From: Trypanosoma brucei
Taxonomy: Eukaryota
Reading direction: 5' to 3'
Assembly (NCBI GenBank): GCA_000002445.1
Contig: CM000207.1
Span: 256,001 to 320,000 of the forward strand
Length of the DNA: 64,000 nucleotides
In this document: piece after piece, positions 1-64,000 of the stretch
How positions within the stretch are numbered: position 1 is the first letter of the stretch
Layout: every line of letters starts with the position of its first letter
The notes under the pieces: model-generated
Told to the model about the DNA's origin: nothing
What the model saw: the letters and a program-made list of their open reading frames with translations, nothing else
The model's database searches: none
Translations under genes and position numbers: made by a program

Positions 1-780
1 TTATGTCATTCGTACAAGTAGTGACAGAGATTGAAAAAAGGGGAAGAAAATACAGAGTAAAACAACAGAATACGTAGTAGCTCATCATGTGAGAAAATGA
101 TATAGGAAGAGGAGATTTTACACCACATTTCCCACAAAAATGAATATGTGCTACTCTATAGATAATTGTTCCGAATGAGGTTTTAAATTTATGGCAAGCT
201 CCTATCTTAATCGACAAAACTAAGTCAGTGGCGACAGATAGATTGAATGTGGTTTTTTTAAGGGTATGAGAATGGAAAATTGTAGATGGGAAAAAGGTGA
301 CAAAGATGTTTTCTGACTGTGTCAGACACAAACCCAAGGACAGTAACAACTACTAAAATAAGAAAGAACGTAACCACCGACGATTTGTCGTCATTTCGAA
401 ACGACTGCATACAAGTCACAACACAAGACACCGTAGCAGGACCGCACACACACCTTAACACCGCGGCGGACGCCAACGACCAGACCATAGACGACAACGG
501 TACGCGAGCCACTAACTTCAGCTAAGCAGATACCAAAATGCCATTTGACATGGCAGACCAACAACTTCATACGGCTTTGGAACAAGATGCTCTAAATAGG
601 GCTTGTAGCTACAAACACGACCAATCATAATTGCTTTTCTTCTGTGTTTCGTAGATTGTGCAAGAAAGTCCCGGCGAAAGCACCTGCAAGCGGCAGTAAA
701 CGACTGTTAACCAAGTATAGCGGCGAACAACTACGCCGGGGACAATTGTAAAGCAGGTAAAACAAAAAACGAAAGCCTAA

Positions 781-2321
781 ATGACGCTCCAAGCGACGGT
801 GGCAGTGACGGCGCTGCTTGCCTTAGCACTAACGGCAGAGCAAGCAAGAGGCAACATACCGGCGGGAGCAAACGAGCAGGAATTTGGTGCATTGTGTGCC
901 ATTGTCGATCTTTCACGATCGGGCATAACCATTAACCAATTTCCGGATCAGACAGCTGACCTGGAAGGGGTCGTTCTAGCCCTTAACATGAGCTTAGCAG
1001 ATGAGTCGTGGCAGAAGCGGTTCAGTAAGGACGGGGCAAAAAAAGAGTGGATAAAAGAGCTTCCGCCAGGCACAACAGGCCCTGGCCACTGGAAAAAAAG
1101 TTGGCCAAAGTGGGCCGCCGCCGCGGCCAGGTTAGCCGACCAAGGAACGGCATCAGAGATAAAAAACAGCGGCTTCGAAACCTTAAACCCAATAGAAAGG
1201 GCAGGGGCCAAAGCAAGTCTAGCACAAATAGCAGCAGAAGCACAATTCCTAGCGACGCGGATCGCCAACAAACAAAGCTTAGGAAAAAAACACACACCGG
1301 AAACCATTAAAGCAGCGCTAAACGAAGCTATATACGGGGTCAAACAAGAGGAGACACCAGACTTTGAGCCAACGAGAAACTATGACGGTCTGAACACACA
1401 AGCAAGGGAAACGATATGCGTCGGCCTAGGAAGCGGAAAAAAAAGATACAATCGCAGGCGCTATCTAGTTTACCTGCGGACGAGACTACACCCAAACAGA
1501 AAAAGTGTGCGCAAGAAACCAGGCAGATACTCACAAGTGGACATCGAGCACCAACGCCATGACCAAGAACGGATTCGAGGAAATAGCAAAACACTGCGCC
1601 GGGCCAACAAAAACGCACCTAACATCAACCCTATTAATGGGTCTCATAAACAAGGTCAAAAACCTAATAAGAAGAGTAGGCGGCGACGGCTACCTGGGGG
1701 TGCTCGAAACAGGAAGCAGCTGCAACGGCAACAAAGCGGCCGGCATATGCATAAAGTACAGTGGCTATGACGGCACTACCCGCAACGATTTTGCTGCAAT
1801 CCCCTGGGCCCAGAAGTTGCTAGCTCTCCACGACGAGCTGCGGCAACAAGAAGCAGCTATCGCAGAAGCGACAGCGCTCGAGCAGCAACTTGCTGTGGCC
1901 AAAAATAAAGCCTATGCAACAGCACTGCTACAGAAGACCACACCTCCAACAGCCGGTCAGACAAGCATCGACAATGTCAACCGCAAAGGCAACCAGTGGG
2001 CTCAGCCGACTAACAAATGCAATCAAATAGTTACGGAAGAGGCATGCAACAAAGAAAATGAATGCAGTTATGAAAAAGAAAGCGATGGTACAAAAAGGTG
2101 CAAATATAATGCAACAAAAGCCACAGCAAATGGTGTCCCTGTAACACAAAGTCAAACTGGAGAGACATCAACACCATAAGATAGGTGCAAAGAGAAACCG
2201 GAGAAAGATTTCAAATCACCTGACTGTAAATGGGATTGAAGAAAAATGCAAAGATTCCTCCATTATAGCACACAAACAATTCGCCATGATTGTTTCTGCA
2301 TTTGTGGCCTTGGTTTTCTAA
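781..2321 (+). pseudogene. VSG: VSG pseudogene (VSG1). N-terminal signal peptide and surface-exposed domain, then frameshifts; C-terminal domain and GPI signal lie in other frames.
   Basis: ORF 781-1770 begins MTLQATVAVTALLALALTAEQARG (signal peptide) then degenerates into Arg/Lys-rich out-of-frame text. ORF 1505-2179 gives a VSG-like body plus Cys-rich CTD (CNQIVTEEACNKENECSYEKESDGTKRCKYNATKA...). The terminal KDSSIIAHKQFAMIVSAFVALVF* is in a third frame ending at 2321. 16-mer-like tttgatatattttaatacc at ~2353-2372. Confidence 0.8.
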
Positions 2322-2419
2322 TTTTTTCCGTATTTAAAGAATTTTTTCTAAAACTTTGCTATTTGATATATTTTAATACCTAAATTCAGCCGAGATTTTT
2401 TTGTTGTTTGTAAAAATTC

Positions 2420-2940
2420 TGATTCTTTAAATTTTTTGTTGGTGGCTCAAAAATTCCCCTTTTATCTATTGAGTTTTTTAAGGTTTTAATTTTTCTTTTT
2501 TTTTGGTATTTTTTATAATTTTCCATTTTTTTAAATGTAATGCAGCGGCTCTCTCTTGACGCGGACCTTAAAGCTTATTCGCCCTCCGCACTTGAAGCGG
2601 TGCTTAATTTGTTTTTTAAAAAACTCTGGTGCGTAGACGAAGGGGCTGCACGCTGTTTTTTTTAAAGCTGGCGCGCTGCAATTTCGTTGCGCAGAACGAT
2701 TTCCTTTTAAAGGGAAAGTTAAGGAAATAGGGAAACATTCGTCACCAGCAGATTATGAAAATAAGCAATTAACCCTCAGCGGCACAATCTGTGGCTGGCA
2801 CCAGACGTCTAAAGCCGTTCAACTGTCAGAGGTGTGTTTTTAACGGTGTCAGAGACAAATGTGAGTTGAAAAAGGAGTTGACACAAGAACTAGAAAAGGC
2901 AAGCCAAGAATCGTGAGGGAAAGACTGGCAAACTAATTTC
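2420..2940. repeat. Degenerate telomere-associated / T-rich block downstream of VSG1 (copy 1 of a recurring module), containing the 'aatgcagcggctc...gacgcggacc' motif
   Basis: T-rich sequence with 'gtaatgcagcggctctctcttgacgcggacc' at ~2535, plus 'gctgcacgctg...tggcgcgctgcaatttcgttgcgcagaacgatttccttttaaag', homologous to boxes at 44510-44600 and 51190-51290. Confidence 0.5.
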
Positions 2941-3136
2941 TCTAGCCACCAGGATCAGACATCTGGTGAAAAACAAGAATGAAGGACTGCCAGCTTGTGG
3001 CCCTTGTAAATGTGGTTGGATAACTTTCACAGACAAAGAAGGCAAACTTCCCAAACCTGAGTGACTCTCTTTCAGTATCCTTGTCAATAAAAAATTGGCT
3101 CTAAGTATGGCTGCTGATTTTATGGATTTGGTATGA
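2940..3136 (+). pseudogene. VSG: Orphan VSG C-terminal-domain fragment with its own 3'UTR
   Basis: Translation ...CGPCKCGWITFTDKEGKLPKPE*LSFSILVNKKLALSMAADFMDLV* resembles the CTD ends at 45100-45227 and 54720-54852. 16-mer variant tttgatatgttttaacac at ~3231-3248. Confidence 0.65.
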
Positions 3137-3461
3137 TTTTAGAATTGTAAGGATATTTGCTCCATTTTATGAAGTTTATAAAATTTTCTTTCTTAAAAGA
3201 AATTGATAATTTTTCTGAAGTTTGCGAAATTTGATATGTTTTAACACTATTTCTTGAAAATGTAAAAGTTGTAGAAAATTATAAGGATTTTAAGAATGTA
3301 GAACTTTATTAAATGTATATGATAGTAGCTTATGGATGCAAAGCAGTGGGTGATAGGGAATGAAAAATGAGTGCTACTCTTCTCTTGTCTTCTCTGTTTA
3401 GTTAATCCATATTAGTTGCGAATATAATAATCGTATAGAAATTTTAAAAATGGTATTTGTA

Positions 3462-3507
3462 ATGGGGTGTGTTATGAGTGTGTATATACGAATATTATAA
3501 TGAGAGC

Positions 3508-3577
<70 letters not shown>

Positions 3578-3655
3578 GTATTGATAGTGATAATGATATA
3601 AAAGTATTGTCAGTGTATATAAACTAATATTATAATAAAAGTGGTAGCGACTAAG
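3462..3655 (+). repeat. 70-bp repeat block (about 2.5 units) with expanded (TAA)n tract, upstream of VSG2
   Basis: gtgttatgagtgtgtatatacgaatattataatgagagcaataataat followed by ~90 bp of pure TAA triplets (3508-3598) and a second partial unit (...gtgtatataaactaatattataataaaagtggtagcg). Confidence 0.85.
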
Positions 3656-4994
3656 TGGGGAGACAAAAATGGAAGCAGTTAAAATAAAGGAAAAGATTTA
3701 ATTTGTGTTAGAAAGTAAGGATGAAAAGAGTTAGAGATTGAGAGGTACAGAAAAAAATATGTGTACATGGATTATGAGCAGTTTCAGACACAAACATTGC
3801 GATTGTGTCATTATCCAAAAAGATATGAAGAAGGGTCAGTGAAGAAAGAAGACAGACTCAAATGTACAGGCTAAATGAGGCTGCTATATTATCCGCAGTA
3901 GAAGAAGAGGTGACTGGAATAAAATAATAAAGAATAAAGCGATAGGATACGCAACGAAACAACAGAGATCAAAGAAAAATTAAACAGGAAGATATTGTAC
4001 TCCACACTTCACAAAGAAATAGATGGAAGATACTGCGGAGATTATGGTGGGATAAACAACTGTAGTAGTAGTTAATAAAACAACTTCAATGGGGTCTCAA
4101 AACAGAACCTTAAGGTTGAGTTTCGTAGTGCACAATAGTGGTAAAAGTATTATTATATCTCAAAACATCGGTGTTACTAGCTACTGCGATTCCCATGGCA
4201 ACTTACAGTAGAAATTAAAAATGATGCAAGGAAAAGTAGAATGCATGTAGTGTTCAGCAGTGTGCGTTGTTGAAGCTAATTTTTAAATATTTAATCATAG
4301 ATTCGTGCTGAAAGATAAACTACACACACTGAACGTACACCATTCAATAGCTAATCTATAAGAAATGCAAGCATTGTGCCAGCAAAGCATATGGTAGAGA
4401 GAAGCCATATATAGGCAGAAAGGTGCGGCAATACAAAAGAAATGTTAGAAACCAATATGACAGCTAGGGTAATGGCAGAAAAACTACAGAAGAGTAAATA
4501 AAAGTCACACATCGACAAAAAGGAAGGAAAGACCGGCAAACCATTGGGAGACTAAATTGATGCATATAAAGATGATACTATCGGGCTGTTGACTGTGCAG
4601 CAGAGCACCATCACCCAAATTACAATATAAGTAGCATAAAATTCTATTAGCGAAGAGCCGTGGAAAATTCACTATCTAGAAGCAAACAGAAATATTAGCT
4701 TGCTTCGATAAGCGTCATTATAGGCACTAAAACTCTTTAAATGTTCTCAGTAACGTAGAAATAGCATTAATGCCGCCTAACTTACAGATCTGCTTTATTT
4801 ACAAGCGAGGCAAGTTATAAGTTCAAAAACTTCGGCAGCTTAGAAACCCATGTCTAGAACATATCACAGGAATTTTATCCTGTTTTAATAATCGCTGCTG
4901 TGGAGAAGCGCAACACCAAGTCTGCTACAGCACACCATACAAAGCAATGTGCGCCCCTTGCCATTATTCTAAAGCCTCAATAGACTGCCGTGGA

Positions 4995-6452
4995 ATGACG
5001 TCAAAGCGTGCAGTCAGCTTACTATTACTGGCACTCGCAAGTGCGAGCAGCAGCTCAGCTTCCCATGTTGCTGTTAAGTCAGAGCTATGGAAGCCGCAGT
5101 GCGAGCTCGCCAAAGAGCTAAGGAAGACGGCTGGTATAACCATCTCAAAACTAAGCGCAAAGCTAACGGCCATCGACAACCTAAACAAGATGAGCATGCG
5201 ACTTCTCCTATTCGGCCAACGAACTTCGCCTCTTGACAACCAGGTCACAGCCCTCGCGTTAGCACTGGCAGCTCAAAAGAAAGCAGCAAAGATCCAATCA
5301 ACCGTGTCGGACAGTGTGAAAACAGGATTACTTGCAACGCAGTACAGCGGCGAGTTAGCAGGCGGAATTGTGTCGGCTGTACATTTTCTAAAGCACGCGA
5401 GTGACGGCGCCCATTACTGCCTCAACAGCAACGGAAAAAAAGGAGACGGCAGACCCGCTGTGGACACCACAGGCTGTGCCACCCTAACAGCAACAGAGGT
5501 TTCAACCGAAACAGGGTTCAACAAAGGAGACATCAACGACGACGGTTTTGTGAAACTAACAGCCCTAACCACCACTGACGGCGCAGGGCAAACAGGGACA
5601 TGCGGTGTGTTTGAAACCGCAAGCGGATCGGGGAGCACAACAGCCGGAATACAGATAAGCGCAGGGGCAAAAGTCCACCTGGCATTCGGAGCAATTGAAG
5701 GCACGACATCGCAGCAGCCCACTCGACCGGCGCTAAACAAGTTCGAAGGCGCAAACCTGGAAGCTGAACAAACATTCTTCGGAAAAGCCCACAAAAGCCT
5801 TAAAGCTCTAACTTTAGACACAACGGAAAATGCCCTGGAAGATCCAAAAGCCATGCTCAAACAACTAGCCACGGAAGCAGAAGCGATGGAAGCCCTGTAC
5901 ACGGTACTGAGCGGAGCTTCGCCCAACAAGAAGCCAACAGAGTTTTCAGCACAAAACCAGCAACTAAAAATCAGATACTTTGGCGCCGACGGCGAAAAAA
6001 CTGAGAAACTATGGGAACAGATAACCGCTGGAAAAACTATAGGAGCCGGGGAGGACCCACACAAGTTCAGTAATCTAAGTGAAGTAAGCACAGCAGATGA
6101 CCTTTCCAAGGCACTTTTTTTCTACACGGCCGCCACCCTAACAGCGACCCGCGAGCTCAAAAGTGAAAATAGTAGGCTGAAAGAAACCACCGCAAAAGCT
6201 GAAAAAACACAAGAACAAATTTGCAATGCAATACAAAACGAAAAAGATTGCGGTAATAATGAAAACTGCAAATACGACAAAGACAAAACTGAAGGACCAA
6301 AATGCATATTAAGCGACAAGGGCAAAAAAGCAGCAGAAAAAGCAAACCAAGAACCAGGAGGGAAAGATGGCAAAACAACCACAAACACCACAGGAAGCAA
6401 TTCTTTTGTCATTAACAAGGCCCCTCTTTTGCTTGCAGTTTTTCTACTATGA
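4995..6452 (+). CDS. VSG: Apparently intact VSG (VSG2). A possible alternative upstream ATG at 4947 would add 16 aa.
   Basis: Uninterrupted ORF (track 4947-6452, 501 aa). The MTSKRAVSLLLLALASASSSSAS signal peptide starts at 4995. Cys-rich CTD (EQICNAIQNEKDCGNNENCKYDKDKTEGPKCIL) and canonical GPI signal GSNSFVINKAPLLLAVFLL*. 70-bp repeats lie 1.3 kb upstream. Confidence 0.85.
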   Translation: MTSKRAVSLLLLALASASSSSASHVAVKSELWKPQCELAKELRKTAGITISKLSAKLTAIDNLNKMSMRLLLFGQRTSPLDNQVTALALALAAQKKAAKIQSTVSDSVKTGLLATQYSGELAGGIVSAVHFLKHASDGAHYCLNSNGKKGDGRPAVDTTGCATLTATEVSTETGFNKGDINDDGFVKLTALTTTDGAGQTGTCGVFETASGSGSTTAGIQISAGAKVHLAFGAIEGTTSQQPTRPALNKFEGANLEAEQTFFGKAHKSLKALTLDTTENALEDPKAMLKQLATEAEAMEALYTVLSGASPNKKPTEFSAQNQQLKIRYFGADGEKTEKLWEQITAGKTIGAGEDPHKFSNLSEVSTADDLSKALFFYTAATLTATRELKSENSRLKETTAKAEKTQEQICNAIQNEKDCGNNENCKYDKDKTEGPKCILSDKGKKAAEKANQEPGGKDGKTTTNTTGSNSFVINKAPLLLAVFLL

Positions 6453-6749
6453 TTAAAATTATTAAAAGAATTTTTCTAAATATAATGAAATTTATGAAAT
6501 TAACTGTTTCGAAAGAGCTAGCTAATATTTACCCAAATTTGATATACTATAGCGCTTGTGATGGAAACGTGAAAATTAGTAAGAGTTTTGAAAAAATAAA
6601 AAAAATTGAGATTTTAGTAAATATCTATGATGGTGGTCTATCTGTGTAAACCTATTAGGGAAATTGAGTGAGAAAAATGAGTGATATTATAATTTGTTTA
6701 TTTAATTCTTTCATTATTTTATGCATATTAGTTATGTTTACAATTATAA

Positions 6750-6890
6750 AAATAATAATAGTTATGATAATGATGATAGAAGAGTGTTGTGAATGTGTAT
6801 ATATACGAATATTATAATAAGAGCAGTAGTAATAATAATAATAATGATATTAGGAATGTGTTGTGAGTGTTTATACGCGGATGCTAGAAT
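6750..6890 (+). repeat. 70-bp repeat block (about 2 units) upstream of VSG3
   Basis: gatagaagagtgttgtgaatgtgtatatatacgaatattataataagagcagtagtaataataataataatgatattaggaatgtgttgtgagtgtttatacgcgg. Confidence 0.85.
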
Positions 6891-7703
6891 AAAATTAATA
6901 GAAAGTGCTGGAATGGCGCCATAATAAAAGCACTTACAACAAGGGAAAGATTTCAATTGAGGTAATGGATGAAGATTGGAAAAGGGAGCACGGGGAAAAT
7001 TATTATAGGAATGAAAAAAATACAATGAGAGAGAGACAGAGATAGAGTGTGCGCAGATTCAAGCACAAAAATAGTGATTGTCGTTAGTGTATGCAACAAG
7101 ATGGAGGAAGAGAGAATCAAGTGCAGTGGCCAAAGAAGTTGCGATGTTTTTCACAGCGGTAAAAAACAGAAGATTAAAACTAAAGAAACAGAAATATAGA
7201 ATAGAACAAGAGAGTGTGTGAAATTACAGCACAGATAAAAAGAATACAAGAGGAGAGTATTTGCGGTAAATAACTCAAAGATGTATAAATGCAACACCAG
7301 AAATGGTTGACACTGTGGTTTTTAATGTGATGGCGCCACCGGCCGTTTAGTAGCAAGTTAACGAAAGTATGTTTATCCATAGAAAAAGTATGTCCTTTCA
7401 GTTTATCAGAAAGCTTCATGGCAAGACAGGGATAACTTTGTAGGTGGAAAACAAAGGTTGACCAGAAACTGTGAACGGATGCAGATCGGAGCTTTCTTCC
7501 AGCAATCACCACGAAGGTGGCCCGCGAGCACGGCGACGCGCACAAGCGGTAGAATCCATGGTCCGCAGCACTTGAGACAAGCGTATTCAGCTGTTTTTTC
7601 TTATCTACCACTCAAAACTGGCACTAATTGTAACCCCAGTTGTCATCAACGCCTTTAACTGAGCGACATCCAAGTGATTTAAGCCAACGTAGTTACAGGA
7701 TCA

Positions 7704-9239
7704 ATGCTAATACAGCCGCTGCTGTCGTTTGTTGTGGCTGGCGTGCTAACAACGATCAAGCAATGCTCAGCGGTCGCAGTTAAAAGTGCAAACGCCGAGG
7801 ACTTTGCTGCTTTGTGTGGCTTAATAACTTTAGCGAAAGCAAACTTCCAAAACAAAGCGGAGCAACAAGACATTGCGGACAGCATAAGAAGCCTAATAGC
7901 AATCAACTACACAATTGGCGATGACGCGATACGAGCTGACGTCGCGGCCGACAAGACAAAGGATTGGACAGCTGTATCAGCGAAGCATACCGGCACAAAA
8001 GTCTATTATAGTAAGCACTGGGAGCAGTGGAGTCGCGTAGAGAACCTCAATCCCTCAGATGCCGAAGCAAAGGCTCTACTGGTATGGCACAAGCACCGTA
8101 ATAACAGCGAGGTAAAACAGAGTGTCAGGATGATCACAGAAACCGCCATAGCACTACACGAAGCTGCACAACAAGTCAAAGAAGACCTCAAAGCAGCTGG
8201 CCTCTCAGACGACCTGGAAAGATCTCTTTACGGCGCGCCCAAGGCAACAGCAACATTCAAGTTCGCAAGCGGCAACAGGGAGACAGAATGCGGTAAAGGA
8301 ACGACAGCGACAGCAAGCCCAGGAACAAAGGCAGGGAAAGCGCTCTACTGGGACCTCCTTTGTCTATGTGCTGGCAAAAACACTGACACTGACGCCGGGC
8401 TCGCTTGTTGCGAGGGCTGCGACGAAGCGCCAAACAACAACGCCTGGACGGCTAACACTGACGGCAAAGAACGAGCCGAAAAAATAGCCGAGCGCTGTCC
8501 ACCTTATCTCGTTCCTGAGCAGCTCACCCAAAGCCTGCTGAATTCGAGGTTACTATCGTTCCTAACAAGGGCAAACAAGCATAAGGGCAGCGGGCTGGTC
8601 GAAAAGTTCGTCCTAGGGTACATGGCCGGCATCGGGGCAGCTGGCTGCACAGGACAGACTAGTGCCGGGACTGCTGGTGCCTGTGTCAAGTACAGCGGCG
8701 ACAGCATACTCAAAAATAAGCCTGAGCTACAGTGGCTGACAAACCTAAAAAAGGCAGTGGAAAAAAGTGAAAAGCAAGTCGCAGCTGAAAAGACGCTGCG
8801 TGAATTAGCAACTAAGCTAAAAATACTAAACAATTCAGCAGAGCAGATACTATACACGACCAGTAGAAGGTCTTCAGAACCTGGCACAACGGCAAAAGAA
8901 AACATCCAAACTCCGGCAGCTATCTGCACACAGTATACCACGAACGAGACGTGTATTTCAAACAAATGTAAATGGGAAGGAAAAACAGAAACGACAGGGG
9001 CACATTGTAAACCAGGTGATAATCAGGTTACGGGCCAGAAAAACACAGCAGAAACAGGAAAGACACCAAAAGAGGGAGCAGCAGCAAATGGGTGTGCAGC
9101 GCACGGAACTGATAAGACAAAATTTGAAGGTGACAAAAGCTGTAAATGGGAAGGGGAAACTTGCAAAGATTTCAGTTTCCTTATGAATTAGAAAATTTCT
9201 TTGGTTGCTTCTGCTTTCACTGATTCGGTAGAATTTTAA
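7704..9239 (+). pseudogene. VSG: VSG pseudogene (VSG3): a full-length body with a single in-frame TAG at 9189-9191 that removes the GPI-signal hydrophobic tail
   Basis: 495-aa ORF MLIQPLLSFVVAGVLTTIKQCSAVA... ends ...CKWEGETCKDFSFLMN*. The in-frame continuation KISLVASAFTDSVEF* is the expected GPI tail, so one nonsense codon (TAG where AAG/AAA is expected) truncates it. 16-mer aaatttgatatattataacac at ~9311-9331. Confidence 0.75.
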
Positions 9240-9494
9240 GGATTTTAAGAATTCTTGCATGATTTTATGAAACTCATGAAATTTCCTAAAAATACTAAAA
9301 TATAATATTTTGATAAAATTTGATATATTATAACACTTTTTGGTGAAAATGTGGAAATTGTTGAAAAATATAAAATTTTTGTATGACAGTGCGCTATGTG
9401 TGCAAAGTGGTAAAGTAATATCGTGTGAAAACAAAGTGCTATTCTAATAAACTTCTAACTTTGTTTACCTTTGTTTTCTGTGCATTAGGGTTAT

Positions 9495-9545
9495 ACTAAT
9501 AGCAACAACAACAATAATAATAATAGGAGAGTGTTGTGCTTTAAA
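9495..9545 (+). repeat. Partial 70-bp repeat unit
   Basis: aatagcaacaacaacaataataataataggagagtgttgtgctttaaac (TAA-rich + GAGAGTGTTGTG core, truncated). Confidence 0.6.
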
Positions 9546-9989
9546 CTTCACTCAAAAATGTATAGAATATGCAGCAGAGATTATCACACAGCTAACAACA
9601 GAAATGCCTCAGAAAATCATTCTAATCTGAGGAACTCAAGGCTAGCGAATGATTGTGGCAGTTTTCACGCAAACGTGATAAACTTATTATTATATCTGAA
9701 TTAATGAGTGTAACTAACTAGTGTAATTCCCGTAACAATTCATAGATACGAATTATCAAAGCATTGAGGGGCGGGCACATATGGCTATTATAACCTCTAA
9801 AAACAAAAACCATACATGTATACAGAACTATAAGCTTAAAATACTGAGCAAACACATTGTGAAAGATATATCACAACTTACATATACATAATTATATATG
9901 GAAGAATAATAGAAACTAAATTAACTTTTTTCTTAAGGTTTCTAAGTTTTCTTATAAGATCTCAAATTTTGTTAGTATGTTATGAAATG

Positions 9990-10946
9990 AAATTTGGTAT
10001 TGCGGGAACATTACTATTACTGTTGCTATTACATTTAGTGTGTATGCGCTGTATACATCCCAAATGATAAAATAAATTGCACAACAAAAGTAACAGAGAA
10101 TATTCTAAAGAGGCCAAGAGTGTTTGTGGTTGTAGTGTAATCTCATGGAACTCAAGGATGATGTAGATTCATACTGAGTGCGAAACTAAGCAATATTGAA
10201 ATTATTACAGTTGTGATGGGAGGTTTGTATAGTTATGTTAAAAGACCTAAATAAGTTATGGAGTTTTTACAGAAGCAGAATGCAAGTGATGAGGACATTT
10301 TAATAAGTGTTGATGGTCTGATGTTATTGTTACTGATCAACAAAAGTATGATAATTATGAGAATGCTGTGGAATATTTTATACAATATACAGTATCTAAT
10401 GAGGATAAGTTTAGTGAAGAAGATATAGTAAAAGAGAAGCATATTTCCCCTACTCTATTTATGTCAACAGCTGAGTATTATGAACCTCAGTTAGACTTAA
10501 TTTTAAACTCAGAGCACAGAGAGCATATGGAGAGGTGCGCGTGGTTTTTCAAAGTCTCTTACTTGGCAGAGGACCAAAGAAACCTAACGCACTTACTTAA
10601 GTGGCCTATAACTCAAAAAGCATACTTGAATGGAGGTGGTATAATAGGAAGAGTTTGGGCATTCAGAAAGTTTTAGAAAGCGTTTGATGAAATACTTAAA
10701 ATGACGGATGAGTGGTTGTCAGAACAGAGCATTTATAAGCCGTTACTTCTTTGGAGTGTGTACAAAGAAACTAATATAGGCACGAGACTTCTTTTACCAA
10801 GAGGCTCTATTGGATTAGATTATGAGGAGCGTTACTTTTCCATACCAGTAAGTGGCCCAATTGGGCAAGCTGCATTCCTTCATCTCGCAGGAAACGCCTT
10901 TTCTTGGAGGGAAAGGGCAAAGGAAATTATGACAAACTTGACTTAG
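9990..10946 (+). pseudogene. Glycosyltransferase-like (Fringe/GT31-type motifs) ESAG-like pseudogene, copy A. Paralogue of 46620-47575; possibly the ESAG3-type family common in VSG arrays, but the family assignment is uncertain.
   Basis: ORFs 10368-10676 and 10701-10946 plus upstream frames give ...DEDILISVDGSDVIVTD... (DxD-like) and AYLNGGGIIGRVWAF (GGxG..R-like). About 75-80% nt identity by eye to 46620-47575, including the 5' flank (catttagtgtgt(g)tatgc(g)ctgtat...). Broken by stops and frameshifts. Confidence 0.5.
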
Positions 10947-11343
10947 TATGACAAATATAAAAGTAAAAAAATTAGGAGTCATAATCTAGGGCAACTTCAA
11001 ACTTATGCAGTGTCTGGAGAGAAATTGAATTTTGAATATGAAAGTATTTGCGGAAATGCATTTAAGGAAGGGGATTTTTTTAAGGCTAAGAAAATATAAT
11101 CATAATTAAACCGCCTTCCAAGCAGATAATAATCAATGCAGCCAGGGAAACAAAGCACCATAAGAATTAAAATGGTTAAACAGTCCACAAGAAGAAGAAA
11201 CAAACAACTTTGCACACCACCTCAGTGGCAAGAAATACACAAAATAAGGGTCAACAAGAAAAAGCAAGGCAACATATTAGTCATAAAAACACAAAGGAAA
11301 CTTGCACAAAAACTATCTACACAGCCACACAAACACCAAGCAA

Positions 11344-12801
11344 ATGTACATTCAGGCTTCTGTGGTCTTTTCAGCGCTAATGTTGAAGCTGCTAAGCGCC
11401 AGCATCTGTACGGCCGAAAAGATTACGGACGCCAATGCTGTTTCGACACTAACCACAACGTGCGACGCAGCACAGTTGCTTCAAGCAACAGCAGCACATT
11501 ACGAAGCCAAAGTAACCGCAGCAGCAAGCGTCGCGGCCTCCAACTCGCTGCTTCTCAGTCAATGGGCATTAGCAGCCGCGGCAACGCAAGGAAAGGAACA
11601 AAAAGCATTCGCCCTTCTTCAGGCGCACGCCAACAAGGGGCTCCGTACGGCGGCAAAAGCACTAGAAGCAAACATCGTACAGATCCTCAAGTTCAAAACG
11701 GTAGTGTCAGCCAAAATAGGGATTCTGGCACATCATGCCGCCAGCAAGGCAGGAGAACAACCCGCAGACAAGAAACAGACCGACACCACATTCGACAACA
11801 CTCCAAGCAGCGGCGGCAACAAAGGCGTCGTCAACGACTACCAGATCAAGCCGGAGAATATATGCACGCAAGACCAAAAAGGCGCCATCGGCAGCGGAAA
11901 AGACACTCTGCCGACCCCACTCAAAAAATCGGCTCCACTTACACCGGATACTGCACTAACGAAACTAAAGCTATCAACAGGAATTCAGATAGCTTGCACA
12001 GGAACAAGCCCTCAGTGGAAGTCAAGCGCCAATGAGCTAGGCTGCAGCAGCACAGGCAGCACGGCATTGCTTGGCAACGTGCTAAAAGCACAACTATTCG
12101 AAGCAGACACGGCAGCGGCAGAGCAACTGACAACAAACGAAGACGGCAGCGGCGACTGCAAATCCGATTACCCCGAAAAAGTTAGCTACTAGCCAAGCAA
12201 CGCAGAGGTAGCAAATGCTCTGTGCCAGGCAAGGAAGAAAATACAACCGATGCCAACAGACCTAAAAGACACAACGCTAGCGATGTTAAAAGCGGATCCA
12301 GATTTCAGGAAGCTAATTAGGCAGACCATCCAAGAAAAGGCGCCTGACACTAGCAGCGTGGACAAAGAAATAGACGATATATACGAAACAGACGCTACTG
12401 CTTTCAAAGACAAATTCTTAACAAAAATAGGCCAGCGAACGGCAAAAGTATGGGAAAGCGGCAAACTAAAAGACAAAAAATACTCGGAACTATCTTCACC
12501 TGAACAGCTAGCAGCAGCGCATGCACATGCCGCACAGCAACGCCTGTTTGACGAACAAGTAAAAGAAAAGAAACTAGCACCCAAACCAAAGGAAATGGAC
12601 TGTAAAAACAAGGTTAAGGCTGATTGTAATGGTGAGTGCAAATGGGAAGGAACTAATGATAAAGGTGAGTGCAAAGCTAAAGGTGGGGAAGACGGAGTGA
12701 AAGCGGAAGGAAAAGATGGGAAAGCCACAAACACCACAGGAAGCAATTCATTTGTCATTAATAAGGCTCCTCTACAGCTTGAGTTTTTGGTTCTAGTATA
12801 A
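11344..12801 (+). pseudogene. VSG: VSG pseudogene (VSG4) with a single in-frame TAG at 12190-12192
   Basis: ORF 11302-12192 (signal peptide MYIQASVVFSALMLKLLSASICTAEK from 11344) and ORF 12250-12801 are in the same frame, separated only by ...KVSY*PSNAEVANAL.... The C-terminus ...CKNKVKADCNGECKWEGTNDKGECKA...GKATNTTGSNSFVINKAPLQLEFLVLV* is a GPI signal. 16-mer tatttgatatattttaacacc at ~12836. Confidence 0.8.
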
Positions 12802-12859
12802 TTTTTTTCCTCTAAACTTCCTTTAAGAACTTTTCTATTTGATATATTTTAACACCTAA

Positions 12860-13640
12860 AAATACAACCGAGAAATTATTATTGTTGGCTTCCTGCACGT
12901 GTAAATTTTTTTATAGCTAAAAATTTTCTCTTTTTTTTTTGTTTTTTTGTCTAGCAAACAAAAAAGCTAAAAAGGGGGTTAGAGAGGGTTCTCCGGCTCA
13001 GGATCAGTCTTATCGTTATGGTTATTTGGGTTAGGGTTAATTTTTCTCTAACTGTTTTTTTATTTAATTGTTTTTTCTTCTTTTTTCTTTTTTTTCACAA
13101 TACGTTGCTAATTTTTTAATTTTTTTAAAGTGATGCAGCGGCCGTTTTTTTATGCGGACCCTAACCCTCCTCCCCCCCCAGCCGAGCAGCGGACTTTTTT
13201 TTTCCACCCCCGCCGCCAACTGATTTTGTTTTTTTTCCATCCGCGGCGTCGCCACGACTTGTTTTTTTTTTACGCTTAAATTTTTTTAAAGACTTTTTGA
13301 TTTATTATTTTCACCGCTTAATTTTTTTTAAGCGGCAGCAGGCACTTGATTTCCTCCCTCCTCCCATTCCTTTTAGCTTTTGAAAATTTTTAAATTTTAT
13401 TTTCATTTGTAGCTTTGTTAAATATATTTGTAACGGCGTCCCGGTTTTTTTAAAAAGCAGTTGGCCACCTTATTCGGAAACCAGCCATCTTCAATTAATT
13501 TTTTTCCTATATTCGCTATCAGTAAGCCAGCGATGCCATCAACGCCCATTTTGCCGTTTTGAATTTCAGCCCTACGACTAACGAAAGGGATCTCTTTAGA
13601 AGCTAACAGCAGAGGAACAGAATAGATGCAAAGCTGTCAC
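12860..13640. repeat. Telomere-derived, T-rich block downstream of VSG4 (copy 2 of the recurring module). Degenerate G-strand TTAGGG at ~12975-13040 and C-strand-like CCCTAACCCTCCTCCCCCC at ~13158-13188.
   Basis: gggttagagagggttctcc...ttatttgggttagggttaattttt then gtgatgcagcggccgtttttttatgcggaccctaaccctcctcccccccagccgagcagcgg; long T runs. Confidence 0.7.
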
Positions 13641-13931
13641 GAGAAAACACAAAGAAGGATGCGCAGCTGCCGGCTGCCACTATGATGACAACAAAAAAAA
13701 TGCAACCCTAAACAAGGAGTAGAAACCACAGCAGCAGGATCAGGAAAGACACCAAAATATGGAGCAGCTGCAGCCGGATGTGCAACGCATAAATATAAAG
13801 CCGCTTCTGCGGTTGACAAAACAGTCGGTAAAAAAAGTTGTGCATTTAGAAATAGTAAATATAGTGAAGACGACAAGGACATAAAAAAGTGTCGAAATAG
13901 TAGTTTTCTACTAGAAAAAAGATGGCCCTGA
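13640..13931 (+). pseudogene. VSG: Orphan VSG C-terminal-domain fragment
   Basis: Frame gives ...GSGKTPKYGAAAAGCATHKYKAASAVDKTVGKKSCAFRNSKYSEDDKDIKKCRNSSFLLEKRWP*. There is no N-terminal domain. 16-mer-like tctatattttaacatttc at ~13998. Confidence 0.65.
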
Positions 13932-14159
13932 TTGCTGTTTTTTTTATGAATTTACTATTTTAATGATTTTTATAATTTACAAGAACTTTCTATATTTTAA
14001 CATTTCTTAATTAAATTGTGAAGGTTAGTAAAAAAATTTTGTATCGTACTGGCCTTTATATACAAAGTAGCGAGGTGATAGTGCGTTAAAAATTAATGCT
14101 ATTTTAATTTCAATTTATCCTTTTATTTTCATTATTTTATCAATATTTAAGAAATACTA

Positions 14160-14295
14160 TAAAAATAATAATGATAGGAGAGTGTTGTGAGAGAGTGTAA
14201 ATACGAATATTATAATAAGAGCAGTAATGATAATTATAATAATAATAGAAGAGTGTTGTGAGTGTGTATATTCTAATATCACGATATGAGTGGCA
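14160..14295 (+). repeat. 70-bp repeat block (about 2 units) upstream of VSG5
   Basis: ataataatgataggagagtgttgtgagagagtgtaaatacgaatattataataagagcagtaatgataattataataataatagaagagtgttgtgagtgtgtatattctaatatcacgatatgagtgg. Confidence 0.85.
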
Positions 14296-15785
14296 AGAAA
14301 AACTAAATAGAATGCCAAATCGAGGCACATGTTGTCTCAGTCAAGGTTCAGTGGGGATAAGTGAGTGAGATGAAAGTGTGGGGAATATTAATATTGAATT
14401 AAATCTGGAGAAGGAGCAGTAATATAAGCACTGTGAAACGCAGAAACGAACATGGAATCATCATAGCTAGCACGACGCACGCTCGATATTGAGGAGGCAC
14501 AACAAAAATGGATGGAGCAAACGTAGCTACTATGCTGTACGTAACAGCGTCCAAAGGAGATGCTTCTGTTTCAAGCATCTCCAAAAACCACAACCAAAAG
14601 TATAAAATAGTACGTATGTAAACCCACAAAAAATGTTTTTGAAGTGGAAAGTATAAATGCCTGCACCTTTTCAATTACGTATTAGTATGCTTGCCACACT
14701 AAGACCATTCAAGGAACGAATGATTCATACAAAGGTGGCTGTAGATGGAAAGTTAGGTGCGCGTATTAATAAACAAAGAGTAGGGATGAAGGCAGTTTTT
14801 GACCACAAATTGGCAAACCTTAAACACCAGCAAGGCAAAGAGCTGCAAGATCTGAACAACAAGCAGGCAAGGAATCGTTGTCGTGGAAACCCCTCCTGTT
14901 ACTTTGTTGCTCCTGCGCTTGCAGAGTGTAGATGAAACTCTAAAAATAATAGGACCCATCAACAGCTATAAAGATTGAAACTTTAGATACAGAAAGGTTT
15001 TAAATTATTTTAGCGACAGGAGACATATATAGCGGAGAATAGGTTGGAATTTAATATATTATGAGGCCAAGGTTAGGTTTCAATTTTATAAATGGATGTA
15101 GCTTAGAGTTTCAGATTACAAAGACAGCTGTAATCTGTCACTTATTGGTTCTACGCTAAAAAAACATCATTATAAAAACTTGTGCAGCAGAAACTCTATA
15201 ACCAACACCTAGAGCATACATACAAAAAAAACGAAGAAGAATAATCTATGGAGCTCAACTAAGTGCGAGATTAGTTCCTTCCATAATACATGAACACCAA
15301 CTGACCAGAGAAGAGGTGACGCAGGTGAGAAACAAGTACGCTTTAGTAAGTAATCGGTGAAAGGAGTGGCCAAATTAGTCGCGAAACTGGTACGAAGAGG
15401 CATAGTTACGCGCTATGGGGTTCCCTGAGTGCTGGGACCTGTGTATGAAGCTGTGTGACATATAGAAGCTAGCCGGAAGACGGTGAGCAAGGTCTTGGAG
15501 TATTGTTTACAATTTCATTCCCCCAAAGCGATTGAAACCTGCTGCGCAAATGACAGAACTCTAACCTGAAGCAAAGTACAAAGCTGCTAAACCAGTATCC
15601 GGCGCCGCCTAAAAAGCATACCCTTAAAAACATATCTTTTACACACTCAACACCGCGACTTTCACCTAGCAGAAGAAAAACAAACTCAAACAACCAACAT
15701 AACCAACACAAAAGCGACAAAGGCTATATCGCACAAGACAACCAGAAAGCAGCCTGTAAACGGTGCTGTTCTATACATTTAAGGA

Positions 15786-17246
15786 ATGTTCCTAGGCACA
15801 GTGATGAAGGCCACGACAATAACTTGCTTCGCACTGAAACTGCTGTCAATGGCTGTGCTCGGCAGCCAAGACCCACAATCCACCGCGGCGATAACCGACG
15901 CCTGCACTGAAATAAGGTACATGCTAAACGTCCGCCAGCATTTCGACCAGCAAATACGCAACCTAGCCCAAGCAGCGGAAGAACTTCACAGCCAGTCAAA
16001 AGTGCTCCGACTGGCAGCAGCAAAACACGTAGGAACCAAGAAGGGCCTTGCATACACCCTACTAGCAGGACTGGCAGCGGCAAGAGAATCACAAGCGCAA
16101 AAGCACCTAACGGAATGGACGCCAAAATTTACAAACGCAATACAGGAGCTATCTGCCAGGATAGCGGTCACCGACAGCGGCCGAACAAGCGGCGGAGCGC
16201 CGACTGAAAAATACGGGTCGGCGGAAACGGACGCCACGACGGACCAGCGGCACGGCGCAACGCAGAGATGCAAGGTAAGTCTGACACTAACGCCATCTGC
16301 GCCAGCAAAGTGCAGCACCGCGTCCAGTGAAGAGAAACTTAAGAAAGCAGCAAGTGAGTTACCAGCCCTAGACAAACTGAAACTAATACAAACGAAGCTC
16401 TTCGGTCAATACAAAGCGGAGGTCAACCTGCAAAGCAAAGGCAGCTCAGCTGTAACGCGTCCAATAGCAGGAAACGCAGGCTGCGAAAGCGCCTCAGGAG
16501 CCAGCACTGACTCTGTAGACATGAAATTCCTTACGCTATCGAAACCGGCCCCTGAATTCGACACACCGAAAATAGAAGAAGACGCGGGGTGCAGGGAACC
16601 GAACCAGCAAAACGATATACACGTACACACAGCTGAGACCCTCATCCACGCCCTATGCCGCGCCCGGAAATTTCCAACGACAAACCAGCAGAAACTAGGC
16701 CCGGAATCGCTAGACAGCATCTCGAGCGACAGCACTGCACAGGAGATTGCCCTAAGACTAAGCAACAAATATAAAAAAGACCAACCGGAAAACCAAAGGC
16801 AAGAAGCGGTAAAGGATTTACTCGGGAAAGGAACGGATAGCATCCAAACCAAGTGGTTAAATGACCTCAGCAAAACGGACAGCACTCTAAAACTACAAGA
16901 TGATGCGCAACCAATAAGCATAGACGCTGCCAGCCAAACCGACTTCGATAAAGCTCTGGCCCTATTTACTGCCCAGGCATACCAGCGAGCAGTTAAACAA
17001 GAAAAAACCAGCGTAACAGAAAATCCCTCTAAAAAAACAGACACAGAAGACAAAACAGAAGAAAAGAAAGACGGGGATAATAAAACAACCGCAGCTGATT
17101 GCAAAGCCTCTTCCGAAACTAATTGTGACAAAACAAAGTGTGATTGGAACGCAGAAAAGAAACAGTGCAAAGTTAAAGAGGGAGCGGCTGTTATTTCAGC
17201 TGTAATCAAGTCCCCTCTTTTGCTTGAATTTTTGCTTCTAGCATAA
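15786..17246 (+). CDS. VSG: Apparently intact VSG (VSG5); the alternative start MKATTITCF... is at 15804
   Basis: Uninterrupted 486-aa ORF; hydrophobic N-terminus TTITCFALKLLSMAVLGSQD; CTD ...ADCKASSETNCDKTKCDWNAEKKQCKVKEG and GPI signal AAVISAVIKSPLLLEFLLLA*. 16-mer variant caaatttgacatgtttcaac at ~17320. Confidence 0.85.
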   Translation: MFLGTVMKATTITCFALKLLSMAVLGSQDPQSTAAITDACTEIRYMLNVRQHFDQQIRNLAQAAEELHSQSKVLRLAAAKHVGTKKGLAYTLLAGLAAARESQAQKHLTEWTPKFTNAIQELSARIAVTDSGRTSGGAPTEKYGSAETDATTDQRHGATQRCKVSLTLTPSAPAKCSTASSEEKLKKAASELPALDKLKLIQTKLFGQYKAEVNLQSKGSSAVTRPIAGNAGCESASGASTDSVDMKFLTLSKPAPEFDTPKIEEDAGCREPNQQNDIHVHTAETLIHALCRARKFPTTNQQKLGPESLDSISSDSTAQEIALRLSNKYKKDQPENQRQEAVKDLLGKGTDSIQTKWLNDLSKTDSTLKLQDDAQPISIDAASQTDFDKALALFTAQAYQRAVKQEKTSVTENPSKKTDTEDKTEEKKDGDNKTTAADCKASSETNCDKTKCDWNAEKKQCKVKEGAAVISAVIKSPLLLEFLLLA

Positions 17247-17499
17247 CACTTTTAAGATTTATTGACAAAACCTTTTTTTCTTAATTTTATAAAATTTATG
17301 AGACTTGCTATAATTGCTCAAATTTGACATGTTTCAACAAATTTGTAACAAAAAACTAGCATACTTTAAAAAACAAAAAGAATGTAATTTTTGTAGGAAA
17401 ATTAACTATGGTTGTAAAGTGATATGATGATAGAGTAGAAAAATTCATTTCAGAAATTTTTCTAATAACGTTTATGTCATGGATATTAGTGAGGGTTAT

Positions 17500-17575
17500 C
17501 AATAGTAATAGTAATGACAATAATGATTATGATAGGAAAGTTGTGAATTTGTATTTAATAGCATTACAATGTGGT
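17500..17575 (+). repeat. Single 70-bp repeat unit
   Basis: aatagtaatagtaatgacaataatgattatgataggaaagttgtgaatttgtatttaatagcattacaatg. Confidence 0.7.
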
Positions 17576-18470
17576 TATTCTGAAACTTGAATGAAGTGGT
17601 AAAATATAAGCACTTAAAACATTAGAAGGTGTGAAATTAACGCAAGACAGTGAGTGGGGAAATGAGTACGAGGAAGTGGGAGAGCATAAGGAATATTAAA
17701 AGAAGAAAAGAAAATGAAGGAAATAGAATATGAGTAGTGCCAAACAAAAATATGATTATGGGAATCACTATACACTGGATGATATGGAGGATATTAAATA
17801 GATAAACAGAGTCTAGTGCACATGCCAATTAGAGCCGTTACGTTATACACAGAAAAGCGGAAAAAGTATATAACGAAGGTAAGAAAACACAAAATACAAC
17901 AGTTGATTAAACGTCAGAAAAATAGTAATTTTTAAAATGTATATAGGAAGGAGCCTGTGGTCCCCCTCATTTCACACAGAAATGGATAGCTCCTATTGCA
18001 AGGATGACCGTACCAAGAACATTGGGAGTATTATTAATAATGAAACTATTGTTATGTGAGGCTTATAATCAAAAATAATGGTGGGACTGTTATGACAGTA
18101 AAATAGCCACATTCTTAGTATGTCTGAACCCCATAGTGTGCATATATACTAAAATTACCGTAGAAATGCATGGAAAAGATATGTGTAGAATGTAGGACAA
18201 CAACTAAATGCGTGTACTACGCGGAAACAACTGTAATTGAAGCTAATTTCTATAACAAAACCAGCAAATGCATACACAAAAGTTGGTTGCAAATATTGAG
18301 AATACACCACTAAACAACCATATCATAACAATACAAAATAATCACTTATATATTTCAATAGTGTTTCCTTAGATAATCATGTTCTCTCTGTGACTGATAT
18401 CTGTTTTCAATACGTTCTATGATTTTATAATATATATTCAGAGTCTTCTTTAGTATGATAACAGCACTTT

Positions 18471-19587
18471 ATGAAGCATATAGAAAATATTTATGCAACA
18501 GTGAGTTGTTTATCTTTTGTTGTTATGGGGATTAGTTTTTGTGTGTCACTGCACAGCCTCTTTGAAGATGATCTCATTTCGCTAGAAGTTGTTGAAAATA
18601 AGTATATGCAATTTGTTTCGAAGGATATGAGGAACATTTGTAAAACTGAAAATTATTTGGTTGTAGCTGGAATACCTTCATTAGATAATGATGAAAGGTT
18701 TAGAAGAAGGAATCTACAGAGAGATACATGTTGGAGTTACCCTGAAGTGGGAAGGAATTCAAATAATTTCAGTGTAAAGTTGCTTATAATTTATGTTATT
18801 TCACCTCATATAAATTACAATTGTGAGCTGAGAGAAATTGTTGGAGAAGAGGATATATAAATCAGGATATTATTATTTTACCTGTTTTCAATGTGAATCC
18901 AACAACGAATAAAAAAGTGGGAGAGGCAGGTAATTGGAGATGGGAGGCGGAGATCACGATGAGTAGAAAAACATATTTGTGGTTCAAATTTGAAGTTGAA
19001 ATATTTAAACCGTCTAATCCCTATGTAATTAAAGCAGATGATGACATATTTGTGAGGGTGCCATTATATCTAAAATATCGGTAAGTGCTCCCACGAGAGA
19101 AATTAAATGTGGGAAGAGCGGTTGGATATTATAAAGATTTTAGTGACGAAATTACATTGCATACTATTGGTTATTCACCCACACTATCTAAGGATGTGGC
19201 TAAGGAAATTGTAAATTATAAACATTTGAGAAATTAGTAAAAGCACCAATAAAATACAGACAATTTGAAAAACATATAGATTTTAAAGCCCTCAATGAAG
19301 ATATTAAGGTGGGGGAAGTTATAATAAATGAATTGAAATTGGAGGAGTTATTAACAGTTTATATGCAGGAATGCCGTTATGTAATGTATATCAAAAGACC
19401 TCTCTTTCATTTTATCAGCCAACACCTAGATGTGGTCATTTTCCATCAAATTGCATTGCAGGACTATATACATCTACAAAGGATCAACCCTGTTCGTCGT
19501 AATGGCCAACCAAAATCCCAGATCACTACAGTATCTGAAAGACACTGGGCTACGTTTGACTGCCCAGAAGATGCTTTACAGGAGTAG
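18471..19587 (+). pseudogene. GT31-like (beta-1,3-glycosyltransferase family) pseudogene split over three frames; a distinct family from the 10233/46836 copies
   Basis: ORF 18471-18860 has the N-terminal signal/anchor MKHIENIYATVSCLSFVVMGISFCVSLHS and NYLVVAGIPSLDNDERFRRRNLQRDTCWSY (compare the GT31 motif xLVxSxxxxxxRRxAIRxTW). ORF 18893-19084 has YVIKADDDIFVRVPLYL (DDD motif). ORF 19309-19587 continues in a third frame. Confidence 0.5.
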
Positions 19588-19732
19588 CAGTCGATAGCAG
19601 ACCATCTACAATCAAATGAACACCCTCAAATTCATATCTTCAAACCTGTATGCCACAGGCTCTACACAAAAGCCTTTACAGCCATATATATTCATTCTAA
19701 ATGCAGCCAAAGTAGACCAATTTCCAAAACCA

Positions 19733-21317
19733 ATGTACAAACAGCTATTAATCTTGCTATCTCTGTCCTTTAAACTGACTCAAAGTGCCGACGATGTAAC
19801 TGTGGGCGGCAACAGGCAAGCGTACAGCGCGGTCTGCGGAATTGTAGTTCTAGCGGAAGGAAATATCAATGTGCCACATGAACCAGCGATTACGTCTGAC
19901 GACTACGACTTCGTACAGCAGCTTAATTTAACGTCTTTTAGCGATGAATGGCAAAAGATGTTTTACACAAACGATACTCCTAAAAAAGTCTACAACACGG
20001 CTGACGAGGCGGGAGAAGGCAAAAAGGGTTATGAAGAATACTGGGGAGACCGGAAGAAGGCAGCAGAACAACTACTGACAACGCCGAAGCCTCCAAGACT
20101 CGAAGCGACTGGCATGAGCAAGCTAACGCCAGTACAGAGAAAACTTTCACACAGCGAGATTGCAAAACTTGCTGGGAAAGCGATGCAAATAAAGAAACAG
20201 ATCGACGGACTAGACGCTGGTAAAGTAAAAAGCGCGTCAGAGGCAGCCATACTTAAGACGGCTGTATACGGCAAAAAAGCAGCCACAGCCGACTCAACCA
20301 CACGCGTAACGGCGTTCGGGGCAGACCCCGAAAACACCGCCAGAGGAACCGTGTGCGAGGCAGGTAGCGGCAACCAAAGGGTCAAAACAGTAGCAGCCGC
20401 TCTAGCATGTCTGTGCATGCAAGCCGCCGGAGGAGGCAGTGGCAACTGGCAGTCCTCAACATGCACAAAAAAAGCAGACGGCAGAACAGGGTGGGACAGC
20501 GGCAACAGCGCACCTAAAATCGGCGACATACAAACTGCCCTCAAAGCTTGCCACAAGGCCAAAGCCAAGGAGGCGACAGTAGCCGACATTGGCAGCACAA
20601 TCAGTGGTGTGCTGTCACAAATAGAGGCTTCAGACGCCAACGGCTACATAGGCCATTTTATTCAAACAGGCTGCGACGGCAGCAAAGGCAATGCGGTGTG
20701 CGTCAAAATTACAGGCTACACAGCGGACCCAAAAGGTGCGATCGCAAAAGTGCCATGGATCCGCAGCATTCAGGAACTCACCACGGAACTAAAAAAACAA
20801 GAAGCCGTACAGAAACCGCACAAACTAAACCAAATGCTCAAGCTAGAGGCAGAAGCTGCAAACGCCATCATTGCAGAAGCAAAAGAAACGTCAGCAATGG
20901 TGCTAAGCATTCCGGCGGCAACCACAATCGGTAAGGAAAACACTGCAGCGGCAAATTGCAACAAACACAATAACTCCAAAACCGACTGCGAAAATACAGG
21001 AAAATGCAAATGGGAAGGGACAACCGATAAAGATGACCCATGCGAAGTAGATGAAAGTAAAGTTACAACTCAGAATACACACTAGGAGCAGGAGATGAAG
21101 CAGGGGGAGCGACAGATAAGTGTGTAGCCGCAAAACACCTGAGGACTGTGCAAAAGTGGCAGGAACCAAACGTGAAGGCAAAAATGCCGTTTGCAGGTTG
21201 ATCAATTATATTGATGAAAAAGGCAACTTTCAGCCAGCTTTCCGCTCTTCCAGTTTTCTTGTCAATAGGAAATTGGATCTAATGGCTACCAGAATTATGG
21301 GTTTGGAGGAATTCTAG
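19733..21317 (+). pseudogene. VSG: VSG pseudogene (VSG6): body intact to 21085, with the C-terminal GPI segment in another frame
   Basis: ORF 19616-21085 (signal peptide MYKQLLILLSLSFKLTQSADD at 19733) ends ...CKWEGTTDKDDPCEVDESKVTTQNTH*. The CTD end PEDCAKVAGTKREGKNAVCRLINYIDEKGNFQPAFRSSSFLVNRKLDLMATRIMGLEEF* is at 21120-21317 in a different frame, with a degenerate tail. 16-mer gatttggcatattttaacac at ~21412. Confidence 0.8.
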
Positions 21318-21589
21318 TGCTTTAAGGATTCTAAGGATATTTTCTCAATTTTATGAAATATTATAAAATTTTCTATTCTGAAAGAATTTACTATAATCAA
21401 TAAATTTTCTAAGATTTGGCATATTTTAACACTTTCTGATGAACATGTGGAAATTAGTGAAATTTTTTTAAAATTTAAAAATACAAAATTTTGTATGAAA
21501 GCAGCTGATATGTGTAACATAATAAGGTGATGGGATATTTAAAAATTACTGGTATTATAAAATTTCGACATTTTATTTTTTTATTTGAT

Positions 21590-21695
21590 TTAATAATAAA
21601 AAATAAATAAAAATAATGATGATGATGATAAGACAGGTTTGTGAGGGTGCATATGCTAATATTATAATTTAATAATAAGTATGATGATGTTGAAA
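21590..21695 (+). repeat. 70-bp repeat (about 1.5 divergent units)
   Basis: taataataaaaaataaataaaaataatgatgatgatgataagacaggtttgtgagggtgcatatgctaatattataatttaataataagtatgatgatg. Confidence 0.7.
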
Positions 21696-23010
21696 ACTAA
21701 ATGACAAGCAAAATAGAATCATTTAGACAATGGTAAGGTGCAATGACAAGTGAGTAATCAAGAATGAGCGTGAAATAGTTATGAATATTATTATAGAAGT
21801 AAATGCGGAAATAGGGATGAAATATACACAGTGTCAACATCAGAAAAGCTAAAAAATCATCGTAATAAATAGTACGGAGTCAGAAATCATGAAGAAATGG
21901 ACCACAGTGACCGAGTAAATGCAGCTTCTACATTGTGCGCTATGAAAGAGACTGGAGAAGTTTCTCAATTAACTTGAAGGGGAAACTAGAAAGAAAAGAA
22001 TTATAAAACGCAAATGGAAGGCTGCTGAAGAGCTTTACATGCAGTACAGAAAGTTTCAAATTATAACCCTTCTTCCCACACCACCTTAATAGCAAACCGT
22101 TAAAACAATTAAAGGAACTGCTCATGCACATATGAACACACACTGACGAGGCACTGAAAACACCAAAAATGACGAATACAAGGCCAAAGACTACCCCACT
22201 ATAAACTGCTATGTGTGTCAGGCACGAAATGTGTGAAACAAGGATCAAAGTCATGCGCATACCAGAAAATTTAGCATTATCTCGTCATTATAGATGCATC
22301 CACACAACAGGGGTTGGAAAGCATTAGAGTCACCAAAGCGTAATCAAACGATAGATGCAGCAAATATAGATATAAAACGAAATGGAATAGATTCAAAGTA
22401 GATACTTTTGTCTAAACTAAGCGCTTTTTTCAAAGAAACTAAGCAGGACGAAAACAGATTGTAGAGTTGTCCTCTAACGTTCAGCACAAATGCAAGACAG
22501 ACTACGGTATCTTTAAAAACTAATACCAACCGATGGTGCCTTACGCACTTAATATGGTACTAGAAATAAAAAGTAAGCTACCAGGGTTCTTCCTAATGTT
22601 CGGCTCACCTGACACCTCCCGAAAAAGGAAAAAACAGGAAATGCTGAAAATGTAGCAGTGCTTTTCATAGATTGTGAATTAATTACAGACCCAGCGGTAG
22701 ACCACAAAACAAGAATATCAGCGGAAGTTGGCCAGGAATAATTTCGGTCCACAACGCAAGTCTACCAACGTGGTGTTTTTCTAGACAAAAACCGGTACAG
22801 ACGATTTAAAAAACGGCTGCCTCGTGTTTCCAGACAGCGCAATCCAGGGCCGTGCATAGAGCCTGAGGGTGAAGCATAAGGGCAAACTCTAACGTAATTG
22901 TTTCTGTAGCTTTCTTTCTAGAGAAGTCAACCAGCAACGTTGTCCTGGATAAGCAGCCATAACACCGAACCTCGTAGGAAGGCAAGGAAAATTTCAACAA
23001 AAACCATAAC

Positions 23011-24452
23011 ATGAACGCTAAAAACTTCAAAAAGGGCAAAGTAACTCTAGTGCCACTGCGCGCACTGCCAACAGTAGCGGCTCTGATTTTATTACCGATA
23101 GCTTACGCTGCTATAGACACAGCGGCCAAAGCGGCACAGGACCACTGCACAGCGGCAACGCAAGCACGAACACTAGCAGGTCAAATGGCAATCACGATAA
23201 AAGAAGCAGCAGTTTCCGCAGCGGAAGCCGTCAAAAAGGCAGCCCAGATGCGTATCATGGCCGCAAATGGCGACCCAGCCGTCTCAGCTGCACTTCGAAC
23301 ACGAGCCGCCGCAGCCAGTCGGTATGCGGCACAGATAACGTCGGAGATCGCAGCAACGGCCGAAAAAATAACAGGAGGCATAGCAGCTGTAGAACACCTA
23401 GCAGCGACATCAGAGGCCATATCTGTTCTCTCGGCGCTGAACCTGGCCGACATAGACCCGAAGAACGTAAGCAGCTATACTGGTAGCGGAGCAAACAAAC
23501 TAAATTTTACACTACAAAACGACCACGGGGCTTGCTACACAGACGCCACAAATCGCAAAGCTGCCGATGAAGGCACAACCAAAGGAGAAGAGGACACGGA
23601 CCAAATCAGTATTGGCATCGTAAAGCTAACAGCAGTTGGGGAACAGGGAGGGGATCCGCTTTCTGTGTGTGCGACAAGCGGAGGATCAACAATAACAGCG
23701 GGTGGAACGTGAGAAACAACCGGAACAAACACTGGGATCAAATGCGGAACGCCACTAAAGAACGAGACCGCGACCGCCAAAATAGCAGATACAAACGGGA
23801 TCTTTAAGTGCGACACAACAGCCCTGGAAAGCAGCAAATTCCCAAGCAAAACAGAACTAGAGAGAACGCTTCAGGCAGTCGCCAGCGGCCTAGACGCTGC
23901 CAGACAATTGCAACGGCGAACACAAATGCACAAGTGGCTCAGCATAGAAGGCTTCACCCACGATGATACGGCACTAGCCAAAATACTGAAAGGAGAGGAA
24001 GCCAAGCCTGACGCCATCGATACTAAGCTACTAGTTGATGCGATAAAGCAACAACTATACGGAAAAGACAACAGCAAATTAAAAGACAAACTAGAAAATG
24101 GCCTCAAAACTTCAAACCATGGAAAGCAGCAATCGGAGATGAAAGCAAAACCCTTGATTCAATAAACGACCCTGACGAGCTCTACAAGGCAGAAACATAT
24201 TATGCTCTCAAAAGATTCGTCGACGAAGAGGAAGAAAAAAAGAAAAACCAAGCGAGTCCCTCATGTCCCACCAAAACAGAAAAAGCGTCAGAACCAGCCA
24301 AAAAAGCAGACGAATGCAAAAAGCATACAACAGAGAAACCCTGCAAGGATGAAAAAGGTTGTGATTTTGATGATAAACAGCCTGATGGTGAAAGATGCTT
24401 TCCAAAAACTGAAACAGAAAAGAAGATGAAAAGTCATTTTCTAGCAATTTGA
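23011..24452 (+). pseudogene. VSG: VSG pseudogene (VSG7) with an in-frame TGA at 23710-23712, a second in-frame stop at 24163-24165, and the CTD in another frame
   Basis: MNAKNFKKGKVTLVPLRALPTVAALILLPIAYAAIDTAAKAAQ... continues in the same frame after GGT*ETTGTNTGIKCGT.... The CTD ...CPTKTEKASEPAKKADECKKHTTEKPCKDEKGCDFDDKQPDGERCFPKTETEKKMKSHFLAI* is in a different frame. 16-mer ttgttatattttaacac at ~24576. Confidence 0.75.
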
Positions 24453-24744
24453 GAGTTTTTGTTCCTCAGGTATTTGCTGCACTTATTTTAGTAATTTTTT
24501 GAGATTTCTTGCTTAATTTTATGAAATTTATAAAACTTGCTGTTTTTACGAGAAATTTATTAAATTTTCTAAATTTTGTTATATTTTAACACTTTTTGAT
24601 GAAAATGTGCAAATTAGTAAATGTTTTTAAAATTTTTGAAAACTATGAATAATAGTGGCCCATTGTTCAAAATAGTATGATAATATGGTATGAAACATGA
24701 TTGTTATTTAAAAAAAATTCAAATATGTTTGTATAATATTTAGG

Positions 24745-24835
24745 GTTATAAAAGAAAAAATAATTGAAATGAAAGGAAAATGTAGTAAGTGTGTATATAC
24801 TAATATTAAAATAAGAGTAGTAATGGAAATGATTA
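24745..24835 (+). repeat. Partial or divergent 70-bp repeat
   Basis: ttagggttataaaagaaaaaataattgaaatgaaaggaaaatgtagtaagtgtgtatatactaatattaaaataagagtagtaatggaaatgattac. Confidence 0.6.
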
Positions 24836-26175
24836 CTAACAGCCCAACAGAAGCAAATTAAACAATTATGTTGTCGTTTTTGAAGTAAAAGGCGAAGAAA
24901 GTATAATCCAGAGAAAAGCAATAAAAAGTGATGGAAGAAAATGAAGAGAGGAAACAGATTACATGCAGTGTGAATGACAGATCCAACGAAAAAATAATTT
25001 TTGTATGGAAGAAGCTCTAGAGAGACAGCATGAACACAGAGAGTCTATTGACCGCGAAAATGATCTTGCTTTATCATAGTCAGCAATAGAAGAACCATAT
25101 GCTTTTTACTAAAACAGTAGGCGGAACTACCACCAAAAGAATAAAACAGCACAATGGGGACACGACAAAGGATTTTTACGAGGAAAAATACCAGAAATAG
25201 TACACGAATACTACTATTTTGTTATAAGATCCAAATAATAACAGCGTTCAAAACAGGATTCATGTAGAATTGTTTTCAGATGGCAAGTTAGCGGTCAGTC
25301 TTAGCTGAGAAAAAGAAGCAGGGAAGGTGCGACCTGGGGCCAAATTACCCAGTCTTAAATGGTGACAAAATGCAGTCACGCAAAATGAAGGAAAGAAAAG
25401 AGAAACCATGCACGTGAAAAGAAGCAGCGCTATCGTGCAATTCCAAGTAATAGCGAGGCCCACAGATTATTCAGCTGCCATACCGCAGTAAACATCATAA
25501 ATCTTAAATTTCTAGATACGAATACTGAACAAGGAATTTTGGAATTACAAAGTGGAAAAATTGTGGTTTAACAGTGCGATTTCTTTGCAGACGTTTAAGA
25601 AAAACGAAACGAAAAGTTGCACCTAGCAAAGCTTCCTGTGGAAAGTTTACAGATGCGCAAGTAAAGAAAAGAAAAGTAGAGTTTAAAAGAAGTAAAGAAC
25701 AGACAACAAAGAGGATCAAAGCAAGCCGATCAATTTGCCTAATGATAATCTCGCTTATAGAGGAAAAAGAACTGTTCTGATGGGTAAAAGTAGCCACAAT
25801 GTCAGTGTTTGCTGTGGAAAGAGCAAAGGAAGTTATAAAAGACACAAAAGGACCGACACCAGAGGTTAGAGACACCACCAACAACTTACCAGGCAACACA
25901 AGTCGCTAGATGAAGGTTATGTGCCACGTACCAGTGAACGACACCGACAGAAAAGCGCCGCAACGTCAGCCCTCCACCCAACTTAACAGCAACATGCAGG
26001 TGCTAATACACTATTGAGTAGCCTTTTTCATTTTTTGTAATTATAAAAAATCGAAGATCTTTTTAAAGACCGCAGCAGAAGATTTGAAACTTAGGTAACA
26101 GGCTGAAATAAGGTCTAGGGGTCCCATGAGTAGCCGAAAAGCCAACGGGCCAACTGAAAGCCTTAGGGTCATAAG

Positions 26176-27640
26176 ATGAAACAAGTAAGCCTGCCGTGCG
26201 TTGTGGCAGTAGCCGTATCACTTCTAACCAGCACGACAAATTACGCAACAGCAGATCAAAAAGACAAGTCCATATAGGAAGCCGAACTGGAGGTCATATA
26301 CGTTTGCACGGAGGCAACGTAGGCACAAGTTTTGATAAACGAACTAAAGCAGTGGTCTGAGAGGGAAAGTTCAGACACTGACACCAAAAACCAAGGAGCA
26401 CAGCTGTTCGCGCTCGCTGTCATATGCTACGCTACTACACCCAAAAGACTGGGTTACAGGGCCCTAGCAACGCTCGCTATGGTGGAGGTCGCAGCAGCCG
26501 CGGCGGATTTCGAAGCAAAAACGGGCCAGTCGTCGCTGCGATGCTAAAACTGCAAGCGTGGACAGCGGAGCTCGCTGCACTCAGTTTAGAAACAGACTCA
26601 GCCCACGGAAAGGCAGGAAACCCTCAGTGGGTGCAAAAATCCGTAGGCCTAACGACGAGCGAAACACAACAGACACGTACACTCACCATAACAGCCACCA
26701 GAGAAACCGAAAAAACGTGCGAGCACACTCCACAAACACTCGCCAAGATACAAGCCGTCTGCGCTGAACTCACAGAACCCAAGGCGCTGAAGCTACGCGG
26801 CCTAAGTGCACTAAAGGCCAAAAAAATAACGGCGGAAGTAGAAATCAAAGGAACCATATCAGGCGCAGTTGCACTCGTAGTGCGAGCAGACTGGCACGGC
26901 TGCGCAAAAAACGGAGAAGGCACGGCTACCGCCAGCGGCATCAACGTTTTCGGGATCAAAACCACAAACGCCGTTAATTAAATTTAGTTCCCGCACAATC
27001 GACCTAGCGAAATACGGGCCGGGGACGGACGCAACAGGAAAAAGCGCCAACAATTTTGTGCTACTAACAACTGATGAAGAGCTTTAAACAGCTTTCAAAG
27101 TGGCCAAAGCAAGCAAGCCGATGCAAATGTGGCAAATAAAGAACAGGTAACTAGACGACATGGCAAGCAGCACGGCAATACAGGATTTCGCGCAATATAG
27201 CCTCGAAGAAGAAGTAAATAAGGCAGAGAGCAAGGAAGATCTCACAAAAGAAGCTAAACAACTTTTCGGCTGTCCACAATGAACATAAAAAAAAGTGTTC
27301 AGAGAACAACTAAGCAAGGACACGATATCAATAGGTAGTGGTGATAGCAAAATAACAGGAACGACGGAGGAACAAAGAAAAAACTACTTTGCGCAAGCCA
27401 TTGCTCACGTTTATACACAAAACTGCAAAACGTGACGTTACCCACAACGATTACAAAGAATGATGGAGGAAGAGAAACAGATGAAACAGACCAAACAGGA
27501 AAAAGGAAAGAAGGGGATAATACTGATAAACCTGTGTGTAGCATCCTTCTAAACCAAACAACTTGTGGAAAAAGATTGCAAATGGGAAGATAAAATTGCA
27601 GAGACTCTAGTTTTCTTTCAAATAAGATATTTTCTCTGAT
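26176..27640 (+). pseudogene. VSG: Highly degenerate VSG pseudogene (VSG8)
   Basis: MKQVSLPCVVAVAVSLLTSTTNYATA signal peptide at 26176; VSG-like ORF 26424-26981; then multiple frames with ...EKDCKWEDKIAETLVFFQIRYF... and a terminal ...SSFLSNKIFSLIFF GPI-like tail. 16-mer-like gagattttaacac at ~27710. Confidence 0.65.
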
Positions 27641-27879
27641 TTTTTTTGCATTTATAAGTTTGGTTTCATTTTAGTAACTTTTTAAAAATTGCTATTTTAA
27701 GAGAATATGAGAGATTTTAACACTTATCGTCAAACATTTTAAAAAATATGAAAATTAGATAATTAAAAATACATACATATTCGTATTACTTTGGCCTATG
27801 AGTGTAAAGCAGTAAGGTGATACGGTATAGCGCTCTTTTTTTGTTATATTTTGTTTAGTTGGTTAGTTATGTTTTTGTA

Positions 27880-27985
27880 TGGATATAATTTATGGTGATA
27901 ATGATATTATAATGACAGTGGTAATAATAATAATGATAGCAATAGAGAGTGTTGTGTGTATATACTAATTATATAATAGTGGTTG
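27880..27985 (+). repeat. 70-bp repeat (about 1.5 units)
   Basis: ggtgataatgatattataatgacagtggtaataataataatgatagcaatagagagtgttgtgtgtatatactaattatataatag. Confidence 0.8.
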
Positions 27986-29866
27986 GCAGAACGACTGGAA
28001 ACATAATGTAAACCCACTTAAAACAGTGGAAATGATTTAATGGGATTAAATGAATGGGAGAGAAGAGGGTATATTATTATTAAAAGAAGTAGAGAAAGAC
28101 AAAGAGATAAAATAAGATAAAATATGCTCCAACTCAAACATAAAGATGACTATGGCCGACATTATACATAAGTAAGTGGTTTCGATGACAATCATTTTAA
28201 AAAAAGTCTAGTGTATAGAAAAAATGCAGCAAAAATATTATATCAAGAAGCAGCATCTCTTCACGAAAGGAAAGAAATCGAAATATGGAATGAAACAGCG
28301 GAATAAAAAACAAAACAGAACAGCACGGAAGGAAAAAATAGAAAAGGAGATCCTGTGCCACGTCTCACTTACAAATAAATAGATGCAACCGGTAAGATAG
28401 TTTGTGACTGTAGTTTTTAACATGGTGGTGGACACTAATATCCATCTGTGAAGAATAAGAAGAATCATAACTATGAGTAGGAGGAAAGGATTTTGTAAGT
28501 CTGAAGTGAAGAACTATCATGTTATTAGGTGAAGAAGCTCTAAAATTAGTGGGAGATACTATACTATTATTTTGAAGAGTATTTCTAAACTAGGTCAACT
28601 AATGAATTGCTTTGGAATAAAAAAGAACAAATACGCAGGAGCTGTGTAACATATAACATATATGAATCAATAGAAGACCTCTATGATTTAGAGACAATTA
28701 CAAGTAACACTTCCCCGCTTACCTTTTGGTGCGAGGGGCAGCTGCTAACACCATTAAGGGCCGAATAAGTTTTATGAAAGTCGGCGGTAACCCGCAGGTA
28801 ACGACCACTTATTAATAGAGAAGAACCAGAAATGAAGATAGTTCTGGACCCGAATTATTCAGTCTTAATAGACAGCAAATTACAGTAACACTGAATGCAT
28901 GAGGGACGACACTCAGTCGTGTTAGGGAGAAGAAACAGCAGTACTTGTTTTTTTCTCCAGAATGTAGTATAAAATTATCAATAAATAAAGCATATTAGAA
29001 CCCTAAGATTTTAATTTTTAGGCATAATAAAATAGTAGTATTTTAAAAGATAAAAGGGGTAAATTAAGACAGTTAAAATATAAAAAATATATAGACACAG
29101 GACAAACTAAGTTGGAACTTAAAGTGGAAACTTTTTAACCTAACTGCGTACTTTTTTTAAAAAAGTTTAATAAGAAAAATAGGCTGAAGAAATTACACCG
29201 AGCGTAAAATAAAACTGGTAGCAAAGCATGACAGCAGAATAACAAATTATCCGATTTTAATAATGTAAAATAAGATGTAGTGACAAAACATAACAGATAT
29301 ATATATGTATATATTTCGGGGATTTCATTCTTAGAAGCTGTCAATGCCTAATGAATCTACAAACAAGATTACCACGGCCTCCAAAGCAATACTAAACAAT
29401 AGCCTAACAGCGCTAAAGGAGTCCAAAACAAAAAACTAAGCACACCACCCGCATGGTTCTAAAGAAATACTTTCGTTAAGTGTGGAAGTGGAAAAGTTTG
29501 CTCGTTTGCAGCAGAGAAAACAGACAACGTTCTTCTGCTGCATATAGAGCCGACCACCAGCAACTTTGCAGTTCACTTCACTTCTATTTGATTGATCCTT
29601 CATGAAAAACTATGTTTTTACCAACAGAACTAAAGAGCGAGCATAAACGCTGGCTATGACGAGAAGCGTCACCTGTAAATGCGCAAAGTATACTTTTGGT
29701 GGTCCAACAAAAGCATGCCGAAGCTTCCGATGATAGCGACCGCAAACACCCCACTGTTTGCGATAAAATTAACACGGTGCAGAATTCACTAACAGGTATA
29801 TTATTTACTGACAAACACTAGCAACGCTTTCTTTGAGTTTACTCCAACAAGAAAGTAGCTTAAGAC

Positions 29867-31386
29867 ATGATTAATTTCATACTGGCGCTAGCGTTGTTGT
29901 TACGCAGCAGTACGTTTCGAGCCGATGGAGCTGCAACAGCCGGCCTCAACGCTGCAGAGTTCGCAACATTGTGTGTCCTTGAAAGACAATCATCAGGAAA
30001 GCTGAGCGAAGTATATCCAAAAATAACGGTTCCCAGCACAAGCATCGACGAAATGAAAGAAATTGCAGCGGCAACGACAAATGCGAAAAATATCACTAGC
30101 GTACCTGCAGCCGACATCGCGGAAAAGGCTTCCGGCGCGAAAACCTCATTCAGACAAGAAACAAACAAAAAAGAGGAGTGCAAAGAACACTGGGGAAAAT
30201 GGCGCGCAGTCAAAAAAGCGGCGAAGAAAACCCAAAGACCAAGGTTCAAGCCACTGTCTGACGCCCGACGGCACAACCAAGCAGCAGCAGGCTTCATCGC
30301 AGCTCTACACGAACTCGAAGACCAGGCAACGACATTCTATGAGCAGCTACTGCAGCAAGCGGCAGGCGGAGCAAACCCCGAAAAATCTCCAGCAGCAACA
30401 AAGCTAACTAACGCCAAGTATGGAGAAAGCAAAACAAAAGTACAAAGCGCGCCGGTAACTGGCCATGGCGGCTGCAGCAACAGAGGCAACGGCTGCAAAA
30501 GCCCAAATACAGGTACGAGTTTAGTACACAACTTCTTTTGTTTGTGTGTAACTGACACAACTAGCTCGGGAAGCAAAACATGTGGTTTCGCGGTTGCTAA
30601 CTGCGGCAGCGGCGCCTGGGAAGCCTGCAACGAGCAGAGCAAGACAGCAGCGTGGGCAACACTAGAAAGCAAATGCAAGGAAATATATAAAGGCAAAACG
30701 ACAGCACAGCACATAAGGGCTGGACTAGCGGCATTCACAGGACGGCTACAAAGGGATGCAAGCGCCGACATCGGCACCAACGCTGCGGAATTCCAAGGAC
30801 AAAGTCAAACGCAAGCCTGCAGAGCACCCGCAACAAAGGTTTGCTTAGACTAAAGCGCCTCATTCAAAGACACGACTCGGGCGGCCGGAATATACTGGTA
30901 CAAACAACTGGATGCAGGCCGCAGACAACCTCGACACGCTCGCAGATGAACAAGCAGACCTCAAAAACAGAATAAGAGGTTTAGATAGTCTTAACATTCA
31001 AGCCAGCCAGCTGTACAAGCTGATCGCGGCTGCACCAACAGTAACGGCAGTAGCGAGCTCAGAAAGCACCAATTCATAAAACGCCAACACCGAGGATAAA
31101 CAAAAAGCATGTGAAAATATTAAAAAAATAACTGAGTGCAAAAATAACAGGGGATGCAAATGGAATAGCACTGAAAAGAGTGAAGGAGACTTCTGCAAAG
31201 CTAAAGAGGTGGAAGGAAAGACAATTCAAGAAACATATGGGCTGCATGAGCCACAAAGGAAAATGTAAAGGGAAATCGGAGAAAGATTGCAAATCTCCGG
31301 ATTGTAAGCGGAAAGGAAAAGAGTAGAAAGACTCGAGTTTTCTTGTAAATAATAAATCGGCTCCGAGTACAGCTGCTGCTTTTTAG
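29867..31386 (+). pseudogene. VSG: VSG pseudogene (VSG9): N-terminal domain intact (328-aa ORF), C-terminal half frameshifted several times
   Basis: MINFILALALLLRSSTFRADGAATAGLNAAEFATLCV... up to 30853, then CTD pieces across frames (...CENIKKITECKNNRGCKWNSTEK...), ending ...DSSFLVNNKSAPSTAAAF* at 31386. 16-mer aatataatatattttaacac at ~31467. Confidence 0.8.
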
Positions 31387-31644
31387 AGTTCGATATTTCA
31401 ATGATTCTTATATTTTAAGGATATTTTACTTATATAATATTTATGAAAATTGTACATCGACAAAATATAATATATTTTAACACATTTTAAAACTTTTTCA
31501 GAATGTGCCATTTTTTTGGAAAACTCAAAATTATGATATATTGATATAATGTTGATCTATGTGTCTAACTTAATAAGATATTATGGTATAAAAAATGAGT
31601 TCTATTATGAAACTTTGTTATCTTGCTTTATTTATTTTATCTTA

Positions 31645-31740
31645 CGGATATTAGTTTCAGTCATGAAAATAACAGTATAGTAATAATAATAAGACAGTGT
31701 TGAGAGTGTGTATATACTGATATTATAATGAAAGTGTTGG
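31645..31740 (+). repeat. 70-bp repeat (about 1 unit)
   Basis: gtcatgaaaataacagtatagtaataataataagacagtgttgagagtgtgtatatactgatattataatgaaagtg. Confidence 0.8.
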
Positions 31741-32805
31741 TGAATACCAAGTGGAAAATTAAAATAGAAGCATTTAAAAGAAATGTAAGGGTGCAGCGTG
31801 AGTAGGAGATTAAGGGAGTGGCAGAGAGCGTGAAATACTATTGAAAAAACACACAAGACAAAGAGAAAGAGAGAAGGAGATAGAATATGCGTATTTTCAC
31901 ACGCGTATATCACTATCATCATGGATAAAATCATGCACATAAACAGATGATTAAATGGACAATGAGAAAGAAATAGGTCTCATTTTACAGATAAAATAAA
32001 GTTTCTACGCCATCTTCAGAAAAAAGGTATTGTACTAAAAAAGGAAAGGAAATACAGAGTGAATAATTTGTGTACTAAACACCACAGCACAGGGAAAACG
32101 ATACGTGAGGCGGATGAGGAGGAGACTTTTTAACGTATTTACTAAAAAAGATATATGAAACACAGAAGATGGATGCGACTGTTGATTTAAATGTTATGCT
32201 TAATCTTAATGCACATCTGTGAAGAGACAGTGGAAGAAATGTAAGTGAGAATTTGAGTAATTATGAAGTAATATTAAAGTTTTCTTCTTTCAGGTATTGT
32301 AATAAGAGATAACATTTGTGGAAAACAATATAATATTTTCTGGCAGAGTATTTTTAAACTAGGTCTTATAATGCATCACTGTAGACATAAAAAAGTAAAA
32401 AAGTCGGATAATGATGATAATAAAGCATTCTTGTGTACAGTTAGTGGGACTTTGTGAGGTAGAAATTTTTGTGACGGTGCGCCCCCAATTCCATATTGGT
32501 TTAAAGTTAATAAACTTAATGTATTCAAACAGCGTATAATTAATATAAGAGTTATCTTTCGCGCGGCTCCAATGGCTCGCGTTGGAGACGCTCAGGCGGA
32601 GACATTGCAATTGATAATTCCAAATTAGTGAGTCGCAAATGGCAGAATCCCAAAGCGGAGCAAGATGGCAACAAACAGGAATAAGACAGGAACAAAAGGT
32701 CAATTACGTCCACTAGTAAACCACGCTACCTTTTTATTTTGAGTCAAACAGAAGCGCCAAAATCAACATGAGACAGACCCGTTAAAGTAAATAAATCTTA
32801 TGCGT

Positions 32806-32838
<33 letters not shown>
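32806..32838. repeat. (AT)n dinucleotide microsatellite, about 16 units
   Basis: acatatatatatatatatatatatatatatattt read directly at 32803-32840. Confidence 0.9.
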
Positions 32839-32841
<3 letters not shown>

Positions 32842-33337
32842 GAATGATGCATGTTATATTTAAAAATTGAGATTCTTTGCCATAATTTCGTGTTTGGTAC
32901 AGACATAACAGAAACAGAAACTAAAAAAGCTGATCAACCTTTTATTCCAGCACCAGAAACCATCCATGTATATGCAAAACCAGTCTAATTAGAGCGAATG
33001 AAAAACAGAAAAAGAACCGGCGCACGCGTCAACCCATGAACAAACGCACACATACTCGATGTTGGACGCAAGATAACGGCGATCAGCACCATCTTGAGAG
33101 ATCAAACAGTTTTTAAACACTTCCCAACACTTGCCATCTAGAAGGACATTCAAGTTCCGAAAATGGGTAAAATATACTCCCGCTTGTGTTGCTACTGGTA
33201 TAATCACCCGTAAAAGCTCATGATTTATAGGAGCCTGTTCAAAAACAGTTTTTTCTGCTGCAAGGCACGCATAAGCCACAACCACGACTATATAAAACAA
33301 GATAGATAAAGAAAAAAGAATAAAGAATCACTCTTCA

Positions 33338-33830
33338 ATGAACTGTTTCAGCGTGATTCTGACAGAAGCAGCAATAATTTATACCGCGATAGCGTTCGCT
33401 AGAGGCCAACCAGACAACACCAACACTATAGGAAACACGGCAACTACATGGTGCGATGACTTGCACTACACTGAGGCGCTAATGAAAGACTTGAGAGACG
33501 AAGCAGAACAACGGCTAACGGTTCTGACGCACGACAACGATATGCTACAAGCCTGGACCATTTCTTTCTACAACGCAAAAGTGGAAACGGAAAAAAGGTG
33601 GTTCGCCTTTTTGCTTTCCTACGGCATGCCAGTTGCAGGAGACAACAGAAAAAACTACAACAACTTCAAATCGCAATCAACGAAGACAGTGTAACACGTA
33701 ACAGCGAAAGCGCATTACTTACGGCAGGCGGAAACGGTAGCGACACATGGGCAACCTGCGTTTGGCACGACAGCACAGACAAGCTGAAACTCAAACACCA
33801 ACCCACAATAATTTAGCTACGAAAGGTCTT
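33338..33830 (+). pseudogene. VSG: VSG N-terminal fragment with its own signal peptide, immediately upstream of VSG10
   Basis: ORF 33338-33694: MNCFSVILTEAAIIYTAIAFARGQPDNTNTIGNTATTWCDDLHYTEALMKDLRDEAEQRL... (signal peptide plus the start of an N-terminal domain), then a frame change to ...TAGGNGSDTWATCVWHDSTDKLKLKHQPTII*. Confidence 0.55.
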
Positions 33831-33833
33831 AAA

Positions 33834-35118
33834 TGACTTTATTTAGCAGAAGAATTTCTACTTTTACCGGCGTAATTGCGGCGCTGATCCTGATCTTTCA
33901 GGGAGCACAAGCTAGCACCGGAAACGAAGTGACCAAATAGAACACACCGTGCGACTCTGCTCATTACCTAATCAAACTCGCTGCGGAAGCTGACTCAAAA
34001 CTGCGGGACTTGTTGGAAAAAGCGGCAGAAGCACAGGATGAACAGCAAACAATTGATCTATACTCGGCGACAGCTGATGTGGGAGCAAACAGACCAGCCC
34101 TGGCCTGGCTGCTAGATAACGCATCACGCCGCGTGGCGACGTTAGCGAAGGAAGCTGTAACATGCAGGAAAGCAGTAGCAGAGCTCACAAGAACACTCCA
34201 CATCGAAGCGGGACGCAAATGGCTACTAGCAGATGCCACACAGATCAGCTCCAAAACGGGAACGGAAACAGCGATGTCAACAACAGCCAGCGGTGACTCG
34301 GTCGCAGCGCATCTCAAGCTCGACAAGCTAACTGACAAAACATGTGCCCAAGCATACTCAAAGCAAGCCGGCGACACCAAGAATGACCCAGTCGTTGTGG
34401 CCCTGGAGCAAATCAAAGTGCACAAGCTCGAAGGCAAAGACGCCGCCGAAACCACAAACAACGTCTGCAAAGTCTCATTTGACGGTGCCGAGTGCAGCAC
34501 CGACCCAAACAACATCAAAGTTTCAACGGCAACAACGGCACTTTTCAAAGCCACAGAACATACTCAAGTAACGGTCAAACCAGGCGGCAGCAAAAACGCG
34601 CGAGACGACAGTCCCCAAGGGCTAAAGAAAGAATTGGAAGAACACGCAAAAAATTTATAATACCGGCTCTACAACTTTCTAAAAAACAAACCATGCGACA
34701 CAGATATGGCCTCCATCCGTAACATGGAACTTGTACAAAACGATGAATGTTTTAGGAAAGCAGTTCTGATAGAGTTACAAGGCCTGAATCCAAATATGAT
34801 GCAGGCAATGATTCACAATCCAAAGCCACAACAAGCGGCATAAAAAGCATGTTCGGCGATAGTGAGACAGAATTCAATGCTAAGATATGGGAGAAGGTGA
34901 AGGCGAACACAGTAAAACAAAAAATAGTCGGAAAAGACATTGAAAGCAAAATCGAACAACTTTCTACCGACACCAACAGAGGACTAGTTCTAGCGTACTA
35001 TGCCTCTCAAAGGAAAAACAAGCCAACATGTGACACAGAGGCCTCCACACAAAAATCACAACAATGCGTAAGCCACAAAACACCAGAACACTGTCAAAAA
35101 GAAGGCTGTTATTTTGAT
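33834..35118 (+). pseudogene. VSG: VSG pseudogene (VSG10), 5' part, interrupted at 35118/35119 by the ingi insertion. The remainder is at 40386-40535.
   Basis: Second signal peptide MTLFSRRISTFTGVIAALILIFQGAQASTGNEVTK at 33834, then an in-frame stop; VSG body ORF 34010-34660; CTD ...CDTEASTQKSQQCVSHKTPEHCQKEGCYFD read up to the TSD tgttattttgat (35107-35118). Confidence 0.75.
35107..35118. repeat. 12-bp target-site duplication (3' side of the minus-strand ingi)
   Basis: tgttattttgat at 35107-35118 is identical to 40374-40385; it is followed by T7 (poly(A) of the minus-strand element). Confidence 0.85.
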
Positions 35119-38100
35119 TTTTTTTGGAATTTTCTTCGTGCCTTTGAGAGAGTTTCCCCCCACTGGCGCGGCCATCAGCTATCACCGTAGAGCCCTGAGA
35201 TGCTATCGGTCTGGCGACTGTGGCAGAGTCTCCCTTTTTTATTCATCCTAATACACTCTCTCTATAACGTTTTGTTGTAGCTCCGCAGTTGAACGGAATA
35301 CAGCAGATGGGGCGAGAAGCCCCCCACCCCGGACTCTCCAAAAGATGTCAATTAGCAATCCTTTTGTTTTGATTTTTGTTATTCGTTTATTATTCTCTCC
35401 CCCTTTTTATGTTTTTGTTGCTTGTTGACTGCATACCCCCTCTGTCTCTGAGGGTGTCTGGACTATTCCTGCATCCGGTGCTTTTCCTGCTAGCTCCACA
35501 CTCGGCAATAAGGGGGGAAGTTGCAGAAGGGAGAGTGGGTTGTATGACTGTTACCTTAGGTGAGGACTTCACCTGCGGCCGGCTCCGTTCAACCGCAATG
35601 AGAAACTGCGCCAGCCTTTTGGAGAAGCATATATCCTGCACACACTCACCTTCCACCGCAAACCTGACACGTAACTCCTTCAAACCGGGACAGCTCATCG
35701 AGTGCAGCGACGTTTCTTCACAGTCGCCGCGTTGGCTGGTAACAGCGCGCTCTACCTTCATACCGTGCATCTTCTTTTGATGTAGGGTGAGGCCAGTTTT
35801 GCTAGCACACTGCCTTCCGCATGTCGGGCACACCAACATGGATGCATTTGTATGCGGGGAATCAGTGGCACAAAATTTTTTGCTTTTGCTGCATTTAAGC
35901 TCGACACCCTCACCTTTGTGGAAAGCCTTACAGTGTCGGATGAGGGAGTCCCTGCAACTGAGCACTTTTTGGCACACACCACACTGCACCTCGCCTTTCC
36001 CCTGGGGACGTTAACGTTTCCCTCACGGGCACGCTTACGAGGGAATTGCACCACCACCACGGTACCGTCCTCCGTCACTATGCTCTTATGTTTGAATTTC
36101 TTGTCTAGTGACAGGGAAGAGCGTGTACCGAAACTCGCCTCACACAGGTCACATTGAAACGGCAGCTTCCGTGTATCCTGAGGGGCTGGCGCTGCTGGGG
36201 CGCTACCATCTCCTTGCACTGAGTCCTCGTTCTCTCGCTCCCTTTTCACGCGGCAACTACCGCTGCCTATGCCATGTATTGTTCTAAGGTGGTGTAATAG
36301 TCGGCCTGGCACTGCGAATTTGGAGGCACAGAGGGTACAATGAAGAACCTGCGGTCTCATCGGGACTCGTGTGTTCGATGGTAGAGGAACGATCACCACC
36401 ACTGGAGGGGGCTCCGGGGGGATATCCACTGCAGGTGTTGCATCGCCGTATTTGATCCTCCGGAGGGCATCAGCTCGCACAAAGCCATGTTTGTTTACCA
36501 TGCGCGTTACAGCACTCGAGCGGCATTGGTATATGGCATCACATTCCGTACATTTGGTCGGTTCGGAGGTTCTCTGAAGAGTGCGTGTCGCAACAGTTGG
36601 GACCGTTTGTATTGTTTGCCCTATCTCTGCATGTTGCGGGTTGCACCATCGGCACTGTGGGAGCGCACTCGGGTTGATCTTTCACAACATCCATCCATAG
36701 TGCCTTGAAGACCCAACCCGAAAGCGTGCCAGTGCCGTTTCTTCTTCCATCGTTAATTATTCCTTATGTTTTGTTGTAAAGTGGTTGCCCGTGATACCAA
36801 ACCTATGAGTGTTCTCATGGACTTCTTCCGACCTAAGCACTCGCTTCGCATAAGCAATGATGTCGGGGATCCATGTGTCTCGCAACTGTGGTAAATCAGC
36901 GGCCTTTTTGGCCATTTCATCACAAACCTCATTCCGTTTCACGCCACAATGGCCAAACACAAATTGCAGTCGGATACGTATCTTCCTTCTCTGAACTTGA
37001 AGCAGAAGCCTCCATAGTCGTCTCAGAATTGGGTCCGTTACGGCTAGGGGGCCTGTCTGCAGTGCTGTTAACATTGACAGCGAGTCAGAGAAGATGGACA
37101 ACCTGCTCTGTGTGCTTCTGTATGCCGGAAGCCATTTCAGCAGCCGTTGCAGTCCTATCTCTAATGCTACGCATTCCGCTCTGTAACTGCATGAGAGTTC
37201 CTCTGCTCCGGTCTTGGGTGCACAAATCAGCGTGTTGTTTCTATAGAGCAGGGCAGCTGCTCCGGACTTCTCACCGAGGGACACGGATCCATCAGTCCAC
37301 AATTCGTAGTGCTCTCGCCGCGGTGGCTCCTTCCCCCTCCGTGCAAAATGCCGTGCAATCCACTTTTCGGAAGCCTCCCTTTTGACATCATCAGGGTCAT
37401 CAGCGCATACGGGCTTTATCTGCGTGTGAAATAGCGGTCGGCAGCTGTGGCGGAGCGTCGATGTCTCTAGTGGGTGCTCGCGTGGCTCAATGTGGAGGTG
37501 GGGATAGGACCACATGATGCGGGATTGTAGGGCTCTGACCGTATGTTTACTGTGGTATACTTCCTCAGCACTGCGGCGCAAACATCCGCCTCGTGACTCA
37601 CACATCAGCATGAATTTCATGCTGCGCACAAGAGTGGCCGTCTTGAGTAGCAGGAGGTTTGCTTCCAGCACAGAGTTCTCTTTGCGCGTCCCATGCGGTA
37701 TGCCGGCTATGATGCGACTGGCTTTGTGTTGTGCTGATGCAAGGAGGTCGCGACTTCGTTCCGAAGCGTCCCAGTACCATACCTCAATACCATACATGGT
37801 GTGTGCCTGTACGAGTGCTAGATAAAAAGCTCTCAGTACTTGTTGTCTTGGCCCCCATGTAGAAGCTGAGATGGCTACTATCTGCAGTAGTCTGAAGTCC
37901 ATCTTGCGTCTCGTTTCGGTCGCATGTGTTGCCATCCCCTGCAGACACTGGAATGTTACTCCTAGAAGCTTCGGTGTCCTGTCAGCTCCTATTCTTTCGC
38001 CGTCCAGTTGTAATGTAAGGGGGTGGCGCTCTGTACACCCGAAGAGTGTGCACTTTGTTTTCGCTACGTTGACAGACATGAAGTACTCTTTTGACCACTG

Positions 38101-40373
38101 TAACACCACGTTTAGGCCGCATTACAGCGTGTGGTTGATGACATCCCTCTCTGTGTGCCTCGCAAGTAGCGTTAGGTCGTCTGCAAAGAATCCGTGCTGC
38201 AGTAACGGCACTTCTGCAAGGCGTTGGCTCAACGAGTTCATGACAATAATGAACATGATTGGGCCAAGGACAGTTCCTTGTGGCACTCCTCGCTCAAATG
38301 TTCTGCTTCTGGAAAGCTTCTCCTTGAATCTCACTCTGCCAGTTCGGTTACTCAGAAATGATACGCACCACTTCACAATGTGGGGTGATACCTTCATTCT
38401 GTGCATTTCCCTCGCAATTTTGTCGTGGTCTACTGTATAAAATGTCTTCTCGTAGTCAACGAATACAGCACCCGTACGATATTGGTGCGTGGGACGGCAG
38501 AGGGCAGCACGGACGTGCAGGAGTTGTTCGAGCGTTGAGCATCCGGGGCGAAAGCCTGATTGCTGCGGCGTCAGCTGGGACTCAACAGTGTCTCTAAGCC
38601 TCGCGGCAATTATGCGCTCCATGACTTTGCAGAGACAGCTCGTGAGCGTCACAGCTCTGTAAGAATCGAGGTCCTCCGCCTTTTTTCCGGCCTTCAGGAT
38701 GGGGATGATAACACCAGTCTTCCATGCAGGCGGCACGACTCCCGTTCGTAGGCTCTTATTGAATAGCTTCAGCAAAACATTCAGCGCTGTTCTACCGAGA
38801 TGTTGCAGTGCCTCGTTGTATAAGCAATCAGGTCCGGCTGCGGATCCACTCGGTAGCAGTTTGATCGATCTCCTTAGTTCAGCCATCGTGATGGGACTGA
38901 ACTCACTCGCTATCGTCTTTACTGGTGCTGGTGGGTGTGAGTCGGGGTGCCTTCTTGCGCGGGACGATTACAGCTTACTGAACTTCTCAGCTTGACGGCA
39001 GTCCGTGATGGTCGCGTTATCGACAAGTACAGCCGGTGTGGTTAGTGGTCGTGGCGCATATACTTTCTTGACAATGTGCCAACTGCAGCGGTCTGACACC
39101 GCAAGTCTGGAGCATAGCGTGCTCCATCTCTTCTTTGTGGTACGGTCCAGGATCTGCTTACGCGTGGCTACCAACTTTTCCCTTCGGTGGGAGGGTCCGC
39201 ATCCAGCGATCTCTTCATCGAGTTTCGCGAGCTCAGGTGTCCAATGTGGTGGCGTTGCTCTGCAGCCACGGGGGACGGAGACCTTCGTCGCAACGCGGAT
39301 TTCGGAGCTCAATTTCTGTTCCAGGGTGTTGACATTCTTCTCTCTACCAATTTTCCTACAGAGGTCGTCAACCTTGAGACGGAAATTCCTCCAGTCAGCT
39401 TTCAGCCATACGTACATGGGCTTTCGAGGCCGCGGGCAACTCAGTGCATCTGTGCCGTCTCCAACGATAACGTCAAAAAATATGTGATGGTGATCGCTAT
39501 CGGGAGAATACAGCGATGTCCACGTGTACACTGTGCAATTCCTTGACAGTGTCACATCAGGGGTGGACTCCCCGTGGTGGCGCGCGTACCTGGTGCACTC
39601 ACCAGTGTTGCAGACCAGAAACTGGTTGTCAATGCACCACTGTGTGAGGGTTTCACCCTTGGTATTTGGTGGGCTCGCGCGATCCCATGCCAACGCGTGT
39701 GCGTTAGCGTCTGCACCGATGAGCTGGGCACCGTCAGTCATCAGAAGCGTATCTAGGTCAGTTGCCGTGAAGGTGTGTTTTGGTGGGATGTATGCCGACG
39801 TGACAGTCAGCGCCGTTTCACTTGCAAGGTGAATTGTTGCATGCACTTGTTCAATGCGACTAACAACGGTCATACCGCTCTCGACTGGTAGGTCCTCCCT
39901 CACTAGTATTGATACACCACCTCCTTTGCAGTTACGAGCTATTCCGTGATGTTGGTAGCCAGCAACGCTAAAGCAAACCGCCTCTCCAGGCGTCATCCTT
40001 GTCTCGCTCAACGGACAAAAGGCGATCCGCTCATCAACAAGGGTTTTGTGGAGTGCTAATCTCTTTCCTTGAGATAGCCCGGCGCAGTTCCACTGTATCC
40101 CGCGCAACGACGGGCCGGGATTCTCTTCCACATCACCGGACAGCAACATCTTAGTGCGGATGATACTGCTGATGACACACTGGCACGTGCCCAGGGACCG
40201 ACAAATGAAGAACGGTGTCCCAGCAAGACGCTGCTGATCCCTGTGCTGTATGATGCCGTAGCCGGAGCACAGCAGTGTTCCCCATGAAAGGAACGCTTCT
40301 GACTCTTGGCTTACCCCGATGATACGGGGTACTGGACCCTGGCACCACGTTGAGGTGGCCGGCATCGCCAGGG
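35119..40373 (-). mobile_element. ingi: ingi non-LTR (LINE-like) retrotransposon, full-length-sized (5255 bp) but degenerate, with its ORF broken into at least five pieces
   Basis: Minus-strand ORF remnants: 38968-40413 (RIME/ingi 5' region ...EAFLSWGTLLCSGYGIIQHRDQQRLAGTPFFICRSLGTCQCV..., 2A-like DVEENPGP, APE-type endonuclease WNCAGL...); 38122-38886 (RT: FRPGCST...FVDYEKTFYTVDHD...FFADDLTL); 36757-38109 (RT thumb and RNase H: LWTDGSVSLGEKSGAAALL); 35758-36501 and 35390-35989 (C2H2 zinc fingers CTLCASKFAVPGRLLHHLRTIHG, CDLCEASF...KFKHK, CGVCQKVL...HCKAFH). Poly-T run at 35119-35125. Flanked by a perfect 12-bp TSD. Confidence 0.9.
40112..40135 (-). other. 2A-like 'ribosome-skipping' peptide motif (SGDVEENPGP) near the ingi N-terminus
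   Basis: The reverse complement of cgggccgggattctcttccacatcaccgga encodes S-G-D-V-E-E-N-P-G-P within ORF 38968-40413(-). Confidence 0.8.
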
Positions 40374-40385
40374 TGTTATTTTGAT
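40374..40385. repeat. 12-bp target-site duplication (5' side of the minus-strand ingi)
   Basis: tgttattttgat, identical to 35107-35118. Confidence 0.85.
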
Positions 40386-40535
40386 GAAAACAAAACGCCA
40401 AAATGTTTTCCAAAAGAGAGCAAAGAAGACAAGAAAAATGGGCATAATGGGAAAACGTAAACTAAAAACACCACAGGAAACACTTCTTTTGTCATTCATA
40501 TGACCCCTCTTTTGCTTGCGCTTTTGATTCTATAA
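40386..40535 (+). pseudogene. VSG: VSG10 3' part (CTD end and GPI signal) resuming after the ingi and TSD
   Basis: Continues in frame from CYFD|ENKTPKCFPKESKEDKKNGHNGKT* with the GPI tail NTTGNTSFVIHMTPLLLALLIL* in the +1 frame. 16-mer-like tttgtgatattttaaagttg at ~40593. Confidence 0.75.
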
Positions 40536-40754
40536 TTTAAATTCTAAATTATTTTTTCCAATTTTCTCAAATTTTATATTTTGAGAGAATTGCTATATTT
40601 GTGATATTTTAAAGTTGTTGATGAAAATGTGCAAATTCGTTTAATTTTTTTAAAAATGCGACATGTGTGCATGATAGCTATCTATCGGTGTAAAGTACTA
40701 TGGTGACAGGTTATGGAAAATTAGTGCTTTTCTACTTTGTTTATATAGTTTATT

Positions 40755-40845
40755 TTATGGATATTAGTCAGGATTATAATAGTAAGGATACGGATAGAAA
40801 AGTGTTGTGAGTGCGTATGTACAAATAATATAGTAATATAGTTGG
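40755..40845 (+). repeat. 70-bp repeat (about 1 unit)
   Basis: ggatattagtcaggattataatagtaaggatacggatagaaaagtgttgtgagtgcgtatgtacaaataatatagtaatatag. Confidence 0.8.
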
Positions 40846-42346
40846 TGAAGCCTTAGTAAACGACCAAAAAGTGACTAAACTAATAACAATGAGAATATTT
40901 GAGAGTACTGGACAGTGATTAATGAGTAGAAAAAAAATATTATAAAGGAAAAACAGAAAGACAAAGAGGTGTAAAAATAGAGATGGCATAAGCGTATTTT
41001 TAAACGAAAACATGACGATGTGTATTATTATGGTATAACTGAAATACGAAACAGTGGAGCAGCTAATGAAAGACGAATAATTCGTTAAATATGTGTTTTT
41101 AAGTTAATCCAGTCATCTGAGAGAGACAATCGAGAAGCATGCAATTGCACAAAAACCTTGCAAAACAAAAACAACACCAAATTTGCAAAATGTGGAAGGA
41201 AACATATGAATGCGGCTAAACACCAAAATAAAAGCGCTTTTGTATAAAAAAAATGCAACAGCAGTGAGATTTAATGGTGACCAGGTAAAGGAAAATTGAA
41301 AAAGTTATTAGACAGAATAAAGCTTTTCATTGTTTCCTAGACTGACAGAATGTGAAGATGCGAAAATTCAGCTCAAATTGAAAATTTAGTGTGTTATAAA
41401 AGACATAGCTTAAAGCATGAAAATTGCTTTTATGTTAAAAGATAAAAACCGCTAGTAAATACTCACTTCAAATAAACACTTCGTCCCCTTAAACATTTTT
41501 GTACAGTTAAGCCTAGAAGACAGCAAAAAGGACGACAATGAAATTGGGCTTACACAAGCAGAAAGATTGCACGTGAACAACAATCGCCGTATTGAAACAG
41601 TTTTACGTACTACCACAAAAACAATTCAGTAACAAAACATCACGGAAACAATCTGGACACCAGCGAACCAGCAATATACGAGGCAAAGTTAAAACCCAAA
41701 CTTACGATGGTGTCTGGGACAATTCACGAACTCGCTAAGAACCAAAAGCAAACAACTCTAAAACCGAAGAGGAGAGTCGTTTTTACACATAAATAGGTAA
41801 TATCTGCAGCGGCAATTAGTAGTTGAGCTTTGCACAGAGACATAATGCGAACATACTGTTGAGTAGAAATAACCATGGGTTCAACCAAAGCATCAGAGAA
41901 CCTGTATGCGCTATTTTCAAGCGGAAGGTATCGTCCAATTTAAATTTAGCAGCAAACAGAAGCATCGGGTGACTACAGCGGGCAGACTCATAGCTATTAC
42001 AAGTCTGTAAATGTTATAACCCACTTTGAGCCCTCTTTTGTGTGACATAATACTATAAGAGAGCAAAGGTTCAATTCAACCTCAATACAACTGTGTAAGC
42101 AGACATCAACAGTAGGTTCACAGACTCTGAACAAAGCACCACCGTGAACGTAGATGGCAACGATCCTCGCCATATATATTCTCTTCTTTGCACAAATAAC
42201 CTCTCTCAGTTTTCAATACCACCGATGCTACCATACCAAAAAATACTATCGAAATACATTTGCTAACGCTAATACAACATGAAAAGCAACCCTACTTACT
42301 ATTCCAGATCCAACTGAGCCAGCTAAGGGAAGCTAGAAGTGAGAAA

Positions 42347-43927
42347 ATGCGGTATTCAGCACTGCACAGTTGCCTCTGGGCCATGTTTCTCTTACTTTTC
42401 CATGAACTAAATGTGGACGCGACTTCAAAAGGCGCGATAAATGGCGACAAGTGAAAACCGCTGTGCACACTAACCAAGGACGCAGTCAAAGTGTATAACC
42501 GTGCACTCAAGCTCCAAAAATTAATTAGGGACTACACCAAAGCGGCCAGCAAGCTGACTGTAGCAGCAATCGCTGCAGCGGAGAAGCTGCAAAGCACAGA
42601 CGCCACCGCGGCAACAATAGGACTTGTGGCTGAGATAAGAGAGCAGCTGAAAGCAAACAACCAAAAGTCGGAAGGTTCTACAAAGTGGCCGTAGAAACAC
42701 CGGCCTTCATGGGCTACACGCACGGACTGATAGCCGAATTCTTAGAAATAATGGGCCACAACAGAGGAGCATCGAACTACGGGTGCCTAGCAAAACTAAG
42801 CTCCCCGAATTCGCCGGCCACCGAAGCAGCAGCAGCACTATTATCGACCTGCAAAATCAAGCCGGATGACATAACAGCAGGAAGCGAACCGACGGCAGTG
42901 CTGACCAAAGCAGGTTTTGTCGGTATGGACGAAGGCACAGGCCTCGTCGCCGGTGTTCTCACGACCGGCGGCAACGAACACTGTGACCTAACGTCAGCCA
43001 CAGCAAGTGCCTTAAACTCAGACACAGGAATACAAGAAGATATTCCGTTCGCAGACGGCTATTTCCTAAAAGGGCCAACCAACACTGCTCAAACAAGTCA
43101 CCCCATAAATTCGCTGTCAAAACAAAGGGAGGAACTCCCAAACAAGGGCCAAAATCAACAATATGTGAGGCTGTGTGACAAGTACGTCCAACTGGAGAAA
43201 TGTGAAGCGGCTTTCAAAGAGGGGTTTTCGAGACCCGAAGCAGAGACACTCAAACAGTCAGGAGCAGTATTAACAGCCCTGAAAAACATAATCGACAACA
43301 AAAGCGGCGAATATGACCCGAGTAAAGACGGCGGCCAGATCAAGACCATGGCTGAGAAATTGTTCAAACCCGGCGTGGACAACTACCCAGAAAAGCTATA
43401 CAAGGAAGTACAAGCAAAGACGTTGACAAAAATACTGATGGCGGGCAACACAGCAACGAGCCTGGCGGAACTGGAAACCCCAATAGACCTGCAAATCGCA
43501 CAAATATACTATATACAACGCAAGATCGATGGTTTTACCGCAAAAACTAAAGGAAGCTGAGAAACAGCTTTCCAAGGCTAAACTGGGTGATTATGGAGCA
43601 GCCGCAGCAGAAGATGCCTGCAATAAACTAGATGGCGAACAAAAATGCAGTTACGAAACGGCAAGTGATGGGACTAAAAAGTGTACATATAATGCAAGCA
43701 AAGCAAAAGCAAACAACGTCCCTGTAGCACGAACTCAAACAGAATCGGCTGAAAAAACAACAAAGAAATGTAAAGGTAATAAAATGGATGACTGCAAGTA
43801 TCCGGATTGTAATTAGGAAGGTAAAACTTGCAAAGACTCTAGTTTTCTCTTCAATACGAAAACGACTCTGATGGCTGCAACTTTTCTGTTTTTTTTTAAA
43901 TTTTTTCACCCTCTATTTCCTTGCTGA
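42347..43927 (+). pseudogene. VSG: VSG pseudogene (VSG11) spread over at least four frames
   Basis: Signal peptide MRYSALHSCLWAMFLLLFHELNVDATSKG (42347); ORFs 42491-42694 and 42685-43560 (291 aa N-terminal-domain-like); 43529-43816 (CTD: CNKLDGEQKCSYETASDGTKKCTYNASKAKANNVPV...KKCKGNKMDDCKYPDCN*); then EGKTCKDSSFLFNTKTTLMAATFLFFF... GPI tail. 16-mer aatttaatatattttaacaac at ~43926. Confidence 0.8.
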
Positions 43928-43949
43928 AATTTAATATATTTTAACAACT

Positions 43950-44620
43950 GAAAGTTTCCCGGAAATAGTGTAGTTTTGTAAGTTTGTGATTCTGCAAAGT
44001 TTTTATGATAGCTAAAAAAATTTCTCTATTTTTCACATTTTTTAGAATTTTTTCAGGGTTATGATTTTTTAGAATTTATAGGGTTAGGTTTTTTCAAGGG
44101 CTTTTTAATTTTCGACTTTGTTTAATTTTGTGTCTTTTGGAGCATTTTTTATTTTTTCCTTCGTTTTTTCGGTTTTTTATTTTTGTCCAACTTTTTTAAA
44201 TCTTTTTTTTAATTTTAGGAGAAACAAAACCGATCAACAAGCTGAAAAGAGACTAAACAGAGTTGAAGTTAGGGTTAGTGTTAGGGTTATTGGATTGAGG
44301 TTGTTAATTTTTTGATTGTTTTTTATTTCACTTCTTTTTATTTTTTATTTTTTCTAATTCTTCAATTTTTAAAATTTTATTGATGCAGCGGCTCTTTTTC
44401 TTGATGCGGGATATGACCCTTATTTACCCAGCAAGCATCTTCATTCTTATATTTTTCACCTGCGCCATCTACCTAATTTGTTACTTTTTTGCTTTTGTGC
44501 ATTTTAGCTCGGCATGTAGCGCTGCACGCGGCTTTTTTGTTAACAGTGGCGCGTGGCAGTTTCGCTTCGAGAAACGATTTGCTTTTAAAGAGACGATAAC
44601 AAAAAAATCTTAATATTTGG
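43950..44620. repeat. Telomere-derived T-rich block (copy 3 of the module): degenerate TTAGGG at ~44080-44100 and 44265-44310, GATGCAGCGGC motif at ~44383, and a conserved ~110-bp box at 44510-44620
   Basis: gggttaggttttttc; agttagggttagtgttagggttattggattgagg; attgatgcagcggctctttttcttgatgcgggatatgaccc; box gctgcacgcggcttttttgttaacagtggcgcgtggcagtttcgcttcgagaaacgatttgcttttaaagagacgataacaaaaaaatcttaatatttggaaatggcaaaatatgg. Confidence 0.7.
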
Positions 44621-45227
44621 AAATGGCAAAATATGGAGTTCGGCAGCTAAAGCCAGTCGACGTAGCAGCCTGTACCGGTCGTTGCGCGGCACAGCAACAT
44701 AGCCAAAGTAAGCGGATGAGGCGAGCAGTTAACTGCAGTGTCATCAGGCCACTGCGTGCACATCACCATGCCCCAACAGATCCGGCGGCGACAGTCAAAG
44801 ATCTTAATGCATGGCCCCAAAATCACTAAGTGCATAAATCTACCGCAAAAGCAAAGCAACAAGCCAACAGTAGAGGGACAGAAAAAATGCAAACCACAAA
44901 ACGCAACAGCTGAAGAATACACAAGCGAGGACTGCGAATATGATGCCGCCAAAAACACAGGAATGTAAACCTAAACAAGGAACAGAAACCCCAGCAACAG
45001 GAACAGGAGAGACAAGTTCTGGGGTAGATTGCAGCAAAAACCAAACCCAGAAAACCTGTGAAGCGAAAAACAAGGATGTAAAACCGGGTCAGAAAGCAGT
45101 ATGTGGATGGATAGATTATGTTGACGGCACAGGCAAGCTTCCCAAACCTGAGTGTCGCTCTTTCAGTTTCCTCATCAATAAGAAATTTTCTCTGACGGCA
45201 GATGCTTTCGTGGCTTTGTTAGAATGA
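44620..45227 (+). pseudogene. VSG: Orphan VSG C-terminal-domain fragment with a conserved leader (paralogue of 51300-51904)
   Basis: Frames give ...EGQKKCKPQNATAEEYTSEDCEYDAAKNTGM* and ...ECKPKQGTETPATGTGETSSGVDCSKNQTQKTCEAKNKDVKPGQKAVCGWIDYVDGTGKLPKPECRSFSFLINKKFSLTADAFVALLE*. The 5' ~250 bp is homologous to 51300-51560. 16-mer tgtgacatattttaacacc at ~45318. Confidence 0.7.
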
Positions 45228-45519
45228 TGAGAGTTTAAGCACTCTAAGAATTATTTCTCAATTTTTTGAAATATTGCTATTTAGAAACAATTTACTATAA
45301 TTAATAAATTTGCCACTATGTGACATATTTTAACACCATTTAGAAGAAAAAAGAAATTTAATGAAATTTAAGGGCTAGAAAATGTAAAAAATGTTTTTAT
45401 GAAAGTGTCATGCTGTTGTTAAGCAGTAGGATATTAGGGTATTAAAAAATAGTGACATTTTAACATGCTTTGTTTTGTTTTCTAATTATGGACATCAAGT
45501 AGGTTTATAATAAAATCAA

Positions 45520-45698
45520 TAGTTAAGAACATTATAATGATAATAATATAAGTGATATTGATAGCGGAGTGTTGTGAGTGTGTATATACTAATATTATAA
45601 TAAGAGCAGTAATAATAATAATAATGATACTAATAATAGAAGAGTGTTGTGAGTGTGTATATACGAATATTATAATAAGAGCAGTAAAAATAATAATA

Positions 45699-45729
<31 letters not shown>

Positions 45730-45875
45730 TAATAATAGGAGAGTGTTGTGAGTGTGTGTATATGCGAATATTATAATAAGAGCAGTAAAAATAATAATAA
45801 TAATGATAATAATAATAATAGAAGAGTGTTGTGAGTGTGTGTATATGCGAATATTATAATGAGAGTGCTGCGGTC
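45520..45875 (+). repeat. Large 70-bp repeat array (about 5 units)
   Basis: Five successive ...gagtgttgtgagtgtgtatatac(t/g)aatattataataagagcagtaa(t/a)aataataataat(gat)... units are readable at 45545-45870. Confidence 0.9.
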
Positions 45876-46619
45876 ACAATTAAACTTTAAAATAGGTGTA
45901 CTTAAAATAATTGAAACTGATCAATGGGAATAAGTAGGTATGCGAGAAAAGGAAGGAAAAAGGAAAGGAGACAAAATGTGCTCAGATTCAAACGACAGTA
46001 TGACGATGGTCATTATTATACACAAAGATATGATAGAGGGGATGATGAGGTAGAAACAATGTGCAGGCCTAATAGAGTTAGAGCGTCACTCGCCCCACCA
46101 CCATCACAGAAATTTGTGATATATAAGTATTAAAAAAAAGATTGGATTTCACATCTCACTATATACTGGATATATTCTTTGCGGAGATGATTGCAGTAGC
46201 AGCAGTAGCAGTAGTTCCAAACGCTACGCTGATGGGAGTCTTATGATGGAAACCGCGTAATTGGAATAGCTAGCACACGGAGCTGGTAAAATTCCTAGCA
46301 TATCTGAACTAAACAGTGACAAAAGATACTTCCATTAAAATAACTATGCGTATAGGTGAAATTTAAGAAATGCAATAAAGGAGTAGAACTCCTCTAGAGC
46401 TCTCGGCACCAGCTGTTGCTAAAACTGAATTATAAAACAAAAACCTGTAGATACACGTTTAAAGAGAAGCTGCACACACTAAGAATACATTTTTCATCAG
46501 ATACATCATAACAATATCAAGTCAATACCTATGTATATAAAACTGTTTCTTAACTAAGCAGCTTAGTAGTACATCTGGCTTATCTTTCATGAGTTTTCTA
46601 CATTTTTTTCTAATAACAG

Positions 46620-47575
46620 CCTAAAATTATAAAGGTATATTAGGCAATAAAGTTTCGTATGTTGAGAAACTTAACTTTACTGTTTCTATCACATTTAGTG
46701 TGTGTATGCTCTGTATCTATTCAATACAATGAAGTAAATTACATAACAAATATAACAGATAATAATACTAAGAAACCAAGAGCATTTGTGGTTGTGGTTC
46801 AAACTCATGCAACACAAGGATAGTGTAGCCTAACATTGAGAGCCAAACTAAAGCATGTTGAAATTATTAAAATTGTGATAGGAGGTTTGTATAGCCATGT
46901 TAAGAGGCCTAGATGGGTTATGCAATATTTAGAAAATCAGAATTCAAGTGATGAGGATATTGTAATTCATTTGGATGGATCTGATGTTATAGTTAGTGAT
47001 AGAAATAAGTATGAGAGTGCTGTGGAATATTTTATACAAAAAAGTGAATAAACTGTGGAAAAATTCAGTGAGGAGGTTATTTTCAAGGAGAAGCATATTT
47101 CCCCTATTATATTCATGACAACATCCGAGTGTTATCCGCCTAAGTTGGATTTGTTTATGAACTCAGATCACAAGGAGCATGTACAGAGATGTTATTGGTT
47201 TTTTAATGTGGGCTACAGAAAAGAGGAGGATAAGAAGCTACAGCATCTACTAATATAACCTGCAAGTGGAAAATATTGCCTTAGTGGTGGTTTGATAGCC
47301 AGAGTTTGGGCATTTAAAAAATTTGAATATGCTTTTGGAGAGTTACTAAAGGGAAGTGAGGAGTGGTGGTCATACAAGAGTATTTCAAAGCCTCTGCTAA
47401 TATGGAGTGCTACACAAGAAAAGCTGTTGGACAGAGATTTGTTTTGAAGAGAGGAATGATTGGATTGGATTATGAAGAGAGATTCTTTACTATTCCAAAT
47501 AGTGGTGAGATTTTGAATGCACCATTTATTCATTCACTTACCTGGGCAAGCAATTTCGTAGAAAGAAAAGAATGA
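46620..47575 (+). pseudogene. Glycosyltransferase-like (Fringe/GT31-type motifs) ESAG-like pseudogene, copy B (paralogue of 9990-10946)
   Basis: ...PRAFVVVVQTHATQG*...RAKLKHVEIIKIVIGGLYSHV...NSSDEDIVIHLDGSDVIVSD (beta-strand + DxD), CLSGGLIARVWAF (GGxG..R-like), IGLDYEERFFTIPNSGEILNAPFIHSLTWASNFVERKE. Interrupted by stops; nucleotide homology to copy A extends into the 5' flank. Confidence 0.5.
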
Positions 47576-47944
47576 AGACGATTGTAAAAAATCTTACTTG
47601 GAATAATGAATTGCTAATGTAAAGTCAAAGGTTGAAGACGTAAAAACCACTACAAACATTTTTTGATAACTTTGAAAAAGTGAGCGTAAGATATAACTTT
47701 CGTTGTAGAAATAGACTGTAAAAGGTGCTCTGTTCGTGCCTGAAAAATAGACAGAAAGCAACAAGAAAGTGTGAGTACAGTAATTGGAAACAGAGAATTC
47801 CTGATTTTCGTTATTAACAAAACTGAGTTATTTAAACGCACACAACCTCCAACGGGAGTCAGTCGTGTCTTATTCCAATTTCACTGCGCTTCAAGAGAAA
47901 GGCACCCGAGCTGCAACTTTAAAAGAAATATTCAAAACTGCGCA

Positions 47945-49510
47945 ATGCCACAGATCTCAAGGTGTTCAAGGCACCAATTAACCGTAGCAGCATTGTCGCT
48001 AGTCTTCTCGAATTTAGCAAGAGGCGCGACCACAAACGGCGTAAACGCACCAGCGTACGCAACTTTGTGTGACATTTACAATCTTAAGGATGCTAAACCA
48101 CCAACAGTATGGGCAAAGCAGTTTGATGACGCCCAAAGTTTAATAACGGCCATTTACAATCTGAACATTAGTACCGCAAGTGATACGTGGCTAACAAACA
48201 AAGACGGCGAGTTCGCAAATATCTCCGACAGCGCCGAGAGAGACGGGCAGTTGAAGGAGTGGATTAAGCAAGTCGAAGCGACAACAGCCGCAGACACGAC
48301 CACGGGTAAACCAGGGCCGTACAGCAAAGTACCCAACAACCCCTTCAAACCGATCGCAAACAAGCAAATTGACGCTTTGTACCGGCAAGCGCAAACGAAA
48401 AAAGGAGCCTTCGAGCAAGCTAAGAAAGAAGTAACAGAAGCACACACCAAAGCGAACCGTAAGATTCTGGACGCCATCTACGGCACCGGTAAATCGGCTT
48501 TCGACACTACAGCTTTCACAACCACAAAACAGCAAATGTGTGGCAACGGCAACAACGGCCACGCGAATGTCGGCAAAAACATACTAAACGACATGATCTG
48601 CCTTTGCACGGCGGAAGGCAGCCAATCGGACAAGGCATGCGGAGAGAAAGACATGGGCGAAGTGCAAAGCGACGCGACAGGGGCCGAAGCCGCAGCAGCA
48701 AACCTCGAGGGGGCGTGTACCAAAAAAGAAACAAAACAAGAGCTCTCAGAGGCCCTAATACAAGCGAAGCTAGCAGCGTTTTTCGCACACGTCGGTGCAA
48801 TACCAGACAGCCAAACTGACGCCTCGGTACGATTCGTACTAGGCCAGGCCCAGACAGGCGGCTGTGTAGGATCAAGCAACAAGCAATGCGTAAACTACAA
48901 AGCGCAATTAACTACAGGGGGCGGCGGAATTCCATGGGTCAACCAACTGGAGGAAGCGGCCTCGATTTTACGCAGGGCATCAATAGCATACGCCGAAGCA
49001 GCCCACATCGATGCCGAACTAAAAAGTCTGAAGGCCCAGGCCGCCAGCTTACGCAATGCAGCAGTCATAGGCATTGCTCTGCCTGATATGGCCTCAACAG
49101 AACGCCGCCTCGATAGCCCCAAAGAACTTAGTTAAAGTGCAGAACAAGCTTGTAACAAACTAAATAGTGAACAAAAGTGCAATGCTGATCCGAAATGCAG
49201 TTACGAAACAGAAAGCGATGGCACCAAAAAGTGCAAATATAATGCGACAAAAGCGAAAGAAAAAGGAGTTTCTGTAACACAAGCTCAAACAGGAGGAGGA
49301 ACAACTGCACCCTCAGATAGGTGCACAAAACACAAAGACAAAACGAGCTGTGAAAAGGAAAATGAGGGCCAAAAACCGGCCGAAATTCCGAAAGATAAAA
49401 AATCTGTTTGTGGTTGGATTGAGGAGAAATGCAAAGATTCTTCTATTCTAGCAACTAAAAAATTTGCCCTCAGCATGGTTTCTGCTGCATTTGTGGCCTT
49501 GCTTTTTTAA
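47945..49510 (+). pseudogene. VSG: VSG pseudogene (VSG12) with a single in-frame TAA at 49133-49135
   Basis: ORF 47771-49135 (signal peptide MPQISRCSRHQLTVAALSLVFSNLARGATTNG from 47945). The same frame continues after ...PKELS* as SAEQACNKLNSEQKCNADPKCSYETESDGTKKCKYNATKAKEKGVSV...CGWIEEKCKDSSILATKKFALSMVSAAFVALLF*. 16-mer cttatatattttaacacc at ~49565. Confidence 0.8.
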
Positions 49511-49714
49511 GTTCCCCCTCTCAATTTACTAAAAAATTCTTGCTAAAAAATTTTGCTACTTGAAAACTTCTTATATATTTTAACACCTTTAAATTCCACC
49601 GAAAAAATTGAGCTGTGTTTGTAAGTTGTAAAGTTTGTGATTCTGTAATTTTCTAATTTTTCTAGCAACTAAAATTTTTTTTTCTTTCCTTTTCCTGTCT
49701 TTTTAATTTTTGTA

Positions 49715-49855
49715 GGTAGGTAGGAGGGGGGGGTAGTTAGGTTAGTTAGGGGGGTTAGGTAGGATTAGGATTAGGATTAGGGTTAGGGTTATGGTTACTC
49801 GGTTAGGGTTAGGGTTAGGGTTAGGGTTAGGATTAGGGTTACTCGGTTAGGGTTA
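49715..49855 (+). repeat. Interstitial telomeric hexamer tract (TTAGGG)n, about 140 bp, G-strand on +, with degenerate units (taggta, ttagga, ttactcgg)
   Basis: ggtaggtaggagggggggtagttaggttagttaggggggttaggtaggattaggattaggattagggttagggttatggttactcggttagggttagggttagggttagggttaggattagggttactcggttagggtt. Confidence 0.9.
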
Positions 49856-51290
49856 ATTTTTCTTTTTTTTTTCTAATCCATTTTTTTTATAAAGTGATGC
49901 AGCGGCTCCTCCTTTTTTATGTGCACCGCCGCAGCCGTTACGATTTATTATGTTTTCATATACCAGGTTGCTTGTTTTTTAATTTTTCAACTTTTTATTA
50001 GTGATGCAGCGACTCCTTTTTTTTTCACTGACGTTTAATTTATTTTTTTTCATATTAGTGATGCAGCGGCTGTTTTATTATGTGGACCCTAACCCTCCTC
50101 CCCCCCACCCCAGACGCCCCCGCGTACGCACCTTTTTTTTTCGTGTTTTTTTGTCTTCTTGATTTTTCGAATTTTTTTTCAATGTTTTATTCGAACTTAT
50201 AATTTTTTTGATTCACTCACAATTTTTAATTATTTTTTTTTAGCCGTGCAGCGGCTGTTTTATTATGCGGACCCTAACCCTCCTCCCCCCCCGCACACCC
50301 GCGCACCCGCACAGTTTTTTTAATTTTAATTTTTTTTACGTTTTGGAATGCGCGAATTTTTTTAGTGCGTTTTTCACAAAGCCTTTTTTACCCTTTTTTT
50401 TGTATTACGTGATTTTATTTTTTTAATTTTCCGATTTTTTGATTTTAGTTTTTTTACGCCACACCCGCGACTTTTTTTGTCTTTTTGGTTTTTCGAATTT
50501 TTTTTCGTTCATTCTTTTGGCTTTTATAATTTTTTTGTTTTTATTTTTTGATTCTATTTTGCATTTGAATTTTTAAGTTTTTTTATTTTTAATTTTTTAA
50601 TTTATTGTTTTTTGCTTTTTAAGTTTTTGACATTTTTTGTTTTTGATTCCTTTTTTTGTCATCGACCGACACAAATTTTCTGTCACCGCCCCTTTTTGTT
50701 CGGCACGGCAGATGCGGTGTTTCGGGTTCAGGTGTTTCGGGTTAGGGGTTAGGGTTAGGGTTACTCGGTTAGGGTTACTTTTTTTCCTTTTCACTTTTTT
50801 TAATTTTTTTTTATGATGCAGCGATTTTTTTCGCAGCCCTGCCGGCAATCCAATTTATTATTTTTATTGTTTCTATTTTACAACACTTTGCTAATTTAAT
50901 TTTTAACTTTTTCTTTAGCGATGCGGCGGCTATTTTATTATGCGGACCCTAACCCTCTCCCCCGCGCGCACCTCCGTTTTTTTAATTTTTTTTGCCGCAT
51001 TTTTCAGCCCCTGTTTTCGAGTTTCTTTCAAATTTTTTTGTTTTTCAACCCAGCGATGCAGCGGCTGTTTTTTCTTCATAAACCCTGACACTTATGCGCG
51101 CTACAGCCATCCTCGCTTAAATTTTTTAAATATTCAGCACCTACCCGTGCAGTGGTGTTTGATACTTTTTTGCTTTTTTGAATTTCAGCTCTGCGTTTTG
51201 CGCTGCACGCAGCTTTTCTTTTTACGCTGATGCGTGTCAGTTTCGCTGCAGGAAACGATTTTCCTTTCAAGAGGCGCTAACAAAAAACTC
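49856..51290. repeat. T-rich subtelomere-like satellite block. At least 7 irregular units carry (G/A)TGATGCAGCGGCTG-TTTTATTATG(C/T)GGACCCTAACCCTCCTCCCCCC, so C-strand telomere-like motifs lie inverted relative to the flanking G-strand tracts. A second G-strand tract is at 50730-50782.
   Basis: gatgcagcgg(c/a) motifs at ~49893, 49992, 50058, 50243 (variant gccgtgcagcggctg), 50815, 50920 (variant gcgatgcggcggct) and 51053; ggaccctaaccct(c)ctcccccc at ~50086, 50270 and 50943; gggttaggggttagggttagggttactcggttagggtt at 50730-50782; long poly-T runs throughout. Confidence 0.8.
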
Positions 51291-51904
51291 TTAATATTTA
51301 GAAGTGGCAGAATATGGCGCTCGGCAGCTAAAACCAGCCGACGTAGCAGCTTGGACCGGTCGTGGCGCGGCACAGCACCCTAGCCAAAGCAGCCAGAGCT
51401 CTCAAACAATCAGCTGAAGCAGCAGCAGGGCAATGCAGGTGCATCACCATGCCCCAACAGATTAGGCGGCAGATGTAAAACATCTTAATGCTGGGTTCCA
51501 TAAGCACCACTTCCGAAAATACACTGCAAAAACAAAGCAGTAAGCAAACAGTAGAGCAAAAAAATAAATGCAAACTGAAAAACACAACTGCAGGAGCATG
51601 ACCAGAAGCTGACTGCGACAATGATAACACCACAAAGGAATGCAAACCTAAACCAGGATCAGAAAACGCAGCAGCAGGAACAGGAGATGGAGCAAAAAGT
51701 AAGTCTCAACAGTATAAGGACACAGATAGTTGCAAGAATGCACCAGAAGAGAAAAATCTAGCTAAAAATGCAGTCTGTGGTCGGATTTATTTTATTGATG
51801 GTCAAGGAAACGTTGAAGCTTAATGCTGTGATAAAAGTTTTTTTGCAAAAACGAAATTTTCTCTGATCGCCGCTGCTTATATGAGTTTGTTAGCAATTAA
51901 ATGA
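51290..51904 (+). pseudogene. VSG: Orphan VSG C-terminal-domain fragment with a conserved leader (paralogue of 44620-45227)
   Basis: aatatttagaagtggcagaatatggcgctcggcagctaaaaccagccgacgtagcagc... is homologous to 44595-44680. Translation ...ECKPKPGSENAAAGTGDGAKSKSQQYKDTDSCKNAPEEKNLAKNAVCGRIYFIDGQGNVEA*CCDKSFFAKTKFSLIAAAYMSLLAIK*. 16-mer aaatttgatatattttaacac at ~52003. Confidence 0.7.
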
Positions 51905-52149
51905 TTTTATTACTCTAGTTATTTAATGATTATCGCTCAATTACACGAAAAACAAGAAATTTATAAATTTTTTTATTTTGGGAGAATTTACTAAAAATTC
52001 GAAAATTTGATATATTTTAACACTTTTTTGACAAAATGTACTAATTTTTGAAATTATCAAAAGCTGGTATGATAGTAGGTAATGGGCGTAGTGCCATGCA
52101 CTGATAGTGTGTAAAAATTAAGTACTATTATAATTTGTTTTATTTATTA

Positions 52150-52340
52150 TATGCATATTAGTTATACTTGTATCATTAATGGTAATGATGATAGAAGAGT
52201 TGTGTAAGTGTGTATATACTAATACTATAATAACAGCAGTAATAATAATAATAATAATAATATTAATATTAATAATAATAATAATAAAGGAATTTGTGGT
52301 GAGTGTGGACATACTAATATTATTATACGAGTTGTGATGA
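52150..52340 (+). repeat. 70-bp repeat block (about 2.5 units) with an ATT/ATA-rich expansion
   Basis: gtatcattaatggtaatgatgatagaagagttgtgtaagtgtgtatatactaatactataataacagcagtaataataataataataatattaatattaataataataataataaaggaatttgtggtgagtgtggacatactaatattattatacgag. Confidence 0.85.
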
Positions 52341-53223
52341 ATACTAAATTTCCAGAAAAAATAAAAGCAGTCAGATAAGCGGCAGGGGTGTATTGGAACT
52401 AGTTTATTTAGTAAGTGAGTTTAGAAGTGATAGAGGACGAGAAATATTAAAAGAAGTGCAGAAACTAAGAAAGAAGAATGTTGATTATGAACAGTTTCGG
52501 ATACAAGCATGACGATCGTCATCATGACATGCAAAGGTGATGAAGCACCCATTTAAGAAGCTACAGAATCACGTATACAGGCCTAACGGTGTTGGTGCCT
52601 CATTCAAAGAACCAGCAGCATTAAACAAAAAGGAATGAAAGAATATATGGCATGAAACAGCATGATATGCAGTAAAAAACAAATAGGAATATAGAACAGC
52701 GTGATTATATAGACTCGGAATGACACACCTTATTTTATTTTAAGAATGTATAGACACGGCGGTGGACATGGTTTCATGTATCGTTTGTAATCTGATAATG
52801 GCCAGTTAGATTTAAAATAATAACAGAAGAGTTCTTATTATAAAGTAAAAGCTGGTGCTAACATTTCTCCAGATAATATTTTTAAAGAGAGGAAAGAGGC
52901 TGACTAGCTGTATTTTTGAATGTAATGAAATGGAAAAATAGAACGTGGAGAGCGATGGCCTACAGATAGCACAATACGTTCGGAATAGCCATTAATTCAG
53001 ACCCAAAGATATATGTTGGGACCGCAAAAGGAAACAACAGGAATGAAATCTTTTATCCACAGTAAAAGTAATGCAAAGATTAGGAGCGTATGCATAAACA
53101 ATTTTCAAGTACATTTTGAACCACAGGTGGTAACAATCCATGCTGTTTCCGACGCTGTAACAGTCTGTAGAACCCAATAAAGATTCTTTAACAAAGTTAC
53201 TTTCGTGTTATAAAAGAAAAAAA

Positions 53224-54852
53224 GTGCGAATGATGTTCGGCAAAGCAACTGGAGAAAAGATTGAGCTGGCGAGCACATCGGCGGCGATAACCCTCCTTAT
53301 TTGCATGTTGGGTACCCCTAGCGAGGTGGATGCAACTGCAGGGCACGCTATCAAGAGACAGCATTGGGTTGCTATTTTTGAACTAGGGCAGGATGCAGAA
53401 AAGATACCAGCTTTAGCACTGACAAACCTGAGGAGCGCTGCAAGCGTGGCCGAAGATGCATTCACGAAGCTACTAAGAGCGCTAATTTACGCGCAAGCTA
53501 ACCTCACTAGAAGAACCCTACCAAAGGAAAAGGCAGCATGGTTTTTTTTGGGAGAAGAGGTCGCCGCTGGTCTAGCTTACTTCAAGGGCGGCAAAGCAGC
53601 AGCTGACATAACAGCCGCCCGTAACGCCGGTAGGCTGCAGGGCGCCATCACAGAATTCATTGAGCTCCACGCAGAGGGCTCAGACGGAACTAACGGCTGT
53701 CTCAGCGCAGATGACGACGGGGGCAACCCGATCAGCGGCAAGGCAACTTTCTCAGGCGCAACAACGGCATGCAAAGCAAACTGGGATGACGTAAAAGCAG
53801 CATCAACAAGGCCAACAGTTATCGCCGCCAACGGACTCGTAGGAAAACTGCAAAACGGAGTCGACCACGACAATCTAGTAAACGGAGCGAAACAGTGCGA
53901 TATAAACTCAGCGAAAACGACCTTCAAGCTGTCTGACGGGGCAAGCGACGGAACTAACGTGGGCACGCACATACCGAAAATGGCGGCAGGCATAATAACA
54001 GTGGGCACCACGGGACTCGAGATACCAAGCATGGCAAGCGTGGGACCGACGACTGGGCACCACGACTTCTTGAAATCAATAGTACAAGCAGCAAAGTGCG
54101 ACCAACACAGACTGCAAAAAGCAGCAGTGGACACCCTGGCAGAGGCGCAGAAGGAACCGAGGTTCAAAAAGGCAACAAAAATACACCTCCAAAACAAGAA
54201 ATCCGACGACCCCGATGATGAAGACTCCAGAGAGCGTGCGATAAAGACGGCATACGGCGACGACGACGGCATGCGGAAGGTGCTTTACGCCCACCCAGAT
54301 GGCCAACCAATCCCCAAAGCAGCACTAGGCACCGACGCCGACACAACATTAGGCCAAATCACGGACGTTGGTGAACTGATGCGTTTGTACTTTTACTATT
54401 CGGACTTGAACAAGCAGAAACTACTAGAAGCTGAGAAAAAACTTCAAGAAGTAGAAACCAAGACGGCTACAAAATCAGCAGAAGACAAAGAGAAAGAATG
54501 CAATACCAAAGGGAAAGACAAAAAGGAAGAGTGTGAAAAACTAGCGAAAGAGGGGTGCGTTTTTAACACAGAAGCCAAAAAGTGTGAGTTGAAAAAAGAA
54601 GTGAAACCTGAGCTAGAAAAAGCAAACCAGGAAACAGGAAAGACAACAACAGATAAGTGTGGCATAGAAAAACCTCCTGAGGACTGCGAAAAAGTGCAAG
54701 GTACGAAACCCAAAGGAAAAAATGTCGTTTGTGGTTGGATTGATTATATTGATGGAAAGGGCAAAGTTGAGCCAGCTTGCCGCTCTTCTAGTTTTCTAGT
54801 CGACAAGAAACTTGCTCTTATTTCTGCTGCATTTGTGAGCTTGCTTTTTTGA
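53224..54852 (+). CDS. VSG: Apparently intact VSG (VSG13), 542 aa
   Basis: Uninterrupted ORF; N-terminus MRMMFGKATGEKIELASTSAAITLLICMLGTPSEVDA; CTD ...ECNTKGKDKKEECEKLAKEGCVFNTEAKKCELKKE...KCGIEKPPEDCEKVQGTKPKGKNVVCGWIDYIDGKGKVEPACRSSSFLVDKKLALISAAFVSLLF*. 16-mer aaatttgatatattttaacac at ~54937. Confidence 0.8.
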   Translation: MRMMFGKATGEKIELASTSAAITLLICMLGTPSEVDATAGHAIKRQHWVAIFELGQDAEKIPALALTNLRSAASVAEDAFTKLLRALIYAQANLTRRTLPKEKAAWFFLGEEVAAGLAYFKGGKAAADITAARNAGRLQGAITEFIELHAEGSDGTNGCLSADDDGGNPISGKATFSGATTACKANWDDVKAASTRPTVIAANGLVGKLQNGVDHDNLVNGAKQCDINSAKTTFKLSDGASDGTNVGTHIPKMAAGIITVGTTGLEIPSMASVGPTTGHHDFLKSIVQAAKCDQHRLQKAAVDTLAEAQKEPRFKKATKIHLQNKKSDDPDDEDSRERAIKTAYGDDDGMRKVLYAHPDGQPIPKAALGTDADTTLGQITDVGELMRLYFYYSDLNKQKLLEAEKKLQEVETKTATKSAEDKEKECNTKGKDKKEECEKLAKEGCVFNTEAKKCELKKEVKPELEKANQETGKTTTDKCGIEKPPEDCEKVQGTKPKGKNVVCGWIDYIDGKGKVEPACRSSSFLVDKKLALISAAFVSLLF

Positions 54853-55104
54853 TGATTCTAAAATAGTAAAGAATTTTGCTTAATTTTATGATATTTATGA
54901 AATTTGCTATTTTTAGAGAATTTTATAAGATTGCTAAAATTTGATATATTTTAACACTATTTGATAAAAATGTACAAGTTACTTGAAAATTTAAGAAATT
55001 ACGCACGATTACGGCTTACGGATGTAAAGTAGTTGGGTTGTAGGTTAGTAACAACGAGTGGTATTCTAATTTAGCTTACTTTGTTTATTTTTCTTCATTT
55101 CATG

Positions 55105-55205
55105 GATAATAGTTAGGGTTATAATAATAATAACAAAGATGATATTAACATGAGAGCGTGCCGAAAGTGTGTACATACTAATATTATAATAAGAGTAGTG
55201 GTGAG
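55105..55205 (+). repeat. 70-bp repeat (about 1.5 units)
   Basis: ggataatagttagggttataataataataacaaagatgatattaacatgagagcgtgccgaaagtgtgtacatactaatattataataagagtagtggtg. Confidence 0.8.
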
Positions 55206-55746
55206 AACTAAACTGACGGGGAAAATAAAAGCGATTCAAACACTGACAAGCGTGTGAGCGGAGTAAGTGAATGAAAAAAAGTGAGTGAGTGGGTGTGGGA
55301 GCGCGAGAAATATGATTGGTGTAAACACAAAATAAAGAAGATAGACAGAGGGAAGATATATTGTATTCACATGCTCCGGCAAAAATATGATGATTACCAT
55401 TATAATACACAAGAAGATGATGTATAGAAAAATGGCGTAGCGACAGGACTCAGAGCAAAAGTCAAATAGTGTCGGTACGTTATCTGTAGAAAACTCAACA
55501 GAAGACAAAAAAAGAGCAAAAATACATACTGAAATTGCTGGGTGCGGAAGATTGAATCACAGAATAAACTGATACCATAGGTGATTGTGCTCCGTATTTT
55601 AAACGAATTGATAGAGGCTAATGTAGAGATGATGGGTGGCAACTGTAGTTATTAATCTGATTTGGGAGCCAGGTGTTAGACAATAAGCTGTTACATCAGA
55701 GGCGCAAAGAATGAATGTGTGACCTTTTACTTTAACGGAAGAATAT

Positions 55747-58700
55747 CCCTTGTGACGGCGGTCACCTCATCGTGGTGCAAGGGTCTAGTACTCCGTCCAG
55801 GAGGAAGTCAAGTGCCCGCATTACTCCCGGTCAAACAGGTTGGGACGGGAAATGGGCTTTCGGCGACCAGAGAAGGAGCAATCAGCAGTATCGGCATTCT
55901 GGGATGAAGAAATATATTAAACTTCTCTTCTGCACGTGCGAGCGTGCTTCAATTGGAATGCATAGACTTCTACTGCTTCTTAGCGGGGATGTGAAACAGA
56001 ATCCGAGTCCTGTCATTTGTGGAGCCCAGTGGAACTCTGGGTCGTTACCTCAGGTAAAACGATTTGCCTTGGAAAGGCAACCTCAAAAGGACCACGTACT
56101 ATTCTGTCTGTTGCAGGAGACTCACTTGGCTCCAGCGGAATGTACTGCGCTTAATATAAGATGATTCCAGTATGTGGAATTGGCGAAAAAACCGCACAGG
56201 GGTCGGGTTTCAATTTTAGTAAGAGATAGGGTGGAAGTGGAAATGGGACAGATGGAAAAAGGAGTCCTAGAAAGAGTGTCAGTGACGCTGCGATTTTCAG
56301 CTGATGTAAAATTGACAGTCACTTCAGCTTATTTTCATAGAAAATCGAGGGTTTCCAACACAGCGTCGGAACAATTAGCGGTAGAAAGCGGTCCTCTTGT
56401 AGTAGGGGCTGATGTCAACTCGCATCATGACTTGTGGAACATAATGCAGCATAGTGACGACAAAGGGGAATGTATTGTGTATTGGTGTATCGAAAACGAT
56501 ATGAAGATAGGAAACACCAGAAAAGAAACCCGTCATCAGTCAGGAGGGAACGGCTGTATTGCCTTAAAAAGACATCACCATGTGCGGAGAATGTGAGGTA
56601 GTAGATTGGACAACCACACTGGTTTCTGAAGGTGACCGTTTTGAATCACTTTTGATGATGTGGTGAATGGTGGTACAGAGGCAATTGCACTATTAAAACC
56701 TGCCAGGGTTTTATGCGCGTGAAAAAAAGCGCGTTGGATTTACTTCAGAAAGGTGAGTGATAAGTTCATTTTCAACAAGACTAAGGAAAAAATAAAGGAT
56801 GCGGATGCGTTAAATGAAGCCATCAGGAGAAACATAAGACAGGCAGCCAAGAAAACAATACCAAAGGGTAAGGGTGTAGCGCCGCCTTTCTGGACGTAGG
56901 AGCTGACGAAGCTGGACAAAATGGTTCAGAAGTGCAAGAGCGAACGGAAAAGGGACACCCTGATTCGCTGGAGGAGAAAAGCGCTGGCTGAAATGGCGCT
57001 GGGTCAGTGGAAGGAGAACGTGTCGAAGCTGGCGACCACGGATTCAGCGAACTAGAACTTTGTGAAGTCGATATATACACTGCGGCCGTTGACGTAACCA
57101 GTGGTGGTGGTGGACGGCCATCCGTTGATAAAGCGCAAGCAAGCACAAGCACTGTCCAACATGTACAAGACCAGGTCAACGAAGGCACCACATTTTCCAG
57201 AAATGAAAAGACCCAGCACCAGGTGGAGCGCGGTCCGACCGATCACCTTGGCATAGCTGGAAGTTGCGCTGCGTGAGCTGTCTTCTGGCACGGAACATGG
57301 CGATGATGCGATCGAAAGCGATGATATGAAGCAGATAGGATGAGTAGCCAAAAAGTATGTGCTGCGACTATTTAACTGAAGTCTGCGCACGGGGAGGGTA
57401 CAAGCCAAGTGGAGGCACGGCATCATAGTCCCGCTGCTGAAGCCGAACAATCCAGCTAGCAGTATCGCGTCCTTTCGGCCGGCCACTCTCATGAGCACGC
57501 TGTGCAAGGTGATGGAGCGCATCGTGGCACGTCGTGTTAGGAACTGTATTGAAGACGATCGGCAGCCACAGCAGGCAGGCTTCAGGCCGGCGCGGTCGAC
57601 GCTGGACACGCTCATGCAGGTGATAAGCACAATGCGGCGGAGGAAGGACGGTGAGAAGACCGCAACTGTGTTCATTGACTACGCGCGTGCTTTTGATTCG
57701 GTTGATCACGGCTGCATGGTCGAGGTGCTAGGGTTATTTGGAGTTAAGAAGCATCTGGTGGCGTGGATCGCGGGCTTCCTGCAGTGTCGCACGGCGCAGG
57801 TGAGGGTGAAAAATGCGCTTTCGGAGAATACACAACTCACCTGCGGCGTCCATCAGGGCTCGGTGTAAGGTCTACTGCTGTTCATCGTAACGGTGGATTC
57901 GCTGAGCAAGTGGCTGAACTGCATCCCTGGGTTGCAGCGCGTTTTTTTCGCGGACGACCTCACAATAGTATGCGCGAGCTCTGACCTGAATGCAATCCAG
58001 CGAACCGTCAAACAAGGGCTGGATTGCGTCACGAATTGGTCGGCAGAGTGCTACATGGAGGTGTCGGCGGAGAAGACTGAGTACACGCTGTTCAGGGCGC
58101 GGGACAAGAACCCACTGGGCCTGAGGATTGGAGAGACTGTGTTGAAGGAAGTACGAACACCGAAGCTGCTTGTTCCGACGATGCCACAGCCCTGAGCAAG
58201 CATGCAAGGAGTGTGAAGGCAGCGGCCGACACGCGGCTCTTGCCGCTCAGGGCTGTGGCATCGTCGGAATGGGGCCCAGAAAGGAAGAAACTGCGAACCT
58301 TCTAGCTGGCGCTGGTCCAGGATAAGATCTTTTACGGCATTGCTTCTTGGTGGTTCGATGCCTCGCTGTCGGACCGTGAGAGGCTGGAGAGGGTGCATGG
58401 ACAGGTGGCGCACATAGTGGAGTGTATTCCCAAGGCAGCCAATCGGGAGGATGCCATGCGAGAAGCTCGGCTGAAGTCTATAAACGATGTGGCGTACCGG
58501 AGAGCCTTGGAATACTATCAACGCATGAAAGCCAATGGCCAGACGTATGCACAGCTTGCGAACAGCATATTCACAGCTGAGAATCCAGTCCATGTCAGGC
58601 TTGCGACGGCACAGCGGCTGCACAGCACCATTGATGGCCCGGGCAAGCGACACGATGCGACGGTGTTGCGGCTGGCCAAGCGCGTCCACTTCAACAACAC

Positions 58701-61190
58701 CGAGCTAGGCGACATTAAAGTGGACGCGCCGGAGAAGGACAAGAAGGTGAATACCATGCGGTGGGTACAGCGGTCCAAGGACTATGACAACCAGGTGTGG
58801 ACAGAAGGGTCCGTGGTGCTGGACGTTTCGTCAGACGCAGGTACCCTTGTGCACCCAAAGGAGGGGAAGAGGGAGAAGGTTGTGCTGGGAGCTGGGCCGC
58901 CGGCCTGCAGCTATCGCGCGGAATGTGTGGCGATGGAGGCGGGGTTGAAGAGGCTAGCTGATTTCATGGAGCTAAAAAAGACGCACAGAACGAGAGTTGT
59001 GGCCTTCACGGACTCACTGTCGCTGTTGATGGCGCTGAGTACTGGCTGCGGTGGTGGAGAACGCGATTCTGAGACGTATTTGGGACCTCATCTTGCGTAT
59101 TGTGCGGTTTCGTGTATCCATCCACTTCCAGTTCGTGTTTTCGAATTGCGTGGTGCTACGCAATGACGCAGCTAACAAGGCAGCCGAGAAGGGAAACACA
59201 AAGCTGCAGTCGTATCCAGCATGGATCACGGACGCAGTCACAGGTATAGAAAGGCAAATCCGTTGCGAAAGGAACAATGAATTCAAGGAGGGAAAAACAT
59301 CACAAGGACACCGCAGTGTTCTCCTCAACTATATTAAACCTACGCAGAAAAAACAAAATGGACAAAATAGGGGAATAACTACAAGTGCAATTTAGAACAG
59401 ACACCTCGAAACATTTCGGATGGCTACATCGTGTGCTCAAAAAAACAATGGAGAACACTAAGTGTACGTTGTGTCGTTGTGAATTAGCGAAGTAGGAGAG
59501 AAGTGATAAGATGAAAAAGATAAGTACACAAAATGATAATACGAAGACGCAGTCATCACAGGTGGACGTGCGACATAATGAGCCCATAATATGCCCGTTG
59601 TGCAACGTGGTGTGTGCTCGTCGTCAAGCTGGAGTAGTGCGCCTGATGAATATACACAGTTGGAAAAGAGAAATGGCACTGGAAATGACAAGGATTGCAA
59701 AATTGGCAGTACAGGAGTATAAATGTAAATACAGCTGCCATGTTTGTGAAATGGATTTTGAGAGGTGAGGTTTACTAGTGGAGCACATGGTCACACACAA
59801 ACACGCACGCCCCGGAAATAATATCGCAGGTTGAAAATCAACAGAAAAGGAGCATAAAAGAAGAGGTAGATTCGGAAAGACAAAAGCTAACGTGTCGATG
59901 GTGCCACATTGAATATGTGTCGTATGGATGGTTAAAAAGGCATATGCTAACAAAAAATCCTGAATAGCAGCAAACAGAATACGACAAAAATTAGAATCAA
60001 CAGGCAGAGCATGGCACGGAGGATACGGATATTAATGAGGAGAAACTGGAGTGTCAAAGGTGTAAAATGGTGGTAAAGAGTAAAACTTGGTTGAACAGAC
60101 GCGAATGCATTCGAAATCAGGCAATACTACAGGAGACTTCAAAGAGACAGAAAATCAACTTAAAGAAATATGCTGCACATGTGGAAAGGAGTACCAATAC
60201 AGCTGGTTGCTTCGTCATATGCATAAGAAGAACCCAGGATACGATGAGTCTTTGAGGCCAAGGATGTGAGTGCAGAATAGAAAAGTCAAGAAGGAAACGA
60301 AAAGGGAAGTTAGCGATAACAGGAAAGCAGTGCAGGGTGCAGGGGCAACAATTGATGGGAAAAACCGGGAAAAAGGCCAATAATAGGGAGGCACACAGAA
60401 GTAGAAGAAGGAAGAGATTTTGTGTGTTAGGTAAAATAGTGCATACAAGTCACAATACTCACTGTTATGGCACACACAAACACACTATAAGGGCGCTACA
60501 AATGTTCAAAGAAAGATGAAAGATGACTCGCTAATAATAACTCCTACAATGCAAAGATTACTTCAGCGCCCATACTGCCCAATGAGATGCACACAGAAGC
60601 AGCGCCTCACAATGTATCTACTGGCGAGGCACGGACAGCCGAAGAAGGAAGCCGCGCACAACTTTCTGATGGTCTCATGTGAGGAGTCATCTGTGCGTCT
60701 GCTGGTGCGACAGAAACTTCTGCCAACAAGGAAAAACACGGTGTGGAACACCTTGAAAAAGAGGAAATACATAAAAGTGAACAGATACCAGGATTCCTAA
60801 AAGATCTCTTGAAGGTAAAGGGCCGCGATGAACCCAATCTATACACTCACAAAGAGAAACCCACTCGGGAAGTGAAAATGGGAAGATCGCCAGAAAAGTT
60901 GGATATCCCATCCCACCCTGCGCAGCCTTTGGTAATACAGACAGTCTCTCATATGGAGGGGAGAAAACGCCCTAGCAAAATGTTTCCCCCGTACAGGCAA
61001 AGAGGGGTACAGTTTCGATGGAAGAAGCGAGGACTGAATCGGGGCTATATAAACATCTTCCAAAGATGTGCAGAGAATAGGAAGTAGCAGATAAAATGGG
61101 GAAGCACATGCACATTAAATGCACAACGAAAAATGCACATATTCCATTTCTATTTCTCTCCCCCCGTCTCACTGAGCTATCTTTTAAAAA
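55747..61190 (+). mobile_element. Divergent, degenerate ingi-related non-LTR retrotransposon (DIRE-like); the 3' boundary is approximate
   Basis: The 5' end cccttgtgacggcggtcacctcatcgtggtgcaagggtctagtactccgt aligns with the ingi 5' end (reverse complement of 40330-40373). ORF remnants: 55772-56164 (degenerate 2A-like LLSGDVKQNPSP); 56174-56596 (APE endonuclease-like); 57491-57868 and 57893-58195 (RT: FRPARSTL...FIDYARAFDSVDHG...FFADDLTIV); 58393-59166 (RNase H-like WTEGSVVLDVSSDAG...AFTDSLSLLMAL); 59511-60269 (several C2H2 fingers: CPLCNVVC...H, CHVCEMDFER, CTCGKEYQYSWLLRHMHKKNPG). About 50% aa identity to the first ingi by eye. An A6 run at ~61186 may mark the end; no TSD was found. Confidence 0.7.
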
Positions 61191-61858
61191 ATATTCCTCG
61201 TGCTATTCCTCTCGCACTCACTTGCTCTTTTACATTGCGCCCTCGGAGTTGGCTTAAGTGCCCCTATTTTGTTTAGCGTCGTTGTGTGCCACCGCTCATA
61301 TCATAAAATTAGTATGTACACTTACATGGCACACCCAATATTACATACTGCTATTACTGTCGTAACCTTAAACTACTCGTAATATCTATTATTAAAACAA
61401 AATAAGCCAAAATAGAAAAAGTTATAATAGAACCCATTTTTCATACTTTATCGCAACACTAAGCTATACCCACAAGTCAAAAATATCTGAAAACATTTAA
61501 GTACTTTCGCATTTTCAAAAACAAATATAAAATTAATCGAATAAACCATAGCTGTAAAAATCCTAAATGGCACTCATTTTCAACACTTCATCAACATATC
61601 ACTTTACATTCAAATATCAAAATTGTACAACAGCAAAAAAAGATCTCCCAAAGTTTCCACATGTTTGCAAAAAGCGCTGAAATACAAACGCACATTTAAG
61701 AATTGTATAAAATATTTTCAAAATGGATGTAAATTTATCTAGTTTATTTCGGCAAAGATGCAAAGTTTCGTACAATAAGATGTTCCAAAAAAAAATCCAC
61801 TACATTAATACATTTCCAAAAAGAAAATTCCACTACATTAAGATACTCCAATAAATTT

Positions 61859-63439
61859 TTATGCTAGGAGCAAAAATGCCATGAACAGAGGAATACTCAT
61901 CAAAGCAGAAATGCCAACTGCACCGTCACAAACTCCATCCTCCCATGTGCAGTCTTCTTTACAGTCTTCCTGCTGTATTGCTTTGCAATTTCCTTCTTGT
62001 CGTGCCATCATCCACTGAAGTGCTCTGGGCCATTTCCGCATTTGAGTTTCGTTCTGTTTCTTTGTGTCTTTCCTTTCGTCTGATTCGCATCTACCTTTTT
62101 CCTCGTTGCCTTCCCATGTGCATTCGCCACTGCAGTCCTGTTTCCCCTTACCACTGCAGCCCGTTTTGGTGATTTCAGTTTCGTCTGATTGTGCTTGCTT
62201 TGCCTCTTCTGTTGGTCTTTGATCTTCCAGATAAATTAGAGCCTTCTGTGCGTTTTTGTTTCTAACCGCATCAAGGAGTGTTTCAGTTACGAATCCTGAG
62301 CCAATGTGGTACGTCACGTTCTTAGTCCACAGAACTTTTACGAAGTCTCTGGTGAAGTTTTGCTTATCCCCCCCGTAAAGTTTTTGAAGTTGCGCTTCGA
62401 CGCTGCTTCCGGCCGAGGATTTACCTCTTGTTTCGTGAAAGAAGCTTTTGAACGCGAGTTGGACTTCGGTCGTGTTTGCTAACGTGACAGGCGTTAGACT
62501 GGATATGGTTATTATCTGAGGATCGGGTTCTTTTATGTATTTGCATAACTTGTTTATCAGTAAGTCGTTATCTTTTTCTGATTTCGTCGATTCATTTTGT
62601 ATCACAGCGCAATTTGTGCTCGAGTCGCTACCCTCGAATATCCTAATCGGCTCTACAGTGATGAGGCTGTCTTTTTCAGTCGTCGATGCCTCGAATTTAA
62701 CATAATGGTCACCTTTCAGCAGATGTCCACACCTCTCAACTAATGCTTCTGCGCTTTCCGGTCCCTTCGTTTTTTTAATCTCAACCAGATGCGTTATTCC
62801 CAGTGGTCTTAGTTTGCTGCTATTTAGCAGTTTGATATGCGTTGCTGTCTTCAAGTTAACGGAAATTCCTTCTGGTTGGCTGTTATCATTGGTTCGGTGT
62901 GCACAACTTCCGTCGCCGCGTAATATCGGTGTTTCATCGCCAGGGCATTCTCCTATGGATACGCTGTAGCCCTGTATTTTGCTTACTCCAACTATTGTCT
63001 TCCCCCGAATATTAATCGCCAGCAACGTGCGCGTTAGTGCCGCTCTCCTGTGCAGAAACTTTGCGGTTGCTACCGCTGCCTTGTACTTCCCATTGTGGAC
63101 CCGCCTTGCTGTCGCCGCTGCGGTGGACATGTACGCGGCAAGGGCATACGTCGCGGCCCGTTTCTCTGTTTGGTTTGTAACTGCGGCAAGAAGATCCCAT
63201 GCCTCTGCATAAATTTGCATGTCGGATATTTCGCGCTCCTGCCTTTCTGCCGCCGCTACGATGCGATTTGCGAGGTACTCCGTATACTTAGCCTCTGTGC
63301 AGAGATTTGTCACCTTGTCAGAAGATGGCTCTGTTACTGCTTGCGCCTGGCAACACCTCGACAATAACATGAGTAGCGCGGGCACACCTGCTGCAACAGC
63401 TGTGTGCGATATTACTTTGGTAGCGGTCTGATTTTGCAT
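61859..63439 (-). CDS. VSG: Apparently intact VSG on the minus strand (VSG14), 526 aa
   Basis: Uninterrupted ORF MQNQTATKVISHTAVAAGVPALLMLLSRCCQAQAVTE...; two Cys-rich CTD subdomains (GCSGKGKQDCSGECTWEGNEEKGRCES; GNCKAIQQEDCKEDCTWEDGVCDG); hydrophobic GPI tail AVGISALMSIPLFMAFLLLA*. On the minus strand there is a T-rich 3' region and a 16-mer-like tgaaaatattttatacaa at ~61700-61725 (plus-strand coordinates). Confidence 0.8.
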   Translation of the reverse strand: MQNQTATKVISHTAVAAGVPALLMLLSRCCQAQAVTEPSSDKVTNLCTEAKYTEYLANRIVAAAERQEREISDMQIYAEAWDLLAAVTNQTEKRAATYALAAYMSTAAATARRVHNGKYKAAVATAKFLHRRAALTRTLLAINIRGKTIVGVSKIQGYSVSIGECPGDETPILRGDGSCAHRTNDNSQPEGISVNLKTATHIKLLNSSKLRPLGITHLVEIKKTKGPESAEALVERCGHLLKGDHYVKFEASTTEKDSLITVEPIRIFEGSDSSTNCAVIQNESTKSEKDNDLLINKLCKYIKEPDPQIITISSLTPVTLANTTEVQLAFKSFFHETRGKSSAGSSVEAQLQKLYGGDKQNFTRDFVKVLWTKNVTYHIGSGFVTETLLDAVRNKNAQKALIYLEDQRPTEEAKQAQSDETEITKTGCSGKGKQDCSGECTWEGNEEKGRCESDERKDTKKQNETQMRKWPRALQWMMARQEGNCKAIQQEDCKEDCTWEDGVCDGAVGISALMSIPLFMAFLLLA

Positions 63440-64000
63440 TGGCTTCTTTCCTTTTTTTTCGAATATGCTCCGTTACTTTTGTGTCTTTAACTTCTTTGTT
63501 GGCAGTGCTTGTATCTTTGTCATTTGTGGCAATACGTGGAATTTCAGTGTTCCGCAGGAGACAGCAGTTGTCCCAATAACAATTTTAAAAGCCAGGACAA
63601 AAATGTTTTTAAGAGCAACCCCTTTAAGGACTACAGTGACTATGAAACCGTGATCATGTTTGCTATCTTCCGTATGCAGAAAAAAAAACGGCTGCGCCAT
63701 TGTCATATCTTCACGTTATTTGTGTTGTGGGTTTTAGCGGAGCTATCACTAATGGAATGCACCCGACCATTACTGCTCTCTTGCTGAATGAGTGTGCCGT
63801 GCCCGCGTGCTTCCTTCTCCAAGCTCCCTTCCACTTCTCACGTTGTGGATCTCACCAAACCATATAGTGGCGCCTTTCCTCATCCCATTGCTCCTCGTAA
63901 ACTTTCTTCCGACGGAAGTTGCGCAATACTTGATCTTTTCGGGAAATATATAATTATGAGTTTGGGCAGCAACTCCTTCCCGAGTATAATCATACCTGAT

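What the first reader, a model, noticed from the sequence alone, without database searches (positions are those of the whole stretch)
9495..12801. Expression-site-like micro-architecture repeated in a silent array: 70-bp repeat, then a glycosyltransferase-like pseudogene, then a VSG (three instances)
Three times the order is 70-bp repeat → GT-like pseudogene → VSG: 9495→10233-10946→11344; 17500→18471-19587→19733; 45520-45875→46836-47575→47945. This places a non-VSG (ESAG-like) pseudogene in the position of the 'co-transposed region' of bloodstream expression sites. Two of the three VSGs (VSG4, VSG12) are additionally followed by the telomere-derived module. Together this looks like whole telomeric/expression-site-like cassettes (70 bp ... 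VSG ... telomere) that were internalised and then decayed, rather than simple tandem VSG duplication.
Basis: partly seen in the sequence, partly recalled or inferred. Interest (0 to 1): 0.5.

Follow-up and report, generated by a model that had tools for sequence, protein, structure and literature searches.

The report
Dead glycosyltransferase genes upstream of silent VSGs
Three silent trypanosome coat-protein (VSG) cassettes each carry a decayed glycosyltransferase gene between their 70-bp repeat and the VSG: two are ESAG3 pseudogenes and one belongs to an unrelated family, an arrangement that is real but largely expected from known subtelomere biology.

Summary
The three pseudogenes are not one kind.

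- **Instances 1 and 3** (9987-11099 and 46647-~47751) are full-length ESAG3 pseudogenes, 60-74% identical to bloodstream expression-site ESAG3.

The order alone is not beyond chance. The gap from a VSG 3' end to the next 70-bp repeat is only about 135-175 bp, so the interval upstream of the VSG is nearly the only room available (P = 0.2-0.5 for 3 of 3).

The non-trivial features also hold in four more copies from three other Trypanosoma brucei-group loci:
- same strand as the VSG in 7 of 7 copies;
- full length in all but one (5'-truncated);
- ending 145-470 bp before the VSG start codon;
- past purifying selection (dN/dS 0.2-0.45).

ESAG3 pseudogenes 3' of the 70-bp repeats are already published for Lister 427 BES7 and BES15. 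The "internalised expression-site cassette" reading is partly supported for the two ESAG3 cassettes only. Mostly known biology; modest interest.

The parts
9485..9538 (+). Cassette 1: a single truncated (half) 70-bp repeat, TRR run plus GGAGAGTGTTGTG, 148 bp after the previous VSG's 16-mer
   Evidence: Read directly; blastn matches to the other 70-bp repeats; spacing
9987..11099 (+). ESAG3 pseudogene, full length (aligned to residues 1-368 of the ESAG3 profile). It has 5 in-frame stops and at least one frameshift near 10317. The DXXD motif, G215-G216, E244/Q245 and H297 codons are retained.
   Evidence: tblastn; hmmsearch E = 1.2e-142; 60% identity to expression-site ESAG3 versus 27-32% to the next relatives; motif and stop positions
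11344..12801 (+). VSG4, an A-type VSG pseudogene with a single in-frame TAG at 12190-12192. Its start codon lies 244 bp after the ESAG3 pseudogene.
   Evidence: ORFs; Pfam Trypan_glycop hit on the C-terminal ORF; sequence
12840..12855 (+). Conserved VSG 3'-UTR 16-mer, TGATATATTTTAACAC (exact match)
12975..14138 (+). Telomere-like module. It holds a degenerate TTAGGG tract (12975-13043), T-rich DNA with a GATGCAGCGGC...GGACCCTAACCCTCC unit, then a VSG C-terminal fragment with its own 16-mer-like element. One of four paralogous modules in the window.
17495..17560 (+). Cassette 2: a single degenerate 70-bp repeat
   Evidence: Sequence; weak blastn matches to other 70-bp repeats
18471..19587 (+). 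[quoted passage not shown] It is near full length, with 2 frameshifts and in-frame stops. The DDD motif (KADDDIF) is retained. It is not an ESAG.
   Evidence: phmmer E = 2e-60 to P0002 and 46-50% identity to TREU927 glycosyltransferases; tblastn; hmmsearch; frames
19733..21432 (+). B-type VSG (pseudo)gene with its 3'-UTR 16-mer-like element at 21417-21432. Its start codon lies 145 bp after the glycosyltransferase pseudogene. No telomere-like tract follows it.
   Evidence: Pfam VSG_B E = 3.5e-53
45506..45870 (+). Cassette 3: about 4.5 tandem 70-bp repeats
46647..47751 (+). ESAG3 pseudogene, essentially full length (the HMM alignment ends at 47715; the 47751 end is estimated). It has 7 in-frame stops plus frameshifts and is 71% identical in DNA to the copy at 9947-10855. 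DXXD, G215-G216 and H297 are retained; E244/Q245 are lost.
   Evidence: blastn; tblastn; hmmsearch E = 4.9e-156; 73-74% identity to expression-site ESAG3
47945..49510 (+). VSG12, a B-type VSG pseudogene with one in-frame stop. Its start codon lies about 193 bp after the ESAG3 pseudogene. It carries a class-B di-cysteine loop, TGGCVGSSNKQCVNY.
   Evidence: Pfam VSG_B E = 3.6e-64; translation
49730..52023 (+). Telomere-like module. It holds about 17 degenerate GGGTTA units (49752-49855), repeated GATGCAGCGGC...CCCTAACCCTCC units, a second TTAGGG tract (50742-50779), and a VSG C-terminal fragment with a 16-mer at 52008.

Best explanation
These are three ordinary silent-array VSG cassettes of a Trypanosoma brucei-group subtelomere. 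In each, the interval between the 70-bp repeat and the VSG (the co-transposed region) is occupied by a dead, once-functional glycosyltransferase gene. The gene points the same way as the VSG and ends 145-245 bp before its start codon. Two are ESAG3 sensu stricto, the GT-A-fold VSG O-glucosyltransferase family. [quoted passage not shown]

**Shown**
- Identity, extent, orientation and inactivating lesions of the three pseudogenes.
- Recurrence of the same order in other T. brucei-group genomes.
- Unrelated VSGs downstream of related pseudogenes.
- Homology between copies confined to the ORF plus about 30-150 bp of 5' flank.
- A purifying-selection signature between copies.

**Inferred**
- The copies were separate working genes in an expressed location. 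They came to lie directly 5' of a VSG inside the 70-bp-bounded recombination unit, and then decayed independently in the untranscribed array.
- Because the 5' limit of VSG gene conversion lies in or near the 70-bp repeats, such a pseudogene travels with its VSG. This links these array cassettes to the ESAG3 pseudogenes published 3' of the 70-bp repeats in BES7 and BES15. The direction of that traffic is unresolved.
- The pseudogenes have no present coding function.
- Their position between the 70-bp repeat and the VSG is dictated by array geometry, not by targeting.
For: **Identity**
- Profile search: P0012, in a cluster of Lister 427 and T. b. gambiense ESAG3 proteins.
- 60-74% identity to expression-site ESAG3 versus 27-32% to the next relatives.
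- Catalytic DXXD, G215-G216 and H297 codons kept, matching the residues named in the ESAG3 preprint.
- Second family: E = 2e-60 to TREU927 UDP-Gal/UDP-GlcNAc glycosyltransferases.
- Dead: 5 and 7 in-frame stops plus frameshifts.

**Recurrence of the order**
- T. b. gambiense L001: ESAG3 pseudogene.
- T. b. equiperdum L002: an ESAG3 pseudogene and a glycosyltransferase pseudogene in consecutive cassettes.
- T. equiperdum L003: glycosyltransferase pseudogene.
- In all 7 copies the strand matches the VSG (P = 0.008). In 6 of 7 the copy sits nearer the VSG than the repeat.

**Independence of the copies**
- Downstream VSGs are unrelated, A-type versus B-type, with no DNA homology.
- Homology between copies stops at the ORF ends.
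- Most stops are private, or use different stop codons at the same tryptophan codon.
- dN/dS is 0.19-0.45 in frame and 0.86-1.53 in the two shifted frames used as a control.

**Geometry**.

**Literature**
- ESAG3 pseudogene 3' of the 70-bp repeats in BES7 and BES15.
- ESAG3 lies in expression sites and throughout subtelomeres, mostly as pseudogenes.
- These glycosyltransferases are frequent in subtelomeres.
- The 5' recombination boundaries map upstream of the co-transposed region.
Against: - The sample is small: 7 copies, and the 4 outside the window were found through similarity to the window copies, so they may not be independent.
- One stop (codon 228, TAG in an identical 15-nt context) is shared by window copy 1 and the T. 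b. equiperdum copy. This hints at some shared history as a pseudogene, or at a gene-conversion patch.
- The purifying-selection signal could also arise from repeated conversion by functional donors.
- The T. b. equiperdum ESAG3 copy abuts an inverted 70-bp repeat and is 5'-truncated, so that one is not a clean instance.
- No direct DNA comparison with BES7 or BES15 was possible.
Confidence: 0.7

Rival explanations
1. One reading: the cassettes (70-bp repeat, ESAG-like gene, VSG, telomere) are whole chromosome-end or expression-site units that were internalised into the array and then decayed.
For: - Two pseudogenes are ESAG3 sensu stricto.
- Both ESAG3-bearing cassettes in the window are followed by degenerate TTAGGG tracts about 175-240 nt after the VSG stop codon. 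This sits at the low end of the 200-1590 nt reported for expression sites.
- BES7 and BES15 have the same 70-bp, ESAG3 pseudogene, VSG, telomere order.
- dN/dS below 1 implies earlier residence in an expressed site.
- Each telomere module ends in a VSG C-terminal fragment joined to the next 70-bp repeat at canonical spacing, as expected for a chromosome end joined to a broken array.
Against: - Instance 2 is not an ESAG and has no telomere tract.
- The modules are paralogous repeats. They also follow two VSGs with no ESAG3 pseudogene in view, so the association has P = 0.066.
- The ESAG3-bearing cassettes in L001 and L002 have no module.
- No promoter or other ESAG remnant is present; the HMM scan covered these two families only.
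- ESAG3 normally lies upstream of the 70-bp repeats.
Confidence: 0.3
2. Pure geometry or chance: the pseudogenes are randomly dispersed subtelomeric debris. They lie between the 70-bp repeat and the VSG only because almost no other non-VSG space exists in an array.
For: - 60-82% of the free space is the 70-bp-to-VSG interval, giving P(3 of 3) = 0.22-0.54.
- Only 3 of 13 cassettes carry a pseudogene, and the other intervals show no ESAG3 or glycosyltransferase remnant.
- ESAG3 and glycosyltransferase pseudogenes are known to be common in subtelomeres.
Against: - 7 of 7 copies are co-oriented with the VSG (P = 0.008).
- 6 of 7 lie in the VSG-proximal third of the free space, leaving a typical intergenic gap of 145-470 bp.
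- All but one (the 5'-truncated L002 copy) are full-length genes rather than fragments.
Confidence: 0.2
3. Functional coupling: the cassettes once carried, and elsewhere may still carry, their own glycosyltransferase gene. Being co-transposed with the VSG into the active expression site, it would tailor that VSG's glycosylation. Alternatively, the ESAG3 pseudogene serves as an extra homology block for recombination with expression-site ESAG3 copies.
For: - Both families glycosylate surface glycoproteins, and ESAG3 O-glucosylates class B VSGs.
- The copies show past purifying selection.
- The only two expression sites with an ESAG3 pseudogene next to the VSG hold VSG3 and VSG11, both reported to be O-glycosylated.
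- Recombination breakpoints coincide with ESAG3 loci in expression sites.
- Some switchers recombine between ESAGs.
Against: - All seven copies examined are dead.
- The VSG after window copy 1 is class A, which is not the O-glucosylated class.
- The class-B loop is present in B-type VSGs without an adjacent ESAG3 too.
- No expression data are available.
Confidence: 0.08

Closest known systems
ESAG3 pseudogene 3' of the 70-bp repeats in Lister 427 bloodstream expression sites BES7 (VSG 427-3) and BES15 (VSG 427-11), Hertz-Fowler et al. 2008 (PMC2567434)
   Same: The same order: 70-bp repeat, ESAG3 pseudogene, VSG, with telomere repeats downstream. In the window, degenerate telomere tracts follow the two ESAG3-bearing cassettes.
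   Different: The window copies lie in an internal silent array with further VSG cassettes on both sides. There is no promoter and there are no other ESAGs. Sequence-level relatedness to the BES7 and BES15 copies could not be tested.
Subtelomeric ESAG3 pseudogenes (Fam53 ESAG3 sensu stricto) of T. brucei, as summarised in PMC6152948
   Same: The same gene lineage (60-74% identity to expression-site ESAG3, about 30% to the more distant relatives), the same subtelomeric location and the same pseudogene state.
   Different: The papers I could read give the general location only. They do not give the fixed position and orientation immediately 5' of a VSG inside the 70-bp-bounded cassette.
[quoted passage not shown]
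   Same: Instance 2 is a decayed member, 46-50% identical to TREU927 proteins and with the DDD motif kept. The family is known to be frequent and variable in subtelomeres.
   Different: Here, and in two T. equiperdum / T. b. equiperdum loci, it sits in the co-transposed position of a VSG cassette. This family is not an expression-site gene.
ESAG3-like genes in T. congolense telomeric VSG regions (PMC6152948)
   Same: An ESAG3-family gene next to a telomeric VSG, interpreted as ESAG3 sequences that move between subtelomeric and telomeric regions.
   Different: A different species, no 70-bp repeats, and the genes are not necessarily pseudogenes.

Membership tests
ESAG3 sensu stricto (Fam53) | Full-length sequence homology to expression-site ESAG3 | tested here: met
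   hmmsearch E = 1e-142 and 5e-156 covering profile positions 1-368 and 1-356; profile search hit P0012, whose cluster holds the Lister 427 ESAG3 proteins
ESAG3 sensu stricto (Fam53) | Closer to expression-site ESAG3 than to the divergent GRESAG3-type relatives | tested here: met
   60-74% identity to P0012, P0021 and P0025 versus 27-32% to P0027-P0035
ESAG3 sensu stricto (Fam53) | GT-A catalytic residues: DXXD 110-113, G215-G216, E244/Q245, H297 (preprint 10.64898/2026.01.27.701950) | tested here: met
   All are retained in copy 1. Copy 3 keeps DXXD, GG and H297 but has Y/K at 244/245. The direct Pfam GT_PLOD hit is only sub-threshold, E = 0.02.
ESAG3 sensu stricto (Fam53) | Intact open reading frame (a functional gene) | tested here: not met
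   5 and 7 in-frame stops plus frameshifts: these are pseudogenes
[quoted passage not shown] | Sequence homology to annotated members | tested here: met
   E = 2e-60 to 1e-52 and 46-50% identity to TREU927 proteins P0002-P0005; tblastn covers residues 3-329 of P0004
[quoted passage not shown] | Galactosyl_T (PF01762) domain and DXD motif | tested here: inconclusive
   KADDDIF is retained and the relatives carry PF01762, but the decayed window copy itself gave no Pfam hit
Bloodstream expression site (telomeric cassette) | 70-bp repeats 5' of the VSG | tested here: met
   only a half copy, a single copy and about 4.5 copies, versus 0.2-7.1 kb in expression sites
Bloodstream expression site (telomeric cassette) | Telomere repeats 200-1590 nt downstream of the VSG | tested here: inconclusive
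   Degenerate interstitial TTAGGG tracts lie about 175-240 nt after the stops of VSG4 and VSG12, and none follows the VSG of cassette 2. The tracts belong to a repeated module.
Bloodstream expression site (telomeric cassette) | ESAG array and promoter upstream of the 70-bp repeats | tested here: not met
   Another VSG's 3' end lies immediately upstream of each 70-bp repeat, with a 133-175 bp spacer. No other ESAG3 copy is present. Other ESAG families were not scanned.
Bloodstream expression site (telomeric cassette) | Sequence similarity of the 70-bp-to-VSG interval to known co-transposed regions (BES7, BES15) | not testable with these tools
   Expression-site DNA records are not in any searchable collection. 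Only the published description could be used.
Silent-array VSG cassette | Tandem same-strand units: 70-bp repeat(s), unique upstream interval, VSG (pseudo)gene, conserved 3'-UTR 16-mer | tested here: met
   13 70-bp sites, 13 or more 16-mers, and VSG domains on the + strand

The most novel reading that the evidence does not exclude
VSG cassettes can carry a cognate glycosyltransferase gene in their co-transposed region. Gene conversion would then install both a new VSG and an enzyme that modifies it. The dead ESAG3 and glycosyltransferase copies here would be relics of that coupling, as would those next to the O-glycosylated VSG3 (BES7) and VSG11 (BES15). More generally, the unexplained "unique" co-transposed regions of VSG cassettes could be decayed genes.
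Probability: 0.08. Interest if true: 0.65.

Novelty: already known. Interest (0 to 1): 0.28.

Why it matters
ESAG3 pseudogenes are scattered in VSG arrays, subtelomeric glycosyltransferase pseudogenes are common, and array geometry forces the order.

There is a modest added value. Dead glycosyltransferase genes of two families sit in a fixed orientation and at a fixed spacing directly 5' of VSGs, inside the unit that is copied during antigenic switching, and they carry the mark of past selection. ESAG3 has just been reported to be the VSG O-glucosyltransferase. A genome-wide look at which VSGs have, or had, a glycosyltransferase gene in their co-transposed region is therefore cheap and could be informative. 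It could also explain part of the origin of the unique co-transposed regions, whose rationale is stated in the literature to be unknown.

Tried and rejected
- Pfam on the C-terminal fragments and on the reconstructed second-family copy gave nothing useful.
- Sequence searches of solved structures gave nothing for the ESAG3 copies.
- The first homologue search, with only the C-terminal 209 residues, found just a "hypothetical protein, unlikely". Identity came only after rebuilding three full-length copies and searching with their profile.
- Exact look-ups of two window VSGs and of TREU927 glycosyltransferases P0004 and P0005 found no contigs. The window could not be placed in a genome, and TREU927 contexts could not be sampled.
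- Rfam found nothing in the window.
- Marcello & Barry 2007 is not held.

**Ideas rejected**
- Retroposed cDNA copies. Homology is confined to the ORF, but there is no poly(A) tail and 30-150 bp of 5' flank is shared.
- One dead cassette copied around. The downstream VSGs are unrelated, the lesions are mostly private, and dN/dS is well below 1.
- A strict link between ESAG3 pseudogenes and class B VSGs. VSG4 is class A.
Full report
**Setting**

The window is a Trypanosoma brucei-group silent VSG array.
- Pfam finds A-type and B-type VSG domains in a series of + strand ORFs.
- The VSG 3'-UTR 16-mer TGATATATTTTAACAC occurs 13 times, against 0.03 expected.
- 70-bp repeats occur at 13 sites.
- An ingi-type retroelement lies on the minus strand at about 35.4-40.4 kb.
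- All best protein hits are T. brucei subspecies.

**Checking the observation**

The three orderings exist.
- **Cassette 1:** a truncated half repeat at 9485-9538, a pseudogene at 9987-11099 and the VSG start codon at 11344.
- **Cassette 2:** one degenerate repeat at 17495-17560, a pseudogene at 18471-19587 and the VSG start codon at 19733.
- **Cassette 3:** about 4.5 repeats at 45506-45870, a pseudogene at 46647-~47751 and the VSG start codon at 47945.

A six-frame HMM scan with profiles of both families finds no other copy in the 64 kb.

**What the pseudogenes are**

Copies 1 and 3 are 71% identical in DNA over about 900 bp. A search with the C-terminal fragment found only a T. b. gambiense "hypothetical protein, unlikely". 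I rebuilt three full-length copies across their frameshifts. A profile search with them hit P0012 at E = 4e-186. Its 90% cluster consists of the ESAG3 proteins of Lister 427 expression sites and of T. b. gambiense.

- The window copies are 60% (copy 1) and 73-74% (copy 3) identical to expression-site ESAG3.
- They are only 27-32% identical to the next relatives found by an exhaustive search. They therefore belong to ESAG3 sensu stricto.
- A 2026 preprint reports that ESAG3 is a Mn2+-dependent, GT-A-fold, LH3/PLOD3-like O-glucosyltransferase acting on class B VSGs. It names the residues D110/D113, G215-G216, E244/Q245 and H297.
- Those codons are all kept in copy 1, and all but E244/Q245 in copy 3. 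A weak sub-threshold Pfam GT_PLOD hit agrees. "GT-like" was therefore right.
- Both copies are dead: 5 and 7 in-frame stops plus frameshifts.

Copy 2 is a different family. It matches the T. brucei UDP-Gal/UDP-GlcNAc-dependent glycosyltransferases, whose relatives carry Pfam Galactosyl_T. The match has E = 2e-60 and 46-50% identity. The copy has two frameshifts and in-frame stops but keeps the DDD motif. This family is not an ESAG.

**Is the order more than chance?**

Not on its own. All 13 70-bp repeat sites in the window lie on the VSG-bearing strand, each upstream of the next VSG cassette. The spacer from a VSG's 16-mer to the next repeat is 133-175 bp at 11 junctions. The 70-bp-to-VSG interval, 811-1888 bp in cassettes without a pseudogene, is thus 60-82% of all free space. 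This gives P(3 of 3) = 0.22-0.54.

Other features are not forced. I retrieved the genomic contexts of the nearest database relatives.

| Locus | Source | Layout |
|---|---|---|
| L001 | T. b. gambiense | 70-bp repeat 4477-4640; ESAG3 pseudogene 5501-6585; VSG pseudogene from 6797 |
| L002 | T. b. equiperdum | inverted 70-bp repeat 1829-1946; ESAG3 pseudogene 1991-3050; VSG from 3422 |
| L002 (next cassette) | T. b. equiperdum | 70-bp repeat 5117-5198; glycosyltransferase pseudogene 5947-7046; VSG from 7207 |
| L003 | T. equiperdum | 70-bp repeat 1-30; glycosyltransferase pseudogene 1156-2109; VSG from 2580 |

- All 7 copies are on the VSG strand (P = 0.008).
- All are essentially full length except the L002 ESAG3 copy, which is truncated at about residue 12.
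- 6 of 7 sit in the VSG-proximal third of the free space, leaving 145-470 bp before the start codon.

The caveat is that the sample is small and was found through similarity to the window copies.

**History of the copies**

- The VSGs downstream of related pseudogenes are unrelated. VSG4 is A-type and VSG12 is B-type, and there is no DNA homology outside the generic C-terminus and UTR.
- Homology between copies stops at the ORF ends plus about 30-150 bp of 5' flank.
- Pairwise dN/dS is 0.27-0.45 for ESAG3 and 0.19-0.30 for the second family. The same alignments read in the two shifted frames give 0.86-1.53. The signal is therefore real: the copies diverged largely as working genes and died separately.
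- Stops are mostly private. The stop shared by copies 1 and 3 at W59 uses different stop codons.
- One TAG at codon 228 is shared, in an identical context, by copy 1 and the T. b. equiperdum copy. This may be a conversion patch or partly shared history.
- Silent arrays are not expected to maintain coding sequence. The selection signal therefore suggests earlier residence in an expressed location. This step is inference.

**Comparison with expression sites**

Expression-site DNA could not be searched, so this part rests on Hertz-Fowler et al. 2008 (PMC2567434).
- The canonical order places ESAG3 upstream of the 70-bp repeats.
- BES7 (VSG 427-3) has an "ESAG3 pseudogene 3' of 70-bp repeat", and BES15 (VSG 427-11) has two.

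The micro-architecture therefore has a published counterpart in 2 of 14 expression sites. The 5' boundary of VSG gene conversion maps upstream of the co-transposed region (PMC2900300). An array cassette that holds an ESAG3 pseudogene would carry it into an expression site. The resemblance does not by itself indicate telomere-to-array movement.

**The telomere argument**

Degenerate TTAGGG tracts start about 175-240 nt after the stops of VSG4 and VSG12. This sits at the low end of the 200-1590 nt VSG-to-telomere distance in expression sites. Each tract is followed by GC-rich units that contain an inverted CCCTAACCCT. A VSG C-terminal fragment comes next and joins the following 70-bp repeat at canonical spacing. 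That structure is compatible with a chromosome end joined to a broken array.

Three points weaken the argument.
- The modules are mutually paralogous.
- They occur four times in the window, including after two VSGs with no ESAG3 pseudogene in view. The association has P = 0.066.
- They are absent from the ESAG3-bearing cassettes of L001 and L002.

**Verdict**

The finding is real but composed of known elements.
- The second family is "frequently found in subtelomeric regions" (PMC4288722).
- The ESAG3-pseudogene-in-the-co-transposed-region arrangement is published for expression sites.

The residual interest lies in three things: the regular orientation and spacing, the selection signature, and the coincidence noted in passing below. 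That coincidence suggests a cheap genome-wide test of whether VSG cassettes were ever coupled to their own glycosyltransferase.

Noticed in passing
window ~2490-2715, 12975-14138, 44037-45336, 49730-52023: Four paralogous telomere-like modules. Each has a degenerate TTAGGG tract about 120-150 bp after a VSG 16-mer. T-rich DNA follows, with 1-5 copies of a ~45-nt unit (GATGCAGCGGCTGTTTTATTATGCGGACCCTAACCCTCCTCCCCCC) that contains an inverted CCCTAACCCT. A VSG C-terminal fragment with its own 16-mer comes last and joins the next 70-bp repeat at canonical spacing. The modules look like scars of chromosome ends joined to broken arrays and later duplicated. None occurs in L001-L003.
   Followed up: partly
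literature (PMC2567434 table; bioRxiv 10.64898/2026.01.27.701950), with window 47945-49510: [quoted passage not shown] These are exactly the two expression-site VSGs reported to be O-glycosylated, and ESAG3 is the O-glucosyltransferase. In the data here, VSG12 and the L002 VSG after an ESAG3 pseudogene are class B; VSG12 has the loop TGGCVGSSNKQCVNY. VSG4 is class A, so the link is unproven.
   Followed up: partly
window 16-mer to 70-bp junctions (e.g. 9336-9485, 21432-21591, 54957-55094): The spacer between the VSG 3'-UTR 16-mer and the next 70-bp repeat is tightly constrained to 133-175 bp at 11 of 11 direct junctions. The 70-bp-to-VSG interval varies from 811 to 2172 bp and is not conserved between cassettes.
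   Followed up: yes
window 55700-60500 (+) and 61859-63439 (-): A second, degenerate ingi-like retroelement (endonuclease-, RT- and RNase H-like ORF fragments) lies on the + strand. It is followed by a 526-aa VSG on the minus strand, so the array changes direction near 60-61 kb.
   Followed up: partly
L002 1829-1946 and 1991-3050: In T. b. equiperdum chromosome 9 an inverted 70-bp repeat directly abuts a 5'-truncated ESAG3 pseudogene. This marks an inversion breakpoint at the repeat. The next cassette carries the other glycosyltransferase pseudogene, so both families occupy the same position in consecutive cassettes.
   Followed up: partly
window 10674 and L002 2630: The ESAG3 pseudogenes of window cassette 1 and of T. 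b. equiperdum share a TAG stop at codon 228 in an identical 15-nt context (AAGTTTTAGAAAGCG), although they are only about 70% identical overall. This is either a gene-conversion patch or a lesion older than their divergence.
   Followed up: no
window ~33300-34700 and 40466-40532: The minus-strand ingi element at about 35.4-40.4 kb appears to be inserted into a VSG. A VSG C-terminal piece lies at 40466-40532, just before the 70-bp repeat at 40772.
   Followed up: no

Follow-up and report, generated by a model that had tools for sequence, protein, structure and literature searches.

Two ESAG3 pseudogenes of separate old lineages in a Trypanosoma brucei-type subtelomeric VSG array

The stretch of DNA analysed in this study (64,000 nucleotides; hereafter the window) belongs to a silent VSG array of the Trypanosoma brucei type. 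With Pfam, VSG domains of A- and B-type were detected at 781-2179, 4947-6452, 7704-9191, 19616-21085, 29867-30853, 42685-43560, 47771-49135, and 53224-54852, and 70-bp-repeat arrays were located at 3508-3615, 45610-45865, and 52240-52287; a further remnant was present at 9493-9540. Two elements, designated copy A and copy B, were each found between 70-bp repeats and a VSG, which agreed with the placement given in the earlier note on this DNA. The features of the two units and a retroelement located between them were as follows.

9493..9540, + strand: 70-bp-repeat remnant, (AAC/AAT)n followed by GGAGAGTGTTGTG, recognised from the sequence and from a blastn match to the repeats at 45705-45833
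9987..11099, + strand: ESAG3 pseudogene copy A (tblastn, frameshift-aware protein-to-DNA alignment, blastp)
11347..12801 (both ends approximate), + strand: A-type VSG (pseudo)gene, about 250 bp 3' of copy A, broken across frames
36757-40413, - strand: non-LTR retroelement resembling ingi, in which ORFs 450 and 481 aa long gave RNase H and endonuclease/reverse-transcriptase Pfam matches
45610..45865, + strand: array of 70-bp repeats made up of about 2-3 (TAA)n plus GAGTGTTGTGAGTGTG units; copy B follows about 0.8 kb downstream
46647..47747, + strand: ESAG3 pseudogene copy B (tblastn, frameshift-aware alignment, homologue search)
47945..49510 (start approximate), + strand: B-type VSG (pseudo)gene, about 200 bp 3' of copy B

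The repeat remnant lay between the B-type VSG at 7704-9191 and copy A, about 450 bp upstream of the latter. The VSG after copy A had a signal-peptide-like start (MYIQASVVFSALMLKLL) near 11347, and the C-terminal part of its A-type domain was found at 12250-12801. In the VSG after copy B, the VSG_B domain lay in an ORF at 47771-49135, and because this ORF stopped at 49135 before a recognisable C-terminal end, the gene is probably a pseudogene too. Past that stop, a C-terminal domain with a GPI-signal-like end (...SAAFVALLF, then a stop) near 49510 and a conserved 3' UTR motif (TATATTTTAACAC) at about 49572 were observed. The order 70-bp repeat, ESAG3 pseudogene, VSG start thus occurred twice, at 9493-11347 and at 45610-47945, in two cassettes whose VSGs are unrelated (one A-type, one B-type) and whose ESAG3 copies come from divergent lineages. 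As for the other elements, the strand of the ingi-like retroelement was opposite to that of the VSGs. Two long intact ORFs with no significant Pfam match, at 15786-17246 (+ strand, 486 aa) and 61859-63439 (- strand, 526 aa), may be divergent VSGs or VSG-related genes; the latter gave a weak A-type VSG match (E 0.0015), and its minus strand is unusual in an array otherwise on the plus strand.

Short, degenerate, telomere-like (TTAGGG)n tracts, always on the plus strand, were observed downstream of several VSGs of the array, at a distance of a few hundred bp (49725-49855; also 13025-13040, 44269-44286, and 50736-50760). The longest consisted of about 17 units broken by TTAGGA and TTACTCGG variants. 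After each tract came a recurring element, GTGATGCAGCGGCT...GGACCCTAACCCTCCTCCCCCC, found at 2537, 13130-13180, 44380, 49894-50110, 50243-50292, and 50918-51066, and TTAGGGTTAGGG was matched 13 times at no more than one mismatch, against 0.25 expected. We considered whether the tract was a fossil telomere specific to the unit of copy B and its VSG, and rejected this because other VSGs have similar tracts. As the degenerate tracts and the conserved GTGATGCAGCGGCT...CCCTAACCCTCC element followed several other VSGs in the window, they are a general feature of the VSG 3' flank unconnected with ESAG3. They may be relics of the telomeric history of VSG cassettes or a conserved 3' flank module.

The two copies, both on the plus strand, were clearly homologous, as had been claimed: blastn aligned 9947-10855 with 46606-47505 at 70.9% identity over 915 columns (E 6.5e-120), and an alignment with MAFFT was also obtained. 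The ranges first assigned to them (10233-10946 and 46836-47575) were too narrow. When lesions and extents were mapped with a frameshift-aware dynamic program that aligned an ESAG3 protein (P0001) with the DNA, copy A extended over 9987-11099, from an ATG to the native TAA, and covered ESAG3 residues 1-368; copy B extended from 46647 to about 47747 and covered residues 1 to about 367, its 3' end being badly degraded. The stretch previously regarded as about 250 bp of 5' flank encodes the signal peptide and the N-terminal part of the same gene.

The family to which the copies belong was evident from database matches. Frameshift-corrected copy B matched ESAG3 (P0001/Q26748, 368 aa) with an E value of 3e-145 at 77% identity, and copy A matched the same ESAG3 cluster with an E value of 9e-148 at 59% identity. 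This cluster contained 15 members from T. brucei bloodstream expression sites, a few old entries being mislabelled as VSG. When its proteins were used as tblastn queries against the 64-kb window, exactly two loci were found, namely copies A and B. The proposal that the copies are members of an ESAG family, with ESAG3 as the candidate, was therefore sustained, and the alternative that they form an undescribed array-associated pseudogene family was rejected on account of these clear ESAG3 matches.

A wider family of 22 sequences (Fam53) was collected by an exhaustive representative search. It includes the GRESAG3/ESAG3-like core-chromosome paralogues (Q38A25, Q38A26, and Q586J0) and orthologues from T. 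vivax, T. grayi, and T. conorhini. These proteins have invariant residues in common with ESAG3 (W59, C60, Y82, H84, R87, W90, D110, D113, G215, and others), but they are longer (383-411 aa). By pairwise identity only, the window copies were 59-70% identical to expression-site ESAG3 and 27-32% identical to GRESAG3 and the ESAG3-like proteins from outside T. brucei, which clearly places them, at the sequence level, on the ESAG3 side of the ESAG3/GRESAG3 split. Like known ESAG3 (Q26748/CAQ57304), both are collinear over 368 residues with a signal peptide, a GT-A core, and a C-terminal extension, keep the DXXD, GG-loop, and H297 codons, and occur in a subtelomeric, VSG-associated setting. Unlike known ESAG3, copies A and B are pseudogenes, and neither is located in an expression site.

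Copy A was collinear with expression-site ESAG3 over the full length, at 59-60% amino-acid identity, and contained two frameshifts and five stops. Its lesions and motif remnants, all on the + strand, were as follows.

About 10050: frameshift, 2 bp deleted from a (GT)n run in the part encoding the signal peptide
10138, 10159, 10252, 10674, and 10944: stops at Q52, W59 (TGA), W90, E228, and W318, respectively
10312..10322: remnant of the DXXD metal-binding motif (D110 GAT, G111, broken S112 codon, D113 GAT)
10318: frameshift, 1-bp deletion inside the DXXD motif
10347-10355: in-frame insertion of 9 bp
10626..10664: Gly-rich loop region LNGGGIIGRVWAF, G215-G216 kept, aligned with 'FLNSGGFIG' of LH3
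11097-11099: native stop, TAA

The first of these frameshifts is of the kind typically produced by microsatellite slippage; at 10040-10052 of the window, the (GT)n run reads GTGTGTATGC in copy A, compared with GTGTGTGTATGC in copy B. Changes were also found at family-invariant or important residues (T53 to S, H84 to Y, C162 to Y, and W242 to L). Copy A differs from known ESAG3 in that its branch is divergent; the closest database relative was an ORF fragment, P0016 of T. b. gambiense DAL972 (CBH11491.1, 187 aa), with 76% identity. The match to P0016, which is annotated as 'hypothetical protein, unlikely', covered copy A residues 174-360, and P0016 is almost certainly an ORF called within an ESAG3 pseudogene of the same divergent lineage. 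The homologue search returned one ESAG3 cluster and no intact protein of the copy A branch; since it missed even P0016, this result cannot show whether an intact member of the lineage exists.

Identity of copy B to expression-site ESAG3 was about 70%, and 77% when only its intact part was considered. It had lost its ATG and contained at least four frameshifts and six stops, as follows (+ strand).

46647: start codon, ATG changed to ATA
46821, 47049, 47256, and 47559: stops at W59 (TAG), E135, S204, and W305, respectively; further stops at about 47620 and about 47641
46974..46985: DXXD codons (D110-G-S-D113), intact and in frame
About 47273: deletion of one codon just upstream of the Gly-rich loop
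47280..47315: Gly-rich loop region LSGGLIARVWAF, G215-G216 kept
About 47421, 47528, 47571, and 47713: frameshifts

Beyond residue 310 or so, copy B was heavily degraded, and its last 60 codons were badly eroded. The 3' third is so eroded that the exact end of the copy and the number of lesions there are uncertain. Residues that are family-invariant or important had changed here too (Q166 to K, E244 to Y, and Q245 to K). Both copies had been described as disrupted by stops, which was correct, and frameshifts were present in both as well. The peptide motifs quoted at that time were recovered in a three-frame translation. A DxD-like site had been read in each copy; the sequence DEDIVIHLDGSDVIV is that of copy B, whereas copy A has no readable motif until the 1-bp deletion at 10318 is repaired, which gives DEDILISVDG-SDVIV.

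Taken together, these findings make it very nearly certain that copies A and B are non-functional ESAG3 relics (Fam53 in the strict sense) in a T. brucei-type subtelomeric VSG array. Their multiple stops and frameshifts, together with W242 to L in copy A and E244/Q245 to Y/K in copy B, are the reason for filing them as ESAG3 pseudogenes and not as genes.

The relation between the copies was examined in the A/B alignment, both for identity and for lesions in common. Over 358 aligned codons, the method of Nei and Gojobori gave a dS of 0.91, a dN of 0.33, and a dN/dS of 0.37 (0.28 over the GT-A core); for two pseudogenes this ratio blends selected and neutral phases, so that the time of death cannot be dated from it. 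Identity at codon positions 1, 2, and 3 was 70%, 75%, and 57%, respectively. None of the at least six catalogued frameshifts and indels was common to the two copies. The sole lesion position that coincided was the W59 codon, which is TGA in copy A and TAG in copy B, each one G-to-A transition away from TGG. ESAG3 has 10 Trp codons, of which three carry stops in copy A and two in copy B, and the chance of at least one overlap is about 53%. Furthermore, the homology ended at the gene borders, the flanks and the adjoining VSGs (an A-type gene following copy A, a B-type gene following copy B) being unrelated.

The earlier note had described the copies as a duplicated pseudogene pair, and one gene could indeed have died first, the dead copy being duplicated within the array afterwards. 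A stop at the W59 codon in both copies, as well as their position in the same cassette slot between a 70-bp repeat and a VSG, would fit such a history. However, the W59 stop cannot serve as proof of a duplication after death, since the two stop codons differ and the overlap has a probability of about 0.53 by chance. The absence of any frameshift or indel in common, the dS of about 0.9 with a dN/dS of about 0.3, the greatest divergence at third codon positions, and the confinement of homology to the gene also speak against it. We thus consider a duplication after death very improbable, and the term duplicated pseudogene pair misleading. The dN/dS of about 0.3 with a dS of about 0.9, together with the lack of a frameshift in common, indicates that A and B were working genes while they diverged and that each decayed on its own. 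The greater part of their divergence built up under constraint at the protein level, and they go back to two old ESAG3 lineages, each with its own death; several family-invariant or catalytically important residues of each were also lost after inactivation.

What kind of enzyme the two lineages had encoded was examined by profile searches. Single ESAG3 sequences scored 16-20 bits against the Pfam family GT_PLOD (PF25342; E 4e-4 to 5e-3) and copy A scored 15 bits, all below the threshold. As the gathering cut-off is 27 bits, these scores mark ESAG3 as a remote relative of the PLOD glycosyltransferase (GT) domain and not a Pfam-defined member. Nine of the 22 family members matched GT_PLOD at E<=0.05, with a best E value of 4e-10. 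A Pfam PaO match (E 0.015-0.035) overlapping the GT_PLOD region was dismissed as noise. Against PDB sequences, a single ESAG3 sequence found the LH3 GT domain with an E value of 0.029, and the 22-member profile matched only LH3/PLOD3 chains (best E 8.5e-7). In the profile alignment, ESAG3 D110-x-x-D113 fell on LH3 D112-x-x-D115 ('LDGSDII' on 'VDSYDVI'), and the 'YLNGGG.IGRVWA' loop of ESAG3 was aligned with 'FLNSGGFIG' of LH3, although this second domain is weak on its own. D110, D113, and G215 were invariant in the alignment of the 22 sequences, and the codons for D110, D113, G215-G216, and H297 are kept in both window copies. Of the three landmarks that had been picked out, the initial beta-strand and the DXXD metal site are thus real GT-A elements, the latter aligned with catalytic residues, and the third is probably the Gly-rich loop.

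These results are in line with published biochemistry. In a structure model built on intact ESAG3 and 21 relatives rather than on the window copies, the parent family had a Rossmann-like GT-A fold with the LH3 GT domain as the nearest solved structure, and AlphaFold and Foldseek likewise identified the GT-A fold of ESAG3 as closest to that of LH3/PLOD3 (bioRxiv 10.64898/2026.01.27.701950). According to that report, a single preprint not yet peer-reviewed on which the biochemistry of ESAG3 rests, D110/D113, G215-G216, E244/Q245, and H297 superpose on D112/D115, G167-G168, D191/Q192, and H253 of LH3; its residue numbering was identical to that of P0001. Recombinant ESAG3 was Mn2+-dependent, strictly specific for UDP-glucose, and glucosylated Ser/Thr in VSG peptides; the product was alpha-linked, which indicates a retaining enzyme; the D110N and W242A mutants were inactive; the protein formed an 18-mer ring; and depletion of ESAG3 abolished O-glycosylation of VSG3 (bioRxiv 10.64898/2026.01.27.701950). 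The closest known GT domains are those of human LH3/PLOD3 (PDB 6wfv and 6fxr) and mimivirus R699. LH3 attaches glucose to galactosyl-hydroxylysine of collagen, and its GT domain is joined to accessory and lysyl-hydroxylase domains; ESAG3, in contrast, adds O-linked glucose to Ser/Thr of VSG, carries a C-terminal extension of its own, and assembles into the ring.

The copies had been proposed to encode a Fringe/GT31-like fold. The assignment to GT-A glycosyltransferases was upheld by the profile search, albeit with a PLOD GT domain match below the threshold, but its Fringe/GT31 part was not: Pfam Fringe (PF02434) and Galactosyl_T (PF01762) gave no match at E<=10 with the two conceptual translations and four ESAG3 proteins, nor any match among the 22 family members, and Fringe/GT31 structures were not the nearest structural neighbours of ESAG3. 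GT31 is an inverting family with no detectable sequence or profile similarity to ESAG3, and the alpha-O-glucose product reported in the preprint means a retaining mechanism, which contradicts GT31 chemistry. Descent of the pseudogenes from a Fringe-type/GT31 inverting beta-1,3 glycosyltransferase, the three landmarks notwithstanding, is already refuted at the family level and is even less credible than a duplication after death.

Least credible of all is that the loci are still expressed as an enzyme through sequencing error, editing, or programmed frameshifting or readthrough, for the DXXD aspartate, G215-G216, and H297 codons kept in both copies are set against five stops and two frameshifts in copy A, at least six stops, at least four frameshifts, and no ATG in copy B, and the replacement of W242 (W242A abolishes activity), H84, C162, and T53 in the former and of E244, Q245, and Q166 in the latter. 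Nuclear trypanosome mRNAs are not known to undergo recoding of this kind. Copies A and B cannot make the enzyme.

The history of the two ESAG3 relics is best explained as follows. Intact ESAG3 is an ER-resident, Mn2+-dependent, UDP-glucose-specific retaining GT-A O-glucosyltransferase acting on Ser/Thr of VSG. Two old lineages of it diverged while under purifying selection, and each then decayed separately through stops, frameshifts, and, in copy B, the loss of the start codon. The pseudogenes presumably persist as passengers of VSG cassettes, and they probably spread by the subtelomeric recombination or gene conversion that moves VSGs, in which conversion would start in the 70-bp repeat and copy the whole cassette. 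That ESAG3 pseudogenes are prevalent in subtelomeres is taken from the literature. An ESAG3 pseudogene is located between the 70-bp repeats and the VSG also in BES7 and BES15 of Lister 427, and recombination breakpoints fall at the positions of ESAG3 (Hertz-Fowler et al. 2008, PMC2567434). The likeness of these units to both window loci is one of element order, and BES7 and BES15 are telomeric expression sites, whereas the window units belong to a silent array. The occurrence of the order repeat, pseudogene, VSG twice with unrelated VSGs, and again in BES7 and BES15, makes cassette-wide gene conversion from the 70-bp repeat the simplest explanation.

Such pseudogenes may also supply sequence to mosaic ESAG3 alleles or serve as patches of homology. 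The 60% identity of copy A to expression-site ESAG3, its dS of about 0.9 against copy B with a dN/dS of about 0.3, and a gambiense fragment as the only close relative raise a further idea, which we offer tentatively and regard as rather unlikely: copy A may represent a deep ESAG3 sub-lineage that was long a working enzyme outside the known expression-site alleles, any intact members of which that survive in subtelomeres could differ in VSG acceptor or chain-extension specificity, and array cassettes could be the source of the BES7/BES15 pseudogenes and of mosaic ESAG3 alleles.

What the two elements are, where they lie, and what their motifs mean biochemically is all documented already, and the finding has little import beyond annotation, in that two array elements are now correctly labelled as ESAG3 pseudogenes. 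The motifs that had been picked out by eye correspond to the catalytic DXXD and, probably, the Gly loop of an enzyme whose O-glucosylation of VSG, demonstrated only recently, shapes antibody epitopes. Two old ESAG3 lineages that spent a long time under selection are recorded in the two dead copies, and this fits the published view of ESAG3 genes moving between subtelomeres and expression sites. The repeated occurrence of repeat, pseudogene, and VSG in this order explains how such pseudogenes could come to adjoin the VSG in some expression sites.

What the first reader, a model, noticed from the sequence alone, without database searches (positions are those of the whole stretch)
33834..40535. 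ingi retrotransposon inserted inside a VSG coding sequence, with an intact 12-bp target-site duplication
The 12-mer tgttattttgat occurs at 35107-35118 and again at 40374-40385, exactly bracketing a 5255-bp minus-strand ingi. That size matches a full-length ingi, and the 3' T-run of the element abuts the first copy. The VSG10 reading frame runs ...HCQKEGCYFD into the TSD and resumes after the second TSD (ENKTPKCFPKE...NTTGNTSFVIHMTPLLLALLIL*), so the element landed in the C-terminal-domain coding region. The conserved TSD argues for a relatively recent event compared with the heavy decay of the element's ORF. Alternatively the element was already degenerate when it was mobilised in trans, or the whole module was copied by gene conversion after insertion. 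Either way it shows directly how retroelements fragment the silent archive and could seed mosaic breakpoints.
Basis: seen in the sequence. Interest (0 to 1): 0.6.

Follow-up and report, generated by a model that had tools for sequence, protein, structure and literature searches.

The report
Ingi retrotransposon splitting a VSG pseudogene
A full-length but dead copy of ingi, the common Trypanosoma brucei jumping gene, sits inside the tail-coding end of a silent, already broken surface-antigen (VSG) gene and is flanked by the 12-base duplication this family always makes; it is a clean textbook case, not a new kind of thing.

Summary
TGTTATTTTGAT occurs exactly twice in the window, at 35107-35118 and 40374-40385. 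It brackets a 5255-bp minus-strand element that has every Tbingi hallmark tested except a good target-motif match:
- a CCCTGGCG... 5' end;
- one long ORF with endonuclease, RT, RNase H and zinc-finger regions;
- an A8 tail;
- a 12-bp target-site duplication.

Deleting the element plus one 12-mer restores a contiguous A-type VSG. It aligns without a gap across the junction to an intact T. brucei VSG (…KEGCDFDENKTPKC…) and to an in-window paralogue.

- The VSG ATG is at 33833, not 33834.
- The VSG is a pseudogene in its own right, with three premature stops and a 1-nt deletion.
- The ingi is not heavily decayed. It carries four point-mutation stops and one 2-nt insertion, and repairing them gives a 1657-aa ORF.
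- All five lesions are absent from the ingi copies compared, sampled from two other genomes.
- At about 2.2% private divergence one expects about 4.4 stops and a 59% chance of an intact duplication. The perfect duplication therefore carries no extra timing information.
- The insertion site matches the published ingi target motif poorly (5/10).

No orthologous empty-site allele could be reached. This is an ordinary, already known kind of event.

The parts
33833..35106 (+). VSG pseudogene, 5' part (A-type N-terminal domain and start of the C-terminal domain). Lesions: TAG at 33938-33940, TAA at 34658-34660, 1-nt deletion at about 34783.
   Evidence: Three-frame translation. Pfam PF00913 Trypan_glycop over residues 34-390 of the stitched protein. 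89% identity to EATRO1125 VSG-1513 over the N-terminal 63% of the query, and 61% to the intact VSG P0001.
35107..35118 (+). Target-site duplication, left copy (TGTTATTTTGAT). It encodes CYFD of the VSG and lies next to the element's 3' A-tail.
35119..40373 (-). Full-length Tbingi non-LTR retrotransposon, 5255 bp, antisense to the VSG.
   Evidence: Length matches the published 5.25 kb (PMC2323293).
35119..35126 (-). A8 tail of the element (T8 on the + strand).
35390..40365 (-). Degenerate single ingi ORF. The ATG is at element nt 9. Premature stops are at 38968-38970, 38122-38124, 36757-36759 and 36682-36684; a 2-nt insertion is at about 36003-36004. Repairing these five lesions gives 1657 aa plus a stop.
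40295..40373 (-). 5' terminal 79 nt (position of the '79-bp signature' / Pr77 hallmark), starting CCCTGGCGATGCC...
   Evidence: Homology to the T. equiperdum ingi copy begins at element base 1 = L001:6118, and the upstream sequences are unrelated. Family hallmark described in PMC2323293 and PMC4035085. No Rfam family matched.
39481..40098 (-). AP-endonuclease domain.
   Evidence: Pfam Exo_endo_phos_2, E=1.3e-12.
38146..38679 (-). Reverse transcriptase domain.
   Evidence: Pfam RVT_1, E=3.3e-36.
36898..37311 (-). RNase H domain.
   Evidence: Pfam RNase_H, E=1.5e-10.
35765..35833 (-). C2H2 zinc finger. A second, weaker one lies at 36274-36342.
   Evidence: Pfam zf-C2H2_4, E=3.2e-5 and 1.2e-3, both below the gathering score.
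40374..40385 (+). Target-site duplication, right copy (TGTTATTTTGAT), next to the element's 5' end.
40386..40535 (+). VSG pseudogene, 3' part (rest of the C-terminal domain and the hydrophobic GPI-signal tail). Premature TAA at 40458-40460; natural stop at 40533-40535.
   Evidence: Gapless alignment to P0001 across the junction.

Best explanation
A Tbingi non-LTR retrotransposon, probably intact or nearly so at the time, inserted by target-primed reverse transcription into the C-terminal-domain coding region of a silent array VSG of Trypanosoma brucei.

**Inferred steps.**
1. The ingi endonuclease nicked the window's + strand after ...TGTTATTTTGAT (between empty-site positions 40385 and 40386). 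This left a T-rich 3'-OH that primed reverse transcription on the element's poly(A) tail.
2. A second nick on the other strand, 12 bp away, produced the 12-bp duplication of TGTTATTTTGAT, the codons for Cys-Tyr-Phe-Asp.
3. The element landed antisense to the VSG, after residue 429 of 478. It now separates the N-terminal domain and most of the C-terminal domain from the last 49 codons and the 3' flank by 5.3 kb.
4. Since then the element has decayed neutrally. It has four single-base nonsense mutations, one 2-nt insertion and about 2% private substitutions.

The VSG carries three nonsense mutations and a 1-nt deletion of its own. It is dead independently of the insertion, and which lesion came first is unknown.

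**Shown:** the anatomy, the duplication, family membership, restoration of a contiguous VSG on removal, and the private nature of the lesions.
**Inferred:** the nick positions, that the insertion happened at this locus, and the neutral-decay timing.
For: - The exact 12-mer sits at both ends, has only two copies in the window and does not extend. Chance is about 1e-7.
- The element is 5255 bp, starts CCCTGGCG... and ends in A8.
- Endonuclease, RT, RNase H and zinc-finger regions lie in that order on one strand.
- Homologues are named reverse transcriptase or Tbingi in Trypanosoma.
- Nucleotide identity to ingi copies in T. equiperdum and T. b. gambiense is 93-96% in the BLAST segments, with the 5' boundary coinciding.
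- The 12-bp duplication and 5.25-kb length are published family constants (PMC3820030; PMC2323293).
- The repaired ORF is 1657 aa.
- All four stops and the 2-nt insertion are absent from the compared copies (TAC, CAA, GAA and CGA at the stop positions).
- The private branch is about 2.2%. That predicts 4.4 stops, against 4 observed, and P(duplication intact) = 0.59.
- The empty-site reconstruction is 78% identical to intact VSG P0001 over 198 aa, with one single-residue gap about 40 residues past the junction and none at it.
- The in-window paralogue at 24360-24371 reads uninterrupted through ...GCDFDDKQ....
Against: - No orthologous empty or filled allele from another strain could be retrieved, so presence/absence polymorphism and the exact pre-insertion sequence are inferred from paralogues only.
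- The site matches the published ingi4 target signature at only 5 of 10 positions. That is the top 10.6% of window positions, so it is not distinguishable from background. The reference copy in L001 matches 8 of 10.
- The last 166 bp of the element had no comparator in the fetched loci, so the 3' terminus rests on the A-run, the duplication and the total length.
- Only three independent ingi lineages were compared, so 'private' lesions could still be shared with unsampled copies.
Confidence: 0.9

Rival explanations
1. The retrotransposition happened in an ancestral copy of this VSG elsewhere. The whole VSG+ingi module, duplication included, was later brought to this position by segmental duplication or gene conversion between VSG arrays.
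For: - VSG arrays are known to evolve by duplication and conversion (established knowledge).
- The window is such an array of A- and B-type VSGs.
- The VSG's N-terminal part (89% to VSG-1513) and its C-terminal half (78% to P0001) have different closest relatives.
Against: - There is no second copy of the element, the VSG or the junctions in the 64-kb window.
- Nothing in the flanks marks a duplication boundary.
- This scenario still needs the same primary insertion event, so it adds a step without explaining more.
Confidence: 0.12
2. The element was already defective when it inserted, and was mobilised in trans by the proteins of an active ingi, as RIME elements are.
For: - Trans-mobilisation of non-coding partners by ingi is the accepted model for RIME (PMC2323293).
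- Only a few ingi copies per genome are described as potentially functional (same paper).
- The private substitutions of this copy are 12 synonymous to 20 non-synonymous, which cannot by itself separate the pre- and post-insertion history.
Against: - All five disabling lesions are absent from the T. equiperdum and T. b. gambiense copies at the same positions.
- The number of stops (4) equals the neutral expectation (4.4) for the copy's private divergence. No pre-existing damage is needed.
Confidence: 0.1
3. The 12-mer pair is a coincidence or a microhomology left by recombination, and the element reached this place by a DNA-level rearrangement rather than retrotransposition.
For: The 12-mer is AT-rich, and the insertion site is a poor match to the published endonuclease motif.
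Against: - Both copies lie exactly at the independently defined element termini: homology start CCCTGG at the 5' end, and the end of the A-run at the 3' end.
- The length is exactly the family's 12 bp.
- The chance probability is about 1e-7 (PMC3820030).
- Removing one copy plus the element restores the reading frame.
Confidence: 0.01

Closest known systems
Tbingi (ingi4 subclade of the ingi/L1Tc clade), the autonomous non-LTR retrotransposon of Trypanosoma brucei
   Same: - 5.25-kb length and a 5' end at the position of the 79-bp signature.
- A single 1657-aa ORF (after repair) with AP endonuclease, RT, RNase H and C2H2 finger.
- An A-rich 3' end and a 12-bp target-site duplication.
- About 94% nucleotide identity to other copies (PMC2323293, PMC3820030).
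   Different: This copy is non-functional (4 stops and a 2-nt insertion). It sits at a site that matches the published upstream target signature at only 5 of 10 positions.
ingi/RIME insertions in RHS (retrotransposon hot spot) pseudogenes of T. brucei
   Same: The same element family interrupts a subtelomeric multigene-family coding sequence and leaves a pseudogene (established knowledge: Bringaud et al. 2002 and 2004, cited in PMC2323293).
   Different: RHS insertions recur at one relative position that fits the endonuclease motif. Here the host gene is a VSG, the site fits the motif poorly, and no recurrence was seen.
L1Tc of Trypanosoma cruzi
   Same: - The same clade and the same domain order.
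- The same conserved 5' hallmark and a 12-bp duplication (PMC3820030, PMC4035085).
- An N-terminal 2A-like DxExNPGP motif, present here as DVEENPGP. That L1Tc carries one is from my own knowledge.
   Different: A different species, a different target signature (ingi6 type) and a 4.9-kb length.
Human LINE-1 target-primed reverse transcription
   Same: - Staggered nicks by an APE-type endonuclease.
- A T-rich primer strand at the first nick (here ...TTTTGAT^G).
- A poly(A)-adjacent target-site duplication.
   Different: The L1 duplication varies in length and 5' truncation is common. Ingi-clade elements make a fixed 12-bp duplication and are usually full length.

Membership tests
Tbingi non-LTR retrotransposon | Length about 5.25 kb | tested here: met
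   35119-40373 is 5255 bp. Published value 5.25 kb (PMC2323293).
Tbingi non-LTR retrotransposon | Conserved 5' terminal 77-79 nt signature (Pr77 hallmark) at the very start of the element | tested here: met
   Element nt 1-320 align at 93.4% to the start of the ingi copy in T. equiperdum (L001:6118-6436). Homology begins at base 1 (CCCTGG) and the upstream sequences are unrelated. The published consensus was not available as text, and no Rfam model matched.
Tbingi non-LTR retrotransposon | [quoted passage not shown] | tested here: met
   Pfam hits lie in that order on the minus strand; the zinc-finger hits are below the gathering score. After the five lesions are reverted the ORF is 1657 aa. 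As found, the ORF is broken, so the copy is not functional.
Tbingi non-LTR retrotransposon | A-rich 3' end | tested here: met
   The element ends ...TTCCAAAAAAAA (A8), directly followed by the duplication.
Tbingi non-LTR retrotransposon | 12-bp target-site duplication | tested here: met
   An exact 12-mer at both ends with no extension. 12 bp is stated for Tbingi/TbRIME in PMC3820030.
Tbingi non-LTR retrotransposon | Conserved motif upstream of the insertion (ingi4 signature AxxxxxxxTxxxGTxGGxTxxx^xTxTxxTxxxxx) | tested here: inconclusive
   The site matches 5 of 10 specified positions, which 10.6% of all window positions reach. The L001 reference copy scores 8 of 10, which validates the register. 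Published specificity is only 'relative', so a poor match does not exclude membership.
Tbingi non-LTR retrotransposon | RIME halves at the two ends (first and last ~250 bp shared with RIME) | not tested
   No RIME sequence was available. The fetched loci had no comparator for the last 166 bp.
T. brucei VSG (A-type) | A-type N-terminal domain | tested here: met
   Pfam PF00913, residues 34-390 of the stitched translation. Relatives are named variant surface glycoprotein.
T. brucei VSG (A-type) | Cysteine-containing C-terminal domain followed by a hydrophobic GPI-signal tail | tested here: met
   ...CDTEASTQKSQQCVSHKTPEHCQKEGCYFDENKTPKC...SFVIHMTPLLLALLIL* is 78% identical to the C-terminal half of intact VSG P0001. 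The Pfam C-terminal model PF10659 did not hit either protein.
T. brucei VSG (A-type) | Intact open reading frame (functional gene) | tested here: not met
   Three in-frame stops, one 1-nt deletion and the ingi insertion. It is a pseudogene.

The most novel reading that the evidence does not exclude
VSG C-terminal coding regions might be a preferred landing zone for ingi/RIME, in the way RHS genes are. In this window the published ingi target signature is matched 10/10, 10/10 and 9/10 by three homologous VSG C-terminal stretches (…VCGWIDYIDGKG…). One ingi does sit inside a VSG C-terminal domain, though at a different, poorly matching site. If retrotransposition systematically hit this region, it would repeatedly uncouple VSG N-terminal domains from their 3' homology block and so shape which archive genes can be copied whole and which can only contribute to mosaics.
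Probability: 0.06. Interest if true: 0.5.

Novelty: already known. Interest (0 to 1): 0.15.

Why it matters
This is a clean, fully resolved example of how a retroelement breaks a gene of the silent VSG archive. It has exact termini, an exact 12-bp duplication and a restorable reading frame.

The host gene was, or became, a pseudogene anyway. Ingi elements in subtelomeric arrays are long known, so the case adds no new principle.

Its practical value is as a presence/absence marker for comparing T. brucei strains. It also shows that a perfect duplication next to a broken ORF needs no special explanation.

The side observation is the only part that could lead somewhere new: one common VSG C-terminal sequence type carries a perfect match to the ingi endonuclease motif.

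Tried and rejected
- **Orthologous empty or filled allele.** The closest proteins P0001 and P0002 have no encoding contig on record. Three window ORFs (an ingi ORF piece and two neighbouring intact VSGs) are not on record either, so the source assembly and other strains could not be reached. The remaining collections hold bacterial, viral or metagenome DNA and were not scanned.
- **Third protein search.** A search with the C-terminal half alone returned nothing, although P0001 clearly matches it. I treat this as a limit of the word index, not as evidence.
- **Rfam.** Rfam on the element found no ribozyme or other family, only a chance-level snoRNA hit at E=0.82.
- **Literature.** Searches for a description of ingi inside a VSG coding sequence found nothing specific. 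The Bringaud 2004, Marcello & Barry 2007 and Kimmel 1987 papers are not held. A sequence-string search for CCCTGGCG returned only irrelevant papers.
- **Longer repeat.** Rejected. The flanks differ immediately outside the 12-mer.
- **'Heavy decay'.** Rejected. There are five lesions in 4.97 kb.
- **Duplication as evidence of recency.** Rejected as uninformative. P(intact) is about 0.6 at the measured divergence.
- **Order of VSG and ingi decay.** Lesion density is about 2.8 per kb in the VSG against 1.0 per kb in the ingi. Three stops against 1.4 expected gives P = 0.16, which is not decisive.
Full report
**1. The observation**

- The 12-mer TGTTATTTTGAT is present at 35107-35118 and 40374-40385 on the + strand. 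These are the only two exact copies in the window; the three other matches listed carry one mismatch each.
- The bases just outside the two copies differ on both sides: GAAGGC|…|TTTTTTTT versus CCAGGG|…|GAAAAC. The repeat is therefore exactly 12 bp and is not the edge of a longer repeat.
- At this window's base composition, identity of 12 bases at two fixed positions has a probability of about 1e-7.
- The DNA between the copies is 5255 bp (35119-40373).
- Two details need correction:
  - The VSG start codon is at 33833-33835, one base before the given start.
  - The VSG frame is not open. It has a TAG at 33938, a TAA at 34658, a 1-nt deletion at about 34783 and a TAA at 40458, in addition to the insertion.

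**2. What the inserted element is**

Read on the minus strand, the element starts CCCTGGCGATGCC… and ends …TTCCAAAAAAAA.

- **Domains.** Its ORF pieces carry, in order, an AP-type endonuclease (Exo_endo_phos_2, E=1.3e-12), a reverse transcriptase (RVT_1, E=3.3e-36), RNase H (E=1.5e-10) and C2H2 zinc fingers. The zinc-finger hits are weak and below the gathering score.
- **Homologues.** The nearest database proteins are reverse transcriptases of T. brucei equiperdum and T. b. gambiense, and proteins named 'Tbingi protein' in other trypanosomes.
- **Nucleotide identity.** The element's BLAST segments are 93-96% identical (mostly about 94%) to ingi copies fetched from T. equiperdum (L001) and T. 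b. gambiense chromosome 9 (L002).
- **5' end.** In L001 the homology starts at element base 1, and the sequence upstream of it is unrelated. This fixes the 5' terminus independently of the duplication.
- **Published constants.** The literature gives 5.25 kb, a single large multifunctional ORF, a conserved 5' 79-bp signature and an A-rich 3' end for ingi (PMC2323293; PMC4035085). It gives a fixed 12-bp target-site duplication for Tbingi/TbRIME (PMC3820030).

All of these features are met. The element is a full-length Tbingi.

**3. State of the element**

- The ORF starts at the ATG at element nt 9 and stays in one frame. It is broken only by four premature stops (element nt 1404, 2250, 3615, 3690) and a frameshift caused by a 2-nt insertion near nt 4370.
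- At those positions the compared copies have TAC, CAA, GAA and CGA, and lack the two extra bases. Each stop is therefore a single substitution.
- All five lesions are private to this copy among the three lineages sampled.
- Reverting them gives an ORF of exactly 1657 aa.
- The three lineages differ pairwise by 5.8-7.3% over the region where all three could be aligned. The private branch of the window copy is about 2.2%: 32 private substitutions in 1501 columns.
- In the repaired ORF, 4.0% of all possible substitutions create a stop. A divergence of 2.2% therefore predicts 4.4 stops, and 4 are observed.
- The same divergence predicts a 59% chance that all 24 duplication bases are unchanged.

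The broken ORF and the perfect duplication are what simple neutral decay after insertion of an intact element would give. The duplication carries no extra information about recency, and there is no need to assume a dead element was mobilised in trans. That alternative is not excluded, because only three lineages were compared.

**4. The host gene and the empty site**

- The stitched translation is an A-type VSG (Pfam PF00913). It has a signal-peptide-like start, a cysteine-containing C-terminal domain and a hydrophobic tail.
- Its closest relatives are EATRO1125 VSG-1513 (89% identity over the N-terminal 63% of the query; the entry ends at 306 aa) and an intact 476-aa T. brucei VSG, P0001 (61% overall).
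- Removing the element and one 12-mer gives …HCQKEGCYFDENKTPKCFPKESKEDKKNG…. This aligns with P0001 …PCQKEGCDFDENKTPKCFPKESKDDKKNG… at 78% identity over 198 residues, with no gap at the junction.
- A paralogous VSG in the same window carries TGTGATTTTGAT once (24360-24371) inside an uninterrupted …KGCDFDDKQPDGERCFPK….

The 12-mer is therefore host coding sequence (Cys-Tyr-Phe-Asp) that occurs once in uninterrupted relatives. The insertion lies after residue 429 of 478.

These are paralogous empty sites. An orthologous allele from another strain could not be retrieved.

**5. Mechanism**

The anatomy fits target-primed reverse transcription.

- In element orientation the order is: upstream flank – ATCAAAATAACA – ingi – A8 – ATCAAAATAACA – downstream flank.
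- The first nick is inferred on the window's + strand after …TTTTGAT. This leaves a T-rich 3' end able to pair with the poly(A) tail.
- The second nick is inferred 12 bp away on the other strand. Fill-in then gives the duplication.
- These nick positions are inferred from the junctions and from the published model (PMC3820030). They are not shown directly.
- The published Tbingi target signature AxxxxxxxTxxxGTxGGxTxxx^xTxTxxTxxxxx (PMC3820030) is matched at only 5 of 10 positions. About one window position in ten scores that well.
- The L001 copy scores 8 of 10, which confirms the register used.

This insertion therefore used a poor-consensus site. That is compatible with the 'relative' specificity described for the family.

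**6. Rivals**

- **Later DNA-level copying of the VSG+ingi module.** This cannot be excluded, but there is no second copy in the window.
- **Trans-mobilisation of an already dead copy.** This is disfavoured by the private lesions.
- **Coincidence or recombination.** This is effectively excluded by the match between the duplication and both independently defined termini.
- **Order of events.** Whether the VSG was already a pseudogene when hit cannot be decided. Its lesion density is higher than the element's, but not significantly so: 3 stops against 1.4 expected, P=0.16.

**7. Comparison and novelty**

- This is a member of a well-described family. It behaves as described for that family and sits in a genomic setting (subtelomeric VSG arrays) where ingi elements are long known.
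- I found no paper in the held library that describes this particular insertion, or ingi inside a VSG coding sequence as such. The key older papers are not held.
- I rate the kind of event as already known, and the finding as correct but ordinary.
- The claim that it 'could seed mosaic breakpoints' is untested. What can be said is that the insertion puts 5.3 kb between most of the coding sequence and its 3' end.

**8. Seen in passing**

- A second, very diverged ingi-related element lies at about 55856-59681 on the + strand.
- Three homologous VSG C-terminal stretches match the ingi target signature 10/10, 10/10 and 9/10, and all three are unoccupied.
- The ingi ORF carries a 2A-like DVEENPGP near its N-terminus.

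Noticed in passing
window 55856-59681 (+): A second, highly diverged ingi-related element (DIRE-like). tblastn with the repaired ingi protein gives 25-36% identity over residues 35-1301. It coincides with the GC-rich block at 55-59 kb, and its ORF pieces have no Pfam hit at E<=0.01. Boundaries, duplication and subclade were not determined.
   Followed up: partly
window 54722-54755, 51768-51801, 45094-45127 (all +): The published Tbingi target signature (AxxxxxxxTxxxGTxGGxTxxx^xTxTxxTxxxxx) is matched 10/10, 10/10 and 9/10 by three homologous VSG C-terminal-domain coding stretches (…VCGWIDYIDGKG…SSSFLV.KK…). None carries an element here, whereas the ingi of the finding sits at a 5/10 site. Whether this VSG tail type is a real insertion hot spot genome-wide is untested.
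   Followed up: partly
window 40111-40134 (-): The ingi ORF encodes a 2A-like 'ribosome-skipping' motif, DVEENPGP, at residues 78-85, upstream of the endonuclease domain. From my own knowledge, such motifs are known in L1Tc/ingi-clade elements; this was not checked in the library.
   Followed up: no
window 24270-24470 (+): A paralogous VSG C-terminal domain (…KGCDFDDKQPDGERCFPK…) contains the 12-mer with one mismatch (24360-24371). It serves as an in-window uninterrupted counterpart of the insertion site. This VSG tail then runs into a stop and looks degenerate.
   Followed up: yes
protein P0002 (EATRO1125 VSG-1513), compared with window ~34740-34760: The closest relative of the interrupted VSG ends at 306 aa with …VQTTKA, where this window and P0001 read …VQNDE(C/G)F. 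That is what a 1-nt deletion in an A-run would give, so the relative may be an independently damaged pseudogene or a truncated entry (inference only).
   Followed up: no
L001 6118-17263 (T. equiperdum CM010677): The ingi copies in this locus are arranged as direct and inverted partial copies that are 0.2-1.5% different from each other. The first copy lacks the equivalent of element nt 321-571. This is either a real rearranged ingi cluster or an assembly artefact.
   Followed up: no
window 1-64000: The whole window is a VSG array, mostly + strand, with A-type and B-type N-terminal domains. Most units are broken into short ORFs, and only a few are open over ~490-540 aa. No 70-bp-repeat array was detected by TRF in the stretch scanned, 30800-42700, which includes the sequence upstream of the interrupted VSG.
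   Followed up: partly

What the first reader, a model, noticed from the sequence alone, without database searches (positions are those of the whole stretch)
49880..51075. Irregular satellite built on a ~45-nt core (GTGATGCAGCGGCTGTTTTATTATGCGGACCCTAACCCTCCTCCCCCC) embedded in poly-T DNA
At least seven copies of the core occur at variable spacing (~70-570 bp) across 49880-51075. Single copies occur at 2535, 13132 and 44383, always in the same post-VSG context. The core couples a GC-rich palindrome-like segment (GCAGCGGCTG) with a telomere-complementary segment and long T runs. I cannot place it in a named repeat family from memory. It could be a subtelomere-specific satellite, a protein-binding boundary element, or a replication or recombination signal that marks ex-telomeric junctions.
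Basis: seen in the sequence. Interest (0 to 1): 0.55.

Follow-up and report, generated by a model that had tools for sequence, protein, structure and literature searches.

The report
Telomere-like repeat module behind VSG genes
This is a real, one-directional repeat that follows about a third of the surface-antigen (VSG) genes in this stretch of Trypanosoma brucei DNA; it looks like a stranded and locally multiplied copy of the DNA that normally lies between a chromosome-end VSG gene and its telomere, so it is a variant of something already known, apart from one unexplained 10-base conserved island.

Summary
The window is a T. brucei TREU927 subtelomeric VSG array. A profile of the core finds ten copies, all on the VSG-sense strand: seven in 49876-51110 and single copies at 2516, 13109 and 44355. 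Only four carry the full ~45-nt core (box A GATGCAGCGGC plus box B GGACCCTAACCCTC).

The core belongs to a larger conserved module found behind four VSG genes: 3'UTR 16-mer, degenerate TTAGGG tract, T-rich DNA, core, spacer, orphan VSG C-terminal fragment with its own 16-mer, then a 70-bp repeat.

The "satellite" is a local amplification of this module. It holds two higher-order units, each opening with a TTAGGG-like tract, and three ~175-nt sub-units, one of them decayed. A shared GGGTTA|ATTTTT junction shows the modules are paralogues, not independent healed telomeres.

TTAGGG-like repeats 3' of telomeric VSGs are already reported, so this is most likely an internalised telomere-adjacent flank spread by cassette duplication. 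No function is shown.

Two points stand out. ATGCAGCGGC is the only 10-mer shared by all four loci. All five canonical G-quadruplex motifs in the 64 kb lie in these modules.

No external T. brucei DNA was reachable, so genome-wide distribution is untested. Interest is modest.

The parts
49571..49586 (+). VSG 3'UTR 16-mer (TTATATATTTTAACAC) of the upstream B-type VSG pseudogene (ORF 47771-49135)
49719..49858 (+). TTAGGG-like tract I: a G-run followed by degenerate hexamers, with a 44-nt higher-order period containing the TTACTCGG variant. Canonical G4 motif at 49806-49826.
49876..49933 (+). Core copy 1, box A only (GTGATGCAGCGGCTCC...)
49980..50027 (+). Core copy 2, box A only (GCAGCGAC variant)
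50037..50113 (+). Core copy 3, full (box A + TTTTATTATG + box B GGACCCTAACCCTC + C-run). G4 motif on the - strand at 50093-50121. Start of ~175-nt sub-unit 1.
50221..50296 (+). Core copy 4, full. G4 motif on the - strand at 50278-50308. Sub-unit 2.
50385..50545 (+). Decayed sub-unit 3. Box A is deleted and box B is unrecognisable, but the T-rich spacer is homologous to the one after copy 3 (50146-50213 = 50472-50540, 81%).
50546..50735 (+). T-rich low-complexity spacer with degenerate 8-40-nt tandem repeats
50736..50778 (+). TTAGGG-like tract II (includes the TGTTTC and TTACTCGG variants). G4 motif at 50739-50760. With the next ~45 nt (T-rich stretch and start of core copy 5) it is 80% identical over 96 aligned columns: 50736-50823 matches 49815-49904, the end of tract I through the start of core copy 1.
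50792..50853 (+). Core copy 5, box A only (GCAGCGAT variant)
50897..50973 (+). Core copy 6, full (GATGCGGCGGC variant of box A)
51030..51110 (+). Core copy 7. Box A is intact and box B decayed (AAACCCTGACAC). It is the positional equivalent of the single copies at 2516 and 44355 and continues into the conserved spacer.
51158..51634 (+). Conserved non-coding spacer (76% identical to 44477-45010)
51635..51934 (+). Orphan VSG C-terminal-domain fragment
52008..52023 (+). 16-mer belonging to the orphan C-terminal fragment
52177..52290 (+). 70-bp repeat plus (TAA)n that opens the next VSG cassette (VSG 53224-54852)
13016..13184 (+). Single module: TTAGGG-like tract (13016-13040), 90 nt of T-rich DNA, and a full core (13109-13184; - strand G4 motif at 13159-13179). 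An orphan CTD fragment follows at 13734-13925.
44268..44438 (+). Single module: TTAGGG-like tract (44268-44292), T-rich DNA, and a core with decayed box B (44355-44438). An orphan CTD fragment follows at 44916-45221.
2486..2592 (+). Single module: tract remnant (AAGGTTTTAATTTTTCT) and a core with decayed box B (2516-2592). An orphan CTD fragment follows at 2827-3133.

Best explanation
The core is one conserved block of a ~1-2.5-kb composite module that trails a subset of array VSG genes in T. brucei. The module reads: VSG 3'UTR 16-mer, short degenerate (TTAGGG)n tract with the G-strand in VSG sense, T-rich DNA, core (box A GATGCAGCGGC, T-run, box B CCCTAACCCT plus a C-run), spacer, orphan VSG C-terminal fragment with its own 3'UTR, then a 70-bp repeat.

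The module is most likely an internalised copy of the telomere-adjacent flank that normally separates a telomeric VSG from its telomere. It would have been stranded once and then spread through the array by cassette duplication, while the VSG to its left was exchanged by gene conversion.

The 'satellite' at 49880-51075 is this module after local unequal exchange or slippage in T-rich DNA. The exchange produced two higher-order units (tract + box-A-only copy + full core). Inside the first unit there are three tandem ~165-185-nt sub-units, of which the third has lost its core.

Shown: the anatomy, the paralogy, the strand polarity and the amplification. Inferred: the telomeric origin, and any present-day role.

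The most plausible role is passive. The TTAGGG-like tract could supply telomere-type homology 3' of the gene for exchange with expression sites. Opposed G4-prone tracts in T-rich DNA could make the spot prone to breakage and unequal recombination.
For: - Organism and context: VSG 53224-54852 is 100% identical to a TREU927 VSG. Pfam finds VSG domains, and the window carries 70-bp repeats and thirteen 16-mers, all on the + strand.
- Ten copies exist, all on the + strand, with no others.
- The four loci align from the tract through the orphan CTD to the 70-bp repeat.
- Every orphan CTD fragment on the + strand follows a module, and every module precedes one: 4 of 4 in both directions.
- The distal tract junction GGGTTA|ATTTTT(CT) is shared.
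- Sequence to the right of the junction is more alike between the four loci (z 5.8-11.9) than sequence to its left (z 0.8-5.0).
- The VSGs on the left are of different N-terminal types: B at 781 and 47771, A at 42685. The module therefore outlives its VSG.
- Internal duplications: 49815-49904 = 50736-50823 (80%), 50017-50140 = 50203-50321 (77%), 50146-50213 = 50472-50540 (81%).
- The full copy at 13130 is as similar to the local full copies (73-79%) as they are to one another (70-80%), so the amplification is old.
- Decay is visible. Box B is degenerate at 2537, 44380 and 51053, and one sub-unit has lost both boxes.
[quoted passage not shown] GGGTTA-like sequences lie between the VSG and the telomere in expression sites (PMC11229358). 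The VSG-to-telomere distance is 200-1590 nt (PMC2567434). TTA-loop G4 variants, including TGTTTC, are associated with chromosomal VSG genes genome-wide (PMC12267983). [quoted passage not shown]
Against: - No telomeric VSG flank (expression site or minichromosome) could be fetched, so homology of box A or box B to genuine telomere-adjacent DNA is not shown.
- Primers from the Lister 427 BES1 pre-telomere region do not match the window. This is uninformative but not supportive.
- A neutral relic does not explain why ATGCAGCGGC is the only 10-mer shared by all four loci and the longest invariant run in their alignment.
- How the orphan C-terminal fragment became attached to the distal side of the module is unexplained.
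Confidence: 0.6

Rival explanations
1. Box A, alone or with the G4-prone box B, is a constrained cis-element. It could be a binding site or processing signal that marks the distal edge of telomere-type VSG cassettes. Candidate roles are a boundary, an origin, a recombination site or a trans-splice acceptor. On this view it is maintained by selection, not merely inherited.
For: - ATGCAGCGGC is the longest invariant run (10 nt) in the 1385-column four-locus alignment. No unrestricted column shuffle out of 5000 reaches that length, and block-restricted shuffles give P = 0.0002-0.01.
- It is the only 10-mer common to all four loci without any alignment.
- In 20-nt windows its identity (0.82) lies between the 70-bp repeat (0.92) and the 3'UTR 16-mer (0.80), against a mean of 0.43.
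- In 7 of 10 copies an AG lies 2-3 nt upstream, after a poly-T tract, which resembles a trypanosome splice acceptor.
- All five canonical G4 motifs in the 64 kb fall in the modules, on opposite strands.
Against: - Only four independent loci are available.
- GC-rich islands in T-rich DNA mutate and align differently from their surroundings.
- Local copies tolerate changes (GCAGCGAC, GCAGCGAT, GCGGCGGC, CGTGCAGC), and one sub-unit has lost the box entirely.
- There is no conserved hairpin, no Rfam family and no known T. brucei factor with this motif (the last point is from memory).
- The literal sequence is absent from the searchable literature on trypanosomes.
Confidence: 0.2
2. Relic of a head-to-head telomere fusion or fold-back. 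On this view, (TTAGGG)n on the + strand faces (CCCTAA) a few hundred nt downstream, and the T-rich DNA and box A form the centre.
For: - AGGGTTAGGGT and ACCCTAACCCT are perfectly complementary over 11 nt. The arms extend to 16-19 nt at 79-88%, including the G-run and C-run.
- Single-strand folds pair them.
Against: - Only 1.7 CCCTAA units are present.
- Fold z-scores are weak (-1.2 and -1.9).
- DNA distal to box B is not an inverted VSG flank. It stays T-rich on the same strand (36 T-runs, 0 A-runs), with no inverted 16-mer.
- A same-sense VSG C-terminal fragment follows.
Confidence: 0.07
3. Each TTAGGG tract marks an independent chromosome break healed by telomerase and later re-joined. These would be true, separate ex-telomeres, and the core would be filler or the capture site.
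For: The tracts differ in length (about 12 to 140 nt) and in distance from the 16-mer (about 110-320 nt).
Against: - The distal junction and the 35-90 nt leading to box A are shared between loci.
- Variant hexamers such as TTACTCGG are shared between tracts I and II.
- The same spacer and orphan CTD follow in every case.
Confidence: 0.05
4. Box B and its flanks derive from telomerase RNA. This would be analogous to vertebrate TERC-ITS insertions made at double-strand breaks.
For: The TbTR template is 5'-CCCUAACCCUA-3' (PMC8643685). Box B, CCCTAACCCTC, matches 10 of 11 positions.
Against: - Any telomere-complementary decamer would match equally well.
- Box B is in TR sense on the strand that also carries the TTAGGG product, and lies 35-300 nt from it. 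It does not abut the tract as in TERC-ITS.
- The TR template lies at nt 339-349 of a trans-spliced RNA, which does not fit the AG 25 nt upstream of box B.
- The sequence flanking the TbTR template was not available.
Confidence: 0.03

Closest known systems
Conserved organisation 3' of telomeric VSG genes, with 'TTAGGG-like' repeats between the VSG and the telomere. Source: Aline & Stuart 1989, as cited by Hall et al. 2013 (PMC3708902). GGGTTA-like sequences in expression sites are also reported by Kieft et al. 2024 (PMC11229358).
   Same: Both lie immediately 3' of a VSG, in the same sense, and carry degenerate TTAGGG hexamers. The distance from the gene (about 110-320 nt here) is comparable with the 200-1590 nt reported for expression sites.
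   Different: Here the module is chromosome-internal. It is followed by an orphan VSG C-terminal fragment, a 70-bp repeat and more VSGs, not by a telomere.
Interstitial telomeric sequences (ITS) of vertebrates and plants, especially subtelomeric ITS
   Same: Both are short, degenerate telomere-repeat tracts at non-terminal sites in recombination-prone subtelomeric DNA.
   Different: These tracts are one part of a larger conserved, polar module tied to one gene family. They are paralogous copies of one another, not independent insertions.
Species-specific telomere-junction or telomere-associated sequences of other trypanosomatids. Examples are the T. cruzi 189-bp telomeric junction (PMC3418195) and the Leishmania LCTAS blocks (the latter from memory).
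   Same: Both are conserved non-coding blocks lying next to hexamer repeats, specific to the lineage, and of unknown function.
   Different: No sequence comparison was possible. The element here lies on the distal side of a short internal tract, not on the centromere-proximal side of a true telomere.
70-bp repeats upstream of VSGs
   Same: Both are VSG-cassette-associated, polar, imperfect repeats with variable copy number. Both are conserved at a similar level in the four-locus alignment, and both are plausible recombination substrates.
   Different: The sequences are unrelated. The 70-bp repeat lies 5' of nearly every VSG and has an experimentally supported role in switching. This module lies 3' of only about a third of the VSGs here, and no role has been shown for it.

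Membership tests
Telomeric-VSG 3' flank with TTAGGG-like repeats (Aline & Stuart 1989 organisation) | Lies directly 3' of a VSG gene, on the VSG-sense strand | tested here: met
   All four modules start 110-320 nt after a VSG 3'UTR 16-mer, on the + strand.
Telomeric-VSG 3' flank with TTAGGG-like repeats (Aline & Stuart 1989 organisation) | Contains degenerate TTAGGG hexamers with the G-strand running away from the gene | tested here: met
   Tracts at 13016-13040, 44268-44292, 49719-49858 and 50736-50778, plus a remnant at 2486-2497.
Telomeric-VSG 3' flank with TTAGGG-like repeats (Aline & Stuart 1989 organisation) | Continues into the true telomere tract at the chromosome end | tested here: not met
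   Each module is followed by an orphan CTD fragment, a 70-bp repeat and further VSGs.
Telomeric-VSG 3' flank with TTAGGG-like repeats (Aline & Stuart 1989 organisation) | Sequence homology to published telomeric (BES or minichromosome) VSG 3' flanks | not testable with these tools
   The look-up of encoding contigs holds no T. brucei loci. The metagenome and prokaryote scans are irrelevant. The key papers are not held.
Interstitial telomeric sequence | Telomere-type hexamer repeats at a non-terminal chromosomal site | tested here: met
   TTAGGGTTAGGG with up to 1 mismatch occurs 13 times against 0.25 expected, all on the + strand and inside the array.
Interstitial telomeric sequence | Independent insertion at each site, with an empty orthologous site elsewhere | tested here: not met
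   The junction and distal flank are shared between loci, which indicates paralogy. Orthologous sites in other strains could not be examined.
Satellite DNA (regular head-to-tail tandem array) | Head-to-tail copies with a constant period | tested here: not met
   Tandem Repeats Finder reports no array with the core as its unit. Box A spacing is 57-570 nt. Only three degenerate ~165-185-nt sub-units are tandem.
70-bp repeat family | GT-rich core (GTGTTGTGAGTGTGT ... ATATTATAATAAGAG) with a (TAA)n run, 5' of a VSG | tested here: not met
   70-bp cores map elsewhere, for example 45569-45865 and 52177-52290. None lies in 49587-51110.
Head-to-head telomere fusion | Inverted telomere arrays flanked by mutually inverted subtelomeric sequence | tested here: not met
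   The arms are only 11-19 nt. Both flanks are T-rich on the same strand, with 36 T-runs and 0 A-runs.
Telomerase-RNA-derived ITS (TERC-ITS type) | The tract directly abuts sequence copied from telomerase RNA beyond the template | not testable with these tools
   Only the 11-nt TbTR template is available from text, with no supplement. The spacing and orientation do not fit.
Structured non-coding RNA | Match to a curated family, or a conserved secondary structure | tested here: not met
   Rfam finds no match at gathering score in the window and nothing credible at E<=10 in 49400-51400. RNAalifold predicts 0 pairs across 9 copies.

The most novel reading that the evidence does not exclude
The module is the 3' counterpart of the 70-bp repeat. 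On this reading it is a selected, polar boundary element. Its TTAGGG-like tract, conserved box A and opposed G4-prone tracts would let an array VSG be copied into a telomeric expression site with its own C-terminus and 3'UTR. Alternatively they could recruit a factor that sets break or replication behaviour there. Either way, VSGs that carry the module would have a different activation probability from those that do not, which bears on the VSG expression hierarchy.
Probability: 0.12. Interest if true: 0.65.

Novelty: new member of a known kind. Interest (0 to 1): 0.3.

Why it matters
How silent array VSGs are chosen and copied is still partly open, and the 3' limit of conversion is much less well defined than the 5' limit at the 70-bp repeats. 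About a third of the VSG cassettes in this window carry a telomere-like tract, a conserved 10-nt island and G4-prone DNA directly behind the gene, always followed by a spare C-terminal fragment. If that pattern holds genome-wide, it would split array VSGs into two flank classes. The classes could differ in recombination partners, fragility or activation order. That prediction is cheap to test with existing assemblies and switching datasets. If the module is only a relic, it still records that array cassettes descend from telomeric ones.

Tried and rejected
- **Fetching related T. brucei loci.** The look-up of encoding contigs had no record for the window VSG, for its 100%-identical TREU927 entry P0001, or for P0009.
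- **Public collection scans.** Scans of metagenome and prokaryote genome contigs for ATGYGGACCCTAACCCTC gave 10 loci. All are chance matches with no box A and no T-rich context.
- **Predicted proteins.** An alignment of the short ORFs that read through the core (MQRLFYYADPNPPPP...) was searched against 5.8 billion predicted proteins. Nothing was found at E<=10.
- **RNA families.** Rfam found nothing, either at gathering score on the whole window or at permissive E-value on 49400-51400.
- **Secondary structure.** The consensus structure of 9 copies has no pairs. Single-strand folds of tract plus core have weak z-scores.
- **Literal sequence in papers.** Searches for the core returned only unrelated papers.
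- **Topic searches.** They produced no description of the core and no array-specific account of the TTAGGG tracts: nothing, and only the telomeric-VSG, expression-site and G4-motif reports already cited.
- **Key papers not held.** Marcello & Barry 2007, Cross 2014, Aline & Stuart 1989 and Callejas 2006 could not be read.
- **BES1 primers.** Pre-telomere primers from Kieft 2024 do not match the window within 3 mismatches.
- **Coding potential.** There are only short poly-Phe/Pro ORFs, so a coding role was rejected.
- **Retroelement origin.** Rejected, because there is no similarity to the ingi copy in the window.

Full report
**Context.** The window is a Trypanosoma brucei subtelomeric VSG array.
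- Pfam finds A-type and B-type VSG domains in the long + strand ORFs.
- Classical 70-bp repeats with (TAA)n runs occur, for example at 45569-45865.
- Thirteen VSG 3'UTR 16-mers (TGATATATTTTAACAC, up to 2 mismatches) all lie on the + strand.
- A frameshifted ingi-type retroelement lies on the - strand at 35758-40413.
- The VSG at 53224-54852 is 100% identical to a T. b. brucei TREU927 protein on a 3.06-Mb contig.

**Observation.** The seed GATGCAGCGGM occurs five times exactly against 0.05 expected.
- With mismatches there are ten box A sites, all on the + strand: 2537, 13130, 44380, 49894, 50001, 50058, 50243, 50813, 50918 and 51053.
- An nhmmer profile built from them recovers exactly these ten (E 3e-21 to 7e-9) and nothing else on either strand.
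- The quoted 48-mer is a consensus. Only four copies (13130, 50058, 50243, 50918) carry the telomere-complementary half GGACCCTAACCCTC.
- The region is 49% T with 36 T-runs and no A-run. It has only short, low-complexity ORFs.

**Anatomy.** The core is one block of a larger module.
- About twelve VSG genes or pseudogenes lie on the + strand. Four of them (16-mers at 2364, 12840, 43932 and 49571) are followed by a module; the rest are not.
- The module has this order: a degenerate TTAGGG tract (G-strand in VSG sense), T-rich DNA, and the core. A spacer conserved between loci follows (51158-51687 is 76% identical to 44477-45010).
- It then ends with an orphan VSG C-terminal-domain fragment, a second 16-mer and a 70-bp repeat.
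- The remaining VSGs run from the 16-mer to a 70-bp repeat in about 230 bp.
- The association is strict in both directions. All four orphan C-terminal fragments on the + strand follow a module, and all four modules precede one.

**The 'satellite'.** The interval 49719-51110 holds two higher-order units. Each opens with a TTAGGG-like tract (49719-49858 and 50736-50778), followed about 35 nt later by a box-A-only copy and then by full cores.
- 49815-49904 is 80% identical to 50736-50823.
- The tracts share the odd TTACTCGG variant.
- Inside the first unit there are three tandem sub-units of about 165-185 nt, starting at 50037, 50221 and ~50385. The third has lost box A and box B but keeps the T-rich spacer (50146-50213 = 50472-50540, 81%).
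- The last copy (51053) is the positional equivalent of the single copies at 2537 and 44380 and runs into the conserved spacer.
- Tandem Repeats Finder sees no array of the core, so this is an old, degenerate local amplification and not a regular satellite.
- The full copy at 13130 is as similar to the local full copies (73-79%) as they are to each other (70-80%).

**Origin.**
- The distal junction of the tract, GGGTTA|ATTTTT(CT), and the stretch leading to box A are shared between loci.
- Sequence to the right of the junction is consistently more alike between the four loci (z 5.8-11.9) than sequence to the left (z 0.8-5.0).
- The VSGs on the left belong to different N-terminal classes.
- The modules are therefore paralogues of one structure, not independently healed telomeres. 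The gene in front of the module has been exchanged while the module stayed.
- A head-to-head telomere fusion is unlikely. The inverted arms are only 11-19 nt. The folds are weak. The DNA beyond box B stays T-rich on the same strand and leads into a same-sense VSG fragment.

**Known biology.**
- Hall et al. [quoted passage not shown]
- Kieft et al. 2024 note GGGTTA-like sequences between the VSG and the telomere in expression sites.
- Hertz-Fowler et al. 2008 give 200-1590 nt for that interval.
- A 2025 G4 survey reports TTA-loop motif variants, including TGTTTC, associated with chromosomal VSG genes. TGTTTC is present here at 50725-50745.
- The simplest reading is therefore that the module is a telomere-adjacent VSG flank that became internal and was propagated with array cassettes. 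This step is inference. I could not obtain any telomeric T. brucei sequence to test it.

**What is not explained by a plain relic.**
- ATGCAGCGGC is the only 10-mer shared by all four ~1-kb loci. It is also the longest invariant run in their 1385-column alignment. No unrestricted column shuffle out of 5000 reaches 10, and block-restricted shuffles give P = 0.0002-0.01.
- In 20-nt windows it ranks between the 70-bp repeat and the 3'UTR 16-mer.
- In 7 of 10 copies an AG follows a poly-T tract 2-3 nt upstream.
- All five canonical G4 motifs in the 64 kb lie in the modules. The two TTAGGG tracts carry them on the + strand, and the three best full cores carry them on the - strand.
- Against a strong constraint: local copies carry substitutions in box A, one sub-unit has lost it, and box B has decayed in three loci. 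There is no conserved hairpin, no Rfam match and no protein family from ORFs across the core.
- I put about 0.2 on a constrained cis-element and about 0.6 on a relic with at most passive effects, such as 3' homology or fragility.

**Verdict.** The element is a new, unnamed member of a known kind: telomere-associated repeats, or TTAGGG-like flanks of VSG genes. It is of modest interest. The testable parts are the two flank classes of array VSGs, the module-orphan CTD linkage, and the conserved box A.

Noticed in passing
window 2827-3133, 13734-13925, 44916-45221, 51635-51934 (+): Orphan VSG C-terminal-domain fragments, each with its own 3'UTR 16-mer and a following 70-bp repeat. Every one sits just downstream of a TTAGGG-like/box A module, and no module lacks one. 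How the fragment became linked to the module is unexplained.
   Followed up: partly
window 49806-49826, 50739-50760 (+); 13159-13179, 50093-50121, 50278-50308 (-): These are the only five canonical G-quadruplex motifs (G3+N1-7, four runs) in the whole 64 kb. All lie in the post-VSG modules. The G-rich strand switches from + at the TTAGGG tract to - at the core.
   Followed up: partly
window 35758-40413 (-): Degenerate ingi-type non-LTR retroelement with endonuclease, reverse transcriptase and RNase H domains split over at least four ORFs. It interrupts the array in the opposite orientation to the VSGs.
   Followed up: partly
window 15786-17246 (+): A 486-aa intact ORF with no Pfam VSG hit even at E<=1. 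It nevertheless ends in a typical VSG C-terminal domain and GPI signal, and has a degenerate 16-mer downstream. It is probably a divergent VSG that the Pfam models miss.
   Followed up: partly
window 61859-63439 (-): A 526-aa ORF on the opposite strand with a weak A-type VSG match (E 0.0015) and a C-terminal-domain tblastn hit. The array appears to change orientation near the right end of the window.
   Followed up: no
window 50385-50545 (+): A decapitated eighth repeat unit. The T-rich spacer is conserved (81% to 50146-50213), but box A is deleted and box B is unrecognisable. Individual copies can therefore lose the core.
   Followed up: yes
window 3508-3615, 45610-45865, 52240-52287 (+): The 70-bp repeat blocks differ widely in size: about four units with long (TAA)n runs at 45569-45865, against one degenerate unit elsewhere. 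The largest block directly follows a module/orphan-CTD unit.
   Followed up: no
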